Notes under the pieces: model-generated | Database searches by the model: none | The model's input: the letters and a program-made list of their open reading frames with translations, nothing else | Told to the model about the DNA's origin: nothing | Shown here: positions 1-64,000 of the stretch, one piece after another | Layout: each line of letters starts with the position of its first letter | How positions within the stretch are numbered: position 1 is the stretch's first letter | Made by a program: the position numbers and the translations under genes | Assembly (NCBI GenBank): GCA_963737655.1 | Contig: CAVTTN010000002.1 | Span: 544,001-608,000 of the forward strand | Direction: 5' to 3' | From: an uncultured Planctomycetota bacterium | GTDB taxonomy: Bacteria > Planctomycetota > Planctomycetia > Isosphaerales > Isosphaeraceae | DNA: 64,000 nucleotides

Positions 1-267
1 GAGGCGAAGGGTTTGAGGAGTAGTTGCCAGAGGGACCAGACGACTGTAGCCTGCCGCATCGGGGCATCTCCGTTTGCGGAGTTGATGGGAGGGTAAGCAC
101 CCATCAAGGTCCGCTGGGGAGATGCCCCGCTCAAGATATACGGAACTTCAGATCGGTTGCTCGATTTTCAGGGAAACTACTGTTTAGGATGACACGGAGG
201 CCCTCGACCGCAACGGCAGGCTAGCTCTTGCGGCAGGGAAGCGACTTGTCTCGTTTGGGGCGAAGGA

Positions 268-456
268 TCAGGAACAGACGTAGTTGGTCAGTTCTGCGCC
301 GACATTGACCTGGAGAATCTGCCGGTCGTCCCACGGTTCGTCCACGTCCTTGCGACGGAAGCGAAACGTGGTGCACCTGATCTCGAAAACGCAGTCATCG
401 CCGTTGATCCTGCACTCTCCTTGAGTGGCGGCGTTCGGCAAGCTGACGATCAACAT
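268..456 (-). CDS. small hypothetical protein (62 aa, MLIVSLPNAA...) divergent from the XRE regulator
   Basis: ATG at 456 preceded by strong SD AAAGGAGAAG; C-terminal part of ORF 268..657. Confidence 0.5.
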   Translation of the reverse strand: MLIVSLPNAATQGECRINGDDCVFEIRCTTFRFRRKDVDEPWDDRQILQVNVGAELTNYVCS

Positions 457-565
457 TCTGCTTCTCCTTTCTTGGGTGAGACATTTCGGCTGTGCTCCTG
501 CTACATGCGAAGTCGGTCTGGCATCCGCAGGCTTGTAGGGGGATCTTACGGTTCCTGAGACGTGT

Positions 566-616
566 CGCCAAGTGGCGCCGAAGTCACTTGATGTTGACCA
601 AGTGACGCCAAATGGC
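566..616. promoter_or_regulatory. operator-like repeats between divergent genes
   Basis: CCAAGTG(G/A)CGCC at 568 and 598; inverted GTCACTTG at 583 vs CAAGTGAC at 599; palindromes CGCCA-AG-TGGCG and GCCA-AA-TGGC; TTGACC at 594. Confidence 0.45.
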
Positions 617-672
617 AACAATGAGGAGGCGACAATGCGGCTCTCCAGCGGCAGCATTTGGGAGGAAATGAG

Positions 673-1146
673 ATGGCTGAAGCCACTAATGATGAAGCCT
701 ACAGGGCTGCGGCGAGGGAGAGGGGGGAAGCGTTCTTCTCCGAGGTCGCCCTCAAGCGTGCCTCGGCATTCGGCGGACAGACGCTCAAGTCGTGGCTCAA
801 GGAGCGGATCGAAGCGAGCGGCCTCGCCCCCGCCGAGCTTGCCGATAAAGCGGAGGTCAACAGGTCGCTCATCTACCGGTTCGTGAACGATCAGAGGGAC
901 CTGTCGCTCGATACGATTGATAAGCTACTGCCGCATCTCGATCTCGCCATCGGCGAGAAACTGAGGGCGGGCAGCATCGCCGTCCAGCGGGTGGACGACT
1001 GGCAGGATCGCCTCGCCTCGATCGAACAACTCGCCGGGTCTCTTGAGGAGATCGACAAGGCGCTGGAACGCCTCAAGACGTTCGTCGGCGTCCTGCGGAG
1101 CATGGACCTGACTGACCCCCCAGGTCATGCCAGGGACTTCAAATAG
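673..1146 (+). CDS. XRE/Cro-family helix-turn-helix transcriptional regulator with coiled-coil C-terminus
   Basis: GLAPAELADKAEVNRSLIYRFVNDQRDLSLDTIDKL HTH; GGAGG SD at 661 before ATG 673. Confidence 0.8.
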   Translation: MAEATNDEAYRAAARERGEAFFSEVALKRASAFGGQTLKSWLKERIEASGLAPAELADKAEVNRSLIYRFVNDQRDLSLDTIDKLLPHLDLAIGEKLRAGSIAVQRVDDWQDRLASIEQLAGSLEEIDKALERLKTFVGVLRSMDLTDPPGHARDFK

Positions 1147-1152
1147 GCATCA

Positions 1153-1530
1153 ATGGCGACTTGTACGCCTCCCCCGATCCGCCTCTACATCGGGCCGGAC
1201 AAGCTCGTGGCTGTCTTGTGGTCTCGGATCGACGACCTGCGGCTGGCGAACGACACGTCCCTACCGCTCCCGACCGCTGGCTCGACGATCCGGTGGGTCG
1301 CCAACGGCCTGCAAGAGGTCAATCCCGCCGTCGGGGCCTCGATCAAATCGGTGACACTCGGCCAGGGTGAGTTGTCGATCGAAGGCAGGCCGATCGAAAT
1401 ATGGACCAGGCTCCTCATCCGGCTGGACGTAGGCTGGCTGGAAATCTTCAACGCCTTGGGCGAGAACGGCCATGCATTCGACTCCGAGAGGACGGAGGGA
1501 TCGTGCATCCCGTGCCTCGGACCGGCTTAG
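1153..1530 (+). CDS. hypothetical protein
   Basis: ORF starts 7 nt after the regulator stop; globular composition. Confidence 0.55.
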   Translation: MATCTPPPIRLYIGPDKLVAVLWSRIDDLRLANDTSLPLPTAGSTIRWVANGLQEVNPAVGASIKSVTLGQGELSIEGRPIEIWTRLLIRLDVGWLEIFNALGENGHAFDSERTEGSCIPCLGPA

Positions 1531-2177
1531 ACTGCTTCACCCGGACTCGACACCCCCATTCGTGCGGCGAAATCGGGATTAGCCACCGGGTAGAAGTCCT
1601 CCGTGGGCGTGACGAGATGCTCATACGGGCTTTTCGCATTCGCCCGCTGCTCGGTAACGAACTCGGAGATATCCTCGATGCCGAGCAGCCATTCCTTGGC
1701 GTATCGTGCCAGGACGTCGCCCCGGAGCCCGAGTTGGATCGCACGGCGCTCGATCGGGTTGCCCGAGGGCCCGTGGTCGGGGTCCCATTGCAGCCGGACG
1801 TCGGACCCGGCCACAGCCCGCTTCCATTGATCCTGGCTCGGATATCGATCGGGCACGAAGCTGGAATGGACCGCCTTCCCGAGGATCTCGTCGAAGGCGT
1901 CCCGCCGCAGGCGGACGGCGAGCGTCACCTCCTGGCCCTCTTTGTTGCCCCAGCCCGAGCGGTACATCATCCAGAGGAAGTTCGGCTTGATCCAGGACAT
2001 CCTGCCCAGGCTGAACGCCCCGCCGAAATAGCCGTGACGGGCGGCGTAGTGGCCGATCTCGGGGCGGTACGCCTGGTAGACGACCACCGATTCGGCGTCG
2101 AACTGGGCGAGGATGTGGCGACCTTGCTTGGGCCAGCGTTCCTCCTGGACGAGATAGGGTTCCGTGATCAAGTTCAT
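1527..2177 (-). CDS. DUF4291 domain protein
   Basis: VVVYQAY, RMSWIKPNFLWMMYRSGW, VRLQWDPDH, RRAIQLGL motifs. Confidence 0.9.
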   Translation of the reverse strand: MNLITEPYLVQEERWPKQGRHILAQFDAESVVVYQAYRPEIGHYAARHGYFGGAFSLGRMSWIKPNFLWMMYRSGWGNKEGQEVTLAVRLRRDAFDEILGKAVHSSFVPDRYPSQDQWKRAVAGSDVRLQWDPDHGPSGNPIERRAIQLGLRGDVLARYAKEWLLGIEDISEFVTEQRANAKSPYEHLVTPTEDFYPVANPDFAARMGVSSPGEAV

Positions 2178-2263
2178 TAAGTTGCCTTCAGTGGCAGTGG
2201 ATGCGAGGTCCGATCTTAGGCGACTTGCATAACGAAGCCCGACACCTGAGCCTCCTACCGGGT

Positions 2264-3058
2264 TCAGACGATCGACCGCACCACGCCGCCGTCAACCCGG
2301 AGTGCCGCCCCGTTGGTCGCCGAGGCCAGCGGGCTGCACACGTAGACGATCATGTTGGCGACCTCCTCCACGGTGGCGAACCGCCGAATCAGCGAACTCG
2401 GGCGGGCCGTCTGGAAGAACTCGGACTCGACGACCGATCGCTCCACGCCCCGCTGCCTCGCCAGGTCGGCCACGAACGTCGCCACCCCCTCCGATTCGGT
2501 CGGCCCCGGCAGCACCGAATTGACCGTGATGCCCGTGCCCGCCACAGACTCGGCCACGCCACGGGAGACGGCAAGCTGGGCGGTCTTGGTCATCCCGTAG
2601 TGGATCATCTCGACCGGGATCTGGACGGCGGACTCGCTGGACACGAAGACGACCCGCCCCCAGTTGCGGGACTTCATCCCGGCCAGGAAATGGCGGGTGA
2701 GCCTGACCCCGCTCAGGACGTTGGTCTCGAAGAACCGCAGCCAGTCGGCATCGAGGATCTCATCGAACGGTTTCGGCTCGAAGATGCCGAGGTTATTGAC
2801 CAGGATGTCCACCTCGGGAAGTTGGCGAACCAGTTCGTTCACGCCCTCGGCGGTGGACAGGTCGGCGGCGATGCCTGAGACCTCGCCGTCGCCGCCCTGG
2901 GCACGGATCTTCGCCACGGCCTCATCGACCCGCTGCGGGGTCCGCCCGTTGAGGACGACCGAGGCCCCTTCTCGGAAGAGGCCCACCGCAGCGGCGAAGC
3001 CGATCCCGGCGGTCGAGCCCGTCACCAGCGCCCGCTTGCCCTTCAGTTGCATGTCCAT
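2264..3058 (-). CDS. SDR family NAD(P)-dependent oxidoreductase
   Basis: TGSTAGIG, NNLG, YGMTK, DGG motifs. Confidence 0.95.
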   Translation of the reverse strand: MDMQLKGKRALVTGSTAGIGFAAAVGLFREGASVVLNGRTPQRVDEAVAKIRAQGGDGEVSGIAADLSTAEGVNELVRQLPEVDILVNNLGIFEPKPFDEILDADWLRFFETNVLSGVRLTRHFLAGMKSRNWGRVVFVSSESAVQIPVEMIHYGMTKTAQLAVSRGVAESVAGTGITVNSVLPGPTESEGVATFVADLARQRGVERSVVESEFFQTARPSSLIRRFATVEEVANMIVYVCSPLASATNGAALRVDGGVVRSIV

Positions 3059-3136
3059 TGCTGTTTCCCCCCGTGTCCTGGCCGGTCTTGATGGATCGGG
3101 CTACGATACCGGGGCATAGACCACCAGGAGAAGCCC

Positions 3137-3544
3137 ATCGGACGATCTCGACGCAACCCTTGGATCTGGCTCGCCCTGATCGTCGTGGTCGTGGCCCTCG
3201 GGCTCGGCTCACGCCGATTCGGCGGGTCGTTGCCGGGCTTCGTGGCGAACTATGCCGGGGACACGCTCTGGGCGACCGCCGCCTTCCTGGGCATCGGCCT
3301 GGTCCTGCCCAGGGCCTCGGCGTGGGCGGTCGCCTCGCTGGCGATGGGGTTCTCAAGCCTGGTCGAGGTCGGGCAGTTGTATCATGCCCCCTGGATCGAC
3401 TCGATCCGCAGGACGACGCTAGGCGGGCTCGTCCTCGGCTTCGACTTCGTGTGGAGCGACCTGGCCTGCTACGCTGCGGGGGTCGGCCTGGGTCTCGTGA
3501 TCGAGCGGGTCGTCCCGCACGACCGATCCGCAAGGAGGTCATGA
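3137..3544 (+). CDS. DUF2809 domain membrane protein
   Basis: YAGDTLWA, VEVGQLYHAPWIDSIRRT, LVLGFDFVWSDL; frame extends upstream to ATC 3137, 6 nt after AGGAG (start uncertain; GTG 3185 alternative). Confidence 0.8.
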   Translation: MGRSRRNPWIWLALIVVVVALGLGSRRFGGSLPGFVANYAGDTLWATAAFLGIGLVLPRASAWAVASLAMGFSSLVEVGQLYHAPWIDSIRRTTLGGLVLGFDFVWSDLACYAAGVGLGLVIERVVPHDRSARRS

Positions 3545-4986
3545 TGCTGTTGAACTCGATCCTCGCCGCCCTGGCCTTGCTGGCGATGCCCGAAGACGGG
3601 CTGAAATCCGACGGCCCGTTCGCCCAGCGGGGCTACTACATCACGCTCATGCGGATGCCGACCTACGACCTGGCCGACTGGAAACGCATCGTGGACCGCA
3701 TCCACGAGGACGGCGGCAACACGCTGCTGCTCTGGGTGGGCGGAGCCTTCCGCTCGAAGACGCATCCGATCACCTGGAAGTACAACGCCGACCACGAGAA
3801 CGTCCGCAAGGACTTCGTGCGTGACCTGATCGACCACGCCCACAAGAGGGGCATCAAGGTCCTCCTCGGCTTCACGCCCTTCGGCTACGACGGCGTGAAC
3901 CAGTACCCCCTGGATCAGCCGGAACTGAAGGCGATCGGCAAGGACGGCAAGCCGGTCGCCCCGTTCGGCATCGGCTGCTGGGGCTACAACCTCTGCCCGT
4001 CGAGGCCCGAGTCCCAGACGTTCATGCTGGAGTACGCCCGTGAGATGGCCTTCGACTTCTACCCCAACGCCGACGGCCTCCTGATCGAGTCGTCCGACTA
4101 CGCCATCTGCCACTGCAAGGACTGCGGCGGGCGCTTCTTCGAGAAGGAGTTCGAGTTCGTCAGGCGAATCTCGGAAGAGGTTTGGCAAAAGAAGCCCGAG
4201 GCCACCATCGTGGTCTTCCCGCACTATTTCAGCGGGTCCGAGGTTCCCGGCTTCGGGGTGAAGGCGGCGAGGCTGCCCTTCGACCCCCGCTGGTCGCTGG
4301 TGTTCTCCCCGCACAGCGCCCACCCCGAGCCGGACCTGATCAAGCAGGCGAAGACCAGCCTGTGGTGGGACGACTCGCCCGCCCTGCGAAGGCCCCAGGA
4401 GATCCGGGCCGGTGCCCGGCGGGCCAGGGAGATCGGGGCGACGGGCTACGTCCCCTCGCTGGAGGCGTTCACCTTCGTGGCGACGGAGCCCGAGGAGGGC
4501 CAGGCATGGCTCCGGGGGAAGCGGCAGGTGCCGCTGGGATTCGGCTGGCTGGAGTCCGGCGACCCGCCCTACGACGAGTTGCCGATGCGGGTCAACCGGG
4601 TCGCCTACCGGGAGTTCAGCCGCAACCCCGACCTCTCGTTCGAAGTGTACAAGGAGATCCTGGGCAAGGAAGTCTTCGGGGCTGCCTCAACCCCTCAAAT
4701 CGTCGATGACGTGCTGGAACTCCAAGCGGCCCTCAATTTCGAGCGGACCTGGTGCCAGCCCTCGCCGCTGACCAGCCCCGAGCGGGTCCGGGCGATGAAA
4801 GCTCGGGGAGACCTGACGCCGAAGAAGCGGGCGGACTACCGGGCCGCATCGGAGCGGCTTCGGGAGATCGAACGGAGGCATCGGGATTCGAAATCGGACG
4901 GCGAGAACGAACTCCATCGGATCGCCGGTTGGATGCTCGATCGGTGGGCGGGCGAGGATGGGAGGCTGCTCGACGCCGCCCGCTGA
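3541..4986 (+). CDS. exported hypothetical protein, probable TIM-barrel glycoside-hydrolase-like fold
   Basis: signal-peptide-like MMLLNSILAALALLA; LIDHAHKRGIKV, LCPS..ES, DG..IE..D...C.C..C pattern; ATG overlaps upstream stop. Confidence 0.7.
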   Translation: MMLLNSILAALALLAMPEDGLKSDGPFAQRGYYITLMRMPTYDLADWKRIVDRIHEDGGNTLLLWVGGAFRSKTHPITWKYNADHENVRKDFVRDLIDHAHKRGIKVLLGFTPFGYDGVNQYPLDQPELKAIGKDGKPVAPFGIGCWGYNLCPSRPESQTFMLEYAREMAFDFYPNADGLLIESSDYAICHCKDCGGRFFEKEFEFVRRISEEVWQKKPEATIVVFPHYFSGSEVPGFGVKAARLPFDPRWSLVFSPHSAHPEPDLIKQAKTSLWWDDSPALRRPQEIRAGARRAREIGATGYVPSLEAFTFVATEPEEGQAWLRGKRQVPLGFGWLESGDPPYDELPMRVNRVAYREFSRNPDLSFEVYKEILGKEVFGAASTPQIVDDVLELQAALNFERTWCQPSPLTSPERVRAMKARGDLTPKKRADYRAASERLREIERRHRDSKSDGENELHRIAGWMLDRWAGEDGRLLDAAR

Positions 4987-5200
4987 AAGCCCGGCGAAGA
5001 AGGCCCGCCCGTCGGTGACGACACGTCGAGCCTGAGTATCCCGATGACGATGGGCCGGAGTCGGTCGAGTTCGACGAGGGCCGAAGCTCGGCGATCCGGC
5101 GGACGATCCATCTACCACTATTGTAATTCGATCTCCAGGACGTTGGGGTCGGCGGATTCGGCTTTTCGAGGCGACGAAGGTCGGGGTGGCCTCGGCGAGA

Positions 5201-6166
5201 TCACGTCCTCTTCCTCGAACGGGACGACATGATCCCCAAGGACATCCTCTTGGTCTCGACGGCTGAGGCGGTCCGGCTCAGCCTCTCGGCGACGGCACGG
5301 TCCGTGTCGGTCCCCAGCAGGGCGATCTCTTCGTCGCTCCAGCGGGCGACGAAGGGCTCGATGCCGAGCAGTTCCCGCTTCTTCCGCACCGCCGCAGTCC
5401 TCTTCCCCAGCCGCACGGCGATCTCACGGTCCTTGGCCGTTCCCAGCAGGGCGACCTCCTCGGGGCTCCAGCGATCCACGAGGCCGGGGATGCCGAGCCG
5501 ACGCCGCTTGTTCTCGACGACGTGCCTGGAGACCCCCAGCCGCTCGGCGATCACCGAGTCGTTGTCGGCCCCAAGCGAGGCGATCTCCTCCTCGGTCCAG
5601 CGGTGGCATGCGGGCAGCCCGTGCTCCTCGGCGTTCTCCCAGAACTCCTTCATCCTGGACGACATCGCCCGCTTCCAGGACTCCGGCCTGGGCTTGCTGA
5701 CGGCCACACGCTGGGCGGCGACCATGTTCGGATGCAGCGGCCTGCCGACCTTCGCCGCCCGGATCTTCTCCCGGACCTCGGGCGTCCCCATCGCCTGCCT
5801 GCCCATCGCCCGCACGTCGTCGGTCAGCTTCTCGGGCGTGTAGGCGACGGCCAGCCTGCGGGTCCCCTCGGTCGTCCTCGGGACCTCCAGGGCACGACGC
5901 CAGTTCTTGACGGTGGCCGGGCTGACGCCCCAGTGATGGGCGACAGCGATCTCCGATTCGGCCTGGACCGCCCGGATCAGGTCGCCGCAGACGATGCAGG
6001 AGGGACGCCCGACCCCCTTTCGATAGGGCCACTGAATCGGGGCCTCGGTGATGCCGCCCACGACGACTTCCCTGCCCCGGTACTCGCAGGGCAGCTTGTC
6101 GCCGACCCGGCAGCTCGGAGGGGCGTACGGTCCGTGATGTAACCTGTAGCGATCGGCGTCCCTCAT
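5201..6166 (-). CDS. putative DNA-binding protein with HTH and three tandem Myb/SANT-like repeats
   Basis: AVAHHWGVSPATVKNWRR HTH; three W(T/S)xEE(I/V)AxLGxxxDxx(I/V)AxRL repeats. Confidence 0.75.
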   Translation of the reverse strand: MRDADRYRLHHGPYAPPSCRVGDKLPCEYRGREVVVGGITEAPIQWPYRKGVGRPSCIVCGDLIRAVQAESEIAVAHHWGVSPATVKNWRRALEVPRTTEGTRRLAVAYTPEKLTDDVRAMGRQAMGTPEVREKIRAAKVGRPLHPNMVAAQRVAVSKPRPESWKRAMSSRMKEFWENAEEHGLPACHRWTEEEIASLGADNDSVIAERLGVSRHVVENKRRRLGIPGLVDRWSPEEVALLGTAKDREIAVRLGKRTAAVRKKRELLGIEPFVARWSDEEIALLGTDTDRAVAERLSRTASAVETKRMSLGIMSSRSRKRT

Positions 6167-6193
6167 GGCGATCGTCCCCGCCTCGGCCCATGC

Positions 6194-6865
6194 TCACGGA
6201 CCCGGACGCCGGTCGTAGGTCATGTTGGTCCGCAGGATGGTCGGCTCGACGATCGTGGGGCTTGCCGCCTCGAAGTCGTCCGGCAGGAACCAACTCCCAG
6301 ACAGGTGCATCTGGAGGAATCGGGATTGCGGCGACTCCAGCCAGGCTTCGAGATCGGATCTCCCGGAAGCGTCCAGGGCGGGCTCGATGAGCGGGAGCGG
6401 GAGCACCGCCCCTCGGTTCGCCCGCCCGTCCAGGACGACGGCGATCCGTCGAGGGTTGATCACGACCGTCGTCCCCCGCCGGTCCGGGCGTGACCGCCAG
6501 ATCTGCACGGCATCTTCGACGACGGCCTCGATGTATTCCTTCGGCAGTTGCCGGAGGATCTGCTCATGCACCTCGATCGCCAGCGAGGTCGGTGGCTGCC
6601 GGGAGGCCGGGGTGCCTCGCTCGACCCGGTGTTCGTCGAGGTGATACCAGACGTGGATTCCACGCAGGGCACCGTCCTCGGTGAAGGCTTCGGTCCGGTC
6701 GATCACGAATTGCGGATGGTCTCCGAACCAATGATCGATGGTCCGGCGGAGCAGCGATTCCGCCCGATCCGGTGCCGGTAGGCGGTCGATGAGCCTGACA
6801 TCGACCCAGCCGGGTCCCATCTCGATCACGACGGTCGTCACGTCGCCTTCGGGGGGCGTGGGCAT
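6194..6865 (-). CDS. hypothetical protein (MPTPPEGDV...)
   Basis: ATG 6865 with AGGAGG SD; real 3' part of ORF 6194..7315. Confidence 0.6.
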   Translation of the reverse strand: MPTPPEGDVTTVVIEMGPGWVDVRLIDRLPAPDRAESLLRRTIDHWFGDHPQFVIDRTEAFTEDGALRGIHVWYHLDEHRVERGTPASRQPPTSLAIEVHEQILRQLPKEYIEAVVEDAVQIWRSRPDRRGTTVVINPRRIAVVLDGRANRGAVLPLPLIEPALDASGRSDLEAWLESPQSRFLQMHLSGSWFLPDDFEAASPTIVEPTILRTNMTYDRRPGP

Positions 6866-7059
6866 ACGATCAAGCCTCCTCATTTCAACCCTGACCGGCC
6901 CTCGTTTGTCCGCACACGGCGAACGCCCGAGGACGGCATGCAACCAGAGGGTGCAGGCGTCCGTCCGAAACGCATCGGAGCCCGTCCGTGAATGATCTTC
7001 GATAATATCCCGGATGCCTCGAAGGGATACAAGCACGCCGTCTCGGAGGGGATGGGCAC

Positions 7060-7366
7060 TCAATACCCTCCCAAGGCCCTCCCGACCGACCCCTCGGCGT
7101 CGTGCATCCTCATCGACGAACCAGCCCTCGATGTCGCCGACCGGGGTCGAGTCGCAGCCGTCGGCCCTGGAGCGGAGGCACGCCTCCAGGATGCTGCATA
7201 AACCGCCGTCGGGCCGCTCGGCGAGGAAGGCCGTCTCCTCGTCGTTCTCCAGGATCTCGCCCAACTCCCGGACCTGCTCGGCGTCGGGGCAATCCTCCCA
7301 GAGGTCACGTCGCATGCGGAGTCACTCGTCCCGGTCGTCCGGCCCGGTGTATCCCCTGATGATCAT
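7060..7366 (-). pseudogene. aminoglycoside 6'-N-acetyltransferase-like GNAT, disrupted
   Basis: MIIRGYTGPDDRDE*LRMRRDLW (in-frame TGA at 7322-7324 where W expected), PVGDIEGWFVDEDARRRGVGR, then frameshift/truncation. Confidence 0.75.
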
Positions 7367-7719
7367 GTCCCCGCCCCCGGAAGCTCGCCGCCGTCCGGCC
7401 CGTAGAAGACGACCCAGACGGCCAGGTCGTCGGAGAAGTCCTCGAATCGGTGCTCGACGCCCGCCCTCACGAACAGCAGGTCGCCGGGGCCAAAGCGGTG
7501 CCGGTCCGGCCCGTTGACGAACCAGCCCTCGCCCCGGACCACCACGTACACTTCGTCCCGGCGGTGCGGCGTCTGGGCATCGATGCCTCGGGGGGCATAC
7601 AACTCGACGCTCAGGCTCCCATGCTCGAAGGCCAGGACGAAGGGCTTGCCGTCCGGCGTGGGGAGCTTGCTCGTCCATGCGGCGAGGTCGCCGTGGAAGC
7701 CACCGTTCGAGTTTTCCAT
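7363..7719 (-). CDS. cupin domain protein
   Basis: QTPHRRDEVYVVVRGEG and GDLLFVRAGVEHRF cupin motifs. Confidence 0.9.
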   Translation of the reverse strand: MENSNGGFHGDLAAWTSKLPTPDGKPFVLAFEHGSLSVELYAPRGIDAQTPHRRDEVYVVVRGEGWFVNGPDRHRFGPGDLLFVRAGVEHRFEDFSDDLAVWVVFYGPDGGELPGAGT

Positions 7720-7725
7720 AGAGCT

Positions 7726-8253
7726 TCAGCCCGCCTCGAAGTTCCAGAACTCGGGTAAGTCACCGCCGCAGAACTGGCATACGAACCAGTCGTCCTTGAC
7801 CACGTTCCGCTCTCCGCACTTCGGGCAGCGACGGAACTCGATCTCTGTCGTGAACCGACCGGGGTGCCCGACGCCGATCATGTCGAGTGCCCGCCCGACC
7901 GCTTCCCAGGTACACGGCTGGGGGCAGCAGCCCGTCGAGAGGTTCGAGACCTCCTCGACGATCGTCTCCCCTCTCGACGAGAAGAACATCTCGCCCGCCG
8001 GGAGGACACACCTCCCGGCGGCAAAGGCGACGTGCTCCGAGCGGCGGTCGGCGAGCCTCGACATGCCGTCGGGGTCGATCACGAACGTGGCGGCGACCTG
8101 GCCGTCCAACCCCGAAGCGTCCTGTCCGTCGAGCCAGTCCCTCAAGGCTTCGTGGCTATCGATGGGCGTGCCACCCGGTGCGGATCTCTACCTCGATCGG
8201 ATCGCTTCGGGGCCAACGTATCGGTAGAGCTTCTCAGGCCGTGGCACCATCAT
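7726..8253 (-). pseudogene. conserved hypothetical with C-terminal zinc ribbon; internal in-frame TAG
   Basis: MMVPRPEKLYRYVGPEAIRSR*RSAPGG continues in frame into LRDWL...ADRRSEHVA...CPKCG...CQFCG. Confidence 0.6.
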
Positions 8254-8749
8254 CCCCATCGTGATCCCAAACGGCCAGGCACTTCCGCCTCTGCCAGAAT
8301 TGCTCCAGCGTCAGCTTCGGCTCGCCCGTGGCCCGGATGGTCAGCGGGCTGAGCCGGATGCTGATCGGGTGCGAGGCCCGCCCCTCCCAAGATCCGATAT
8401 CGACGACCTGCTCGCCTCGGAGGACCAACCCGTGCCGCTCCAAGTAGGTCATGATGGCCGGGACCTGGAGATCGACCCCGGTCGTCGCCTCGGCGTGCGG
8501 GTTCCGCAGCCGCCTGGCCGTGGCGAGCAGTTCGTCCAGGTCCTCGGGGTGGGCGGCGAAGTGCTCCTCGTAGCTCTTGTAGTAGACCGACTCCAACGCC
8601 TGGGTCTGGGGGACGAACTCACCGTCGAGGAGGTAGCCGACCTCCCAATTGTCCTCGCCGTATCTGACGTCCCATTCTCGCTGGCGGGCGGTCCTTTGAT
8701 GGAGACCGCCCGCACGCCCGACCTTCCGCTCGACCACCCTCCAGGGCAT
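8234..8749 (-). CDS. hypothetical protein (MPWRVVERKVG...)
   Basis: ATG 8749 with GGAGGAGG SD; coding-like composition. Confidence 0.7.
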   Translation of the reverse strand: MPWRVVERKVGRAGGLHQRTARQREWDVRYGEDNWEVGYLLDGEFVPQTQALESVYYKSYEEHFAAHPEDLDELLATARRLRNPHAEATTGVDLQVPAIMTYLERHGLVLRGEQVVDIGSWEGRASHPISIRLSPLTIRATGEPKLTLEQFWQRRKCLAVWDHDGDDGATA

Positions 8750-8760
8750 CGTCCTCCTCC

Positions 8761-9545
8761 TCACGTCGATGACTTGATGGTCGCCGCCCTCAGGACGTCC
8801 AGCACGTCCCTGGGATCGCACCCGTAGATGCCCGCCCCGGACGCCTCGTTGGCCTCGACGACCGCCGGGCCGACGCCCCGGATCACCCCGGCGTCGATGA
8901 CAAGGGCGGCGGGCAGGATCACTTTGGGTCCGCCAGCAGCCGGTCCACCAACCTCCTGGTCGCCGTCGCCATCTCGGGCTCGACGACCCACTCGTCCTCC
9001 TTGCGTGCCAAGGCCCCGTGGAGCCAGTAGGGGGACCAGGCGTGGACCCGCAGGTCCCGGACGAAGAACCGGAACTCGGCGACCCACTCGACCGGATCGG
9101 ACGTCAGGATCGGGTCGTCGTCCGGCATCTCCGGGAGTTCGCCACCGCCTGTGTACACCCTGGCCGGGAAGGTCTTCCGATTCGGCGGCTTGAGGAACAC
9201 CAGGCCGGGGAGCCTGCGGGCCTCGATGGCGGTCGTCAGGCTCACCCGCCTCCCGACGTACTCCCCCGGCAGCTTGATGAGGAAGTCCTCGGGCGGCTCG
9301 ATGACCTCCAGGCCAAGCTGCTCGGCGACGGCCTGGTTGAACAGCGGCTCGGCGAAGAGGACGGGCTCCTCGGGGTCGAAGTCCTCGGGACACCGCCAAC
9401 CGGAGAGCCGCATCACGTCCCATCCGAGGGCGATCGCCGCCCGCCGCATCTTGATCGAGTCGTCGGAGTATCGGGGCGAGAGGATCAAGGTCGGCATCGG
9501 TTCTGGCACAGTTCGTCGTCGGTGGCCTTCGAACGGTTCGCTCAT
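8761..9545 (-). pseudogene. ATP-grasp (R2K clade / DUF4343-like) protein, 1-nt frameshift near 8922
   Basis: FLKP..KTF, EFRFFV in one frame; VIDAG...VVEANEASGAGIYGCD in the adjacent frame; may be a sequencing error. Confidence 0.75.
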
Positions 9546-10468
9546 GTTCCCCGTCGGCTTTGACCCGTTTCGTCGGGCCAATGTTCGACGAGAGTCTCGT
9601 AATACTTGGGGGCGTCCGACTCCCTGGGCAGCCCGGACACCTGGCCGTCCCCGAGTTCGACGATCATCAAGTCGCCGTCACGCCGCCTGGCCAGGTCCAT
9701 CGTGAAGAACCGGCTTCGGACGGCGGCGGCGACACCGGCGAACCGATCCCACGGAGGCTCGGAGACGCCGTACTCCCCGTCGGCCCAGTAGGGCGACCAG
9801 AAGACTGGGGACCCATCGAGCCAGAAGGCCCGGTACTCCTCCGTCAGCGGCATCCCGCTCCTGGGGTGGACCCCGACGGGCTCGAACTCGACGAATTCCC
9901 GGAAGACGAGCCCCTCGTTGAGGTCATCACCCTGGAGTTCGAGGAACCGCCCGACGACCCGCCGGACCGCCTCACGGTCCGAGGCCGAGGGGATGAAGCA
10001 CGCCTCGGCCCACTCGTGTTTCCGAGACTTCACGAAGTCCTTGACGATCACCGGAACGTCGCCGAATGGGGCCAGGGCCTCGGTGATCCGTTCCATGTCC
10101 AGGTCGCCGTTCACCCAGACGGATCGGGGCGTGAGGCCACGGATCGCCGGGTAGTTCTCGGGCAGGTGATGGCCGTGCCGGTACTGCTCCGGGTCGTTGA
10201 TGAGCCGGATGTTTCTGGCCGAGAGCGCCTCGTACAGCCGCCCGTACTGGGGCGGCGTGACCATCCAGCCCCGATAGATTGCGAGTACCCGATCGGGCTG
10301 ATGCGGGACCCGCCGGACGGCCTGGGTGTCGTCCGTGTCCCGCACCAGGGCGTCATGATCGACGAGGACATAAGGCAGGGACATCCGCTCGACGACGGCA
10401 GCCTCGGCCCCGAACGCCCGGTCGGGCCGGGAGGGCTCCAGCGGATCACGGCAGAAGACGACCATCAT
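9542..10468 (-). CDS. ATP-grasp domain protein (R2K clade)
   Basis: [42 protein letters not shown]. Confidence 0.88.
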
Positions 10469-10510
10469 GTCGATGCCCCCCGGATGCCGCCGGTACTGAG
10501 TGTGAATTCC

Positions 10511-10710
10511 CTATCGTTCGTAGTGGTCCCTCTCCACGCCGTCGAAACCAACCCGAGTTACGGCAGCACTTCTTGAAGAGGAGCCCGCTGTGGCATGGGC
10601 AGGGGTCGTTGCGACCGAGCCGCTCGTGCAGTTCTTTTTCGCCGTGGACGACCCTGAGTCCCCGCTTGACGTGGGTCTCGCTCAGGATACCCCCTGCGGC
10701 GCTTGGACAT
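10511..10710 (-). pseudogene. small SEC-C motif protein with apparent frameshifts
   Basis: [28 protein letters not shown] start and [10 protein letters not shown] end each lie one base out of frame. Confidence 0.65.
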
Positions 10711-10889
10711 GAACTCGAAAGCAGGGCGTGTCGTCGTCGTACTCCGGTCGCATGGGACACCTCCTCGGATCGATGGTCAAAACTCGATGGTCCGTGTGTC
10801 AGGACGACAATCGTCCACCGATCCTGGAGAGACAGCCTGGATGGCGTTGAGGTTCGGTGGAGCGGGAGGCTCGCTTCTCGACGGGCCGA

Positions 10890-11576
10890 CTACTCGTCCT
10901 CGACGCCCTGCTCGTCGAACCACCGGGCCAGCCCCGCCTCCAATATGGTCATCGCCTCGGCCAGGGTCTCGGGAATGTCGTCTTCGAAGTCCATCCCGCC
11001 GTAGCCGATCGCCCGCACGACGAACCCGAAGCTCTGCTGATCGCCGATCTCGATGTATCCGTAGCCCCGGACGTACCGGGCGATGGCAGGGAACGTCGCC
11101 TCGACCTTCGACTGGGCCGAGGTCGGCTTGACCATCCCGGCCTTCTTCTCGTCCCGCTGCCGCCGGAGGTATGCCCGATACTCTGCCTCGATGGCGGGCA
11201 GACCACGTTTCACCGAGACTTCGACGCCGACTCCGATCTCTTCCAGATGGGGGAAGAGTTCCCGCCACTGGTGGTGCCCCCGAAGGCGGACGAGCCAGGG
11301 ACGGCGGGCGTTGCCGTCCAGCGGACGCTTCATGGCGTTGGCCAGGAGCATGGCGAGGTCGTTGACCGAGGGCCTGCCGTGGACGGGCAAGTCGGCCAGG
11401 AGCGAGCCGTCTTCCGTGACGACCATCCCGAGGTAGTGCGTCGTGTTCTGCATGATCGGCCTGGGCAACGCCTGGAAGTCGGCCTCCCAGATGTCGCCGC
11501 CCTCGGGGAGCCGTTTCAAGCGACTCTTGACGAACGCCACGCCCTTGCCCAGCTTGAGCCTCTCCTCTCCGGCCAC
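10890..11576 (-). CDS. hypothetical protein
   Basis: GTG 11576 after GAGGAGG; tightly packed with neighbours. Confidence 0.7.
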   Translation of the reverse strand: MAGEERLKLGKGVAFVKSRLKRLPEGGDIWEADFQALPRPIMQNTTHYLGMVVTEDGSLLADLPVHGRPSVNDLAMLLANAMKRPLDGNARRPWLVRLRGHHQWRELFPHLEEIGVGVEVSVKRGLPAIEAEYRAYLRRQRDEKKAGMVKPTSAQSKVEATFPAIARYVRGYGYIEIGDQQSFGFVVRAIGYGGMDFEDDIPETLAEAMTILEAGLARWFDEQGVEDE

Positions 11577-11578
11577 GA

Positions 11579-11938
11579 TCAATCCTCCTCGACGGCATCC
11601 CGTTCCGCCATGAAGTCGGACTCGTCGCCCTGGTGGAAGAAGATCATCCCCTTGAGCCGTTCGCCGTCCAGGACGGCCCATCCTCGGCCCTGGGCCGGGT
11701 CCATCTCGTCGTTCCCGTCCCAGGAGAATTCGACGGCGGGTTGCCCATCTCGCAGGACATCCCGATAGTCGATGCCGCCCCGGACGTAGCCGAAATGGAA
11801 CTCACCCCTCTGTCCCGGCTCGAACTCGATGAACGCCCGAACCTCCTCGTTGACGTAATCCTCGTCCCAGTTGCTCATCGAGGCGATGTGCCAGCGGCCA
11901 AGGAAGGGTGAGTTGGGCTTGGGTTTCTTCTTGGCCAT
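11579..11938 (-). CDS. conserved hypothetical beta-rich protein
   Basis: GRWHI, EFSWDGNDEMD, GRGWA, FHQGDES motifs. Confidence 0.75.
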   Translation of the reverse strand: MAKKKPKPNSPFLGRWHIASMSNWDEDYVNEEVRAFIEFEPGQRGEFHFGYVRGGIDYRDVLRDGQPAVEFSWDGNDEMDPAQGRGWAVLDGERLKGMIFFHQGDESDFMAERDAVEED

Positions 11939-11941
11939 CGT

Positions 11942-12622
11942 CTATCCTCGGTCTTCTCCCGCCAACGCCCTCTTCAAGGGGCATTCCTCCCCGACCGTCT
12001 CACCACGACGATAGCGGGCCAGCAAATCCTGAGAGCGTCGGGCGAGCATCCGACGGACCTCACGACGCTTGCCCTTGACCCTCGGGATCGTCATCCCATC
12101 GTAGCCGGTCGTCTGGTGACGCATCCAGGCGATCACGGCAGCCTCGGCCCGCCGCTCGACTGGGATTCGCTCGGTCCTGGCGACCGTGCCGCTCCCGACC
12201 GGCGTTGCGTGTGTCGTAACGGCCTTTGCCACCCGGTCGGACAGGTCGGCGTGGGCGGGATGGAAGGCGAGAAACGTCACAACCGCCCCGTGGAAGTCCT
12301 CGACGTACTCGGCCTGGGCCTTCTCACGACGCCGGGCAGCGACCTCCTGCTTCTTGGCGTAGCCCTCGGTGGACCGCTCGGCTTCGAGTTCGACCCGAAG
12401 TCTGTCGATGGTTGCCGACGCCGCCCAGATGCCTCTGGAGAACATCCTCCTCCCTACCTTCTCCTGGACGACCCAATGATCCCCGGCGGCTTTCACCCGC
12501 CTCGTCAGCCCGGCGTCTCCGGGCGGCAGGAGCGTCCAGCCGTCCGGGACGGTGAGAATCTTTCCGTCGGTTTTACGGACGGTATTCGGGGTCGGGCCGG
12601 GGCCGAATGTGTTGTCTTCCAT
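11942..12622 (-). CDS. DUF2293 domain protein
   Basis: HATPVGSGTVART, AVIAWMRHQTTGYD. Confidence 0.85.
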   Translation of the reverse strand: MEDNTFGPGPTPNTVRKTDGKILTVPDGWTLLPPGDAGLTRRVKAAGDHWVVQEKVGRRMFSRGIWAASATIDRLRVELEAERSTEGYAKKQEVAARRREKAQAEYVEDFHGAVVTFLAFHPAHADLSDRVAKAVTTHATPVGSGTVARTERIPVERRAEAAVIAWMRHQTTGYDGMTIPRVKGKRREVRRMLARRSQDLLARYRRGETVGEECPLKRALAGEDRG

Positions 12623-12717
12623 ATGCTCTCGAATTCTCCATCCCACCGACTGATGCACCCCGCACGCCCCGTCGCTCCTTCATCGTTCTGCCCAGCGACT
12701 CGAACAAGCTCAGGGGC

Positions 12718-13332
12718 TCACTTCATGGCCCGGCCACGATACATCGTCCCGTGCGTCCTCGGCAGCCCACCCATCTCGAACCGATCCACCTCGACCTGCC
12801 CGAACGGCTGGCCCCGGACGACGGCCTCGACGTCCAGGTCCAGGCGGCATCCATCGGCCAGGAACCGTTCGATCGGGTTGAGCCGACGTTGCCACATCTG
12901 GACCTTGGGTTCTTCGCTCTGGCCGTGCTCCAGGAAGACGAACCGCCCGCCCGGCCTCAGGACCCGGTAGACCTCGCCCAGGGCACGCCCGACGTCGGGG
13001 ATGCTGCACAGGGTCCAGGTGCTCACGACGCAATCGAACGTTCCGTCCTCGAAGGGCAAGGATTCACCGCCCGAGGCCCGCTGATCCACCTCGATGCCGC
13101 TGCTTGCGATCCGCTTCGCCGCCAGCTTGTTCATGCCGGGATTGGGATCGACCGTCGTGATCCTGCGGACGTGCTCGGGATAGTGTGCCAGGTTCAGGCC
13201 GGTGCCGAAGCCGACCTCCAGGAGGTCGCCGCCCACGTCGGCCAGGGCGTCCTTGCGGAGTTCGGTCAGGACGGGCAGGCCCATGAGCCGGTCGCAGAGC
13301 CGTGGGAAGATATGCCGGGAGTAGAAGCCCAT
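12718..13332 (-). CDS. class I SAM-dependent methyltransferase
   Basis: LEVGFGTGLN, LPFEDGTFDCVV, RVLRPGG. Confidence 0.93.
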   Translation of the reverse strand: MGFYSRHIFPRLCDRLMGLPVLTELRKDALADVGGDLLEVGFGTGLNLAHYPEHVRRITTVDPNPGMNKLAAKRIASSGIEVDQRASGGESLPFEDGTFDCVVSTWTLCSIPDVGRALGEVYRVLRPGGRFVFLEHGQSEEPKVQMWQRRLNPIERFLADGCRLDLDVEAVVRGQPFGQVEVDRFEMGGLPRTHGTMYRGRAMK

Positions 13333-13377
13333 CGTCTGTACCGTCCCTTCGAGTCAGCGAGCAAGCGGACCGGGGGC

Positions 13378-13845
13378 TTATTTCACCTTGAACGACACCA
13401 GGGTCACGTCGATCGGGGCGTCCGACTTCGAGAACTCATCGAGCATCATTGACTTCGCCCGCTCCCGGTCGAACCCGCCCGAACCGGCCCCGAGCAGGGG
13501 GAAGGCGATGGACCGGAAGCCGTGCTGCCGTGCCAGGTCCAGGGCGTTGCGGACGGAATCCCGGATCGACCGCTCGGACGCCCTCCAGAGCGAGTTGATC
13601 CCGGCGACGTGGATGATCGCCCTGAAGGGCAACCGCCCCGCCGAGGTCAGCACGGCCCCGCCGAGCGGAATCGGGCCGAGCTTGCCAAGTTCCCGGAACG
13701 GGCCTGTCCCGCCCCGCCTCTTGATCGCCCCGGAGACTCCCTGGGGCAGGAGCAGCCACCACGGGATCACGTTCCGGTTCCAGGCGTTGACGATCACCTC
13801 GACGTGCTGGTCCAGGAGGTTGCCCTCGACGACGACGGCGTTCAT
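13378..13845 (-). CDS. macro domain (ADP-ribose binding/hydrolase) protein
   Basis: IVNAWN, GVSGAIKRRGG, AIIHVAG, SIAFPLLGAGSGG. Confidence 0.92.
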   Translation of the reverse strand: MNAVVVEGNLLDQHVEVIVNAWNRNVIPWWLLLPQGVSGAIKRRGGTGPFRELGKLGPIPLGGAVLTSAGRLPFRAIIHVAGINSLWRASERSIRDSVRNALDLARQHGFRSIAFPLLGAGSGGFDRERAKSMMLDEFSKSDAPIDVTLVSFKVK

Positions 13846-14149
13846 GAGGTTTCCGGCCTTCCCTGCCTCGAATCCGCACGGGTAAGACGACTGTGCGTTC
13901 GTCCCGGACATGGCCCGTGTTTAACGTGAACGAGAGACCGCCGCCGAGGAGGAGACCACATCGGCGTCCGGGTCCCTCCATGATACGGACTTCCCGAACT
14001 CAGGATCGCACCCTACCATGACCCGGAAGGCGTTGAAGCGATTTCCGAGGATCGCACTTTCGCCCCCGCTGAGCGGGTAGCTATCATCGCCCTCGAACGA
14101 TCCCGACGGTCCTTCGAGAGATCATGAACCTGCGGGATGGAGAAGGCTG

Positions 14150-14881
14150 ATGTACGAGAAAAAGGTAGCCCCGATCACCGGGGCGAACAAAGGGATCGGG
14201 TTCGAGATCGGTCGTCAACTCGGCAAGCTCGGCTTCACCGTCGTCCTCGCCGCCCGTGACGAGGCCAAGGTCAACGCCGCCGCCCACCGGCTCCGGGGCG
14301 AGGGCCTGGACGTCCAGGGGGTCGTGCTCGACGTCACGGACCCCGCCACCTCCGAAGCCGCCGCCCGATGGCTCGATAGGCGATACGGTCGCCTCGACGT
14401 CCTGGTCAATAACGCCGGGATCAGCCAGGAATTCGCCGGGCACACGAGGCCGTCGGATCTGGACCTGGGGACTTTGAAGGCGACCTACGAGACCAATTTC
14501 TTCGGGGCTTTCGCCGTCATCAAGGCGTTCCTGCCCCTGCTGAGGAAGTCCTCATCGGCCCGGATCATCAACCAGTCCTCGACGCTGGGCTCGCTCGGCA
14601 TCCTCAGCGACCCAGGCGGGGCGTGGTACGGCGTCAACCTGCTGGCCTACAACTCGTCGAAGTCGGCGTTGAACGGCCTGACGGTGGCCTTCGCCAAGGA
14701 CCTCGCCGGGGACCGGATCTCGGTGAACTCGACCTGCCCCGGCTGGGTCAAGACCGACATGGGCTCCGACGCCGCCCCACGCTCGGTCGAGCAGGGAGCG
14801 GCCATCGCCGTGAAGCTGGCGACGATGGACGACCCGCCGACCGGGAAGTACCTGGACGACAACGGCGAGATCCCCTGGTAG
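14150..14881 (+). CDS. SDR family oxidoreductase (carbonyl-reductase-like)
   Basis: TGANKGIG, NNAG, YNSSK, CPGWVKTDM. Confidence 0.93.
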   Translation: MYEKKVAPITGANKGIGFEIGRQLGKLGFTVVLAARDEAKVNAAAHRLRGEGLDVQGVVLDVTDPATSEAAARWLDRRYGRLDVLVNNAGISQEFAGHTRPSDLDLGTLKATYETNFFGAFAVIKAFLPLLRKSSSARIINQSSTLGSLGILSDPGGAWYGVNLLAYNSSKSALNGLTVAFAKDLAGDRISVNSTCPGWVKTDMGSDAAPRSVEQGAAIAVKLATMDDPPTGKYLDDNGEIPW

Positions 14882-14904
14882 CGGGTGGTTGGCCGAGGAC
14901 TTCT

Positions 14905-15771
14905 TCATGATGCGAAGAAGCCCAGGAGTTGATCGACGAGGTACTCGGGCCGCTCCTCGGCCACCCAATGGCCGCACTCCGGGATGACCCCGCCACGCAC
15001 GTCATCGGCCACGGCCCCGTAGAGCTTCTTCGTGATCTCGCCCAGCGACAACTCACCGCCGAGGGCCAGGACCGGCAGCTTGAGCTTCGTACTCGCCCAT
15101 TCGGCCACCTGCCGGGCATCCTCGGGGAAGGCCCGGTAATGGGCGAACCCGGCACGTAACCCGCCGGGAGCTGAGTAGCAGCGGACGTACTCGGCGATCT
15201 CCTCCTCGCCGATCGCCGCCTTGTTGTAGGCGAAGGTCTTGTAGAACCACGTCAGGTACGTCCGCTCCCGCCCCGCCACGAGGGCCTCCGGCACGTCGGG
15301 GGCCTGGTGGAACATGAAGTGCCAGAGCATGTGGTTGAGGTCGTCCACCCCCTCGACCTTCACACCCAAGAGCGGGGCATCCACGACCGCCAGTGCCCTG
15401 ACATCACCCGGCCACCGGGCGGCATAGGCGTAGGCGACGGGGCCTCCGAGGTCGTGCCCGACCAGACGGATCGGACCAAGCCCGAGATGCTCGACGAGCC
15501 CACGGATGTCGCCCGATAGCGTGCGTAGGTCATAGCCGGTCTCCGGCCTGGAAGAGTCGCCCAGGCCCCGCAGGTCGGGGGCGATGACCGTGTAGCGCCC
15601 GGCCAGGGCGGGCATTAACCGTCGCCACTCGAACCACGTCTGGGGCCAGCCGTGCAGCAGGACCACGGGATCGCCTTCGCCGCCGATGACGTAGTGGACC
15701 TGAACGTCGTCGAGTCGGCAGACGTGGTGGGCGAATCTCTCGGAGAACGGCATGTCGGCGTCCTCGGTCAT
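14905..15771 (-). CDS. alpha/beta hydrolase (epoxide-hydrolase-like)
   Basis: LLHGWP, PDLRGLG, GHDLGG, CGHWVAEERP. Confidence 0.93.
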   Translation of the reverse strand: MTEDADMPFSERFAHHVCRLDDVQVHYVIGGEGDPVVLLHGWPQTWFEWRRLMPALAGRYTVIAPDLRGLGDSSRPETGYDLRTLSGDIRGLVEHLGLGPIRLVGHDLGGPVAYAYAARWPGDVRALAVVDAPLLGVKVEGVDDLNHMLWHFMFHQAPDVPEALVAGRERTYLTWFYKTFAYNKAAIGEEEIAEYVRCYSAPGGLRAGFAHYRAFPEDARQVAEWASTKLKLPVLALGGELSLGEITKKLYGAVADDVRGGVIPECGHWVAEERPEYLVDQLLGFFAS

Positions 15772-15847
15772 GTCGGACTCCCCCTCATCGAGCCCCGGCA
15801 TCCGGGGGCATCCGCCTCAACCGCAGCCCGGCCCACCCGTCGCACCG

Positions 15848-16329
15848 CTAGCCGTTGGGCCGGATCTCGATGCCGTACTTCGGGGCGACCGAGGCCATCT
15901 TCTCCAATTCCTGGGGCGACGGGGGCGAGGGTTTCGCCGCCGGATCGGTGACGACGGTGCCCGCCTCCTCGAACATCTTCTCCATGCCCGCCGGGGCCAC
16001 CAGGATCAGCATCCGGGCGTCCGCCTGCGTCTCGTTCTTGAAGGTGTGGAGGACGCCCCTGGGGACGTTCAGGAACGATCCCGTGCGGGCGATCACCTTC
16101 TGGCCGTCGGCGACGAAGGTGATCTCCCCCTCCAGGACGTAGAAGCCCTCGTCCTCCCGGCTCTGCTGTGCGGGGGTGGCCCGCCGCCTGGGGGCACGAC
16201 GGCCTCCCAGATAGCGTAGCTCCGGCTAGTGTCCTCCCCCTCGGACAGGAAGGTGTAGAGGTCGCCAGCGACGGCGATCTTTTTCCCCTCACCGGGCTGG
16301 ACGACCTTGGCCTCGGCATGATCGCTCAT
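15848..16329 (-). pseudogene. cupin (quercetin dioxygenase-like) protein, frameshift near 16165
   Basis: PPGGGPPPHS in one frame, REDEGFYVLEG...PRGVLHTFKN in another. Confidence 0.75.
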
Positions 16330-16579
16330 CGGTCTCTTGCCCCTCGGAACAGGTTGTCGCCCTCGATTTTCCCCGACATGAGTCCCGTGGCGACAAATTT
16401 TTTGGGAAAGCTCGCCGCAGCTTACGTGCCGAGCTTCGGACTTCGGGCCGGGCAGACCGCAAAGATGCCGGGTCGTCCTGCGAACCGAACCGACCCCGAT
16501 CCTGTCCGACGGAGGAGGCTTCGTGGACAGTCGGATCGATCGTCAAGCTCGGGTGAGCCTCCCGATCGGAGGCAATTTC

Positions 16580-17032
16580 GTGGAAGCCGTGGTCTTCATA
16601 GGGCTGCAAGGGGCGGGGAAGTCCACGTTCTGCCGGGAACGCTTCTTCCACAGCCACGTCCGCATCAGCCTGGACATGCTGAAGACCCGCCATAGAGAGG
16701 GTCGTCTGCTGCGAGCCTGCGTCGAGGGCCTCCAGCCCTTCGTCGTGGACAACACGAACCCCACGAGGGCCGAGCGGGCGATATACATCGGGGCAGCACG
16801 GGATGCCGGGTTCCGGGTCGTCGGGTACTACTTCCGGTCCCGAGTCGAGGATTGCCAGCGACGGAACGAGCGGCGATCGGCGGATCAGAGGGTGCCGCTG
16901 AAGGGTATTCTCGGGACGGCGGGCAGGTTGGAACTTCCCACGTTGGACGAGGGGTTCGACGAACTCCGCTACGTCAGGATCGACGAGTCGGTTGGCTTCG
17001 TGGTCGAAGGGTGGCGTGATGAAGATCGATGA
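16580..17032 (+). CDS. P-loop kinase, polynucleotide-kinase-like (AAA_33)
   Basis: GLQGAGKST, RISLD, VVDNTN...R; GTG after GGAGG. Confidence 0.88.
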   Translation: MEAVVFIGLQGAGKSTFCRERFFHSHVRISLDMLKTRHREGRLLRACVEGLQPFVVDNTNPTRAERAIYIGAARDAGFRVVGYYFRSRVEDCQRRNERRSADQRVPLKGILGTAGRLELPTLDEGFDELRYVRIDESVGFVVEGWRDEDR

Positions 17033-17808
17033 CCTCGATGGCCGGATGCGGGCGTTCGAGGCGGTCCTGGACCCGACGGTGCTGCCCGGCGTGTTCATGG
17101 TGGCCCGCCTGGACGGGCGGAATTTCACCCGCCTGACCAAGGAACTCCACCCTTTCGAGGCTCCCTTCGACCGGCGGTTCCACGACCACATGCTCAGGAC
17201 GACCGAGCACCTGATGAGCGGCTGCGGGGTCAAGGTCGCCTACGGCTACACGCAGAGCGACGAGATCAGCCTGCTCTTCGGGCTCGAAGCGGATGGCTTC
17301 GGGCGGCAGACTCCGCAAGCTGCTGTCGATCCTCGCTGGCGAGGCCAGTGCCCGGTTCACCCTGCTCCTGAAGGCGGCGGCGGTGTTCGACTGTCGGATC
17401 TCGCAACTCCCCTCGGTCGAGTTGGTCGTCGATTACTTCCGGTGGCGTGCCGAGGACGCCCACCGCAACGCCCTGAACGCCCATTGCTATTGGCTCTTGC
17501 GGAGGCAGGGCCGGGATGTCGGCCAGGCCACCGAGGCGTTGCGGGGGCTGTCCACGTCGGCCAAGAACGAGTTGCTCTTCCAGGGCGGCATCAACTTCAA
17601 CGACCTGCCCTCGTGGCAGAAGCGGGGTTCGGGACTGTACTGGGAGGAGTTCGAGCGGCCCGGCGAGAACCCCGTCACCGGGGAGCGGGTGGTGGCCAGG
17701 CGTCGGCGGATCTGCCACGAACTCGAACTGCCCGTGAAGGACGCCTACTCGGCGTTCCTCCGTGACCTGATCGAGAAGACGGGGGCCAGCCGTGGGCAGG
17801 TCGCATGA
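17019..17808 (+). pseudogene. thg1: tRNA(His) guanylyltransferase Thg1-like protein, 1-nt frameshift near 17305
   Basis: RLDGRNFTRLT, YTQSDEISL in frame 1; FDCRI, DYFRWRAEDAHRNALN, INFNDLPSWQKRG in frame 2; probably intact in vivo. Confidence 0.88.
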
Positions 17809-18532
17809 GGAGTTCGTCAAGTATCCCAGGACGCCGCACCTGTTCGGCTCGAAGGGGACGGATGACGACAAGCACATGGGCGAGGCCGAGTCGTTGCGAT
17901 TCGTCGCCGACCGTTCGCTGATCGTCGAGGAGAAGATCGACGGCACGAACGTCGGCATCCACTTCGCCGCCGACGGCAAGATGGCCCTCCAGTGCCGGGG
18001 GCACCTGATCACCGAGGGGATGCATCCGCAGTACGACCTGTTCAAGCAATGGGCCGTCGTCAAGCGTCCCGTGCTCGAAGATCGGCTGGAGGATCGCTAC
18101 ATCCTGTTCGGCGAGTGGGCCTATGCCCGGCACTCGGTCCACTACCGGAGGCTCCCTCATTATTTCTTCGAATTCGACATCTTCGACAAGCAGGCCAGGG
18201 CCTTCCTCGACCTGGCACGACGCCTGGAGTTGCTCGAAGGCTCGGGAATCCAGACGGTCCCGGTGCTCCATCGAGGGGCACTCGACCGGGAACGACTCCT
18301 CGCTCTCATCGGGCCGTCCCGCTTCGACAGCCAGTTCGAGAACCCGATGACCAAACACACCGACAACCTCATGGAAGGGCTCTACCTGAGGACCGAAGCG
18401 GGCGGGTTCGTGACCGGGCGGGCCAAGGTCGTCCGGCCCGAGTTCGTGGAGAAGGTCAAGCGGAGCGAGCACTGGCAGTACCAGGCCATGAGGCCCAACC
18501 AACTCAAAGAAGGGGCGGATCTCTGGTCATGA
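17792..18532 (+). CDS. ATP-dependent RNA ligase family protein
   Basis: KYPRTPHL, motif I EEKIDG, FGEW, EFDIFD, EGLYLR, RAKVV. Confidence 0.9.
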
Positions 18533-19638
18533 ACTGGGACGACCTTCGGAAAGCCACGCTCGATGACATCGTGGCCTGGGCCGGGGACCAGCCCTGGGCC
18601 GAGGTGATGGCGGCATGCGGCCAGGACGCCGGGTGGCACGCCGAGGGGGACGTCTGGACCCACACGCAGATGGTCTGCCACCAACTGCCGGAGCTTGAGG
18701 GCTGGGCGTCTCTCGCCCCTCAGGAGCGGACCGTCCTGATCTTCACGGCCCTGTTCCACGACTCGGGCAAGCCGCTCACGTCGCTGGTCGATCCGATCTC
18801 CGGGCGGATCATAACCCCCAAGCACGCCGTCAAGGGGGAACACCTCGCCCGGTCGGTCTTGCGGGACCTCGGGTGCGACCTGCCGACCCGAGAGGAGATC
18901 GCCCGGCTGGTCCGGTTCCACGGACGCCCGCCGTTCCTCCTCGAAAAGCCCGATCCGGCCCACGAGGTCGTCTCGCTCTCCTGGCTCCTCAGCAACAAGC
19001 TGCTCTACCTTTTCGCCCTCGCCGACACCCGTGGTCGCAGAACCGCCGAGATGGCCCGACCCGAGGAGAATCTCCACCTCTGGAAACTCGTCGCCGAGGA
19101 GAACGGCTGCTTCGATCGCCCGTATCCGTTCGCCAACGACCAGGCACGCTTCCTGTTCTACCGCCAGGTGGAGCCGAACCTCCACTACGTCCCCTTCGAG
19201 GACTTCCGCTGCACGGTGACGATGATGTCGGGGCTCCCCGGCTCGGGCAAGGACACCTGGCTGGCGACGAATCGCCCCGAGCTTCCCGTCGTCTCGCTCG
19301 ACGGGGTACGATCGGAACTAGACATCGAGCCGACCGACGACCAGGGCGAGGTCGTCCAGGTCGGCAGGGAACGGTGCCGGGAATTCCTCCGCTCGGGCCG
19401 GTCGTTCGCCTTCAACGCCACCAGCCTGCTGCGTCTAACCAGGCAACGCTGGATCGACCTGTTCGCCGACTACCAGGCCCGGATCGAGATCGTCTACGTC
19501 GAACCCCCCTTGTCGAGCATCCTCGCCCGGAACAACAGGCGGAGGAATCCTGTCCCCGAGAAGGTCATCCGAGGGCTTGCGGCCAGGTGCGAACCCCCGA
19601 CGATGACCGAGGCTCATGGATTGTCGATGAGTGATTGA
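18529..19638 (+). CDS. HD phosphohydrolase fused to P-loop kinase (Pnkp-like end-healing enzyme)
   Basis: [17 protein letters not shown], then [21 protein letters not shown] overlap with ligase. Confidence 0.88.
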
Positions 19639-19707
19639 TAAACCCGATCGCCAGCGAATGGATGTCATTCATACGGCATCGTAAATGTGCTTCGCAACGA
19701 GGACACG

Positions 19708-20271
19708 ATGGGCAAGGTCTACGGGCGGTTGGACGACAAGCTGGTCGAGTTCATAGGGCGGCAGCACGTGTTCTTCGTCGGCACGGCACCGGATGCCCCC
19801 GACGGCCATCTGAATATCTCGCCCAAGGGGTTGGATACCTTCCGCATCCTCGGGCCGAACTCGGTGGCCTACCTCGACCTGACCGGCAGCGGGATCGAGA
19901 CGGTCGCCCACCTCAGGCAGAACGGGAGGATCACGATCCTGTTCTGCGCCCTCGAAGGCAGACCGCTCGTCGTGAGGCTCTACGGGAGGGGCGGGGTCGT
20001 GGAGCCCTGCGACCCGGAGTGGGGTGGCCTGATCGCCGAGTTCCCCGAATATCCCGGTGTCCGCTCAGTCATCGTCGTAGACGTCGAGCGGATCGCCGAC
20101 TCGTGCGGCTACGCCGTGCCCCTCTACGAGTATAAAGGCGAGCGGTCGCAGTTGATCGCCTACGCCGAACGGAATGGGCCGAAGGGCATGGAGGCGTACA
20201 AGGCCCAGAAGAACAGGTCGAGCATCGACGGAATCGCCGGGTTGCGGTCGGCGGGGGGAGACGAGCGATGA
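19708..20271 (+). CDS. pyridoxamine 5'-phosphate oxidase family protein
   Basis: FFVGTA, NISPKG, LTGSGIETVAHL, SCGYAVP. Confidence 0.9.
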   Translation: MGKVYGRLDDKLVEFIGRQHVFFVGTAPDAPDGHLNISPKGLDTFRILGPNSVAYLDLTGSGIETVAHLRQNGRITILFCALEGRPLVVRLYGRGGVVEPCDPEWGGLIAEFPEYPGVRSVIVVDVERIADSCGYAVPLYEYKGERSQLIAYAERNGPKGMEAYKAQKNRSSIDGIAGLRSAGGDER

Positions 20272-20780
20272 GTCCGAGCGACTCGACGATCAGGGTGGTG
20301 GACGCCGGTGGCGAGGCGAGCCTGGGACTTGTCGAGCACCTGTTCCGGTCGTATGCCGCTGAATTCGCCGCATCGATCGCCGAGACGCTCTGCTTCCAGG
20401 GCTTCGATGCCGAGGTCGCCGGTCTTCCGGGCCGATACGCCCCGCCGTCCGGGTGCCTGATCCTGGCGATCGATGGGGACATCGCCGCCGGGTGCGTGGC
20501 AATGCGGGACCTCGGCAACGGCACATGCGAGATGAAGCGACTCTACGTCACACCCGAATATCGTGGCCGGGGCCTGGGCAGGTCCCTGGTCGAGAAGGTC
20601 GTCCGCAGGGCCGAGCGGATGGGCTACCGTCGGATGGTGCTGGACACGATGCCCGAGATGGCCGGGGCCGTCGCCCTCTACCGGGCCTGCGGGTTCGTTG
20701 TGACCGCTCCCTATTGGGATCATCCGGCGGGGCGGGCCGTCTTCATGGAGAGGGCGCTCAGCGGAATTCGGCCATCCTGA
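20268..20780 (+). CDS. GNAT N-acetyltransferase
   Basis: CEMKRLYV, RGRGLGR, LDT...A..LY...GF. Confidence 0.92.
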   Translation: MSPSDSTIRVVDAGGEASLGLVEHLFRSYAAEFAASIAETLCFQGFDAEVAGLPGRYAPPSGCLILAIDGDIAAGCVAMRDLGNGTCEMKRLYVTPEYRGRGLGRSLVEKVVRRAERMGYRRMVLDTMPEMAGAVALYRACGFVVTAPYWDHPAGRAVFMERALSGIRPS

Positions 20781-21369
20781 GAGTTGCCCTACGAGGAGGT
20801 GGGGTGATCGATACGACCTGAGAGGCAGACGGGCTCAGGAAGGCGCACAGTCAGAATTGATTCATGACCTCAGGCAATATAATTCCCTTTCATGAGTGGT
20901 GGCCAGTCGCCAAGAGGAACTGTACTACATATTTATCTATTGATTGATTTTTTGATTACGTAAGATTTGGCAAACGAGTCGTGACCGGAGCGGCCAGCCA
21001 ATCGAAGTCTGAGGGCATGTGCGGGCTGTGAGTGCGGCGGTCGTGTATGTCCAACAAACGACCTAGCACAGGTCCGCTGAGGGGGTGGTCCTGGGCAAAA
21101 ATGTCACCCGCCGATTCAGGTTGTGAAATCAAACTTGAACCCCATCGTGGCGAAGGGCTCTCTCCTACTACGTGACCCTGATGATCTCGTAGATGGTGTT
21201 GCTCACCCGAGCAGATTCGCCCTCTCTACACGAAAGGAAATTCCTGGGAGATCGGCCTTCCACGTTGGATTTTGCAAGGTAAGATCACATCCCAGTCGGA
21301 CCGAGTGAGTCCGGCCAAGTGGTCGATGAAGACCACGAAAGATGAACTCCGTGAATGGATCTGCATCAC

Positions 21370-21915
21370 ATGATCGAGCAACAAGTTCGCCCGACTTGGG
21401 CGACCGATGACCGACCGACTCTGGACGGTGTTCCCCCGACCGAAGACTCGGGATTCGGCATTTCATGGATCGACGACGGCGGCGGCGACTGCCATCAAGA
21501 TGGGGTCGAGGAGCCTTTCTGCGTCACATGGCGCTATCGCAGTGACCGGGATTCATTCTGGGAGGTGGGGCAATACCACCTCTTGGAATCCGAAGACGAG
21601 GAGGGGTACTCCAAAAAGGAATACTTCGGGTCGAGCGGACACGAGACCAGGGAGCAGGCGATCGAGGAGGCGACCAGGCTGGCGATCGAGGCCGAATCGC
21701 TGGAGGCGAGGCGGGTCGCCTGGGCCGAGGTGAGGGCGGCAAGTCGCCAGGTCCGGGCGGCGGTAGAGTCCCTGAAGGAGATCGAGGCGGGCCGACTTGC
21801 GGACGGCGACGTTCTCCAGATCAATGAGGCGACGAGGCTGGCGACCGAGGCGATCGATGCCCTGGAGGCGATCGAGACATGCCGAATCGGCGACGAGGAG
21901 TTGCGTCATGTATAA
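21370..21915 (+). CDS. hypothetical protein
   Basis: long ORF, acidic N-terminus and helical C-terminus with repeated EATRLA. Confidence 0.6.
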   Translation: MIEQQVRPTWATDDRPTLDGVPPTEDSGFGISWIDDGGGDCHQDGVEEPFCVTWRYRSDRDSFWEVGQYHLLESEDEEGYSKKEYFGSSGHETREQAIEEATRLAIEAESLEARRVAWAEVRAASRQVRAAVESLKEIEAGRLADGDVLQINEATRLATEAIDALEAIETCRIGDEELRHV

Positions 21916-22579
21916 TCCGAGAAGGACGTCCGCACGCAGGGCGCTCGCCATCGAGAAGGGGCTCGATAAGGGTCGGGTTGCCGAGGCCGTCCATCGGGCT
22001 GTGTGCCGGATGACGGGAGGCGACGGGTCGAGGGGTTGCCAGCGGTATGCCCATGCGGGCCACGGGCTCCTGGACTACCTGGGGATCGACACGGCTATCC
22101 GGGCCGGTACGCTCAGGATCGTCCTCGACACCGAGACGGGAGAGGAAGCATCGCTGCCGTATTTCGGGACCTTCGGCCTCGACATCACCAGCGGCCATGT
22201 CTGGCTGGAACGGCGAGGTTCTCCCATCGACTTCGCATCCAGGCACTATCCCTCCTACACCGATCGTGCTTACCCACGGGTCCCTCCGAGGTATGTCTGG
22301 GGCCGCTCGGGCGAGTGGGCACGGTTCGAGGGCGACGACCATGCCAGTGCCGAATTGGGCGAGATGGCATGCGAATCCATCGACTTGATGGCCGAGGCCG
22401 TTAATCAATATGAGGGCCGGGAGGTCGTGAGGCCGGTCAACCTCGGCAGCCTGCCGGATGGTCGGATCGTCGCCGTCCTGGCGAAAGTCGATCGAATCGT
22501 CGCTGCTACCGGATTTGGCGACGTACTCCCGATCTCGGCTGGGATGGCCTCGATCCAGACTCAGATCATTGCCGCTTGA
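21908..22579 (+). CDS. hypothetical protein, possible transglutaminase/papain-like fold
   Basis: GCQRYA...GHVW...IDFA (Cys-His-Asp spacing); SD GAGGAG, overlaps upstream stop. Confidence 0.55.
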   Translation: MYNPRRTSARRALAIEKGLDKGRVAEAVHRAVCRMTGGDGSRGCQRYAHAGHGLLDYLGIDTAIRAGTLRIVLDTETGEEASLPYFGTFGLDITSGHVWLERRGSPIDFASRHYPSYTDRAYPRVPPRYVWGRSGEWARFEGDDHASAELGEMACESIDLMAEAVNQYEGREVVRPVNLGSLPDGRIVAVLAKVDRIVAATGFGDVLPISAGMASIQTQIIAA

Positions 22580-22594
22580 AGTCGATGTCCATCA

Positions 22595-22632
22595 GCACGG
22601 GCACCGTTCCCAAGTGGGAACGGTGCCCGTGC
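22595..22632. repeat. perfect 18-bp inverted repeat (hairpin) between convergent genes
   Basis: GCACGGGCACCGTTCCCA-AG-TGGGAACGGTGCCCGTGC. Confidence 0.85.
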
Positions 22633-22864
22633 CTCTCGATCCGATAATCGCATTTACGGCCCGGCCACGACTTGCCGCCAACTCGACGAAGATCCCGCCG
22701 AGTTCGGCAAATCCCCCCGCTGAACGGCTGATAAGAAGGGCAACCCTGGACGGGGGCGACATCGCCTTCTGCTTCTCTGCGAACCACTCGGATTCCATCC
22801 GTACTCGACCAGTTCCTCATCGATCCGCACTCGGTAGGAAGCAAGAGAGCCAAGCAGCACGAAT

Positions 22865-24442
22865 TCACGCCGCACTCATTTCTGCCCGCAGCGCCTCGTA
22901 CATCTCCTCCTCGGTCGGCTTCCTGACCACCGACCTCGGCGGGGCGATCGACCGCAATCGCCGCTCGAAATCCTCGGGCTCGATCCGACCGGGCTCAATC
23001 AGCAGGCCGTCGATCGGAACTCGCACCAGGCCAACGAGCGCCCTCCGGCACACATCCTGGCCGTAGTCACGCCCCCAACCGTCCCACCCGATCTCGCCGC
23101 CATCGATCCGCTCTGCAAATAGACGGGCGTCGAACGGTGCGGTCATGGGGTCGTCGTAATCCTCCCAGGGACGTTCGAGTGCGGGGCGTTTGATGTTGCT
23201 CAGACGCTGTTTCCAGGCCCGGTGGTCGTGGGCCTCGATGAACCTGTCGAGCCCCTCCACGGCCTCCCTGCGGTGATTATCCAGCCATTTGACGAGCAGG
23301 AGTTCGGAGGTTCGGACGCTGGAATACTTGCCCTCGGCCTTGTTCCTGCGGAAGGTTGCCTCGGCGTCGTGGATCATGCCCTTGAAGTCATCGAAGGTGG
23401 GCAGGCCGGGCCGATCGAATGACCGGCCCAGAGTGGCGACGACCTTCTCGGCATAGCCGAAGCCCAGAAGGATCGCTTCGATCTCCCGCTCCTGGTCACG
23501 TCGAAGTTCTGCGGCCTGGGCACGCAGGATCTCGATCACGTCCCCGGAGCCGGATCGTGACTCGGGGATGGTCGGCAGGATCTCGGGCTCGTCCCTCTGC
23601 TGCGGGCACTCGGGAAGCTGCTCGGGCACCGAGGCGAACGCACTGGCGATGGACTTTGACCGCTTCGCAGCCTTGCGATGGCCGACAAGCCCATCGAGCG
23701 GCGGCTTGGGGTCGGAACCCTCGTCGGCGAGAGTAAGATCATCACTCGCCACGAGGGGCTGTCGCCCATCCAGATATTCGATGAGACCTGGGTACGACTC
23801 GGCCCCCTTGTCCTCGAACCAGGTGAGCACCTCGTCCGTGGGGTCTAGCAGCACCAGTGCAAATCTCGATCGCAGTGTGGAAGGGAAGAATTTCGCCAGT
23901 TTCAGGTCGTCCAGGAGATCGATCGTACCTCGGACTGTTTTGACCCCGACGCCCGTGAGTAGCGAGAGATACTCGTAGGTCAGCCCGTCGCACACCCGCC
24001 CTCGGCTGCCTTGAGGCAGGTCTTGCCGTTTGACTGAGTTCCGGGCGAGCGACAACAACATCGAGTACACGACGCCTTGCTTGAGGGTCAGCGGGCAATC
24101 CCCGGCAAGCCGGTAGAGCTTCGAATAGTCGAAACGCCTTCGCCAGTCCTTCTCCTTGATGGACGTGGTGAACCACTTGTGCCGGTCTCCAGCTGGTTCG
24201 ATTGCGACCCATCGGCCTCCGAGCCGCTCGGCCAGCCCATCCTTTACGAGGGCCTTCAGGGCGGCGGCGACGGTGCCCTTGGCGTCGAGGCCGGTGAGCG
24301 ACGAGACGCCCTCCTGGGACAGGCCCTTCTCGTCGGTCAGGAGGGCCGAATATGCGAGCCGCTGGTTCAGGTTGAGGGGCGAATCCCCGGTCGTCTTGAC
24401 TAGCCGTAGTCGCTGCTTGTTATTAAATTTATGCGTGATCAT
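22865..24442 (-). CDS. putative replication-initiator-like protein with two winged-helix repeats
   Basis: duplicated PL(N/T)LxQxxxYSxLL...GL(S/T)xExxSxLTGxxxxxTV...L module; AT-rich upstream region. Confidence 0.55.
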   Translation of the reverse strand: MITHKFNNKQRLRLVKTTGDSPLNLNQRLAYSALLTDEKGLSQEGVSSLTGLDAKGTVAAALKALVKDGLAERLGGRWVAIEPAGDRHKWFTTSIKEKDWRRRFDYSKLYRLAGDCPLTLKQGVVYSMLLSLARNSVKRQDLPQGSRGRVCDGLTYEYLSLLTGVGVKTVRGTIDLLDDLKLAKFFPSTLRSRFALVLLDPTDEVLTWFEDKGAESYPGLIEYLDGRQPLVASDDLTLADEGSDPKPPLDGLVGHRKAAKRSKSIASAFASVPEQLPECPQQRDEPEILPTIPESRSGSGDVIEILRAQAAELRRDQEREIEAILLGFGYAEKVVATLGRSFDRPGLPTFDDFKGMIHDAEATFRRNKAEGKYSSVRTSELLLVKWLDNHRREAVEGLDRFIEAHDHRAWKQRLSNIKRPALERPWEDYDDPMTAPFDARLFAERIDGGEIGWDGWGRDYGQDVCRRALVGLVRVPIDGLLIEPGRIEPEDFERRLRSIAPPRSVVRKPTEEEMYEALRAEMSAA

Positions 24443-24539
24443 TTTCTTTACCTGTCGATAAAACTGCACAATACAATAGTAGGTTTATTTTGAGAATTGC
24501 CGTCGGAATCCCTGGTTTTTCCACGAGACGGTCGAGATT

Positions 24540-25480
24540 TTCCGGGAAGGGGTCGAAAAATGCCGACATTAACTCTTCTAACCCTGTAAAGGGTGAAACT
24601 CGGCATTAACTGTTCGCACCCCAAGCTAGACCGACGGTAAAAGCGAACGACCGTGTAGACGGCGGGTCACTGCGGATACGCAAAGCCAGGCGGGAGGAGG
24701 ACTTTCCTCGCTCCGCTCGGAAAGTATGGGGGTGGCGGGGCCACCCCCATGTCATTGACCTCGAACCCTTCGGGTGTTCGGCAGGAATGGTGTACGATGA
24801 CATGGATCGTGTAACCGAGCACATTCGCCCTCGCTACGAAACCATGCCGCACTCCTACATGTCTATCTCGGGCTTGCTCGTGTGCAACGTGGTCCTTCGG
24901 CCTCCGGCCTTCGGACGCACGCTGGGGACGCCGGGGGCGTCCCCAGCAGAGACCCTCGGAACACATGGGTATTCGCCTGGCGGCGTGGAATACTTGCGGT
25001 GTTGACCCCTACCCAGGTCACGCCGCATTCACTCAAGGGCTGCCGTGTCACGAAGCAAGCGTGGGAAATCGACGGCGGTCACTCGCCGCCTACCTCGGTC
25101 ACGAGCGAGTTCCGGGCGTTCACTAACCTGCACAGGACCGTCATGGGTGGTCTCGCTGGCCGTCTCCTGGTTCGCCGGTCTAAACCTCACTTCACCCGGA
25201 CCACCCCCCGAGTCCCGCCCAGCCCCCCTCCACACTCTCACGACCTCACCGTGCCGCCGATCAATCTATCGGCCTCGATGGGTTGCCCGCAGCCGATCCG
25301 AAGTTTCGAGGTCGGTCGGCGGGTTCGCACGACATTCACGAACTCGTCGCCGTCTTTCCAGGGAATGCGGTCTGGGCCTGACCATCCGCATCACGGCTAC
25401 CGCCGACCACCATGATTGGCGAGCCTGACGATCAAGTCCAGGTCGGTCTGGACTGGTTCCCACGGGTTGCGACAATTACC
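24540..25480. other. hairpin-dense non-coding region (candidate origin or structured RNA)
   Basis: no credible ORF; perfect stems at 24701-24725, 24726-24750, 24765-24775, 24921-24947, 25435-25454. Confidence 0.55.
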
Positions 25481-25569
25481 CTTAATTTAATCGTTCAATT
25501 TCGACGCAACCCATTTCGGGACCTATGAGTTCTCAGGTCGGCGATGGTGCCAGACTGCGAGAAAGACCA

Positions 25570-26001
25570 ATGAAATCCATTATCCAATCCAAATGTCGGC
25601 ACACTACCAAGAAGTTGTTCGAGTCCCTCGATAGGGTCGAGCAGGTGGCCCAGGCGATCAGGTGGCAGATTTCAAACTTGCAAGACGATCTATCGAACTC
25701 CAACGTTGAAGTCGGCAGGCTCACGGGCGAGTCTTGGGAGATCGCCAAACTCCTCGGAGAGTTAATCGCACTCCGAGACATGGAGGGCCACGTCGATGAC
25801 GTCTGTGTATGTGATTCATGCGGAACTTACGTCCTTACACCTTGCGAAGAATGTTCTTGCTATTGTTGCGACGATTGCCTGAAGGAGCACGCAGACAGGT
25901 TGCTCTGTGACGAGTGTCATGCGATCCTCACCGAGGAGGGCGAAGACACCGACGCTCACGCATCACCGGACAATAATCAGTCGGCCATGCAAGCTGCTTG
26001 A
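25570..26001 (+). CDS. hypothetical protein with Cys-rich zinc-finger C-terminus
   Basis: CDSCG, CEEC, CCDDC..H, LCDEC. Confidence 0.65.
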   Translation: MKSIIQSKCRHTTKKLFESLDRVEQVAQAIRWQISNLQDDLSNSNVEVGRLTGESWEIAKLLGELIALRDMEGHVDDVCVCDSCGTYVLTPCEECSCYCCDDCLKEHADRLLCDECHAILTEEGEDTDAHASPDNNQSAMQAA

Positions 26002-26355
26002 GCGTGGACGAGAGTCTTCCTCGATCCTCTCTCGCACGACAACGCTCAATCTGTGGGCGCTCGAAATGGTCCCGGTCGATTTCTTGGATAGCAAGAATTC
26101 GACCGGGACTAATCGCCTTTTTGGTCTGGCCGAATCATTTGCCTTGCTCAGTCCTTCACGTCGGGCTGCAACAGGCCGAGCCCGCCGCCCTCGGCAAAGC
26201 CGGGCAACGGCCACAACCCTTCTCGCCCGCCACGGTCGGACGCCCTTTCCCCGCACACCTGCGTTCTCCTGCTGTAATCCGGGTTTCATCTCGCCGACAA
26301 CGGCAAGGCTGGCACGGCCCTGGAGGTTGATGACCAACCGCATCAGGAGCCGTCC

Positions 26356-26562
26356 ATGACCAGGATTGTCCCCCGTCTTGTCTGCGAGAGGTTCGGGCGT
26401 TATGTCGTCTTGGAGTGTGACGAACTCCGGAGGAGGTACTGGACGGGCCATTGTTGGAGCCCTCAACTCCGGGAAGCTCGTTTGTTCGCCCGCATCGAGG
26501 ACGTCAACGAGGTCATTAACACTCGATTCGAACCGCCTTCGCTCTTCGACCGAGGTGTATGA
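26356..26562 (+). CDS. small hypothetical protein
   Basis: AGGAG SD; RYWTGHCWS..LREARLF. Confidence 0.6.
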   Translation: MTRIVPRLVCERFGRYVVLECDELRRRYWTGHCWSPQLREARLFARIEDVNEVINTRFEPPSLFDRGV

Positions 26563-26726
26563 TGGCCGACAGAATTGCCTCACTACTTGCCTGGTTCTTG
26601 ATCGGCATCGTGCTCATAGGCATCGTGGGCCTCCTGCTGCCCTTGGGGTTGATTCTGATTGGCGTAGGTATATCAGCCTTCGCCTGCTACCTCTTGGCCT
26701 GGCTGCTGGGTCGATTTCTGTCGTGA
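26559..26726 (+). CDS. 55-aa two-helix membrane protein (below ORF-track cutoff)
   Basis: MMADRIASLLAWFLIGIVLIGIVGLLLPLGLILIGVGISAFACYLLAWLLGRFLS*; ATGA overlap, GAGGTG SD. Confidence 0.55.
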   Translation: MMADRIASLLAWFLIGIVLIGIVGLLLPLGLILIGVGISAFACYLLAWLLGRFLS

Positions 26727-26835
26727 GCCGTACCGGTGACGACTCGACGTCGATCAGAACCGCCACAAGAACTCCGACACCTAGCCGACGAGTCAGGCGG
26801 AACAGAATTGTACGACGGATGTCTGAGCCGGGCGA

Positions 26836-27156
26836 TCAACAACCCCGGTTGAGAATTCTGGCGTCCTTCAGGAGGTTGGGGAATATCTTGATAAGACGCT
26901 CGGCATCATCTTCTCCCATCTGGTACGCCCGTTCCCTGAAGTTTGTCAACAGGGTCTTCTTGCCCGATAGGAAAATCCAGTTGCCCCCAGGTCTGGGGAT
27001 GCTGATGACCGACAGCCGACCAATGGCCCAGGTGCCATTCAGCCGCTTCAACTCGTCCCTGAGGGCACGCTCTTCGATAACGCAAGGCGTCGGCAGCACG
27101 AGGCTCTCGGGTTCTTCCTCTTCGCCGGGGATCTGGTTTTCGTCATTCCTCTTCAT
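26836..27156 (-). CDS. hypothetical protein
   Basis: ATGA-coupled to the RuvB-like gene. Confidence 0.6.
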   Translation of the reverse strand: MKRNDENQIPGEEEEPESLVLPTPCVIEERALRDELKRLNGTWAIGRLSVISIPRPGGNWIFLSGKKTLLTNFRERAYQMGEDDAERLIKIFPNLLKDARILNRGC

Positions 27157-28277
27157 CGCCCGGCCCTCGGCTGGGCTGGCCGTTCACCGGTTCCAAGGCC
27201 CCGTTTCTCCAGTTGGGCGAGACCCTCGGGCGTGATCCCGATGCCCCTACTCGTCGTGCTGATCAGCCCAATCCGACGGATGATCGGCAGGATGTATTCG
27301 TCAAGCTCTTCGACCTCGCAGTTGGCGACGTCCCGCAGTGCGTACTTTGAGATCGGTCCACGGGTCGCCAGAGCGGTCAGGATGCTCAGGTGGACCTCGG
27401 GCATGCCAAACTCGTCGATCCCATGCTCACGGCGGATCATCTCGACGGCTTCGAGCCACTCGCACTCCGAACGCTCACGCTCCGAAGTCACCTCGGTGGC
27501 GAAGTCGATGGCCTCACGGGCAACACGACCACAGTACAAGGCGATCTCCTCGCAAACCTCCAGGGGGACCGCAGGGCGGTTCCTGTGGATGATCAGGGCC
27601 ATCTCGAACTGGTTGTACGGCTTCAGGGTCGCCTTGACGAAGCGGCTGTCCAAAGCGGCTCCTAAACGTCCACGCTCGGTCGTTGCCAAAATCCAGCAGA
27701 CGTTCTGTGTGTCGAGGATGACGCCTTCGCCCGTGATCAGCTTATGGTCCGCTTTCTCCGTCGCCGTCAGCAGCCCGCCCTGGACGTCTTTGGGCATCTG
27801 GTGGGCTTCGTCGATCAGGACGACGATCGGCGGGGCGATGTAGTGATAGACGTCGTTGTAGGGCCTGAGAGACAGGTCCACGGGGGTTCCGTCGCCGTGC
27901 GTGTAGCCCGGCTGGGCCAGGATCCGGCAGAATTTCTGGAAGAGGTCGTGGTTGGTCCCGATTTCTTTCGGGTTCACCTCGATGAACGGCAGACCAGCGC
28001 CTTTCGCCAATCGCCGGGCGAGCGTCGTCTTGCCCGTCGAGGCCGGGCCGAGGAGGACCAGGTTCGTGTCGCTCATGTCGTGGTTCTCACGGCAGAGGGC
28101 CGTGTAGAGCATGCGGCAGAGCCTCTTGACGACGCTCTGGTTGCCCACGAAATCGAAGAACGGGTTCTCACGGTTACTGGGATCACAGTAAGCACGCAAC
28201 TCCTCGTCCGTCTTCGTCTCGAAGTCGGGGAAGATGAGTTGCTGCTGGGGTTGGGTGATCCAGATGTGGAATGCCAT
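27153..28277 (-). CDS. RuvB-like AAA+ ATPase (divergent paralog)
   Basis: DFVGN, GPASTGKTTLA, LIDEAH, ATT..G.L..ALDSRF, LKPY, GIDEFG, C-terminal wHTH with TSRG..ITPEG. Confidence 0.85.
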   Translation of the reverse strand: MAFHIWITQPQQQLIFPDFETKTDEELRAYCDPSNRENPFFDFVGNQSVVKRLCRMLYTALCRENHDMSDTNLVLLGPASTGKTTLARRLAKGAGLPFIEVNPKEIGTNHDLFQKFCRILAQPGYTHGDGTPVDLSLRPYNDVYHYIAPPIVVLIDEAHQMPKDVQGGLLTATEKADHKLITGEGVILDTQNVCWILATTERGRLGAALDSRFVKATLKPYNQFEMALIIHRNRPAVPLEVCEEIALYCGRVAREAIDFATEVTSERERSECEWLEAVEMIRREHGIDEFGMPEVHLSILTALATRGPISKYALRDVANCEVEELDEYILPIIRRIGLISTTSRGIGITPEGLAQLEKRGLGTGERPAQPRAGR

Positions 28278-28689
28278 GTTTCGAGATCCTCGGATTTCGT
28301 GTGCGAACCCCAGGGTCTTCGGAGCCAAGCGGGCCGGGCCTCTCGTCGCCCTCGGTCGTGGGGCCACCCGTCAGGTCGTGGCTAATAACGGTCAAGGGCC
28401 GGTGGAGGTCTCGAACAGTTTGTAGGAACCCGATGGCTCTGCTCGCTAATAACGGCGTTTATGCGGTTCGGAATTGGACACGGGCGTTTGGATCGGCTGG
28501 AGCACCTCTTCGCTCGCTATTCTGAGGACCGGGACGGGCCTATCCACGCCCGTATCCCCTCCGCTGTAGGAGCTTGGGGTGGGGGTCCAGGCCCGCCCGC
28601 TTGATGTCGGATACCCGCCTTCCGTTGACCGGCATGACTTCGAGGACCCTGCGGCTCGTGGAGCGAGGCCACGAACCGAGGGGGCAGCG

Positions 28690-29415
28690 ATGATTCACGA
28701 GACCGATTTGCCGGACGAGATGATGGCCCAGGCTGCCCAGGACTTTTTCGCCAGCGAATGGGCCAGTGCAAGGGAGGAGGCGGGCTTCCGATTCCGCCCT
28801 GGCACCCGGATTAACGCCGAGTGCTCGTCCCAGGACGGCGAGAAGCTGATCGAACTGGTGCGGCCCTACCTCGCTCGACTCTCCGTCGCCTGGGGCATGG
28901 GCGTGGGCGAGGTGTTCCGGTTGATGGAGATACCGGAGCGACGGTGGTCGGACGCCCTCTACTATGTCCTCATGGGCTGCCGGGGCCACGGGATCGGCCT
29001 GGCCGATCGCTTCGGAGAGAACATCCAGATCGCCGAGGACAAGCTCTGCAAGGGGATCGACCCTTCGCCGTTCGACGCCGAATTCAACGAGTTCTCCGAC
29101 CTGGCTTTCGAAGTCGTCGAGGCCGAGGCCCTCAAGCCCGATGATGGCCCCGACTCCGACGCCCCGCTCCGGTCCGGCGACCGGGTTCGTGTCGAGGCAC
29201 GGATGCCGACCGGCGACAGCCTCACGGGCAGCGGCGGGGTCGTCCGCTGGCTCCCCGCTGGCGGCGACCTCAGCTTCGGCGGGGGCGTGATCGTCACGAT
29301 GAATGACGAGGAGACGGTCGAGCCGTGGTCCTATCGGGGGAGGACGGTCCTCGTCGATGAGGCCGAGGCTGGCTTGTGGCCTGATGCAGGAACGAGCGAG
29401 TCGTTACCACGATGA
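28690..29415 (+). CDS. hypothetical protein
   Basis: GAGGGGG SD; long ORF with host-like codon use. Confidence 0.65.
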   Translation: MIHETDLPDEMMAQAAQDFFASEWASAREEAGFRFRPGTRINAECSSQDGEKLIELVRPYLARLSVAWGMGVGEVFRLMEIPERRWSDALYYVLMGCRGHGIGLADRFGENIQIAEDKLCKGIDPSPFDAEFNEFSDLAFEVVEAEALKPDDGPDSDAPLRSGDRVRVEARMPTGDSLTGSGGVVRWLPAGGDLSFGGGVIVTMNDEETVEPWSYRGRTVLVDEAEAGLWPDAGTSESLPR

Positions 29416-29498
29416 TCGTGGTGACTTGCCAGTCGTCAGGTTCCCCGAGCCCTTCAAATTCCTGCTGATCCTGAAGTCAATCACGAACGGAGCACACG

Positions 29499-29930
29499 AT
29501 GAGTGGCAACTCGGGGCAACACAGCGAGGGGACATCCGATCTGAAGGTCAGTGGCGGCAATCTCCGATGCCCGGCCATCGGACTTGACCTGGATGGCACG
29601 ATCGACGAGGCCCCGGCCTTCTTCGCCGCCCTGACCCAATCCTGGCCGGGCAGGATCGTGATAATCACGTACCGTGACGACCGGAGCAAGGCCCTCGACG
29701 ACCTTGCCCGCTACGGGGTCAGGTTCGACGAACTCGTGCTCGTGTCTTCGTTCGCCGAGAAGGCCGTCGTACTCCGGGAGAAGAAGATCGGCGTCTACAT
29801 CGACGACCAGGACGAGATCCTCATGCACGTCCCGGAGGGCGTGGTCGTGCTCAAGATCAGGAACGGTGGCAATTACCACTACAACACCTCGAAATGGCTC
29901 TACAGCGCCCGGACCGGGGAGCAGTTGTGA
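29499..29930 (+). CDS. small HAD-superfamily hydrolase (phage-type)
   Basis: GLDLDGT, IITYR, K, YIDD motifs. Confidence 0.8.
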   Translation: MSGNSGQHSEGTSDLKVSGGNLRCPAIGLDLDGTIDEAPAFFAALTQSWPGRIVIITYRDDRSKALDDLARYGVRFDELVLVSSFAEKAVVLREKKIGVYIDDQDEILMHVPEGVVVLKIRNGGNYHYNTSKWLYSARTGEQL

Positions 29931-30029
29931 AAGGGCTGCTTTTGCACGCAAGGACGGCACTCCCTCGCTTCGGCCCCGCAAGACCGCCCGCTCGCAAGGA
30001 AAGACGGCGGCTCCGGCATAGATACATCC

Positions 30030-31811
30030 ATGAGGTTCAAGGAATGGCTCGAAGAGACTGACTGGCTCGACAACCCCCTCCTCGGAGGGATGCTCGCCCT
30101 CCACCGCTGGTTGGAGGAATTCTTCGAGGCGAGCGGCGGCGGGCCGATCACGCTGGAACCGGGCCAGCAGGATTTCAGGCTCGACCATCCCGGTCGCCAC
30201 CTCGACAAGATCCTTCCCGCCGCTTCCGATGGTGGACCCCGCATCATCCGGGGGCCGGACAGCAACTTCCTGATCCCCCTGGACAGCCTTGACCGGATTC
30301 AAGGGATGAACCCCCAGGACGTCCCGAAGTTGCTCAGCCATTTCGTGAGAGATCAGCCCTACATCGCCGCCTTCGCCCAAGCCAGCCCCGAGAACATGGC
30401 GTCGGCGATCATCTTCGTGCTCCTGACGATCCGGGCCGACTTCATGCAGGTCATGCAGACCTTCCCGCTCCTGATGTCCGTCCTCATGACGCACTTTCAG
30501 GACAAGCCGATGGCCCCCGGCGAATTGGAGGCGAAGCTGGGCGAGATGATGGAGAGACATGCGTCGATGTCTCACCCCAACCTTCGGGTCACGAGCAAGA
30601 CTGGCAAGGTCTACCGGAGGGGCTACGGTGTCGGCGGGCAAATCTTCGGCTTCAAGTACGAGGGAGTCACCGACGTCTGGAACCGGAGGGAGGCGATCTA
30701 CGGATCGATCATGAACCTCGTCGCCAAGAAGGACACGATCGCCGTCTTTGAGTACCTCCTGTCCACCATGAAAGGGCTCGCCCAGGCGAAGGCGGGTTTC
30801 TGCGTGCAACTCATCTTCGGCGAAATGGGCTGCATCGACATGCATAACGTCAATTCGTACAGCCAGTTCTACCTCGACCGTGGGCAGCCCCGCTCGAAGG
30901 CCACCGTCTTCCAGCCCGATCACCTCAACGGCCTCTACATGCGGTCCCCGGCCTCGAAGCGAGACCTCAACATGTACAACGCCCTCGACCCGAGGAAGTT
31001 CAGCAGCAAGCCTATGCTCCCCGGACCCAGGCCGTCGGGCGTTGTCGATGCCCGGCAGATGCGGACGTGGGGCAACCGGACCGAACGATTCAAAGGAAGC
31101 GTGAAGGCTTATGTTGACGTGCTGAGAGCGCTGGAGAAGGACGGGTTCACCACGATCAAGTTGTGGGACATCTGGGTCTCGTACGTCGCCAATGCCTACA
31201 CGAAGGTCTCGCCGAGGAAGGATGCCAACGGCGACGAGGACGGAGGCTCCCGGTACGCCCGAGACGGCCTGCTGGCGGGAAACCCGCTCGACACGGCGAG
31301 CGACCCGACCGACGCCCGGATCATGAAAACGAAGGGGCCGATCCCGGACCGGAACACGTTGTTGACGCAGGCGAAGAACATCCGGTGGGTCAAGGACCCA
31401 CAGACGGGCATCCTCAGGCCGATCAAGAAGGACAACGACCAGTCGAACCCGCTTGACACGTTTTCTCTCGATGGGATGGACATGGAACCCAGTGCCGGGG
31501 CGGCAAGCCTTGCTCACGGTGCGACGTGGTGGTGGAGGACGCCTGGGTACTGGTGGGATCTCATACGCCAGGCCCAGGGTCATCGGGCGAAGGACGGCAT
31601 CCGCTACTCCTCCGACGACTGGGCCGGGCCGATCAGCGATGTCGCCAAGCCCCTGGCCTACCTGGCGACCGAGCCGGAGATGCTCGACGCCCTGTTCCCC
31701 GACAGGGACGAGCGGCGGCGGTTCAAGAGGGAACTGGACGATGTGCTGAAGCGGCACGACTTCTGGGCGAAGAAAGACTACAAGCCGAGCAAGGCGTCGA
31801 GGTCGAACTGA
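30030..31811 (+). CDS. phage-like protein with HhH-GPD DNA-glycosylase-like domain
   Basis: MKGLAQAKAGFCVQLIFGEMGCIDMHN resembles the HhH-Lys...Asp-x-His core; N-terminus MRFKEWLEE. Confidence 0.6.
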   Translation: MRFKEWLEETDWLDNPLLGGMLALHRWLEEFFEASGGGPITLEPGQQDFRLDHPGRHLDKILPAASDGGPRIIRGPDSNFLIPLDSLDRIQGMNPQDVPKLLSHFVRDQPYIAAFAQASPENMASAIIFVLLTIRADFMQVMQTFPLLMSVLMTHFQDKPMAPGELEAKLGEMMERHASMSHPNLRVTSKTGKVYRRGYGVGGQIFGFKYEGVTDVWNRREAIYGSIMNLVAKKDTIAVFEYLLSTMKGLAQAKAGFCVQLIFGEMGCIDMHNVNSYSQFYLDRGQPRSKATVFQPDHLNGLYMRSPASKRDLNMYNALDPRKFSSKPMLPGPRPSGVVDARQMRTWGNRTERFKGSVKAYVDVLRALEKDGFTTIKLWDIWVSYVANAYTKVSPRKDANGDEDGGSRYARDGLLAGNPLDTASDPTDARIMKTKGPIPDRNTLLTQAKNIRWVKDPQTGILRPIKKDNDQSNPLDTFSLDGMDMEPSAGAASLAHGATWWWRTPGYWWDLIRQAQGHRAKDGIRYSSDDWAGPISDVAKPLAYLATEPEMLDALFPDRDERRRFKRELDDVLKRHDFWAKKDYKPSKASRSN

Positions 31812-31852
31812 ATTTTTAGACTCTGAAGCAGGTGTTGTCTGGAGGGCTCACG

Positions 31853-32080
31853 ATGACGGACGAATTCGATGAAGACGGTGAAGAGTTGCTCTACGAGGGT
31901 GCCCAGTGCTGCCGGTGTGATCTGGATCTCGACCCTCGGAGCGGCTACTGCCCGAACGACCGATGCCCCTTCAACGGTCGGCATCAGGGCGAGATCGTGC
32001 GATTGTCGCCGCCCGATCAACAAGAGGAGCTTCATATCGAGCGGGTCCGGGCTGGGCTCCTCGAAGAAGGCGAACGCTGA
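31853..32080 (+). CDS. small Cys-rich hypothetical protein
   Basis: GGAGG SD; CCRC...CPNDRCP..H. Confidence 0.55.
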   Translation: MTDEFDEDGEELLYEGAQCCRCDLDLDPRSGYCPNDRCPFNGRHQGEIVRLSPPDQQEELHIERVRAGLLEEGER

Positions 32081-32191
32081 GGGCAGAACATTTCGGCGAA
32101 CTTGCATTTGACGATTCTTGGTTTTTCAGCCTACTTGTCCTGTGTGCCTCCTCTGAGGCCAAACTCTCCGACAAAAACAATCGAGACATTC

Positions 32192-32581
32192 ATGATCAGG
32201 ACCAGCCGAAATGGCGGATCGACGCAGATCACGCCCACCAGCGATTGTGGTTTCGGGTCCGATGCAGGCATCGGACTTCAATCAGCCCACCCAAGTGCCC
32301 CAGCATCTTGTTCCGACGGGCACGAGTGGGTCGTGTTCAGCACCGCCCTACTGGACGCTTGCCTCATGCTTCAGTGCATCGAGTGCGGGACCCACGGGAC
32401 CGTTGACGACCCAACCAAGGAAGAGTGGTCGGAGGCGTTCTATGCCCCGTCCAATCCCTACCGGTGGGAGGACGAGTCGAGGGTCCGCATCAGGGGCCGA
32501 GGCCCCCTCTACGTCGGGAAGTTCGGCGACCAAGCGGACGATCGATCCCCGTCCCCTCGTGCTGAAGGGATGGTGGCCTGA
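32192..32581 (+). CDS. hypothetical zinc-ribbon protein (start uncertain)
   Basis: C..GHEW...LQCIECG; TGATG coupling to next gene. Confidence 0.55.
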   Translation: MIRTSRNGGSTQITPTSDCGFGSDAGIGLQSAHPSAPASCSDGHEWVVFSTALLDACLMLQCIECGTHGTVDDPTKEEWSEAFYAPSNPYRWEDESRVRIRGRGPLYVGKFGDQADDRSPSPRAEGMVA

Positions 32582-33129
32582 TGGCGACGTGCGAGAAGAT
32601 CGACCCGATTGTCATCAACCCCGACGGCTCGATCCAGGATGAGGTCTTCTCCCTGGACGAGAACGACTTCCTACAGGGCTGGCAGCCCGTCACCGAGCCG
32701 ACCGGGAAAGACGAGGAAGAATCCGAACGGGTGGGGAAACGAATCCGAGCTTGGCCGCAGCAGTGCTGGTTCAACGCCCGACGGGCCGTCATGCGCCTCT
32801 CGGATTACGCCGACGCCAGCTACGTCGAGGGATATTGCATGATGGTCGGTGGCTGGGTGATGGAGCACGGGTGGGTCTACCGCCCGGACGGCACGGTCAT
32901 CGACCCTACACTCCCCAGAAAGGTCGTCGCCTACTTCCCCGGCCTGGAGTTCCGGGGTCTTGCAGGCATAAGCGAGTTCCTCGCCACTCCGAGGGGCCGG
33001 AAATGCAAGCGGTCCCCGTTCTTCTACGCCTTCGGCTGGGGCGGCGGGGACAGCCCCAGCTTCTCGGCATCCATGCTTCGGGCGTTTGCTTACCAGAAGG
33101 ATTCCCTGTCGGTAGTGCAGGCAGCATGA
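32581..33129 (+). CDS. hypothetical protein, transglutaminase/papain-like Cys-His-Asp motif
   Basis: QCWFNA, YVEGY, EHGW, VIDPT. Confidence 0.65.
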   Translation: MATCEKIDPIVINPDGSIQDEVFSLDENDFLQGWQPVTEPTGKDEEESERVGKRIRAWPQQCWFNARRAVMRLSDYADASYVEGYCMMVGGWVMEHGWVYRPDGTVIDPTLPRKVVAYFPGLEFRGLAGISEFLATPRGRKCKRSPFFYAFGWGGGDSPSFSASMLRAFAYQKDSLSVVQAA

Positions 33130-33316
33130 GGGGGCTTCCAGGGGGCGTTTCCCGCCCGGGCTGAGAACTTCATAGTTCGACCCGTCATGGCGTAGGGTGT
33201 CACCGATCCGTCATTAAACGTCCCCGGCCCCGAACGTGGGCGTAGGAGGGAATGCTTTCGCAGTATCCTCCACGCCGCATCCGCCAACGTGAGCTTCCGG
33301 CTGACCGAGAGGGGCA

Positions 33317-33556
33317 TCAGGGTTGCGGCAGGACGGGCCGAACCCCCTGATTCGCCACCTGTCGGGACTCGGGCGAGATGGCCCTCTTCAGATCGCCGGG
33401 GGTCAACGATGTCCCCCGCTTCTTCGCCCTCTCTATGGCCCTCTTCGTATCCTCAAGTCCTGGGGATGCGAGGCTGATCGCTGTCGCCCGTGTCAGCCGG
33501 AGGGGGCTGGGAGTGAGGGCCTGCCGAGACTGAACGTATTCCGAGAAACTCATCAT
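33317..33556 (-). CDS. small basic hypothetical protein
   Basis: ATGA-coupled to the HNH gene; N-terminus MMSFSEYV. Confidence 0.55.
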   Translation of the reverse strand: MMSFSEYVQSRQALTPSPLRLTRATAISLASPGLEDTKRAIERAKKRGTSLTPGDLKRAISPESRQVANQGVRPVLPQP

Positions 33557-34134
33557 GCGACGGCCCTCCGAGGTCCAGGCCGATCGGCGACGAGGGTTTC
33601 GGGCTGCTCGGAGGGTAGGAGATGCCTCCAGGTCAGGCCCCGGACGATGGCCCTGACGTTGGACTCGCTGACTTTGAAGTGGTCGGCGATGCTCCTCATC
33701 GACCGACCGTCGGCTCTCATCCTGCGGATTTCGATGACTTTGGCTTCAGTCAATTTCGAACGGAGCCTCTCCCCCCTGGCTTTGGTGCCGTGCTTCACCG
33801 CATCGTCGCTGTTCGTCTGATGGGTGCCCCAGTACAAGTTCGTCAAGGCATTGTTCAAGCGGTCTCCATCCTTGTGGCAGGCGATGCACCCGGACCGTCC
33901 CGGTCCTTCGAATGCCCCCAAGACAAGTCGATGTATACGGCGGATCGCCTTCTTACCATCCGTCGCAGGGAGATTCACGGTGGAGTAGCCGTCACGGAGG
34001 ATCCGCATGAGGGGGAGCCAGGTGTCGGTGGGCAGCCGGTAGCGGCCCCGGCGGACCCAGCAAGACTGGACCTCACCGTCCCTACTTACACGGTATCCGG
34101 GGAACTCGGGAATTGGGCGGTAGAAATTGTTCAT
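33553..34134 (-). CDS. NUMOD4-HNH homing-endonuclease-like protein with C-terminal HTH
   Basis: PIPEFPGYRVSRDGEV, IHRLVLGAF, CHKDGDRLNNALTNL..GT..N, SKLTE..V.EIR. Confidence 0.92.
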   Translation of the reverse strand: MNNFYRPIPEFPGYRVSRDGEVQSCWVRRGRYRLPTDTWLPLMRILRDGYSTVNLPATDGKKAIRRIHRLVLGAFEGPGRSGCIACHKDGDRLNNALTNLYWGTHQTNSDDAVKHGTKARGERLRSKLTEAKVIEIRRMRADGRSMRSIADHFKVSESNVRAIVRGLTWRHLLPSEQPETLVADRPGPRRAVA

Positions 34135-34219
34135 GCTCGTATATATGCGGCTATCATCGAACTTTTCGCACTCTTCAGGGATACGGAAATTTTTCTACGG
34201 GGCCATCTCTATATACTGC

Positions 34220-34912
34220 ATGATGACGTTCATGAAATACATCGAATGGGTCTCACTACACGAGGCCGCAAGACGGTCCTTTTCCCGCACCTTGGCGAAG
34301 TTCCACACGACCTCAACCAACAAGCCAGTGGCGGTCCTTACCGCCTGGCGTGGCGAGCTTGCCGACGCCTCTGGCAAGCCCCACACCGAGGCCGTGAGGC
34401 GAAAGCTGAACGACGATGCGAACCGCAAGCTGGCGGTCGAGGTCCGACGTCGGGGGCTGTCGCTCGTCCCGGTCATCGGGGCCGGTCAGGAAGAAGATGA
34501 AGATGGCGTCCTGACTGCCAACCGGGAGGAGAGCTACCTCATCCAGCCAATCGGCGACATGCCCGAGCGAGAGTTCCTGGACCACATCAGGAGCATCCTT
34601 TACAACCCCACTGGCGAGCCCGGTAGAGGTCTCTACCCCCACACCCAATGGGGCGGCGTGGTCAAGCTCCCGAGCCAACCGAAGGCGTTTATTGTCCATC
34701 AACAGGACGACCCAACCGGCCCCGAAGACTACCGTATCGGCGACCACCTGGGGACGACCGCCAGGCCCAGAAAGAGCGAACCCTATTACACCCAGTTGAA
34801 GTACGGACCCAGGGCCTCGGATTCGATGATGGATTCGCTGGACAAGCCGGACGACCTGGGTACGATCAAGGGACAACCTGGGCGCAGGTTCACATTGGGA
34901 GGCGTGTCATGA
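34220..34912 (+). CDS. phage-like hypothetical protein (DUF3293-like core)
   Basis: AVLTAWRG...N..ANRKL...GL..VPV.G...EESYLI; N-terminus MMTFMKYIEW..LHE. Confidence 0.65.
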   Translation: MMTFMKYIEWVSLHEAARRSFSRTLAKFHTTSTNKPVAVLTAWRGELADASGKPHTEAVRRKLNDDANRKLAVEVRRRGLSLVPVIGAGQEEDEDGVLTANREESYLIQPIGDMPEREFLDHIRSILYNPTGEPGRGLYPHTQWGGVVKLPSQPKAFIVHQQDDPTGPEDYRIGDHLGTTARPRKSEPYYTQLKYGPRASDSMMDSLDKPDDLGTIKGQPGRRFTLGGVS

Positions 34913-35199
34913 GTGATGATCTTGATAAGCGGTCAGACAGCGACCGGCTCGGCGAACTGAAGGTCGAGCTATCTCGACACTTCGGCAAATTCACCCGCTG
35001 GAGGGCTCTGTGCCAGGAGCGGGACGTCACCACCAACGAGGAGCAGATCCGCCTTGCCGAGGAGGTACTGAAGGCACCGTCCACCGGAACAAATGCCGAA
35101 TGGCTCACCCACCACTTGCGGCTCCAAGGCGGCAAGAGCTTCGACGTCGATGAGATGCTCGCCCGCAGCGATGCGGCTCCGGGGAAGGACGAGGCGTGA
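34909..35199 (+). CDS. hypothetical protein
   Basis: GGAGG SD; overlaps both neighbours by 4 nt. Confidence 0.6.
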   Translation: MSDDLDKRSDSDRLGELKVELSRHFGKFTRWRALCQERDVTTNEEQIRLAEEVLKAPSTGTNAEWLTHHLRLQGGKSFDVDEMLARSDAAPGKDEA

Positions 35200-36023
35200 A
35201 CGGCGAGATTGTGGCAGGGCTGGGGTTCAAGGACTGGCTGACGAACGAGACGCTCGCCTTGGCCGGGAACTACAAGGGCGGTGTCTTCCAGCGGCTCGTG
35301 GCGGCAAGTTACAAACTCTCCCCGTTCAGCGACCCCGCCGCCCGCCCCGCCTTCGAAGAACTCGCCCGCAAGATGGCCCGCCAGAACGACTTTCTCAGGC
35401 ACTCGTACGACTTCATCCCTTCGTCCGGCGACCACTACTCCAGTTTCAACCAGCTTCGACGCTCGATCGATGCTCAGCGGCAAGCCGGGAAGAAGCGGGC
35501 CGACATGTACGTCTACGCCGAGCCGCCTGGTCCCGAGGGGGACGCCGCCCAACAGGGCCACCCGGTCTTCACGAACGACCAGAACGTCATGGTCCGGGGC
35601 GTCCACGACGCCATCGCCCATCTGGGCGGCAACCACCCGTTCTCGGCCCGAGGCGAGTACGGGGCGTACAACCGGCACGTCAAGACGCTCTGCAACGTCC
35701 AGGACGCCAGGGCCGGACGGTGCCCGGCGGCTGCGGCCCTGTTCACGGAGATCGTCGGGCAGACGTCGTTCTACTACGTCTACGGTCAGTTCGCCCCCCA
35801 GAAGGCCGTCTTCCTCCCCGACTTCGACTGCTACAACGTCGGCCTGCTCGCCCCCTCGTCGAGGTTGAACGGCTTATTCATGGTCAAGGACAAGGACCTC
35901 GTTTGCAGGCAGGACTTCGACGCCGAGGTCTTCGCAAAGGACTTCCCGGCGCTCTCGCAGGAGCTTGCCCGGCAGGTCGGCAGCCCGAAGGTCAGGCTGG
36001 CCAACATCCCGATCCAACGGTGA
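35196..36023 (+). CDS. phage-like hypothetical protein with RxVHDxxxH...GE...H...TE..GQ...F.PQK motif
   Basis: RGVHDAIAH, RGEYGAYNRH, ALFTEIVGQ, FAPQKA; near-N-terminal FKDWLTNE. Confidence 0.65.
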   Translation: MNGEIVAGLGFKDWLTNETLALAGNYKGGVFQRLVAASYKLSPFSDPAARPAFEELARKMARQNDFLRHSYDFIPSSGDHYSSFNQLRRSIDAQRQAGKKRADMYVYAEPPGPEGDAAQQGHPVFTNDQNVMVRGVHDAIAHLGGNHPFSARGEYGAYNRHVKTLCNVQDARAGRCPAAAALFTEIVGQTSFYYVYGQFAPQKAVFLPDFDCYNVGLLAPSSRLNGLFMVKDKDLVCRQDFDAEVFAKDFPALSQELARQVGSPKVRLANIPIQR

Positions 36024-36082
36024 CAATGGGACATCGGACATGGCAAGGGCACGTCCTCGATAGGATGGTTGCAGGGCCACTG

Positions 36083-36580
36083 ATGACGTTTCCCCTGACT
36101 GAGAGCCCCATCGAGGAGGCCACCGCCTTGGATGCCCCGCTCTACTTCGAGGACCTGGCGGTCGGACAGACGTTCGGGACCGGCACCGTCACGGTCGAGC
36201 CCGAGATGATCAAGGCGTTCGCCGCCGAGTTCGACCCGCAGCCCTTCCACCTGGACCAGGACGCCGCCCGTGGGAGCCTCTTCGGCGGGCTCGTGTCGAG
36301 CGGCTGGCACACCGCCGCCCTGACGATGAAGCTGCTGGTCGGGGGCGAATTGAAGATCGTGGGCGGACTCATCGGCCTGGGGGTCGAGGATCTCCGGTGG
36401 CCCCGTCCCGTCCATCCCGGTGACGTCCTGCGTGTCGAGAGCGAGATACTCGGCCTTCGACCGTCGAAATCTCAGCCGAGCCGGGGTATCGTCAGGGTGC
36501 GAAATACAACCTTCAACCAGGACGGCCATCCGGTGATGATCCAAGTCGTCAACATGATCGTGCCGAGGCGTACGCCTTGA
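36083..36580 (+). CDS. MaoC-family dehydratase
   Basis: YFEDL, FDPQPFHLD, SGWHT, PVHPGD. Confidence 0.92.
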   Translation: MTFPLTESPIEEATALDAPLYFEDLAVGQTFGTGTVTVEPEMIKAFAAEFDPQPFHLDQDAARGSLFGGLVSSGWHTAALTMKLLVGGELKIVGGLIGLGVEDLRWPRPVHPGDVLRVESEILGLRPSKSQPSRGIVRVRNTTFNQDGHPVMIQVVNMIVPRRTP

Positions 36581-36704
36581 TCCTTTCGAGTCCCCATCAC
36601 ACGATATCGGAAGGTCCACGGAGACGACCTCGGGGTTAATCCTCGCCGTCGCCCACGGTTGACATGGCAAGGCTGTTTTCGCTGTTCCCCCGAGGGCGAC
36701 GGTC

Positions 36705-37130
36705 ATGTTCCGCCAGTCGATCGAGGTCGCCGCCGAGCCCGGCGTGCTGTTCGACCTGACCCAGGACTACTCGCACCGGCTCGACTGGGACCCGTTCCTG
36801 AAGGAGGCGAGGCTGGTCGGCGGGGCCGAGAGTCCGGGCGTCGGTGTCCGGGCCTGGTGCGTGGCCCGGAACGGATTGGGGATGGAGACCGAGTACGTCT
36901 CGTTCAACCCGCCGGGGGCCTGCGCCGTCGAGATGACCAGGGGGCCTTGGTTCTTCCGGGCCTTCTCCGGCTCCTGGCGGTTCGACCGGATCGGGCCGGG
37001 ACGGACCAGGGTCACGTTCACCTACAGCCTCGCCGGACGCCCTTCTCTCATTTCCGGCCCGCTTCGACTGGTATTCGCCCGTGAGACCCGCCGTCGCCTC
37101 GGAGCGCTGAAGCGGGCTGTCGAGGGATGA
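36705..37130 (+). CDS. SRPBCC / polyketide cyclase family protein
   Basis: FDLTQDY..RLDWDPF, GPWFF..FSGSWRF. Confidence 0.85.
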   Translation: MFRQSIEVAAEPGVLFDLTQDYSHRLDWDPFLKEARLVGGAESPGVGVRAWCVARNGLGMETEYVSFNPPGACAVEMTRGPWFFRAFSGSWRFDRIGPGRTRVTFTYSLAGRPSLISGPLRLVFARETRRRLGALKRAVEG

Positions 37131-37415
37131 AGGCGTCGGGTCGTTCGCTCCCGGTGGCACGAACCCTCCGGGCAAGGTGATGAATGGATCGGCCTGCGAG
37201 CCCGTGATACCCTCATTGCAGGAGCCATTGATCAAAAGAGCGGTGATGGATCATGGGGCGGCACAAGATGGGCACCTGGGACCACCTGAAGAAGAGGCTC
37301 AAAGTCTACTATGCTTCCGATGGTGTGGTCAAGAAACCGAAGCCAAGGGTAGTGTCTCAGTTTGAATCCCATTTTTTTGCGGGCGCTCTCGGCCCGCGTA
37401 TTTCTGAACGCCCGG

Positions 37416-38246
37416 TCAGTCGATCAAACTGACAAGTTCTTCGAGCGACCAGAGATGATCCGCCACCTTGGCCGCCATCGCCGGGGTGACGCGCAGCGTC
37501 TGGTGCCGACGCACGAAGTTGTAGTGCATGTAGTGCAACGCAACGGCATGCTCAAGGTTCTCGATCTTCTTGGAGAAGGCGTTCGTCAACCGAGTGAACC
37601 GACGCATCCGCATTCGCATCGTTAGATTCTGGCGCTCAACATAGCTTGTTGATATTTGAGCTTCGTCCGGCGATCCGGTGATCGGCCGCTTCTCGATCCC
37701 GGTGCATTCGCCGGGACTATACCGGACTTCCGGCCCACGCCCGCCCTCGTTGCCGTAGAGCTTGATGAGCATGGCATAGTCGATCTCGCCCCCGAAGCCC
37801 GCCTCCACGGCTTCGAGGTAGGGCTTGTGGCCGTCCGTGGTCAACTGGACCCGATGGGCGAGCCGGGACGCCAGGTCCGCGATGAAGGCCGTCGCGTGGG
37901 CCGTGTCGCGGGCCCCGACGAGGAACGACGGCACCAGCTTCGTGTCGGCGCAGATCGCCGTCCAGGTCCACACGTCGCCGACCCCCTTCTGGCCCTTCCG
38001 CTCGGCCGGGACGTTCTTCTCCTTCATCCCGACGAAGGACCAGATCTCATCGCACTGGACCCGCTTGCACGGCAACTTGCGGAGCGTCTCGTGCTGGTAC
38101 TTCGCGCAGGCCGTCCCGGCGTCGATCAGGAGCTTCGTGACCGTGTTGATCGACACTCCGGTCATCCGCTGCGTCGATCGGAGGGAGTTGCCTTCGACCA
38201 GGGCCGAGAGGATCGCGACACGCTTGGCCGTCTTGAGTTGGTTCAT
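37416..38246 (-). CDS. IS1-family DDE transposase
   Basis: HTH SLRSTQRMTGVSINTV; QCDEIW, LTTDG, TSYVERQN, RRFTRLTNAFSKK. Confidence 0.92.
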   Translation of the reverse strand: MNQLKTAKRVAILSALVEGNSLRSTQRMTGVSINTVTKLLIDAGTACAKYQHETLRKLPCKRVQCDEIWSFVGMKEKNVPAERKGQKGVGDVWTWTAICADTKLVPSFLVGARDTAHATAFIADLASRLAHRVQLTTDGHKPYLEAVEAGFGGEIDYAMLIKLYGNEGGRGPEVRYSPGECTGIEKRPITGSPDEAQISTSYVERQNLTMRMRMRRFTRLTNAFSKKIENLEHAVALHYMHYNFVRRHQTLRVTPAMAAKVADHLWSLEELVSLID

Positions 38247-38344
38247 ACTGACAGTATGCATTTTCGGTCAAGCATAGTCAAGCGGAAAAAGTTCAGTTTG
38301 GCCCGGATTTGCTCCGGGTTACAGAAATGAGTGCTGACAGGGGT

Positions 38345-39523
38345 TTAGGTCGATTTCTGGTCGGGATCGGGGGGGATTTCTCCGGGTTCCAAATCGGAAG
38401 CGTTCGCTTCCGGTTCCAAAGCCGACTCCTCATCGAACAGCATCCGCTGTCCGGCCTGCTTCTGGGGGAGATAGACAGTAAAATGAACCGGCAAGCGGCC
38501 GTATTTCTCGGCCATCCTGTCCTGGAGTTGGCGGATGGATTTACAACAAGAGCACATGCCAACAACCATCCAAATGTGCTCGACCAGTTTCCTCAGACCA
38601 TATTGATCGTTCAACCATTGGTGATAGTTCTGGCCTTTCTGTGGCTTCGGCGCGTTCTTGCGCAGCCATTCCGCAACATCTCGGTCCAAATACCCATAAA
38701 TCAACTCCATCACGAGCTTGCCCCAATATTTCGGCCGGGAGTGGATGCCTCCCTTCCAGTTGGTGAGCCTGGCGAACTCGACCCACAGAGCTTCAGGAAA
38801 CGTCCGCTCCCACTTCCGCATCTCGTCCGCGAGATACATCTTGAGCTTGAATTGCAGGGCGTCGCTGGCCCTCTCGTACTGGTAGCCCGTCGCCTCGTCG
38901 ATGAGCGCTTCCAGCCCTACCTTAGCGCAGGCCGCAAGGAAGGCGCCCGCCTTGTTCGCCATCTCAAGTTGGTTCGGAGTGGTGAGGGCGCTCTCCGCCA
39001 AGGCCCGGACATAGGCCCGGCAAATGTCGATGAACGTAGTGGCTTCCAGGCCCTTTACCGACTTGTTGACGATGTGCGAGAGCGTGAATTCGACCATTCG
39101 ATCCGGCAGATCGGCCGGGATGTATTTGGAGATCGCCGCCGCCCGGAGATATTGCTCAAGCTGCCCTCCGCCTTGCGGGCCGGCGAGGTATAGAGTCGCG
39201 GCGGTGCGGCTGATGACTCGCCGGCCATCGCTCAAGACGAAGCATTGAATCGCGGTGTCGCCGATTTCGAGCACGCCGGGCCACTTGGCCCACGGCAAGG
39301 ACGGTACGATCTCGGCATCGACGCTCTCCGGGACCGGGAGGAAGTCGGTCGGCGAGAGGTTGATCGCGTTGGCTTGAGCCAGCTCAAGCAGCTTCTCGTG
39401 CCACTTGGCGGGGATCGCGCCAGCCTTGGTCCAGTACTGGACGGTGCTAGGGCCCTTGCCGATCAGTTTCGCGAGGGGCGTGAGGCCCCCGAATCTCTGG
39501 ACGATGATCTCGGCAGAGTTCAT
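38345..39523 (-). CDS. P63C domain protein with N-terminal Cro-like HTH (IS passenger)
   Basis: GGLTPLAKLIGKGPSTVQYW; CFVLSDGRRVIS, GLEALIDEATGYQYER, WERTFP, YHQWL. Confidence 0.88.
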   Translation of the reverse strand: MNSAEIIVQRFGGLTPLAKLIGKGPSTVQYWTKAGAIPAKWHEKLLELAQANAINLSPTDFLPVPESVDAEIVPSLPWAKWPGVLEIGDTAIQCFVLSDGRRVISRTAATLYLAGPQGGGQLEQYLRAAAISKYIPADLPDRMVEFTLSHIVNKSVKGLEATTFIDICRAYVRALAESALTTPNQLEMANKAGAFLAACAKVGLEALIDEATGYQYERASDALQFKLKMYLADEMRKWERTFPEALWVEFARLTNWKGGIHSRPKYWGKLVMELIYGYLDRDVAEWLRKNAPKPQKGQNYHQWLNDQYGLRKLVEHIWMVVGMCSCCKSIRQLQDRMAEKYGRLPVHFTVYLPQKQAGQRMLFDEESALEPEANASDLEPGEIPPDPDQKST

Positions 39524-39627
39524 GGCAACACCAGCCTTCCTGGAAAGAGGATGCTGGAATGCTACCAGGGAATCTGGCGAAGTCTACCAAAAAAACTGTA
39601 AACGAAAAACTGTATTTTTGTAGTCCG

Positions 39628-39930
39628 CTATTCCTTTGCCCGCTCCCAGCGTTTTGCCGCCGCCTTCCTGGCGATCTCAGCCCGCCGCTCGGGCGTCATG
39701 GACGCCGCCCGAGCCTTACCGCCTTTGAGGCCGCCCCGCTTTCCCAGGGCCCGCGCCGCCTCGCGGATCGGGTCAGGGACCGGCTCGGCTTCGGCCGGGG
39801 CTTCGGCCGGGGCTTCGGCCGGGGCTTCGGCGGGCGGTGGCGCCTCGTCGGCCGTCGCCTGATCGACGATGGCCTTGGCCAGTTGGTTGATATCGCGGGG
39901 CCGCTTGGGCTTGCTTGAGTGGTTAGGCAT
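39628..39930 (-). CDS. small basic protein (IS-associated)
   Basis: KRPRDINQLAKAIVD, LGKRGGLKGGKARA..MTPERRAEIARKAAAKRW. Confidence 0.8.
   Translation of the reverse strand: MPNHSSKPKRPRDINQLAKAIVDQATADEAPPPAEAPAEAPAEAPAEAEPVPDPIREAARALGKRGGLKGGKARAASMTPERRAEIARKAAAKRWERAKE
39787..39831. repeat. 12-bp tandem repeat (3.75 copies) encoding PAEA
   Basis: GGCTTCGGCCGG x3 plus GGCTTCGGC. Confidence 0.85.
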
Positions 39931-40652
39931 ACCCCAAGTATCGCACCCCGGCCCGATCCGGTGAAGCTGAACAGAAATTTCCGCCCACTTCAAACTGAGA
40001 CACTACCAAGCCAAGAGAACTGGACCGCTTCGAGCGTGAGAGCGGCTTCATGCTCCCCGACGACTACCGGGAATACGCACGCACTTTCGGCCCCGGTACG
40101 CTCGGCAAGGGATGGCAGATTTCCACCCCCGGCTTTGCCGACGCCGACGACGAGGACGTCGATCTCGCCCGGTTCAACCATCGGTTCTCCGACCGGAGAT
40201 ACGTCCGCTTCTGCGGCAAGGAGGACTTCCACGGGTGGTTCGCATGGGACCCCGAGGACGTCGCCGACGCCGTGCGGCATCACTACGGCATCTATCTCCT
40301 GGGCGGTCCTCAGGGCGAAGACCCCAATGCCCCGCCGATCAAGGTCGCCCCGTCCTTCTATGAATTCATCATGGCCTATGCCTTGGGGGGCGGCTTCGAG
40401 CGTCAACAAGGAGATGGCGGTACGGGCGAGGCCGATGGCCCCGTCTTGCCCGAGATCGTGGGATTCTCCCAGGTCATCTCATGAATGGCCGGGTCAAAAC
40501 GATGAGGCGGCTGGGGCGGGCACGCCCCATCTCATGAAATCACCGTGGTGGAGGGATCGATGCCGGACGGGGCGAGGTTGGACCGTCGGGAGCGTGCGAC
40601 GGTCATCGGGTGTGACCCGCTGAAACGATGATCTCGTCTCAGGATCGCTGCG

Positions 40653-41243
40653 ATGGCCGTCTGGGACGACCTTGAGAAGCGAGTCATGGTGGATCAAGTT
40701 GATGCGATGGGCGGTTGCGTGGTCCTGAAGCCCTAGCCCGAGGACCTGGACCGCTTCGAGCGTGAGAGCGGGTTCAAGCTCCCCGGCAGCTATCGGGAGT
40801 TCGCAATGACTTTCGGGCCGGGTTATCTCGAACCCGGCTTCTGTTTCAATTCCCCCGGCTTCCCGAGCGATCGATCCGTCGATCTCACCGCAAGGAACCT
40901 CCTCTCGCAGGCGAGGGAGCCCGGAGGACCTATCGGTGGTTTCTCCCGCTTCTGCCACAGCGATGACTTCCACGGATCTTGGGCCTGGAACTCCGAGGAC
41001 GTCACCGACCCCGCCCGGCATGAATACGGGATCTATCAGACCCACCCGGAAGTTGTGCCCTTCGGATCGGGGAGGGTAGGCCGGAGGAGACCTCCGGTCA
41101 AGGTCGCCTCGACCTTCCGTGAATTCGTCCTGGATTATGCGCTGGCCGACGACCTCGGGGGTCGAGGCGGGGCGTCCGGGGCGAACGATCTCGATGAGTC
41201 CGGCAAGCCCGGATTGATCCCCTTCCGGCAGACTCGATTTTGA
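40653..41243 (+). pseudogene. second SMI1/KNR4 (SUKH) paralog with in-frame TAG
   Basis: MAVWDDLEKRV...LKP*PEDLDRFERESGFKLPGSYREFAMTFGPG; TAG at 40734-40736. Confidence 0.75.
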
Positions 41244-41481
41244 CATTCTCGATCCAATACGCCTCCAGCCAGGCGAACTCCGCTTCCAATGCCTCGCTCC
41301 TTCGGTCGAAGGGGCCGAGCACCGGCCCCCCGACGGGCGACAGGTCGGCCAGCCAGCGACCCTGATCGTCCGGCTCGACGTGGCTGGCCCTGGTGATTGC
41401 GGGCGTACCGAGGGTGGCGAGGTCGATGACCTCGCCGTAGATCCCCCGGACCTGACCGTCCTTATCGATGACAAGATTCAT
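41098..41481 (-). CDS. small conserved hypothetical protein (3' end runs into the opposing gene)
   Basis: RASHVEP, WLADLSPVGGPVLGPF..RSEAL.AE..WL; ATGA-coupled. Confidence 0.7.
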   Translation of the reverse strand: MNLVIDKDGQVRGIYGEVIDLATLGTPAITRASHVEPDDQGRWLADLSPVGGPVLGPFDRRSEALEAEFAWLEAYWIENVKIESAGRGSIRACRTHRDRSPRTPRLDPRGRRPAHNPGRIHGRSRRP

Positions 41482-42452
41482 GACGCTTCTCCCCGATTCA
41501 TGTTGGGCCGGATGATCTTCCGCCTGGGCCGCTCGACCATCAGGCCGTCGAGAGCCGACTGGACCCCCGATAACTGAGTAGCAACACGTTGTCGAAGGTC
41601 GCCGCTGGACCGGAGATCCTTGGCACCGACGCCTCGCACCGCTTGCTGTGCCTGGGCGACGAGGGCGTCGAGTTGATCATTGGACCCGACGTTCAACGAC
41701 TTGAACCGCTCGAAGAACTCACTCAGGTTGACGACCGCCGAGTCCCGGAAAACCTTCTTCTCGCCACCGTCACCGACCCCGCTGAGCCGCTCTGTCAGGT
41801 GGCCGACCAGCTTCGAGAACTCGTCCAGGAATGCTTGCTCGGCAAGCTGGACGGCCTCGTCGAACCGGGCGGCGACATGGGCACGCTCGGCTTCGTAGAG
41901 GGCCGGGTTAAGGTCACGGAGGTAGTCAGGCGGCTCGACGCTCGGGAAGTCCCAACTGACGTCGAACAGGCCGATTAGCGTCTCGGGGTAATCACCGGAG
42001 TTGAAGAGACGCCCCAGGCGTTCGGCGGCAGCTACCTTGAGGTCCCCATAGTGGCGATCGAGGTTGGCGACGGCCTCGGCAAGCTCGCCCCTGTATTCCT
42101 CCATGAGCGAGATAAACTCGTCGAGCTTGTCCCGCCGTATCAGCCGGACGCCCGGCTCGGGGAACGGCAGGCTCATGTCCTTCCACACCGAGGCGATCTT
42201 CGTCTTGATCGACGTCACCGCCTTGAAGGCCGGGTGGCTCGTGTCGAGGAGCTTCTTGCCAGCCGACAGGTAGCCGCCTTCGGCGTCGAACGGCTGTGCG
42301 GCCTCGGCACGCTGCTCCGTGGTCAGCGACTTCCTGGTGCCCAGCCAGGTGAAGCTCACACGAACCGCCGCCATACTTGCCTGGAGGGTCAGGGCGGGCG
42401 TCTGGTCGTTTGTTGCGGTCCTGGGTGCGTCGAGCACGGCTGCGTTCATCAT
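41478..42452 (-). CDS. DUF3150-like coiled-coil protein
   Basis: helical protein, KKLLD, SLPFPEPGVRL, DYP; SD AAGGAG. Confidence 0.65.
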   Translation of the reverse strand: MMNAAVLDAPRTATNDQTPALTLQASMAAVRVSFTWLGTRKSLTTEQRAEAAQPFDAEGGYLSAGKKLLDTSHPAFKAVTSIKTKIASVWKDMSLPFPEPGVRLIRRDKLDEFISLMEEYRGELAEAVANLDRHYGDLKVAAAERLGRLFNSGDYPETLIGLFDVSWDFPSVEPPDYLRDLNPALYEAERAHVAARFDEAVQLAEQAFLDEFSKLVGHLTERLSGVGDGGEKKVFRDSAVVNLSEFFERFKSLNVGSNDQLDALVAQAQQAVRGVGAKDLRSSGDLRQRVATQLSGVQSALDGLMVERPRRKIIRPNMNRGEAS

Positions 42453-42538
42453 GATCTCCTTCTCGTTCGTCCACTCGTCGGCCTCGTGTAGCCCCCAGGG
42501 TGGAGGCAGGAAAGCCCTCAGTGGCTTTCCCCCGCATC

Positions 42539-44032
42539 TCAATTCACGCTGGGGTCACGGCTGATGTTGCGACCCGGCGAACTCGTCCCACCCTGGTTCC
42601 TGGTGTAGATGCCGGGGCGGTCCGCAGACAGGCACCTTCCGCTGGCCCAGTTCCGCAACCGCTCCACCGACTCGGCAGCCGTCACGGCAACGGGGACGAC
42701 GTTCATTGCCGCCTCCACCAAGGACACGTCCAGTAAGGCAGTCAGGCGGCAGCAGGACTTGATCTCGGCACCGGTCCAGTCACGGTCGATGGGTCTGGGC
42801 TGGTTCGGGTTCAAGCCGTACTTGGCGATGTACATGGCCCAGATGACGTCCTTCTCCGATTGCCCCGGCAGATCCAGGAAGAACGTCCCGTCCCACCGCT
42901 CGGCCCTGCTGAACTCCGGGGGGAGCTTGCTGACGTCATTCGAGGTTGCGACCACGAAGACGTCGCTCTCGTGATCCGAGAGCCACGACAACATCGTCCC
43001 GAACATCCTGGCAGAGACGCCGCTGTCGGTCTGCCCGCTCGACTGGACCCCGGCGAGGGCCTTCTCGATCTCATCGATGAAGAGGACCGAAGGAGCCATT
43101 GCGTCCACGACCTTGAGCGCATGGCGGGTCCGCTCTTCCGTCTGGCCCACGAGCGAACCCATCAGCGACCCGACGTCGAGGACCAGTGTAGGTCTCCCCG
43201 TCTCGTTCCCGAGGGCCTTTGCAAACGCCGACTTCCCGGTGCCTGGCACGCCGAGGAGCAAGACGCCCTTGGCCTGTACCCTGGCCCCCTTGCGGCTGCC
43301 CAGGGCCTTCATGGTGAACCCCTTCAAGCCGTCGAGACCACCCAGGTCGCTGAAGGTCTCCCCGCCTCGGTGGAGACTCAGCAGCCCTCTCTTCTTGAGC
43401 ATGCCGGTCTTCAACTCCCACAACGTCTCGGGCACGACCTTGCCGTGGCGTACCAAAGACAGGCTGAAGGCGTTCTCGACCTCCATCCGGGTCAGGCCCG
43501 AAGCAGAATCCAGGATCATGCCCAAGTCGTCGCCCTCGGGAAGGTCTCCGGGTTCGGTGGCGATCGAACGGGCGATCCGCTCGATCTGGTCACGGCCTGG
43601 AAGGTCATGCTCGACGACCACGAACTGCCGCTCCAGTTCAATCGGGATCTGGACGACCGGCGAGAGGATCACGATGAACGTACGGTCCTGCTTGCCCTTG
43701 CAAATGGCCGAATCGAGAGCCTGGACAATTTCAGCAGAGCCCAGGAAACGGTGAAAGTTCCTCAGGATCAGGATCGCTGTGCCATCGACTGTCGTCAGAG
43801 CATTCAGGGCCTTGACCGCCGAGAGAGGATCGGCGGCAGCCACGGCGACCGATTCCGACTCGTTGCCGCTCAGGGCGAGGCCCCGGTCGATGTCCCAGTT
43901 AGCCAACGCCCACTTGTTCTGCTTGGCAAGCTGGGCGATCTCTTGGACGGCCTCGTCATGCTCGTGGGACTGGACCCAGATCCCCGAGAAGGCGGCACGG
44001 ACGAGTTCTGACAAACGCTCGGTGAGCGTCAT
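42539..44032 (-). CDS. AAA+ ATPase (Ycf46-like)
   Basis: DLGGLDGLK, GVPGTGKS, LFIDEIEK, ATSND..LPPEFSR..RWD. Confidence 0.9.
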   Translation of the reverse strand: MTLTERLSELVRAAFSGIWVQSHEHDEAVQEIAQLAKQNKWALANWDIDRGLALSGNESESVAVAAADPLSAVKALNALTTVDGTAILILRNFHRFLGSAEIVQALDSAICKGKQDRTFIVILSPVVQIPIELERQFVVVEHDLPGRDQIERIARSIATEPGDLPEGDDLGMILDSASGLTRMEVENAFSLSLVRHGKVVPETLWELKTGMLKKRGLLSLHRGGETFSDLGGLDGLKGFTMKALGSRKGARVQAKGVLLLGVPGTGKSAFAKALGNETGRPTLVLDVGSLMGSLVGQTEERTRHALKVVDAMAPSVLFIDEIEKALAGVQSSGQTDSGVSARMFGTMLSWLSDHESDVFVVATSNDVSKLPPEFSRAERWDGTFFLDLPGQSEKDVIWAMYIAKYGLNPNQPRPIDRDWTGAEIKSCCRLTALLDVSLVEAAMNVVPVAVTAAESVERLRNWASGRCLSADRPGIYTRNQGGTSSPGRNISRDPSVN

Positions 44033-44109
44033 GGACTGACTCCTTTGACTCAGTTGTGGTTCGAAGAGGGAGATGACCGTGAGCAACATCGCCCACGGCC
44101 TCGGAGGTG

Positions 44110-44304
44110 TCAGCTTGACTGCCGAACGTCCTGACCGGCTTGCTGGCCCTGGTGGAACTCGGCGGTCAGTTGCTCTGCCGTCCGTTGGCCGAGGGCCTGT
44201 TCATAAAACCTGCTGGCGTCCTTGCACTCGCCCCCGGTGAAGCCCTTGGTCTGGACGGTCGTCTCGCCCTTGGGGCCGACGGTGATCTCGATGGTCTTGT
44301 TCAA
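44110..44304 (-). CDS. DUF2997 domain protein
   Basis: IEITV..GET.V...GF.G..C..AS...E.ALG...TAEF. Confidence 0.85.
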   Translation of the reverse strand: MNKTIEITVGPKGETTVQTKGFTGGECKDASRFYEQALGQRTAEQLTAEFHQGQQAGQDVRQSS

Positions 44305-44669
44305 GAGGCACCCCCGACCGTGATGGTCAACTTGACGCTGCCGTCGGGAAGGGGCCGTTCGTAGACGGAGTGGCCCTTCTTCCGGGCCTCTAGCTTGGCC
44401 TTTTCGATGGCGTACGCTTGGAGGAAGGCGTCGAGGTGCTTGGGGTCTCCCCAGGACCCCTGGTAGTTGTCGAACTGGACCTGGCCGGTCTTGGTGCTCA
44501 CGACGGCGGGGTAAAGCCAGCCGGGCAGCTTGACGAGCAGGCCGGTCGCCTCGCCCTCGAACAAGCGGGCGGTGCCCTGGCCTGGCTCGGGGAGGCCAAG
44601 GCGACGGCAGGCTGCACGAAGAGCCTCAGCGTCCCGGACCTCGGTTTTAATCGTGACGACGTGAGACAA
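44301..44669 (-). CDS. DUF1257 domain protein
   Basis: MSHVVTIKT..RD...L..AC, LQAYAIEK, DGSVKL. Confidence 0.85.
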   Translation of the reverse strand: MSHVVTIKTEVRDAEALRAACRRLGLPEPGQGTARLFEGEATGLLVKLPGWLYPAVVSTKTGQVQFDNYQGSWGDPKHLDAFLQAYAIEKAKLEARKKGHSVYERPLPDGSVKLTITVGGAS

Positions 44670-44821
44670 GCTCGTCCTCCTGGATGGTTGCGGTTGGTTG
44701 CAACCCCCAGGGTCGTCGGAGTAAAGCCCCCATCAAAAGACTTGCATTTTGGAAGGCTATTTGACTTCCGCACCATAAGAACTAACTCTCTAGGAGACAT
44801 TTCGTCATCGAGGAAGAAGAC

Positions 44822-45302
44822 CATGACAGCGACGATCACACACGCCCGACCTCATTGCGTCGAGGGCGTCGAGCAAATCAATGAAGGCAGGAGCATCTGG
44901 GAGCCCGAGACCCCTGCGGCCTCCGGCGACTGGCGAGCCCCGTGCAGCGGCGTCGGGCCGGATTCGGAGGATAAGAGGGGGACCGAGAGGTACGTCGTCG
45001 ATCTCGGGGATGCGATGGGCAACTGGGAATGGGACTACCTGTGCGGTGTCCCTCTCATTGCCCACTTCGACGACTTCATGGAGGCCAAGGAGTATGTTGT
45101 CGAGAATCTCCAGGCCGTCATCACGAGCCTTGAAAACCTCGTCTCGGACGTCCAGGAGGCGGGCTCGTTCGAGACCCTGGACCTCTACCGCTGCGACCTC
45201 ATCTCCAAGCACGGACACGGATGGCGTGGCGAGCCAGTTTGTAATGTTTATTGCAACTTTGATGCGATAGAAGACCACAGTACAAAAGGCAAACTGACAT
45301 GA
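44822..45302 (+). CDS. hypothetical protein
   Basis: 3' part of ORF 44418..45302, ATG 44822 after GAGGAAG. Confidence 0.55.
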
Positions 45303-45541
45303 AAGACTATCTTCAAGTTGCCTCCACGGGATTGGGATGGTTCGTGATCACCGTGAAGGATGATTTTGGTCAATTTGAGACTATCGGATCTCCCTGGAAC
45401 ACCCGTGAACAGGCTCGCCGATATCGCAATTTTGTCCGATGGCGAAACCGGACGAATCCGTCAGACAAAATGCTTCGTGAAACGTACGATCGGATGGTCG
45501 AAGGAGGCAGCATGGAGCAGGGTCATGAATTCGATCCCTGA
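45299..45541 (+). CDS. small hypothetical protein
   Basis: ATGA overlap with upstream ORF. Confidence 0.5.
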   Translation: MKDYLQVASTGLGWFVITVKDDFGQFETIGSPWNTREQARRYRNFVRWRNRTNPSDKMLRETYDRMVEGGSMEQGHEFDP

Positions 45542-45556
45542 TTTACGTCGGGCAGC

Positions 45557-46222
45557 ATGACGCGGGCATTCGAACCGAGGGAGGCTGTTCCCGATCTCGA
45601 CCACACGATCCGGCCAGGGATCATCGAGGCTCCCGCTGCATCGGGGCCATCGAGCACGTCACCAGCAGCGACCACTTCGGCCAGCCGGAATCCCACGGCG
45701 GCTCCTCCGACCCCCGACCGTCCGGTAGTCGAGTTGTTCGAGCCCCAGTCCTATCACATCATCATCCCGAGCAGCGACAATAAGCCTTGGCTGTCCCGGA
45801 GGGGGAAGAAGATCGACTTCGCCTGCCGGGATGCCGCCAACCGTCTGCTGGGCCAACTTGGTGAGAGGTTCGCCGTCGAGGTCGAGAAGCGGCGGTTGCT
45901 CTTCTACGAGCGGGACGACCTGGCGGCGAAGGTCGAGTGGGTCGCCATGACCTGCGGGGACGGGATAGGCTTCGACGTCCTCTCGTACGATGAGAAGGAC
46001 GAATCGGAACGGTGGATCGAGGTAAAAACGACCGGCATGGGCAAGCACTTCCCGTTCTACGTCACGGCCAACGAGGTCCGGTGCTCCGAAGACTGCCCCG
46101 AGCGATTTCGGCTCTACCGTGTGTTCAACTTCGCCAGGGACCCCAGGGTCTACGTCGTAGGCGGAGCGTTGTCTCGGGAGTGCCAGTTGGAGCCGGTTGT
46201 GTACCGGGCGTCGATCGGCTGA
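45557..46222 (+). pseudogene. DUF3883 (PD-(D/E)XK-like) protein, N-terminus degraded/truncated
   Basis: LGERFA...GDGIGFDVLSY...IEVKTT...FYVTANE...LYRVF; low-complexity upstream part. Confidence 0.75.
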
Positions 46223-46606
46223 TCAGAACGGCGTGAAAAATGATGGCTGGGGGTGTCCGGTCGGAGTCCGCAGATCGGCCTCCCGCCTCGGGGCCTTCAA
46301 GAGCCATGCGTAGCCGCCCGTCTCCTCCGTAACCTCGAAGCAGGCTGCCCGAGCGTGGGCCGGTTTGAGCGGCTCGCAGCCGACGATCTCGATCGTCCCC
46401 ACGATCACTCCCCTGGGGAGGGAGTCCACGTCGATCCCGTGCTCGGCGGCGATCCGGGCCTCGTCATCCGCATCGACCCGATTCTTCCCGGCGTAGATGT
46501 AGACCCGCTCGCACCGCTTAGCCGTCCGCATCGGGCGGGCCTCGACGGTCTTCTCGCCCCGCAGAATCAACTCGGCCCAGGGTTGTCGGATGCTGAGTGC
46601 TTTCAT
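46223..46606 (-). CDS. ASCH domain protein
   Basis: MKALSIRQPWAELILRGEKTVEAR, YIYAG, PRGVIVG. Confidence 0.9.
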   Translation of the reverse strand: MKALSIRQPWAELILRGEKTVEARPMRTAKRCERVYIYAGKNRVDADDEARIAAEHGIDVDSLPRGVIVGTIEIVGCEPLKPAHARAACFEVTEETGGYAWLLKAPRREADLRTPTGHPQPSFFTPF

Positions 46607-46677
46607 GAATTGAGCCCGTTCGTACTGGCTTGCGGCCTTGATGAGGACTGAATCCGAAGTAGTGACCTTCTCCCCGC

Positions 46678-47262
46678 TCATTCCTCAGCCATCCGGTCCT
46701 CCTGCATCTCGGCGGGAGGAGTCTCGGCGGGTCTGCCCTCACGAGTCTTTCGAGGGCGGGAGATCCCCAGCCGTTCGGCGATGAACTCGAACCCCGCCCC
46801 GTTCTTGTAGGGCTCGATCTCGGCGGCGAGATTGCGAAGCCCGACCTTCTGCCACGTCGAGGTCGCCCGATGGTGTTCCCGGATGAACTCCCTCGACAGG
46901 GTGAAGGACTCGGGCTCCTTCTCCCCGGCAGTCCCGTCGTTCTTGCCGAAAAACTTTCCGATGTTCAGGAAAGCCACGATCAAGAAGTCGAAGGCATCGA
47001 TGCTCGCCTCCTTGACGGGGAAACCCCTGTCGCAGTCGGTCGCATACCGGCTCTTGACCTGGACACGAACCTGCGGGAGTTCTTGTGGAGATGGACGATG
47101 GCGAGGATCGGGGTGAATACAGATGAGGTCGTACCCCTCGTTGTTGGGCGGGGCCTTATAGGCCAGGATGTTTCGCCTCATGAGATGGCCCATGACCAGA
47201 AACTCGGCCCCTGCGGATACGACGGGCAGTCGCAGGAATTCCGGTCTGTCGGAGGGGCTCAC
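46678..47262 (-). CDS. putative PD-(D/E)XK nuclease
   Basis: GAEFLV...L, GYDLI, RVQVKSR. Confidence 0.65.
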   Translation of the reverse strand: MSPSDRPEFLRLPVVSAGAEFLVMGHLMRRNILAYKAPPNNEGYDLICIHPDPRHRPSPQELPQVRVQVKSRYATDCDRGFPVKEASIDAFDFLIVAFLNIGKFFGKNDGTAGEKEPESFTLSREFIREHHRATSTWQKVGLRNLAAEIEPYKNGAGFEFIAERLGISRPRKTREGRPAETPPAEMQEDRMAEE

Positions 47263-47591
47263 TGTTGCCTCTTGAGTTCGGCGACTTTCCCCACCAAGAA
47301 GCCGATTTTGTCGCCGTCGAGTTCGGCGACCGGGCCGACCCCGTGGATGTTGCGGATCAGGTCCTCGGAGGCCCCGAGGAACGCATCGAAACCGGCCTGC
47401 CCATCGCACCGCCCCAGCATGTGGCCGTCGGGCGTGATCTGCATCTCGACCAGCCGGGGAGTGGTCCAGTCCTCGCCGAGCAGGCAGCCCAGGATCGCCT
47501 GGAAATGGGGACTGACTTCAACTGCCCGGAGTTTGCGGACGCAGTCCCGGCGGATCTCGTCGGGCTCACGGATCGGGGCCTCGCTCGTCAT
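47259..47591 (-). CDS. hypothetical protein
   Basis: co-oriented, GTGA-coupled to the next gene. Confidence 0.65.
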   Translation of the reverse strand: MTSEAPIREPDEIRRDCVRKLRAVEVSPHFQAILGCLLGEDWTTPRLVEMQITPDGHMLGRCDGQAGFDAFLGASEDLIRNIHGVGPVAELDGDKIGFLVGKVAELKRQQ

Positions 47592-47626
47592 GGTCGAATT
47601 TCCCTTCGCAGCCGGTTTCCATCACC

Positions 47627-49717
47627 CTAGCCGAGAACAGCAACCCTCACGGGCTCCCGACGGAGGGACGCAATCGCCTCGGGATCGTCGAATCGGGCCG
47701 TAAAGACCTCGGCGGCGATCGTCGCCGGGAGGCACTCGCCGAATTTCAGGTTGTCGATCGCATCCTTGCGGGGCACGGGGATGATCTCCTCACGCATCTG
47801 GGAAGCGATCAGCGTCTCCACCTCGGCCAGCTTCAGATTGGAAGGGAATCGGATGCACAGATTGTCCCGCTTCGTACCCGGGCCAGTTCCCAGGTGATCC
47901 GACACGAGCGAGTTCGCCAGGCCACCGGCGAAGGTCCACCATTGGATCTCGCCGTCGTGTCGTTGGAGCAGGGTCGTGTGGCCGAGACACGCCCACGGGT
48001 AGTCCATCCGTAATCTGCCGATCTCCGCAGCCGCCCGCCGAGACCAGCAAGGTTCGTCCGACTCGGTGGCGAGGATGCGACGGATTCCCTGACAGATCCG
48101 GTAGCTCAGGAATTGCCCTTCCCCCAGCCAACGGGACCGGCCCGGCTCCTCGGCGGGTTCGACGTGGGCGATCCGGCGTTTCCAGTCCAAGTGGTTCGTC
48201 TTCCAACTTCGACCGGCCAGGACGATGATGGTCGGCCCATCCCCCCGCTTGTAGAAGGTGGACTCGTGGACGGCCCCCAGTTCCTTCCGCCCTGCGACGA
48301 CACGGAAGAGGGGCGGCGAGGTGAACACCGACAGCAATTCCATGAAGTTCTTGCGACCGTACTCGGCCTCGCCCTCGGGTGCGAAGGAGAGCAATCCGTC
48401 GTCGGACCAGAGCACCCCGGAACTGACCATGAAGTCCACGAGTTCCGAGACGACCCTCCGGTCCATACCGGCGTAGCCGGGGACGCTCGCCACCCAGTCG
48501 AACCAGTCACTCCGCCCCACACCTCGCTCTTGCAGGACGAGCGCCATCAACTGCTGGGCGAGGATGTGGAACGGCTTGGGCGGGGCCACGACCGGCTCGA
48601 CGTACCCGTCTCGCCACAGGCCGAGCAGCGCCGCCGCTCGCAGAAGTCCCTCGTCGGTCGTGGCGAGGAAGAGGCAGTTGGACGTCATGCCCGGTCGCCG
48701 ACCCGTGCGGCCCATCCGCTGGAGGAACGACGAGACGGCGGGCGGGGCGTCGATCTGGATCACCCGGTCCAGGTCGCCGACGTCGAGGCCGAGTTCCAGC
48801 GAACTGGTGGCGACGATCACGCAGTCCTGCCGCTGGGAGAAGGCCTGCTCGGCGCTGCGTCGTTCGTCCAGCCCGAGCGAACTGTGGGACACGAACGTAT
48901 CGACGCCATCCTGACGCAGCAGCATCGTCAACTGCTCGACCCGTGACCGGCTGTCGCAGAAGACGAGTCGCTTCTGCCCCTGATGGAGGAGGCGGATGAC
49001 CTTGGCGGCGTTGGGCAGCGATCCGACGTAATCGAGTTGGACTTCCGGGCGGCTGCGGGTGGTGGGCTCCGGGCGGATGACCTGCCCGCCTCTCGTCGAG
49101 CCGGAGGAGAGCCAGCCCAGCATCGCTTCGGGATTCCCCACAGTCGCCGAGAGGCCGACTCGCTGGATGTCCCGGTCGGCGAATCGTCGGATGCGGGCCA
49201 GCACGGAGAGCAGGTGCCAGCCCCTGTCATCCCCGGCGAAGGCGTGGAGTTCGTCGATCACGACCGTGCGGACGTCCCGGAAGAACTGCCGATGTTCGAT
49301 CTTGGTCGAGACCAGCAGGACTTCGAGGGACTCGGGTGTGGTCAGCAGGCAGTCGGGCGGCTCCGCCATCATGCGACGTTTGTCGCCCTGCGGCGTGTCG
49401 CCGTGCCAGCATGCCGCCTTCCGACCGACGAGTTGGAAGTACCGCCGGAGCCGCTCTTCCTGATTGTTGAGCAGGGCACGGATGGGGCTCACGTACAGGA
49501 CGCTTAGCCCGGTCCACGCTTCGGTGAGCATCTGCGAGATGACCGGGAAGAACGCCGCCTCGGTCTTGCCCCCTGCGGTCGGGGCGAGGACGACGAGATT
49601 GTCCCCGCCGAGGTAGCCTTCGATGGACGCATCCTGGACCTCCCGCAACTCCCTCCAGCCGAGAGAGTTGACGATGTGGTGCTGGAGGGCCGGGTGCAGT
49701 CGGTCGAAAGCGCTCAC
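47627..49717 (-). CDS. brxHI: BREX-2 DEAD/DEAH-box (Lhr-like) helicase
   Basis: APTAGGKTEAA, IDELH, GLSATVGN, ATSSLELGLDVG, QRMGRTGR; follows brxD. Confidence 0.88.
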   Translation of the reverse strand: MSAFDRLHPALQHHIVNSLGWRELREVQDASIEGYLGGDNLVVLAPTAGGKTEAAFFPVISQMLTEAWTGLSVLYVSPIRALLNNQEERLRRYFQLVGRKAACWHGDTPQGDKRRMMAEPPDCLLTTPESLEVLLVSTKIEHRQFFRDVRTVVIDELHAFAGDDRGWHLLSVLARIRRFADRDIQRVGLSATVGNPEAMLGWLSSGSTRGGQVIRPEPTTRSRPEVQLDYVGSLPNAAKVIRLLHQGQKRLVFCDSRSRVEQLTMLLRQDGVDTFVSHSSLGLDERRSAEQAFSQRQDCVIVATSSLELGLDVGDLDRVIQIDAPPAVSSFLQRMGRTGRRPGMTSNCLFLATTDEGLLRAAALLGLWRDGYVEPVVAPPKPFHILAQQLMALVLQERGVGRSDWFDWVASVPGYAGMDRRVVSELVDFMVSSGVLWSDDGLLSFAPEGEAEYGRKNFMELLSVFTSPPLFRVVAGRKELGAVHESTFYKRGDGPTIIVLAGRSWKTNHLDWKRRIAHVEPAEEPGRSRWLGEGQFLSYRICQGIRRILATESDEPCWSRRAAAEIGRLRMDYPWACLGHTTLLQRHDGEIQWWTFAGGLANSLVSDHLGTGPGTKRDNLCIRFPSNLKLAEVETLIASQMREEIIPVPRKDAIDNLKFGECLPATIAAEVFTARFDDPEAIASLRREPVRVAVLG

Positions 49718-51030
49718 GCATCGATCTCGATGTCGTCCACTGACACGGCTCGGGCTTCCCGCTCCACCGTGGTCAATTCGCTGGTGTTCACCGTCAACCG
49801 GTAATGCTGGCGGGGGTCGAAGTCGTCGAACTGGTCGATCCGGTCCAGCACGTCGGAGACCAGCTTCTTGAGGAACAGGCGGGGGGCGATGCCGACCTTG
49901 CCCCCCAACTTCCCGGCCACCGACCGGGCCAGCGCCTCGATATAGTCGTCGTCGGCCAGGCTCCTGACCCGGACGGGCGACGTGCAATCCGACACGAACA
50001 GGTCACGCACCTTGATCCCGACCTCCAGCAGCCGGGCGTGATCGAAGGGAGGGAGGCGAAGCTGCACCGCCCTCGGGTTGTCGAATCGTGCGTCGGTCTG
50101 GAAGTCCACGTGCAGCCGCTGGGCGAGTGGTTCCAGGCGCTGCACCCCTTGCGGCCCGTCGAAGAAAGCCGGGGTGCCGGTGATGATCAGGCACAGGTTC
50201 GGGAAACGACCCCCGTCGATGTCGTCGATCAATTGTCGCAAGGCGTTGAGCCCCTTCTCACGCACGTCGCCCCGGACACGCTGGAGCGTCTCGATCTCGT
50301 CGAGCACAAGGACCAATCCCGAGTACCCCGAGTCCTTCAAGATCAGGAGGAGGCCCCGGAAGAAGCTCAGGGCGGCGAAGTGGTCCACGTCCCCCTTGAC
50401 CCCTGCGACTCGCTTCACGGATGCGGCCACGTGCGGCTGACCGGCGAGCCAACCGGCGAGGCCCTCGGCGGTTGCGTGGTCGTCCCGACGTTGGGCCGTG
50501 CGGTACGACCGCAAGGCGGCGGCGAATTGGGGGGTCGCTCGGGTGATCTCGACCAGGCGCTTCTCCAGCAGGTCGTCGGCACGGGAGGCCAGCCCCGCCG
50601 TGTCCGACGGATCGAAGGTGCCCTCGGCCAGGACGTCCTCCTCAAGGGCATAGAACCAGCCGTCGATCACCGACCGGAAGGCCCCGAGGAAGCAGTCGGC
50701 GGTGGACAACTGCTCCATCGCTCGGCGGTAGACCGTCTCCAGCCGGTGCAGCGGCGTCTCCGTCTCGGAGATCTGCACCTCGGCGGTGGCGAACCCCTTC
50801 TTCTTGGCGTGCTCCTGCACCCAGCGCCCGAAGAACGTCTTGCCGCAGCCGTAGTCCCCCCGCACGGCCTTGAACACGGAACTGCCCTGGGCGACATCCG
50901 CCAGTTCGCCCGTCATGGCGGGCTCGAAGCGGCCCAAGCCCACGGCGAGGAAGTCCAGCCCCCGCTGGGGGACGGTCCCCTTCCGCAGGGCGGCGATGAT
51001 GTCACGGCGGCGTTCTCGGCTGATTTCCAT
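49714..51030 (-). CDS. brxD: BREX system ATP-binding protein BrxD
   Basis: ALRKGTVP, RGDYGCGKT, LDEIETLQR, FDNPRAVQ. Confidence 0.92.
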   Translation of the reverse strand: MEISRERRRDIIAALRKGTVPQRGLDFLAVGLGRFEPAMTGELADVAQGSSVFKAVRGDYGCGKTFFGRWVQEHAKKKGFATAEVQISETETPLHRLETVYRRAMEQLSTADCFLGAFRSVIDGWFYALEEDVLAEGTFDPSDTAGLASRADDLLEKRLVEITRATPQFAAALRSYRTAQRRDDHATAEGLAGWLAGQPHVAASVKRVAGVKGDVDHFAALSFFRGLLLILKDSGYSGLVLVLDEIETLQRVRGDVREKGLNALRQLIDDIDGGRFPNLCLIITGTPAFFDGPQGVQRLEPLAQRLHVDFQTDARFDNPRAVQLRLPPFDHARLLEVGIKVRDLFVSDCTSPVRVRSLADDDYIEALARSVAGKLGGKVGIAPRLFLKKLVSDVLDRIDQFDDFDPRQHYRLTVNTSELTTVEREARAVSVDDIEIDA

Positions 51031-51034
51031 CGGT

Positions 51035-53748
51035 CTATTCCAGGTCGAACTGCCGCTTGAGCTTCCCGATGTTGAGTTCGATGCGATTCTCGGCCCGGCT
51101 CAGCGTGAGAATCTCGTACCCGTCCACGTTCAGCAGGCGCTGGATGCGGGCGATGAGCCCGTCCAGCCGGGCGGCGGGGACGTCGGCGAACTTGGAGAAG
51201 GCGGTCGGGGTCGTCATCCCGCCGCTGGCATCTAAGGCTTCGAGGCAACGCCGCACCACGTCGTCCTCCGGTGCGTGGCGGCGGATCAGCTCCTTCTGGT
51301 TCCGGTACGCCTCCGAGGCGAGTAGCCGCCCGATCCAGCCCTTGGTCGGGGCGAGCGGGGCCGGGGCGAGGCCGTCCATAGTCGGGGCGTGATCGTCCCC
51401 CACCTCGGGAACCTCGTCGAGGTCGAACAGGCTGGCCTGGCCCTTGCGGGCCGTGACAGCCACGGACGGCTCCTCGACCGCCGACGTCAATGTCGGGGCC
51501 GACGACCACCACTCGGGCTTGGGGTACTCGCACGGGTGCAGCCCGGAATAGGCGCTGCTCCGGTCCGTCAAGACCACCAGCGGACAGACCATCTCCTGAG
51601 GCGTGATCCCGCCGTGATAGCCGTTCTGAGGCCGACCGTAGTAGAGCGACTCCGACCACGGGGCGATGACCGCATTCCTCCCCTTGGCGTCACGGACCCG
51701 GCCCCCCTGGACGAGCATTTCGCCGTCCCGAGGATCGCCGGAGCCGTCCGCCAGCGGCTGCCGTCGTCGGAGGAGAAGCTCGTGGAGTCCGGTCGGTGCC
51801 AGACGTGCCCGTGGTCGCTGGCGAGAACCACGACCCGGCCCGAGTCACGGGCGAGCTTGAGCAGCGGGCCGAGGTGGCCGATCCGGTCGATCGACCACAG
51901 CATCGGCATCTGGTCGCCCTTGCTCAGGAAGTCGTCGATGGCGTTGATGACGACGCCCACCACCCGATCGTTCTGCGAGAGGATGGCCCGGCTCAGGTCG
52001 TCCCCGACGATTCCACGGCTGCCCTCGCCGACCCCTTTCTTGTGGAACAGGACCGGGGGGTGGCGCTTGTCGCAGACCTGCCTCAGCGGGGCGTGTGCCT
52101 CGAAGTTCCGCTTCTCGACCGACGCATCGCCCCTCTCCAGCCTGCCGGACAGGAGGCTCGCCCTGGAGTAGCCGGTCACGCTGGGGATTGTGGCGATGAC
52201 GGGCATCGGGGGCGACGACGATTCGTCCGTGGTGGCCTCGAACCAGTGATCACGCCGGATGTCCTCCAGAAGCTCGTGGCACACCGCCCAACTCATCCCG
52301 TCGAGGACGATCAGCAACACCCGGTTGTCGGCCTCGGTGATCCTGGCGACGACCTGCGTCATCACGTCCTCGACGCCGCAGATCTCCTTGGCGGAAGAGC
52401 CCACGGAAGTCCAGTCTGCCAGCGACCGGGCGAAGGCGTGATTGAACTCGTCCCGCCGTGTCAGGATCGCCCGATCGAGCCGCTGGTATGCCTTGCTCAA
52501 CCCGGCCACGTCCTCGCCACGGCAGACGGACTCCCGTGCCCAATCGACGAAGGACAATTCCTTGCGGTAGGCGTCCACCATGTCGGCGAACGACGTGGCC
52601 TGGGGGATCGGTTGGGCGAGCCAGCGGGCGAGGCGAAGGGCCATCTCGGTGCGAGACACCTGCTCCACCCGCCTGCCGAGCTTGGCGATCCGGTGCGAGG
52701 CGATCTCGTGCTGGAGCTTCTCGGAAAGTTCGGTGACGGATTCGTCCGGGACGTCGAGGACGGCCTCGATCTGCGTCCCGAATCTTGCCAGCCGCTGCTC
52801 GTAACCCCGCAGCGTCAGTCGGTTCCTGTACGCATGGTCGTCGCATCGGAACTGACGGAGCAGTTCGTCGGCCCGCTGGAGGTGTTGCTGGGCGATGCGG
52901 GGGTCTTCCCTCCGATCCAGGTCGGCGATGGCCTCGGTGGCGACCCGACCCAAGGCCCGGCCCACGCCCGAGGAGATCGGCTTGTGCTGATGATATTGCT
53001 CCATGCGGGCGGCGGCGGCGGGCATGGGCTTCTCGTCGTCGTCGCCGAAGACGACCTGGCAGGCGACGGCGAGGGCCAGGGCATCGGCACCCGCCCCGCT
53101 GCCCAGGAATCGCAGGATGGAATCGGCGGCATCGCCGAGTCGGTCGGTGAGGCGCTTCCTGAGGCTGGCCCGCAAGTCGTCCCCCACGGCGAGGTAACGA
53201 GACGCACCCGACTTCGAGGACGCCCACAAGAGGAGCGAGACCAGATCGGGCTCGCTCTCGCCCATCTCGAAGACGTGGCGGCTCACCGCCCGCCAGACCG
53301 TACCGGCGTCCAGGACGCCAGCCGATACGGGCGGGTAGCCGTCGGCGGGGGCGTACTCCATGAGGGCCTGGGCCAGGGCCGGGTCGCAGATCGAGCGGTC
53401 GAGTTCCTTCGCCTTGAAGAGGGCACACAGGCTGGCCCAGTGATCGACGGGGAAGAGCCGACTGCGGGCCAGCCGGGCGACGACATCATTGCCCAGATCT
53501 CCCTGCGGCAGCTTGGTCAGCAGGATGATCCGATCTTTACTCCGTTCGGCGGACGTGAGCGCCTGCCGCACCTCGAACACCGTGTCCGCCCGCACGACTC
53601 GGGCCTTGCCGAAGTCGAAGACGACCTCGCTCGGGGCTGTCCATGAATTGGTCACGTGGAGGCCGACGGCGGGGGCACTCTCGTCCCGCTGCCATTTCTC
53701 CTCCACCAATGAGCGGAGTTGCTGTGCGCTCAGGGTGCCCATGCTCAT
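51035..53748 (-). pseudogene. pglZ: BREX-2 phosphatase PglZ, 1-nt frameshift near 51740 (possibly a sequencing error)
   Basis: LIVLDGMS, PSVT..SR.SLL, LASDHGH; GYHGGITPQEMVCP lies in the next frame. Confidence 0.9.
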
Positions 53749-56700
53749 TGCGGCCCCTCCTCCAGCGTCCACCGGATCGTGAGGCGGCGACGGGGGTCCT
53801 CACGCAGCTTGCGGGCGAATTCCTCGGCGACTTCTGCCAGTCCCTGCTCGGTCAGCCGGACCCCGACATCGCTCTGCACGATTCGCCAGTCGGGGCCGCT
53901 CGGCTGCGGTTGCGGCGTCACCACCGGGGACGGCGGCGTGACGGTAGACACGGGCGTGACCTTGGGCGGGGTCAGCAGCTTGATCGCCCGGCCCTCGGCC
54001 TCGGAGAGCTTCGCCGCCACGCCCCCGGCGAGGGCGTGCTCGTCCGCCCTCAGCCACGATCGAACGTCGTCGAGCAGCATCTGGGCGCTGGTCTTGCGGT
54101 CGTCGTCGATCTGCGAGACCGCAGAGAACAGGTCCCACCTCGTCGCCTTGAGGCAGTCCAGCACCCCCCTTGCCGATTTCAGGCTGCGGCCCATCGACGT
54201 GCCGGAGGTGTCGAGCTTCGCCTTGGCGATGATCCCCACGAGGGCGGTCGGCTCCTTGCCGCCGCTTGCGCCGAGCAGGCCCCTCACCGCCTTCGCCGTC
54301 CTCACCCGTTCGGCCATCACGGCCTCGGCCTCGCCCACGCCGACGTTGTGCAGCACGAGTTGCAGGCGATCGGGCAGGCTGTCGCAATCCGCCTTGAACT
54401 CGGCGACACTCTCCCCGACCTTCGAGGCGAGCGTGGCGAGGTTCGAGGCGTTTAGCAGCCTGGAGACGGCATGGCCGAGGATGTCGGCCACCCTCGTCAC
54501 CGCCTCGTCCCAGTCCTTCAGGTCGGGCAGCGTCTGCTCCTGAAGCTCCAGTTCGTTCGGCAGGTCGTCCAGGCCCGGCGTGTAGTTGCTCCCGTAGCGG
54601 ACGAAGGAGCGATTCGTCTGGTCGGCGTAGGTCAGGATGAGCAGATTCTGGATCTCACGGGGCAGCCCACGCTCTTCCGGCTGGTCGGTCCAGCGCCGCA
54701 GGTCCGCCACGGTCGGGTGGGGTTGCTGCGAGGCGGCGAGCATCCTCGTGAAGTGGTTCTTCCAGACGTTGCCCAGGACGAAGTGCGTCTCGGACATCTG
54801 GCCCAGATCGAGCGGGTTGCAGACGTTCCTGAGCTTCAGCCTCACCGCCTTGTCCTCGACGAACACCCGTCCGTCCGGGGTGCGTGCGGCCTCCTGGCAG
54901 ACTTCGAGCACCTGCCGCAGGTCCTTGCCGAGCTTGATCTCCTGCCCGAACTTCGGATGCCTGGGGTACTGGTGCGACAGGGCCTGATCGAGGAGGTTTT
55001 CCATCGCCTCGCCGAGGTTCGCCCCCACGGGGCGTTGCAGGACGAGGGTCGGCAACATCGACTGGAAGTGCGACTCCGACAGGTCGAACGAGGCGTCGAG
55101 CGTGCCGGGGGTCGGCTCGGAGCGGATGGCATAGGCCGCTTCCACCGCTTGCAGCAGTCGCTGGGACAGGGCACTCTGCTGGTTTTGGAGGAGCAGCCGG
55201 GCGGTCTGACGGTCCTGGAGAGACAGGTGCTTGGCGTGCTGATCGAGGCTCGTCCCGAGCAGGAGGCGATCGATGATGACGAGCTTGCCCAGTTCGGCCT
55301 GCGTGCGAGGCGAGAAGAACGACGGCAGCCAGACCAGCGTGCGGTGCTTCTCGTTCTTGTCCCGGAACTTGTCCAGCCGGTCGAGGTCCTCGGTCGGGGT
55401 GTGGCCCTCGGTGTCGAACGGGAAGTCGATGATGAGCTTCCAGTCGCCCGTGGACCTCAGCGACTCGTCGGGCAGGGTGCGGGCGTTCGTGAACAGCACG
55501 TCGCACGACCGCCTGCTCCCCCGCCAGAGGAACTCGTGCGTGATGAACATCTCGTCCTGATCGGGGATGCCCAGCGACTTGAAGAGCATCCGGCGGATCT
55601 GGAACTGGCGGTTGCCGGGGTTGTCATACACCCGAGCCGCTTCGAGGATGCCTTCGGTGTCCACGCCGGACAACTGGATCGAGACGGTGGGGTTCGTCGG
55701 CTCCTCGCCGACCCGGATCTCGCCGACCGTGCCCGCCCAGGTCCTCAGCTTCTGGGCGACGAACTGGTGCTCCCGGTTCGGGATGGGGGACCGGACGGTC
55801 CCGTGGTTCAGCGCCGCCAGCTTCATGCACGTCATGTTCTTGAGCGTCTCGACGCCATGCACCAAGGCGCAGAGCAGCAGGCTCTTGATCAGGCGGTCGT
55901 CGTTCTCGAACCGCTGGACCTTGGCGGCGACCTCCCGGTCGGTCTTGGCCCGCTCCCGGTCCACGTCTAGGTCGATGCCGATGCTCTCCTCCAGCATGGG
56001 CCGGAGCTTCTGCTGATAGAGCTTCTTGGCGTTCTCGAAGTTCAGCCGCATGACGTCGGTGAACGCCTCGTCGCCGTGGGCCACCACGTCCCAGAGGTCG
56101 CCGAGCGGGATCACGTCGCCCAGCCTCAGCGTGTCACGCCGATTGACGAGCAGTTGCAGCATGATCTTGAGGGCCGTCCGCTCCCGCTGCAAGGCGCTCG
56201 ACACCGCCACCAACGCCTGGATCAGGGCGGGGCTGAACGGGTAGACCATCTTGAACATCGCCCGGTCGGCCTCCCGGGTGAGGAGCACCTCCATGATCTC
56301 GGAGCGGACCTGGGCGGTCCTCTCGAAGGCGTCCTCAAGCTCGGCCCGGCACGCATCGTTTTTGGGCTTGAGCACCCGCTTCTGGGCGATTACCGGCAGG
56401 TTGCGGTCCTCCAGCGTGACCGTGTGGAACCGTCCCTCCCAGTGGCTCAGCACCTCGCCGAAGTTCAACTGCTCGACGCCGGTCACGTTCTCGCCGATCA
56501 GTTCCCGGAGGTCCCGCTGGCGGGCCACGAAGCTGATGATCGGGACCGGACGCTCGGCCTTGCGGGACTCGACGAGCTTGGCGAGCTTGTTCCCCTCGGT
56601 CTGGACGAAGTTCAGGTCCGCCGAGTGGGTGGCGAGCCAGAGGATGAGTTCGTCGAGGAACAGGATCAGGGCGTCGTAGCCGAGCGACTTGGCGTGGGCG

Positions 56701-57458
56701 CTGATCACGGCCAGCCCCACGTCGAGATCGACGTAGGCTTCGTCCTTGCCGCTGGCGATCCCCTTGAAGGCGGGGAAGATGTGCTGCACGAGGTCGCCGA
56801 CCAGTCGGCTCCGCTCCTCGCTGGCGGGCGGGGCGTCCAGGGCCGTCTCGAACCGGGCGGCGTCCCACCCCTTGGCGAGCTTGCCCCAGCCCGATCCCGC
56901 CCCGGCCTGCTGGCCCTGGTTCAGTTGGGCGAAGAACTTCTCGTCCCCCAGCGCCTCCCGGTGCTGCACGGCGTTCTTGAAGATCTCCCCGGCGAGGTAG
57001 ACGCCCGGGAGTGGGGCGGTCGGGTGGTGCTGGGTGACGTGCTCGACGTATCCGCCCAGGATGGCGGACTCCATGTTGCGAGCGCCGATCATGTGGTACG
57101 GCACGAGCAGGAACTTCTTGTCCTCCGCCCAGGCGTGCCTGGCGACGACCGGGGCGAGTTCCTTGATGTTCCGCACGGCGGGGACGTGCGAGAGCAGGAG
57201 GTGGAGCACCGCCATGAAGTGCGACTTACCGGCACCGAAGCTGCCGTGCAGGTAGCACGCCTTGCTGCTCGTCGCCTCGACCGCCGAGCGGATGAAGCCG
57301 AGGGCGTCGTCGAAGCAGTCGGCAAGTTGGGGCGTGACCACGTACTGTTCGAGCGTCTTCTCCGGCTCGGTGACGCCCCTGGACAGGTTGAGGACGAAAT
57401 CCCCCTTGCGGACCCGTTCCGGCAAGTCGAGCAGTTCGCTGATGAGTTTCTCCGCCAT
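53745..57458 (-). CDS. pglY: BREX-2 ATPase PglY
   Basis: YVVTPQL, YLHGSFGAGKSHFMA, LFLDELILWL, FVARQRDL, YPFSPAL. Confidence 0.93.
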   Translation of the reverse strand: MAEKLISELLDLPERVRKGDFVLNLSRGVTEPEKTLEQYVVTPQLADCFDDALGFIRSAVEATSSKACYLHGSFGAGKSHFMAVLHLLLSHVPAVRNIKELAPVVARHAWAEDKKFLLVPYHMIGARNMESAILGGYVEHVTQHHPTAPLPGVYLAGEIFKNAVQHREALGDEKFFAQLNQGQQAGAGSGWGKLAKGWDAARFETALDAPPASEERSRLVGDLVQHIFPAFKGIASGKDEAYVDLDVGLAVISAHAKSLGYDALILFLDELILWLATHSADLNFVQTEGNKLAKLVESRKAERPVPIISFVARQRDLRELIGENVTGVEQLNFGEVLSHWEGRFHTVTLEDRNLPVIAQKRVLKPKNDACRAELEDAFERTAQVRSEIMEVLLTREADRAMFKMVYPFSPALIQALVAVSSALQRERTALKIMLQLLVNRRDTLRLGDVIPLGDLWDVVAHGDEAFTDVMRLNFENAKKLYQQKLRPMLEESIGIDLDVDRERAKTDREVAAKVQRFENDDRLIKSLLLCALVHGVETLKNMTCMKLAALNHGTVRSPIPNREHQFVAQKLRTWAGTVGEIRVGEEPTNPTVSIQLSGVDTEGILEAARVYDNPGNRQFQIRRMLFKSLGIPDQDEMFITHEFLWRGSRRSCDVLFTNARTLPDESLRSTGDWKLIIDFPFDTEGHTPTEDLDRLDKFRDKNEKHRTLVWLPSFFSPRTQAELGKLVIIDRLLLGTSLDQHAKHLSLQDRQTARLLLQNQQSALSQRLLQAVEAAYAIRSEPTPGTLDASFDLSESHFQSMLPTLVLQRPVGANLGEAMENLLDQALSHQYPRHPKFGQEIKLGKDLRQVLEVCQEAARTPDGRVFVEDKAVRLKLRNVCNPLDLGQMSETHFVLGNVWKNHFTRMLAASQQPHPTVADLRRWTDQPEERGLPREIQNLLILTYADQTNRSFVRYGSNYTPGLDDLPNELELQEQTLPDLKDWDEAVTRVADILGHAVSRLLNASNLATLASKVGESVAEFKADCDSLPDRLQLVLHNVGVGEAEAVMAERVRTAKAVRGLLGASGGKEPTALVGIIAKAKLDTSGTSMGRSLKSARGVLDCLKATRWDLFSAVSQIDDDRKTSAQMLLDDVRSWLRADEHALAGGVAAKLSEAEGRAIKLLTPPKVTPVSTVTPPSPVVTPQPQPSGPDWRIVQSDVGVRLTEQGLAEVAEEFARKLREDPRRRLTIRWTLEEGPQ

Positions 57459-57578
57459 CGCCTCGCCCTCAATTCTCAGCGTAGATTCGACTCTTTCGCC
57501 CGGGTCTATACAATTCCAAACCTAACCCCTGAAATGGTTTACGGAATAATTCTCCGGACGATTCGTATAGATGGCCGT

Positions 57579-59279
57579 CTAATTCTTGACTTCCGTCGTT
57601 GGTTTACACAATTCCCACTTTGTGCCTTTTCCCCGCTTCTCGCCGACAGGCCGGATGACCCCATCTCGACGTAACTCCTGGAGCAGATTCGTGATGAAAT
57701 TCCGCTTCTGACCGTCGTCGAGGGCGTCCGAGAGCTTGCTCCGAAGCAGGTTGTCGAAGTCCGGGCGGGTGGCCTCCCCCTGCTTCTGGAGGAGTTCGAT
57801 CACGATCTTCTGGCAGTAGGCTTTGTCGATGCCCCGCCGCTTGAGGTAGTCCACGAGCGATTCCGTGGCGGCGGCGACCGACTCCGAGACGATCAAGTTC
57901 GGTCGTCGGCCTTCCACGAGGCCCTTTGCCTTGAGCGACTTGAACTCGGCCTCCCCGATCGTCTTGCCCTTCTGGACCTTATCGAGAGCGATCACGTCCC
58001 AGAGATCGAGGTCGTTCCGGGCCGTCAGCATCCGGGTGTACTTCTCGTCGATCACCTTACCGATGACCCGGACCCTAACCCGATCGGCGTCGGCCAGGTC
58101 GTAGTCGGGCATGGGGAAGTGACGGTGCCACTGCATCGTGAACATCCGGCGGATGCCGCTGCCGATGGTGTCGATCATGTTCAGGTTGACCATCGCCTCG
58201 GCCAGGAACCGGTTCGGGTATAGCTCCGGCGGGGCGTCCCGGGCCATGACCTCCTCGACGGTGCCGGGGAGGAACTCTCCGACATTCGTGAAGAGCAGCG
58301 AGCCCGGCCCCTCGACGACGTTGATCTTACCACCCTGCGTGTAGTCCTGGTGGGCGATGCAGTTTTGCAAGCATTCCCGGATGACCCAGGGCTCGTACTG
58401 CGTGACCTCGGTGGGGAAGAGGCTGGCGTCGGGGAGGTAGCGGTAGGTGAGGTTCCTGACCTTGGCGAAGATGCGATCCACGGCCAGGATCAGCGGCGGT
58501 CCAAAATGCTCGTAATCGACCTCGATGCCGTGCTCGTCCTTCAACACCCATGTGATGCGTGCGATGCCGGGCGAGAGGAAGTGCTCGGATTCGTTCCTAC
58601 CGAGGAGGATGATCGCCGTGCGGGTGATCCGTCCGCCGATGCAGACCTTGGCCTTATTGAGGAACGTCAGATCGTCCCACTGGTCCACCTCAGACGCCAG
58701 GGCGGGGTGCTTCTTCTTGCATTCCTGGCGGGCGAACGAAATCCCCAAAGGGTCGAGATCGGCGAGGTTCGCTCCATCGCAAATCTGCGCCGACCAGTCC
58801 TGGCTCGGTCCCGACAGTAGCAACCAGAGTTGCCGTTCCCGCTCGGGATGCTCGGCGAGGGGCTTCTTATGACTTCCTACTCGCACGAATCGACGACCGC
58901 CGAAGGCGACCGGCGAGGAATTCGCTGCCTGGACCTCGAACATCACCACGGGGTGAGACCGGGCCTCAAACTCGAAGATGCGGAAATTCACTCTCGGGGC
59001 CAGGAGCTTGTTGAGCCACGGCTCCAGGTCTTCGTTGCTTGCTCCCTTCTGACTCCGAGGCTTGAACGACGTCCCGACGATATCCCGAGTCCCGTCCTCG
59101 ATCCCCCAGACGATGTAGCCAAACCGCCGCCCTTCCAGGGTTGCCGAATTCGACAGCGCCGACAGGTACTCGCCGATCATCTGGGATTCGGCGTAGTTGT
59201 GCTTGAACTCCGCCCATTCGGTTTCCTGCGGCAGAGCCAATAACTCGGCGAGCTTTGCCTCCAGTTGTGCGGAGGTCAT
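57579..59279 (-). CDS. Schlafen/AlbA_2 + HATPase_c_4 + wHTH protein
   Basis: ETEWAEFK, SALSN..G..VWGIED; RE...N.IAHQDY, N.G, N..LA..M, GSGI; C-terminal wHTH. Confidence 0.88.
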   Translation of the reverse strand: MTSAQLEAKLAELLALPQETEWAEFKHNYAESQMIGEYLSALSNSATLEGRRFGYIVWGIEDGTRDIVGTSFKPRSQKGASNEDLEPWLNKLLAPRVNFRIFEFEARSHPVVMFEVQAANSSPVAFGGRRFVRVGSHKKPLAEHPERERQLWLLLSGPSQDWSAQICDGANLADLDPLGISFARQECKKKHPALASEVDQWDDLTFLNKAKVCIGGRITRTAIILLGRNESEHFLSPGIARITWVLKDEHGIEVDYEHFGPPLILAVDRIFAKVRNLTYRYLPDASLFPTEVTQYEPWVIRECLQNCIAHQDYTQGGKINVVEGPGSLLFTNVGEFLPGTVEEVMARDAPPELYPNRFLAEAMVNLNMIDTIGSGIRRMFTMQWHRHFPMPDYDLADADRVRVRVIGKVIDEKYTRMLTARNDLDLWDVIALDKVQKGKTIGEAEFKSLKAKGLVEGRRPNLIVSESVAAATESLVDYLKRRGIDKAYCQKIVIELLQKQGEATRPDFDNLLRSKLSDALDDGQKRNFITNLLQELRRDGVIRPVGEKRGKGTKWELCKPTTEVKN

Positions 59280-62200
59280 TCGTCATCCTCCGTCTGGCCT
59301 TTCTTCTTCCGTACCGCCCGAGTCTTGCGGGCCTTCTCGGGCGGGGTCCAGTTGCGGATGTCCTCAAGCGTCAGGCCGAGTTCGTGGGCGTCCTGCTCCA
59401 GCAGGGTCTGGTAGGACTTGCCCGCCGACTCGCCGAACTCCTCGACGACCTCGGGGTGCCACTGGTGGACCCACGGGAGGAGTTGATCCAGGCCCGCCAG
59501 GAGGGGCGTCAGCCGCCTCGCGTCCCATCCCTCCCGCTTGCGGGCGTCGTAGTAGCCGACGAGGGCCTCCACCTGCTGGAGGTGGTCCCACCCGGCCCAG
59601 CCGACGAGCAGCGAGGGGTCGCCGTCGGTCTGGCAGTGCGGGTAGCTGATCCAGCGTTCCTTGGGCACGTCGAGCTTGCCCCGCAGTCGCCAGTAGTCGG
59701 TCTTGAGGAAGTCCGACGTGGCGTACTTGGGCGGCACCGGGATGTCGCCGACGTCCTTCCCGGCGTCCTCCTGCCGCTGGAGATCCCACGTCCGCTCCCA
59801 GACAATTCTCTTCCGCAGGCCCGTGGCCTTGTAGCGCAGGATCGGCAGGAAAGGGACGGACTCGGACCCGACCAGTTCGGCCACCAGAGCGGCCACGTCG
59901 AAGTCGGGTCGGCCTCGGTAGATCGCCGCTACTTGCATGAACTCGGCGTCGGTGCTCGCAAGGTCAGCCAGTCGGGCCGTCGATTGCAGTTCCACGCCCG
60001 GCCAGTAGCGTTTGTCTTCGAGTCGGTCGAGGAGCCAGTTCTTCAAGGCCCGCTGTTCCTGCTCGGACCACGGTTCGGTGTTCCAGCGGCGCTTGTACTC
60101 AGGCTTCTCGATCAGGCCGATTTCCTTGTTCGTTTCGATGAGCTTGATGCGGCGTTCGACCAGCGTCTGGTAAGCTGCGGGCCAGTGGGTCGGGATCTCG
60201 GTCATCGGCGTCGAGCCGTGCCGCTCGAACCACGTCGTTTGAAGTTCGCCCTTCTCCACCTGCCGGGCCATGACGATCTCGAAGGCCCGCTGGCCGAGGG
60301 CGAGTTCGGGCAGGTCGTCACCGGTATAACTGAAATCATCAGACAACAAGCTGTAAAGACGGTAGCACTCCCAGTCGAGTTCCTCTTGGATCGAAATCAT
60401 ACGACGCAGGGTTCGCTTGGCTTGGATCCGAAAGCTCACCCGTTCCTCAGACGAGTATATTCGTTTCGAGAAAGTTGCTTCGGGCAGCAATTCCATGTGT
60501 TCCTGACCCAATGCGTCTAGCTGGCAAGCATACGATCGAGGCATGCGATCTGGCACGGGCAAACGCAGGAGGTTTGTGGCTGTGAAATCGTAGAAGTGCT
60601 CCCATGTCTCGGTTGCCAGTCCTCCTCCGATTCCACCGCCCCCCTTGTCGTGACATGTCTGCTTGAGCCAAAAGCAAGTTGTCGATGCATTCAACAGACC
60701 AGCCAAGTCGGTATGGTCCTCCTGATCGCAATGGGGAGGCAATTTGATGAGTTGTATTGAATGCTTGAAAACTCTCGGTCCACGTTCCACTACACAGTGA
60801 TTGTGTGTGGCAAAGAAGACAAAAGGTATCGACAGCAGGGTGCTCATCCGGTCTACAGGAATTTGACCGTATTCATACCAATTCTTGCCGCTTTGCTTGT
60901 ACGTATTTCCTCCAAACAGCTTTCGATCCCAAAGGATCGGCTTGTAGGGCCACATGAATTTCAAACATCGAGGAAGGCATGACGAATCTAACACGGCGAT
61001 TTTGTCGTCATAAGGGAAGATGACCCAATCGCCTTCGGCTTGCCCCCAATCACGTACCTGTTCCCCAGTCCCGAAGCTCCGAAGGTTGGCTAATTCGCAT
61101 CGATTACGCAGGAGGACTGACTTCGGCTGAGGGAACACATCGTCCTGCTTGGTAATACACATAAAACCGACGGATGCAACCAGAGAGTCTAACGTGATTT
61201 CGCAGCCTGATTCGAGAGCCTCCTTCAGGTCTCCGACTCCTCCTCCACCTATGCTCCAAGGATGCCGGGCAAATGTCTCTCTTGCCAAATCCGCTGTTGA
61301 GGCAAATTCGTCCTGAGACCCAGCAATGTCAATATTTTTGACGATGGATTGCCAGACAAGGCCCTGGGACGGATCATCGGGGGCTAATGTTTCGCCTTTG
61401 ATGCCAAGTATCGCTCGGACGGTCTTTTCGATCGGCTTGCGTGCCCGCCCGAACAATATGACCGTTGGCGTTCCGTGGCCAGGAATGTAAGCGCCGGAAG
61501 TGTCGATAACGTGTGTGAGGTCGATCTTAGGAAAAAAATCCTCGATCAACTTTTTGCCAAACTCCCGCTTCATAAACGAGTTGGTGGTAATCTGACCGAT
61601 GTAGCCGCAGCCGTTGTCCTCGTCGGGCTGCATTGCTAGTTCCCAGAACCGCTGAGTGAACGGCACGCCGAGCGAGTATTGCCTGTGGCATGTACTGTAC
61701 AAGGCTCGGCATGCTTCGTTCTGGGCCTTGTCCTTAGGTGTGATGTAGGGCGGGTTGCCGACGGCGACGTGATAGCCCTGGCCGAGGATCTCTCGAAGTG
61801 CCACTGGGTCTTCGACGGCATATATCGGGTCCACCTCGAACAAATTTCCCTGTCTATCCAGCGGCAATCGCTCGCCCTTGTAGCCCGGCCTGCTGCCGAA
61901 CAGCAAGCTGTCCCCCGTCGCCAGATGGACGTTCCAAGCCGGGGCGTCCTTGAGCCGACGAATGCCGCAGGCTCGCACGGCGGCGACGATCAGCCGGAAC
62001 CGGGCGATCGCCACGGCGAACGGATTGATGTCCACGCCCCACACACCATCGAGCGCCTCTGCGCCGCCTTGATCTCGTTGCCCTCGACCTTGCACCACTC
62101 CCGGAACAGCCGAGCGAACCCGCCGAGCAGGAAGTGCCCCGAGCCGCACGTCGGGTCGATCATCCGCACCTTGTCGAGGCCGAATTCGTCGAGGGCGGGC

Positions 62201-62853
62201 GTGAGCGTCCGGTCGAGGATGAACTCCTCGACGAACACCGGCGTTTGCAGCAGGGCATACTTCTTGCGGGCCTTCTCAGACAGGTCCTGATACAGGTCGC
62301 CGAGGAACCGGGTATCGCCGTCCGCCACCTCGAACGACCGCAGCAGGTGGCCTCTGGCTGCGTCGATCTCCCGCCAAAACTGGAGCAGCCTCATGGCCGC
62401 ATCGCCGCTCGGGGCCAGCGCCCACAGCGGTGTCTTGCCCTCGGCGAACAGGTCGGCGGCGGCGGGGATCTTGCCGACCTCTTGGAAGACGTGCTGGAAG
62501 TATTCCCGGTCGGTGTAGTGGGCGTGGTGGCGGAAGAAGAGTTCGTGCGACCCCTCGGCGAGCCTGCGGCGCTCGCCCTCCCCGGCCAGCCAGCACTCGT
62601 CGATCAGCCGGTTGTCCTCCATGAACCGCACGAAGACGCAGGCCAGCACCCACGCCACGGCCACCTGATCGAGGTAATCGTCCCGCCAGACCTCGAACGC
62701 CTGGGCCGTGCGGCCCCCGGTCTGGATCTGATGGAACGCCTGACGCAGGCCGGAGTCGATCTCGGCGACCTCGGTCGAGCGGGCGAGCAGGTCCTCGGCC
62801 AGTTCGCCGACGAGACCTCGAAGCTCGGGCAACAACGTCTTGATGTCCACCAT
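59276..62853 (-). pseudogene. pglX: BREX-2 adenine DNA methyltransferase PglX, 1-nt frameshift near 62056 (possibly a sequencing error)
   Basis: GDLYQDLSE..RKKYALLQTP, IDPTCGSGHFL; then GVDINP, VGNPPY, DTSGAYIPGHGTPT, RGKLDVPKER. Confidence 0.92.
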
Positions 62854-62855
62854 GA

Positions 62856-64000
62856 TCAGCCACTTCCCTTCTTGCCAGCCAGGGCCGTGGCGGACTTATC
62901 CGACCGGGCACGATGTAGGTTGTCGATCCAGGACTCGGACACCCTGGCCCGCTGCCCCGGCGTGATGAGCGGGATCTCGGCGTTGTCCAACACCGGCATG
63001 TCGCTCTGCCCGTCCGTCGCCACCAGGACCCACATTCCTGGGCAAGGGACGTCGTGGCCCACCTTGTCCCGCAGCGTCTCCAGGACCGACATCTGGTCGT
63101 AGCGGGCGATCAGGCCCGGATGCACCAGCAGCAGGTGCGACGAGCGGTTCAGGAGGTCGTCCGTGATCTTCAGGGCCACCCGCCCGATCAGGATGAGCAG
63201 GTTCTTCCAGTCCGGGCCGGACGGGTCGGTGCCGTCGGCCCTCTCGACGATCCCCCAGTCGATCTCCAGTTCCTCCGCCTCGTCCCGCAGGGCGTCGAAC
63301 AGCAACTCGTCGAACGAGACCCGCTGGAGCGAAAACCGCCTCAGGAGTTCGTCCTCGCACCGCCGCATCCGGCTCGGCTTCACCGTCAGGGCGAGGAAGC
63401 CGCCGTCGTCGTAAGCGTGCCTCAACCGCTCCTCGAACTGGCGGGCCTCGGCGACGTCCGGCGTCACCTCGACGTGCCGGGCGCTCGTGGTCGTCGTGTG
63501 GCGGGGAGCGTTCGACGAGCCGGACGTGACGACGATCCTCGCCTCCCGGCGGTGGAACGTAGAGGTCTCTGGGTTCCACTGGACGTCGAGGCCGACCCGG
63601 TGCAGGAGGGCGTCGAGATCGGGGCGATCCGGAAGTCGCTCGGCCTCGGGGTAGCGGCTCTCCAGCCGGGAGCGGATCTGCTCGATCGTGAAGCCGCCGT
63701 CCCCCTCCCCGAGGCCAAGCCCCGCCAAAGCACCGAGGCCAAGCCTCAACGCTCGTTCCGCCGCCATCTCCCGTGGGTAGAGTTCCTGGCGGGACGAGAC
63801 GGCGGCGGTCCTGCTCATCGCCGCCGCCAGACGAAGCAATCGTTCGTTCCCGAAGGGCTGGCAGCCGTGGGGCTGCTGGGGCTGGGCGACGTCGTAAAGC
63901 TCCTGGAAGACCCGGAGCGGCGGCGGGAGCGGGTCGCCACCGGCGAGTTCGTCGGCCACCTGCCCGAGCTTCTCGGCGTACGCCGCCAGTTCCTGCGTAC
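62856..64000 (-). CDS. pglW: BREX-2 PglW, C-terminal part (runs off the window)
   Basis: ELYP, SRYPEA..LP.RP.LD, W.IV..AD, PGLIARY motifs; immediately upstream of pglX. Confidence 0.8.
   Translation of the reverse strand, partial: TQELAAYAEKLGQVADELAGGDPLPPPLRVFQELYDVAQPQQPHGCQPFGNERLLRLAAAMSRTAAVSSRQELYPREMAAERALRLGLGALAGLGLGEGDGGFTIEQIRSRLESRYPEAERLPDRPDLDALLHRVGLDVQWNPETSTFHRREARIVVTSGSSNAPRHTTTTSARHVEVTPDVAEARQFEERLRHAYDDGGFLALTVKPSRMRRCEDELLRRFSLQRVSFDELLFDALRDEAEELEIDWGIVERADGTDPSGPDWKNLLILIGRVALKITDDLLNRSSHLLLVHPGLIARYDQMSVLETLRDKVGHDVPCPGMWVLVATDGQSDMPVLDNAEIPLITPGQRARVSESWIDNLHRARSDKSATALAGKKGSG

Follow-up and report, generated by a model that had tools for sequence, protein, structure and literature searches.

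The question raised by this locus is why four genes of a planctomycete should begin with nearly the same peptide, and whether that peptide addresses their products to the head of a phage. The window analysed here is the whole stretch of 64,000 nucleotides, and the four tagged open reading frames (ORFs) lie within it at 30030-31811 (+), 33317-33556 (-), 34220-34912 (+) and 35196-36023 (+). A first-pass annotation had described their starts as variants of one pattern (MRFKEWLEE, MMSFSEYVQ, MMTFMKYIEW and GLGFKDWLTNE, respectively), and all four were found where it had placed them. The consensus of this tag is aromatic-x-x-aromatic-aliphatic, in most cases with a Glu a few residues further on; the aromatic pairs are F3/W6 in the first protein (593 aa), F4/Y7 in the second and third (79 and 230 aa) and, offset from the N-terminus, F11/W14 in the fourth (275 aa).

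The shared N-termini could in principle be due to chance, or to a repeat at the DNA level (a promoter or translation-start module shared by the four genes, for instance), the more so as the pattern was defined post hoc from the four ORFs themselves. Against this, the six-frame translation of the 7.63-Mb genome contains F-[KSM]-[EDK]-[WY]-[LVI] just 27 times. Ten of the matches are near a start, with no more than 12 codons back to a start codon and 60 codons or more ahead, and four of these ten fall within 5.2 kb of the window (30036-35226). A broadened pattern gave about ten other near-5' loci genome-wide, against the four in the 5.2-kb cluster. When the DNA of the four ORFs was compared upstream and across the starts, the motif codons were the sole shared sequence, and the likeness is therefore one at the protein level; different codons are used, and the DNA ahead of the starts cannot be aligned. 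The tag is moreover conserved over hundreds of homologues with GC contents from 24% to 66%. Clustering, codon differences and family-wide conservation thus rule out a chance or repeat origin, the probability of which we regard as negligible: the motif is real, and its clustering is far above chance.

The 593-aa product of the first gene (30030..31811, +) had no sequence-level match in Pfam (including HhH-GPD) or the PDB, and Foldseek alone found no significant match for its model (pLDDT 81.5). VIA-align ranked 3n0u_A best (Z 11.9, rmsd 2.8, 187/209 residues aligned), and the top 23 matches, with Z from 11.9 to 5.1, were all HhH-GPD glycosylases; on the strength of the model, the protein is predicted to have a two-domain, helical HhH-GPD DNA-glycosylase fold, with the core at residues ~100-496. 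Twenty-nine homologues were found. In an alignment of 21 family sequences, F3 is invariant down to 30% identity, GLAQAKAGF..GCIDMHNVN is conserved, and K254, G256, G264, G267 and D270 are invariant, these positions being read from the sequence alignment. An 82-aa Cys-rich companion (31832..32080, +) travels with the gene; it shares 77% identity with the gene following the 593-aa homologue in locus L003, the pair being the only two genes common to that locus and the window. In L003 and in L004, the 593-aa homologues are located downstream of an ArdC gene (ArdcN + MPTase-PolyVal) and a ParB-like gene. A RuvB/clamp-loader-like AAA+ ATPase (27153..28367, -; Pfam AAA, RuvB_N and RuvB_C; phrog_5846) is also linked to the family, since in L054 one contig carries both a family member and a homologue of the ATPase (37% identity).

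The remaining tagged genes surround a free-standing HNH homing-type endonuclease (33553..34134, -; Pfam HNH_3, 2e-8; phrog_59, 8e-36; PADLOC HEase), whose stop overlaps the start of the 79-aa gene (33317..33556, -). For the 79-aa protein, nine homologues were found (41-58% identity); M2 and F4 are invariant in the family, and a look-alike of its N-terminus occurs near the cassette in L047. Divergent from the HNH gene is a three-gene operon, starting with a 230-231-aa tagged protein (34220..34912, +; MMTFMKYIEW..LHE followed by AARRSF). Ninety homologues of it were collected; the family retains the tag, with E16 invariant in the alignment and one subclade having Leu in place of the tag Phe. Of 27 family sequences, all matched DUF3293 (PF11697) below its cut-off (best E 7.9e-5), and the window protein scored 17.6 bits against a gathering cut-off of 25, so that by profile similarity the family is at most a putative distant DUF3293 relative. 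The untagged 96-aa middle gene (34909..35199, +) overlaps both neighbours (ATGA, GTGA) and is conserved in 4/4 other loci. The 275-aa gene (35196..36023, +) has a GTG start and reads GLGFKDWLTNE followed by TLALAG, the tag beginning at residue 11 of the called ORF. Its family comprises 170 homologues and is found at 23 viral loci, with F11 and E18 invariant, W14 nearly so, and the tag present in 55 of 57 distant full-length members. Residues 35-217 match phrog_3170 (E 1.2e-11; profile positions 116-276 of 433), and tblastn returned 205 phage records, all actinobacteriophages and 199 of them from Mycobacterium. The model is confident (pLDDT 90) with a disordered N-terminus, and structural comparison yielded no solved relative of the fold (best Z 2.6).

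Each of the four ORFs is intact and under selection, and they belong to four protein families (593, 275, 231 and 79 aa) with no relation to one another; members of each family retain the tag. The dN/dS check that had been proposed gave 0.15-0.31 across the tested tagged genes (0.15 for the 593-aa gene against its L003 homologue, 0.20-0.31 for the 231-aa gene and 0.16-0.22 for the 275-aa gene), and these are thus under purifying selection. The Glu context is less even: L7-E8-E9 in the 593-aa protein, L-H-E at positions 12-14 in the 230-aa protein and an invariant E18 after T-N in the 275-aa protein, with no conserved Glu in the 79-aa family. Among the four, only the 593-aa protein has L-x-E directly behind the tag.

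Such a peptide recalls the capsid-targeting sequence (CTS) that the internal proteins of phage T4 carry, on which Mullaney and Black reportedly worked in 1996. In the T4 record, the leader of IPI reads MKTFKEF and those of IPII and IPIII read MKTYQEFIAE. The T4 CTS on IPI, IPII and IPIII is reviewed in PMC9026906 (section 2.6), PMC3012670 and PMC5694885, the section cited of the first assigning targeting to residues 4 and 7 and processing to residues 8 and 10. As the first-pass annotation had proposed, the island tag resembles the CTS in sequence; it matches it at the residues reported to matter. Its further remark that such starts are common on genes of large T4-like phages was likewise borne out where the phages have head genes of the T4 type. 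Records L001, G062 and G064 each contain a portal and a prohead protease gene of this type; in the last of these, a huge uncultured phage, the tag stands at the start of 28/228 ORFs against 7/890 internal Met positions, and [LIVMF]-x-E lies just behind it in 15/28 tagged against 24/200 untagged ORFs. Giant T4-like phages appear to load head proteins by means of such a tag, although a tag carried by one phage gene in eight might serve some other purpose. The suggested search for phage homologues located three of the four tagged families in viral contigs, with the motif kept, and in phages the genes of the 593-aa family are found a short way downstream of the large terminase gene. Overall, the outcomes that had been listed as adverse (closest homologues without the motif or from sources other than T4-like phages, a motif equally common among housekeeping N-termini, or a decaying prophage free of selection) were not encountered.

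As the tag is the peptide that T4-like giant phages seemingly use for head loading, the island proteins may ride inside phages. We consider it probable, from the sequence evidence assembled here, that they are docked, cut and carried by the heads of an infecting huge phage of the T4 type. On infection by a related huge phage, the tag would dock the proteins onto the prohead core, the gp21-type protease of the phage would cut behind the conserved Glu, and the mature enzymes, including the HhH-GPD glycosylase-like protein, would travel in the heads and be ejected with the DNA. To our knowledge, no phage of this host has been described. The beneficiary could be the island itself, whose transduced DNA would be accompanied by the pre-loaded proteins; alternatively the host might benefit, by sabotaging the phage; or there could be none, the genes having been captured from phages and retained because of the enzymes they encode.

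The last of these options shades into a reading in which the head plays no part at all: fragments of huge-phage DNA would have been captured into a mobile island with the aid of a homing endonuclease and retained for their enzyme activities, the tag acting as an intrinsic N-terminal helix or as a contact for another partner. The HNH gene is indeed found at the same position in 3/4 other genomic loci (4/5 including the window), and phage-type accessory genes lie nearby (the clamp-loader-like AAA+ gene, an RNA ligase/kinase cluster, DUF5131 and P63C). The bacterial copies share 72-86% identity with one another and 30-53% with viral ones; they form a clade of their own, old and distinct from the viral copies, and were therefore not captured recently. 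What makes this reading somewhat unlikely is the tag itself. In the bacterial-type clades (51, 28 and 8 sequences), tag residues are kept at at least 80%, while interspersed and flanking positions vary at 20-40%, and this one tag sits on four unrelated folds. The tags are also modelled as flexible segments outside the folds (pLDDT 48-61), a low confidence that argues against a structural role.

Carriage by phage heads also agrees with what the host lacks. Among the scanned ORFs of the window, none matched a family of capsid, portal, terminase or tail proteins, as had been noted at the outset, and the profiles of T4-type portal, gp21 protease and Gp23 (PF07230, PF03420 and PF07068) had no match anywhere in the genome (completeness 88%), although in phage records those for portal and protease did find their targets. 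With no T4-type head genes in the genome, nothing in the host would read the tag.

The same genes had been described as host-adapted or domesticated, on the grounds of a host-like GC content and a host-like avoidance of CGCG, and this part of the proposal did not hold. The tagged region has a GC content of 0.621 against a genome mean of 0.687, a value as low being reached in just 0.5% of 1265 genome windows of the same size, and the stretch from 19 to 48 kb is lower in GC than all 262 genome windows of 29 kb (0/262 as low). Nor does the host genome avoid CGCG: its 68,302 sites amount to an O/E of 0.65, and the median 64-kb stretch has 575 of them, whereas the window has 19, the minimum of 943 windows, and 17 of these 19 are confined to 37395-39894, where an IS1-like transposase and P63C genes are found. 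What avoids CGCG is a foreign island of 74 kb, depleted in CGCG and GCGC (G000:C2:542,887-617,271; GC 0.62-0.64), which contains the entire window. The cassettes are sporadic (1/61 and 4/121 genomes), being absent from 3/3 genomes searched within the genus and from the majority of those in the family. Because of this distribution and the low-GC, CGCG-poor setting, the tagged genes are not host-adapted through vertical residence; they sit in a horizontally acquired island.

Within the island, they form small mobile cassettes: 593+82, HNH beside 231-96-275, and 79. Elsewhere these adjoin integrase, ArdC, ParB-like, restriction and helicase genes; in L050, for example, a tyrosine integrase adjoins the 231-96-275 cassette and an ArdC gene precedes it. 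The integrase, ArdC and ParB-like context suggests integrative or conjugative elements, in which a capsid tag would have no obvious use. It also bears on a possible benefit to the island, which might spread in headful-packaging T4-type heads, with a co-injected, tagged anti-restriction kit protecting its DNA. Depletion of CGCG and GCGC, seen also in 6/6 related bacterial loci examined and in L001, a GC-rich phage contig, would be expected of DNA that frequently arrives unmodified in new cells. The edge of the island holds genes for a DNA methylase and DUF5131, and ArdC anti-restriction genes and an integrase stand beside cassettes elsewhere. We nevertheless judge this cargo role unlikely. Neither integrase nor replication, packaging (small terminase included) or capsid-redirecting and remodelling genes were detected among the scanned ORFs of the window and its flanks, where DDE transposases alone came up and many island ORFs match no family. 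Searches of the island gave neither an excision junction nor an empty site, its GC content, ranging from 0.58 to 0.68, looks composite, and tagged proteins would load into every head, transducing or not.

A benefit to the host would take the form of a 'Trojan horse' defence, the phage mistakenly loading enzymes of the host or island, so that its progeny are poisoned or the next infection is sabotaged. The neighbourhood is suggestive in this respect: a complete type 2 BREX system lies in the island 12-18 kb from the tagged genes, PADLOC identified a PD-T4-1/PDC-S36-like gene near them, and in other genomes tagged genes stand beside type I restriction, helicase-nuclease and SLFN/DUF4365 genes. 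The sporadic distribution resembles that of defence genes, tag and putative catalytic residues are both conserved, and a genome without head genes would suit such a role. However, defence islands gather mobile and anti-defence genes too, PADLOC 2023 (E <= 1e-5) assigned no family to the 593-, 231- and 275-aa proteins, and phages carry the same families with the same tag, so that the payloads are not evidently harmful to a phage. A defensive function is thus, in our view, improbable.

Probable loading into phage heads can be set against several known systems. ArdC and the polyvalent anti-restriction modules of conjugative elements and phages come close in context, with ArdC adjoining cassettes in L003, L004 and L050, but the window has no ArdC gene and the tagged proteins are stand-alone rather than domains of polyvalent proteins. 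With the HhH-GPD glycosylases (Ogg, EndoIII, AlkA, MutY), the 593-aa protein would share the predicted fold, and its family has an invariant Lys in a putative Gly-rich hairpin, 16 residues ahead of an invariant Asp, an arrangement that we take to resemble the bifunctional glycosylase/lyase signature; it differs in its roughly threefold greater size, with additional parts at both termini, and in the N-terminal tag. Phage satellites (PICI, P4, PLE) are likewise elements of the chromosome that exploit the virions of a phage when it infects. Those described so far divert capsid assembly and see to the packaging of their own DNA, and we know of none that loads its own proteins through the capsid-targeting tag of its helper; their hallmark genes were not found among the scanned ORFs of the window and flanks. 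In comparison with T4, the island tagged genes are chromosomal and without head genes, their payloads are large enzymes instead of small basic proteins, the tag is offset in the 275-aa protein and an L/I-x-E site is not always present. Both the T4 CTS and the island tag are nonetheless N-terminal peptides of ~10 residues on otherwise unrelated proteins, with aromatics three apart, then an aliphatic residue and often a Glu. A further parallel is offered by the huge T4-related phages such as G064, in which about one gene in eight carries the tag and the 275-aa and 593-aa families are themselves among the tagged phage genes.

All four tagged open reading frames reported in the first-pass annotation were present as described: a 593-aa ORF beginning MRFKEWLEE (30030-31811, forward strand), a 79-aa ORF beginning MMSFSEYVQ (33317-33556, reverse strand), a 230-aa ORF beginning MMTFMKYIEW (34220-34912, forward strand), and a 275-aa ORF (35196-36023, forward strand) that has a GTG start and then reads ..GLGFKDWLTNE. 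The pattern F-[KSM]-[EDK]-[WY]-[LVI] occurred 27 times in the six-frame translation of the entire 7.63-Mb genome; ten of these matches lay near an ORF start (start codon at most 12 codons upstream, open frame of at least 60 codons), and four of the ten fell within 5.2 kb in the window. With a broadened pattern, approximately ten other genomic loci were situated near the 5' end of a high-GC3 frame, versus four in the cluster, and the scan of this genome returned no further tag clusters. When the four starts were aligned (100 nt upstream and 60 nt downstream), no common DNA was found beyond the motif codons, and these codons differ, so that the likeness lies at the protein level and is not due to chance. 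Chance and a DNA repeat were both ruled out as the source of the motif by the genome-wide counts and the non-aligning start DNA. The 230-aa gene, an untagged 96-aa companion, and the 275-aa gene overlap by ATGA and GTGA and therefore constitute one operon, while a gene for an HNH homing-type endonuclease is situated between the tagged genes.

Four unrelated functional genes bear a common, conserved, and flexible N-terminal tag. In the 593-aa family (29 homologues), M-x-F-K-E-W-L is retained down to 30-40% identity, with F3 invariant in the 21 aligned sequences. The 275-aa family (170 homologues) has invariant F11 and E18 and a nearly invariant W14 among 37 aligned members, and 55 of 57 distant full-length members start with M-x(0-6)-[FL]-x-x-aromatic. 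The 230-aa family (90 homologues) presents F-x-E-W..[LFV]-x-E, with E16 invariant, directly ahead of a conserved AARRSF; in the window protein, homology places the family motif at Y7-I-E-W10, which overlaps the F4-M-K-Y7 read previously. M2 and F4 are invariant in the 79-aa family (nine homologues, 41-58% identity). Within bacterial-type clades (51, 8, and 28 sequences), tag residues are kept in at least 80%, versus only 20-40% for the residues between or beside them. In both structure models, those of the 593-aa and 275-aa proteins, the tags are of low confidence (pLDDT 48-61) and precede well-modelled domains; hence, they are not obviously part of the folds.

The model of the 593-aa protein (pLDDT 81.5, pTM 0.84) yielded no Foldseek row at E <= 0.001 against PDB and BFVD, only a weak run of OGG rows, and the family profile retrieved nothing from PDB sequences. 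The full VIA-align scan placed 23 HhH-GPD DNA glycosylases at ranks 1-23, led by Tm1821 Ogg (Z 11.9, rmsd 2.8, 187 of 209 residues aligned) and followed by OGG1 (Z 8.9), EndoIII (Z 8.3), and then AlkA, MutY, Mag, and AGOG. In the family-invariant GLAQAKAGF..GCIDMHNVN, the invariant K254 lies 16 residues before the invariant D270, a spacing which we take to resemble the hairpin-Lys and Gly-rich-loop-Asp signature of bifunctional glycosylases. In T4, a DNA glycosylase gene, denV, directly adjoins ipII and ipIII (64.9-66.4 kb; L060), a coincidence worth noting beside the tagged glycosylase-like protein; the fold of T4 endonuclease V is different. The 275-aa protein belongs to phrog_3170, a PHROG family devoid of functional annotation; distant relatives turned up in 205 records, all from actinobacteriophages and 199 from Mycobacterium phages (Alice, LinStu, and Nappy among them). 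A search of 48,161 PDB representatives with its high-confidence model (pLDDT 90) gave no structural neighbour (highest Z 2.6), which does not in itself make the fold new; the best Foldseek E was 0.12, and the family profile matched a single chance-level row among PDB sequences. Invariant His, Asp, Arg, and Glu residues in this family suggest that it is an enzyme. The 230-aa family is distantly related to DUF3293, which 27 of 27 members matched below threshold. SAM lyase was rejected as an identity for the 230-aa protein, the Atlas score (0.76) lying under the useful range and the Pfam family being matched by none of the 27 members.

The tagged genes had been regarded as host-adapted on the grounds of host-like GC and host-like CGCG avoidance, and neither ground held. 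GC in the tagged-gene region is 0.621, against a genome mean of 0.687 (SD 0.019 in 6-kb windows), a value as low being reached by merely 0.5% of 1265 windows, and no 29-kb window of the genome matches the low GC of window positions 19-48 kb. The host does not avoid CGCG, having 68,302 sites (O/E 0.65; median 575 per 64 kb), whereas the window has 19, the minimum among 943 windows. Seventeen of the 19 fall in 37395-39894, a 2.5-kb segment with an IS1-like transposase and a P63C gene that looks like a later insertion into the island. The CGCG-free stretch extends over 74 kb (G000:C2:542,887-617,271), with an O/E of 0.02 for CGCG and of 0.11 for GCGC (genome, 0.39), and this scarcity holds even where GC is near that of the host. 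Two other CGCG-poor stretches of the genome (G000:C2:1,525,489-1,542,111 and approximately 4,061,726-4,110,093, with gaps up to 16.6 kb and 10.7 kb) may be further foreign islands; no tagged ORFs were seen in them.

The 74-kb island contains a complete type 2 BREX (Pgl) system, encoding BrxHI, BrxD, PglZ, PglY/BrxC, an SLFN/AlbA_2 protein, PglX, and PglW (window 47627-64000, continuing to approximately 67100; L031:2856-7100), together with a PD-T4-1/PDC-S36-like gene, a DNA methylase with DUF5131, and transposases. An RNA cluster at 16523-19638, comprising an AAA_33 kinase, a Thg1 C-terminal domain protein, an RNA ligase, and an HD+AAA_33 protein, looks like an RNA repair/tRNA-healing module of the kind carried by phages and defence islands. 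In the part with near-host GC, two adjacent R2K-clade ATP-grasp genes, DUF2293, a methyltransferase, and a Macro-domain gene occupy 8919-13911. Synteny of the left flank is retained in each of the three same-genus genomes as far as approximately C2:536.5 kb; in these three genomes the right-flank matches lay on other contigs, and neither a junction nor an empty site was reconstructed.

In bacteria, the genes occur as cassettes within islands that were acquired horizontally and are depleted of restriction sites. Among 61 related genomes, the 593-aa gene was detected solely in its own; across the order, four of 121 genomes had the 275-aa family, which was not found in any of the three same-genus genomes. 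L003 and L004, two further planctomycete assemblies, share with the window only the 593-aa gene and its 82-aa follower, located downstream of ArdC (ArdcN and MPTase-PolyVal) and a ParB-like gene, L004 additionally having a DUF4291 gene and one short match elsewhere in the window. The 230-96-275 block recurs at four loci in three other genomes, accompanied by the HNH gene at three of the four; among the genes around it are those for a tyrosine integrase (with ArdC), a subunit of a type I restriction system, helicase-nucleases, SLFN, and DUF4365. At one related locus (L047:5244-8412), a cluster directly adjoining this cassette is 82-84% identical to window 41478-44669, which encodes a 354-aa protein, an IetA-like AAA+ ATPase, DUF2997, and a 122-aa protein and lies approximately 6 kb from the window cassette. 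About 4.5 kb (MaoC, SRPBCC, the IS1-like transposase, and P63C) intervenes in the window between the cassette and the AAA+/DUF2997 cluster. An 80-codon ORF at L047:15436-15678, carrying MQTFFEYIAQSRK and resembling the N-terminus of the 79-aa protein, is located 4 kb from the cassette, so that a small tagged gene may also travel with it. All six of these related bacterial loci have zero or one CGCG site each in 16-21 kb.

Comparing window genes pairwise with copies elsewhere gave dN/dS values of 0.15 (593-aa gene), 0.16-0.22 (275-aa gene), and 0.20-0.31 (230-aa gene). The bacterial copies keep the tag under selection although the genome is devoid of head genes, the T4-type portal, the prohead protease, and Gp23 not having been found in it. 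The data sets listed as containing this DNA are DNA only, with small shares (0.05-0.09). That the genes are phage-derived passengers gaining nothing through a capsid tag is considered unlikely.

Three of the four tagged families are also present in viral contigs. The 593-aa and 230-aa proteins had no tblastn match in the phage database, and their viral relatives were reached only through profile-based scans of IMG/VR and metagenomes. A GC-rich IMG/VR contig (L001, GC 0.62; five CGCG sites against 124 expected, and no GCGC) carries a 593-aa family member, 32% identical, directly downstream of the large terminase, as well as a T4-type portal (PF07230, 3e-75) and a gp21-type prohead protease (PF03420); judged by eye, the metagenome contig L053 has the same gene order. 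Members of the 275-aa family were found on 23 viral contigs, the longest being 225 kb; a T4-type portal was present in two of five such records and a prohead protease in three of a second set of five. On contigs with closer 275-aa homologues, neighbouring genes begin alike (MNFREWLLNEG, MIRFKQWLENR, MKNFHEWLNES, MKTFREFVEMM, and MNFKLWLYREE). In one 181-kb phage record (G064), M-x(0-4)-F-x-x-[WFY]-[LIVM] starts 28 of 228 greedy ORFs (12%), versus seven of 890 internal Met positions, and [LIVMF]-x-E follows within seven residues of the aliphatic residue in 15 of 28 tagged versus 24 of 200 untagged ORFs, the latter scored in a same-size window. In huge phages that have T4-type head genes, the tag is a widespread leader and presumably acts as a head-address label. 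Since CheckV estimated fragments of 122-225 kb as 24-52% complete, the genomes would be near half a megabase, and the analysis ties a clade of T4-type phages of roughly this size to planctomycete hosts.

The T4-type portal genes of these phages, at L001:2362-4893, G062:C1:27764-28888, and G064:C1:125693-126811, lie within open frames of 840-849 aa. With the Portal_T4 match beginning at about residue 350 and a sub-threshold intein-splicing match upstream in L001, the N-terminal extension may be intein-like. IMG/VR labels two T4-type or tag-bearing viral contigs as 'provirus' (L001 and L006 records; G066 and G067); such a status would be unusual for T4-like phages, and the label may be a classification artefact.

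We regard as moderately probable the overall picture of tagged mobile-island cassettes with the tag as a phage head-address label. If the tag is a head address in phages, an infecting related phage would load the island-encoded proteins into its prohead, trim them there after the conserved Glu, and deliver them together with DNA. That the bacterial proteins are actually encapsidated is doubtful. Several features speak against the capsid reading: the L/I-x-E site varies among tagged proteins, a conserved Glu is lacking in the 79-aa family, the tag is offset in the 275-aa protein, and the ICE-like context offers a capsid tag no obvious use. The fuller proposal, in which enzymes of a mobile island copy the tag of giant phages and enter T4-type heads, either poisoning progeny or delivering an anti-restriction kit with transduced island DNA, is rather unlikely. 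Cargo that protects the island would fit the CGCG/GCGC depletion and accord with the ArdC and integrase neighbours, yet we rate it as quite improbable. A Trojan-horse defence, as proposed in the first-pass annotation, suits the defence-island setting; the identical payload families are carried by phages themselves, and none of the scanned tagged proteins (593-, 230-, and 275-aa) matched a defence-family model in PADLOC, making it very unlikely.

With the same tag on four unrelated bacterial-island genes, other genetic elements may have come to use the address label of the phage. In that case, proteins of hosts or islands would have phage heads as a common means of transport, with bearing on defence, counter-defence, and transduction: poisoning of progeny would represent a new defence principle, and co-delivery of an anti-restriction kit with island DNA a new route for mobile elements to exploit virions. 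The likely virion cargo list would gain a large tagged family, predicted to be HhH-GPD glycosylase-like, and the 275-aa family, which models well and for which the searches returned no solved structure. Were the tag irrelevant in bacteria, the cassettes would still be a clear case of phage accessory genes circulating within defence islands.

Capsid-targeting tags on phage internal proteins are textbook knowledge, being the private choice of a phage as to which of its own proteins travel with its DNA. The resemblance claimed between the island tag and T4 capsid-targeting N-termini was borne out by the T4 record, in which IPII and IPIII begin MKTYQEFIAE and IPI begins MKTFKEF. Residues 1-10 of IPIII suffice for head targeting, which rests mainly on residues 4 and 7, and processing rests on residues 8 and 10, according to section 2.6 of a review of Black's work (PMC9026906). 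Passages of PMC5694885 state that every T4 internal head protein uses a capsid-targeting sequence to dock to the core and that T4-type and giant-phage prohead proteases cleave after Glu. The new element is the selective retention of such tags on genes of bacterial mobile/defence islands; a full-text literature search, with subscription journals largely outside its coverage, found no description of them on bacterial chromosomal genes. Both the island tag and the T4 sequence consist of an aromatic residue, two variable positions, an aromatic, and an aliphatic residue, often followed by x-Glu, whereas, unlike the T4 carriers, the island tags are borne by genes of a bacterial mobile island that has no head genes of its own.
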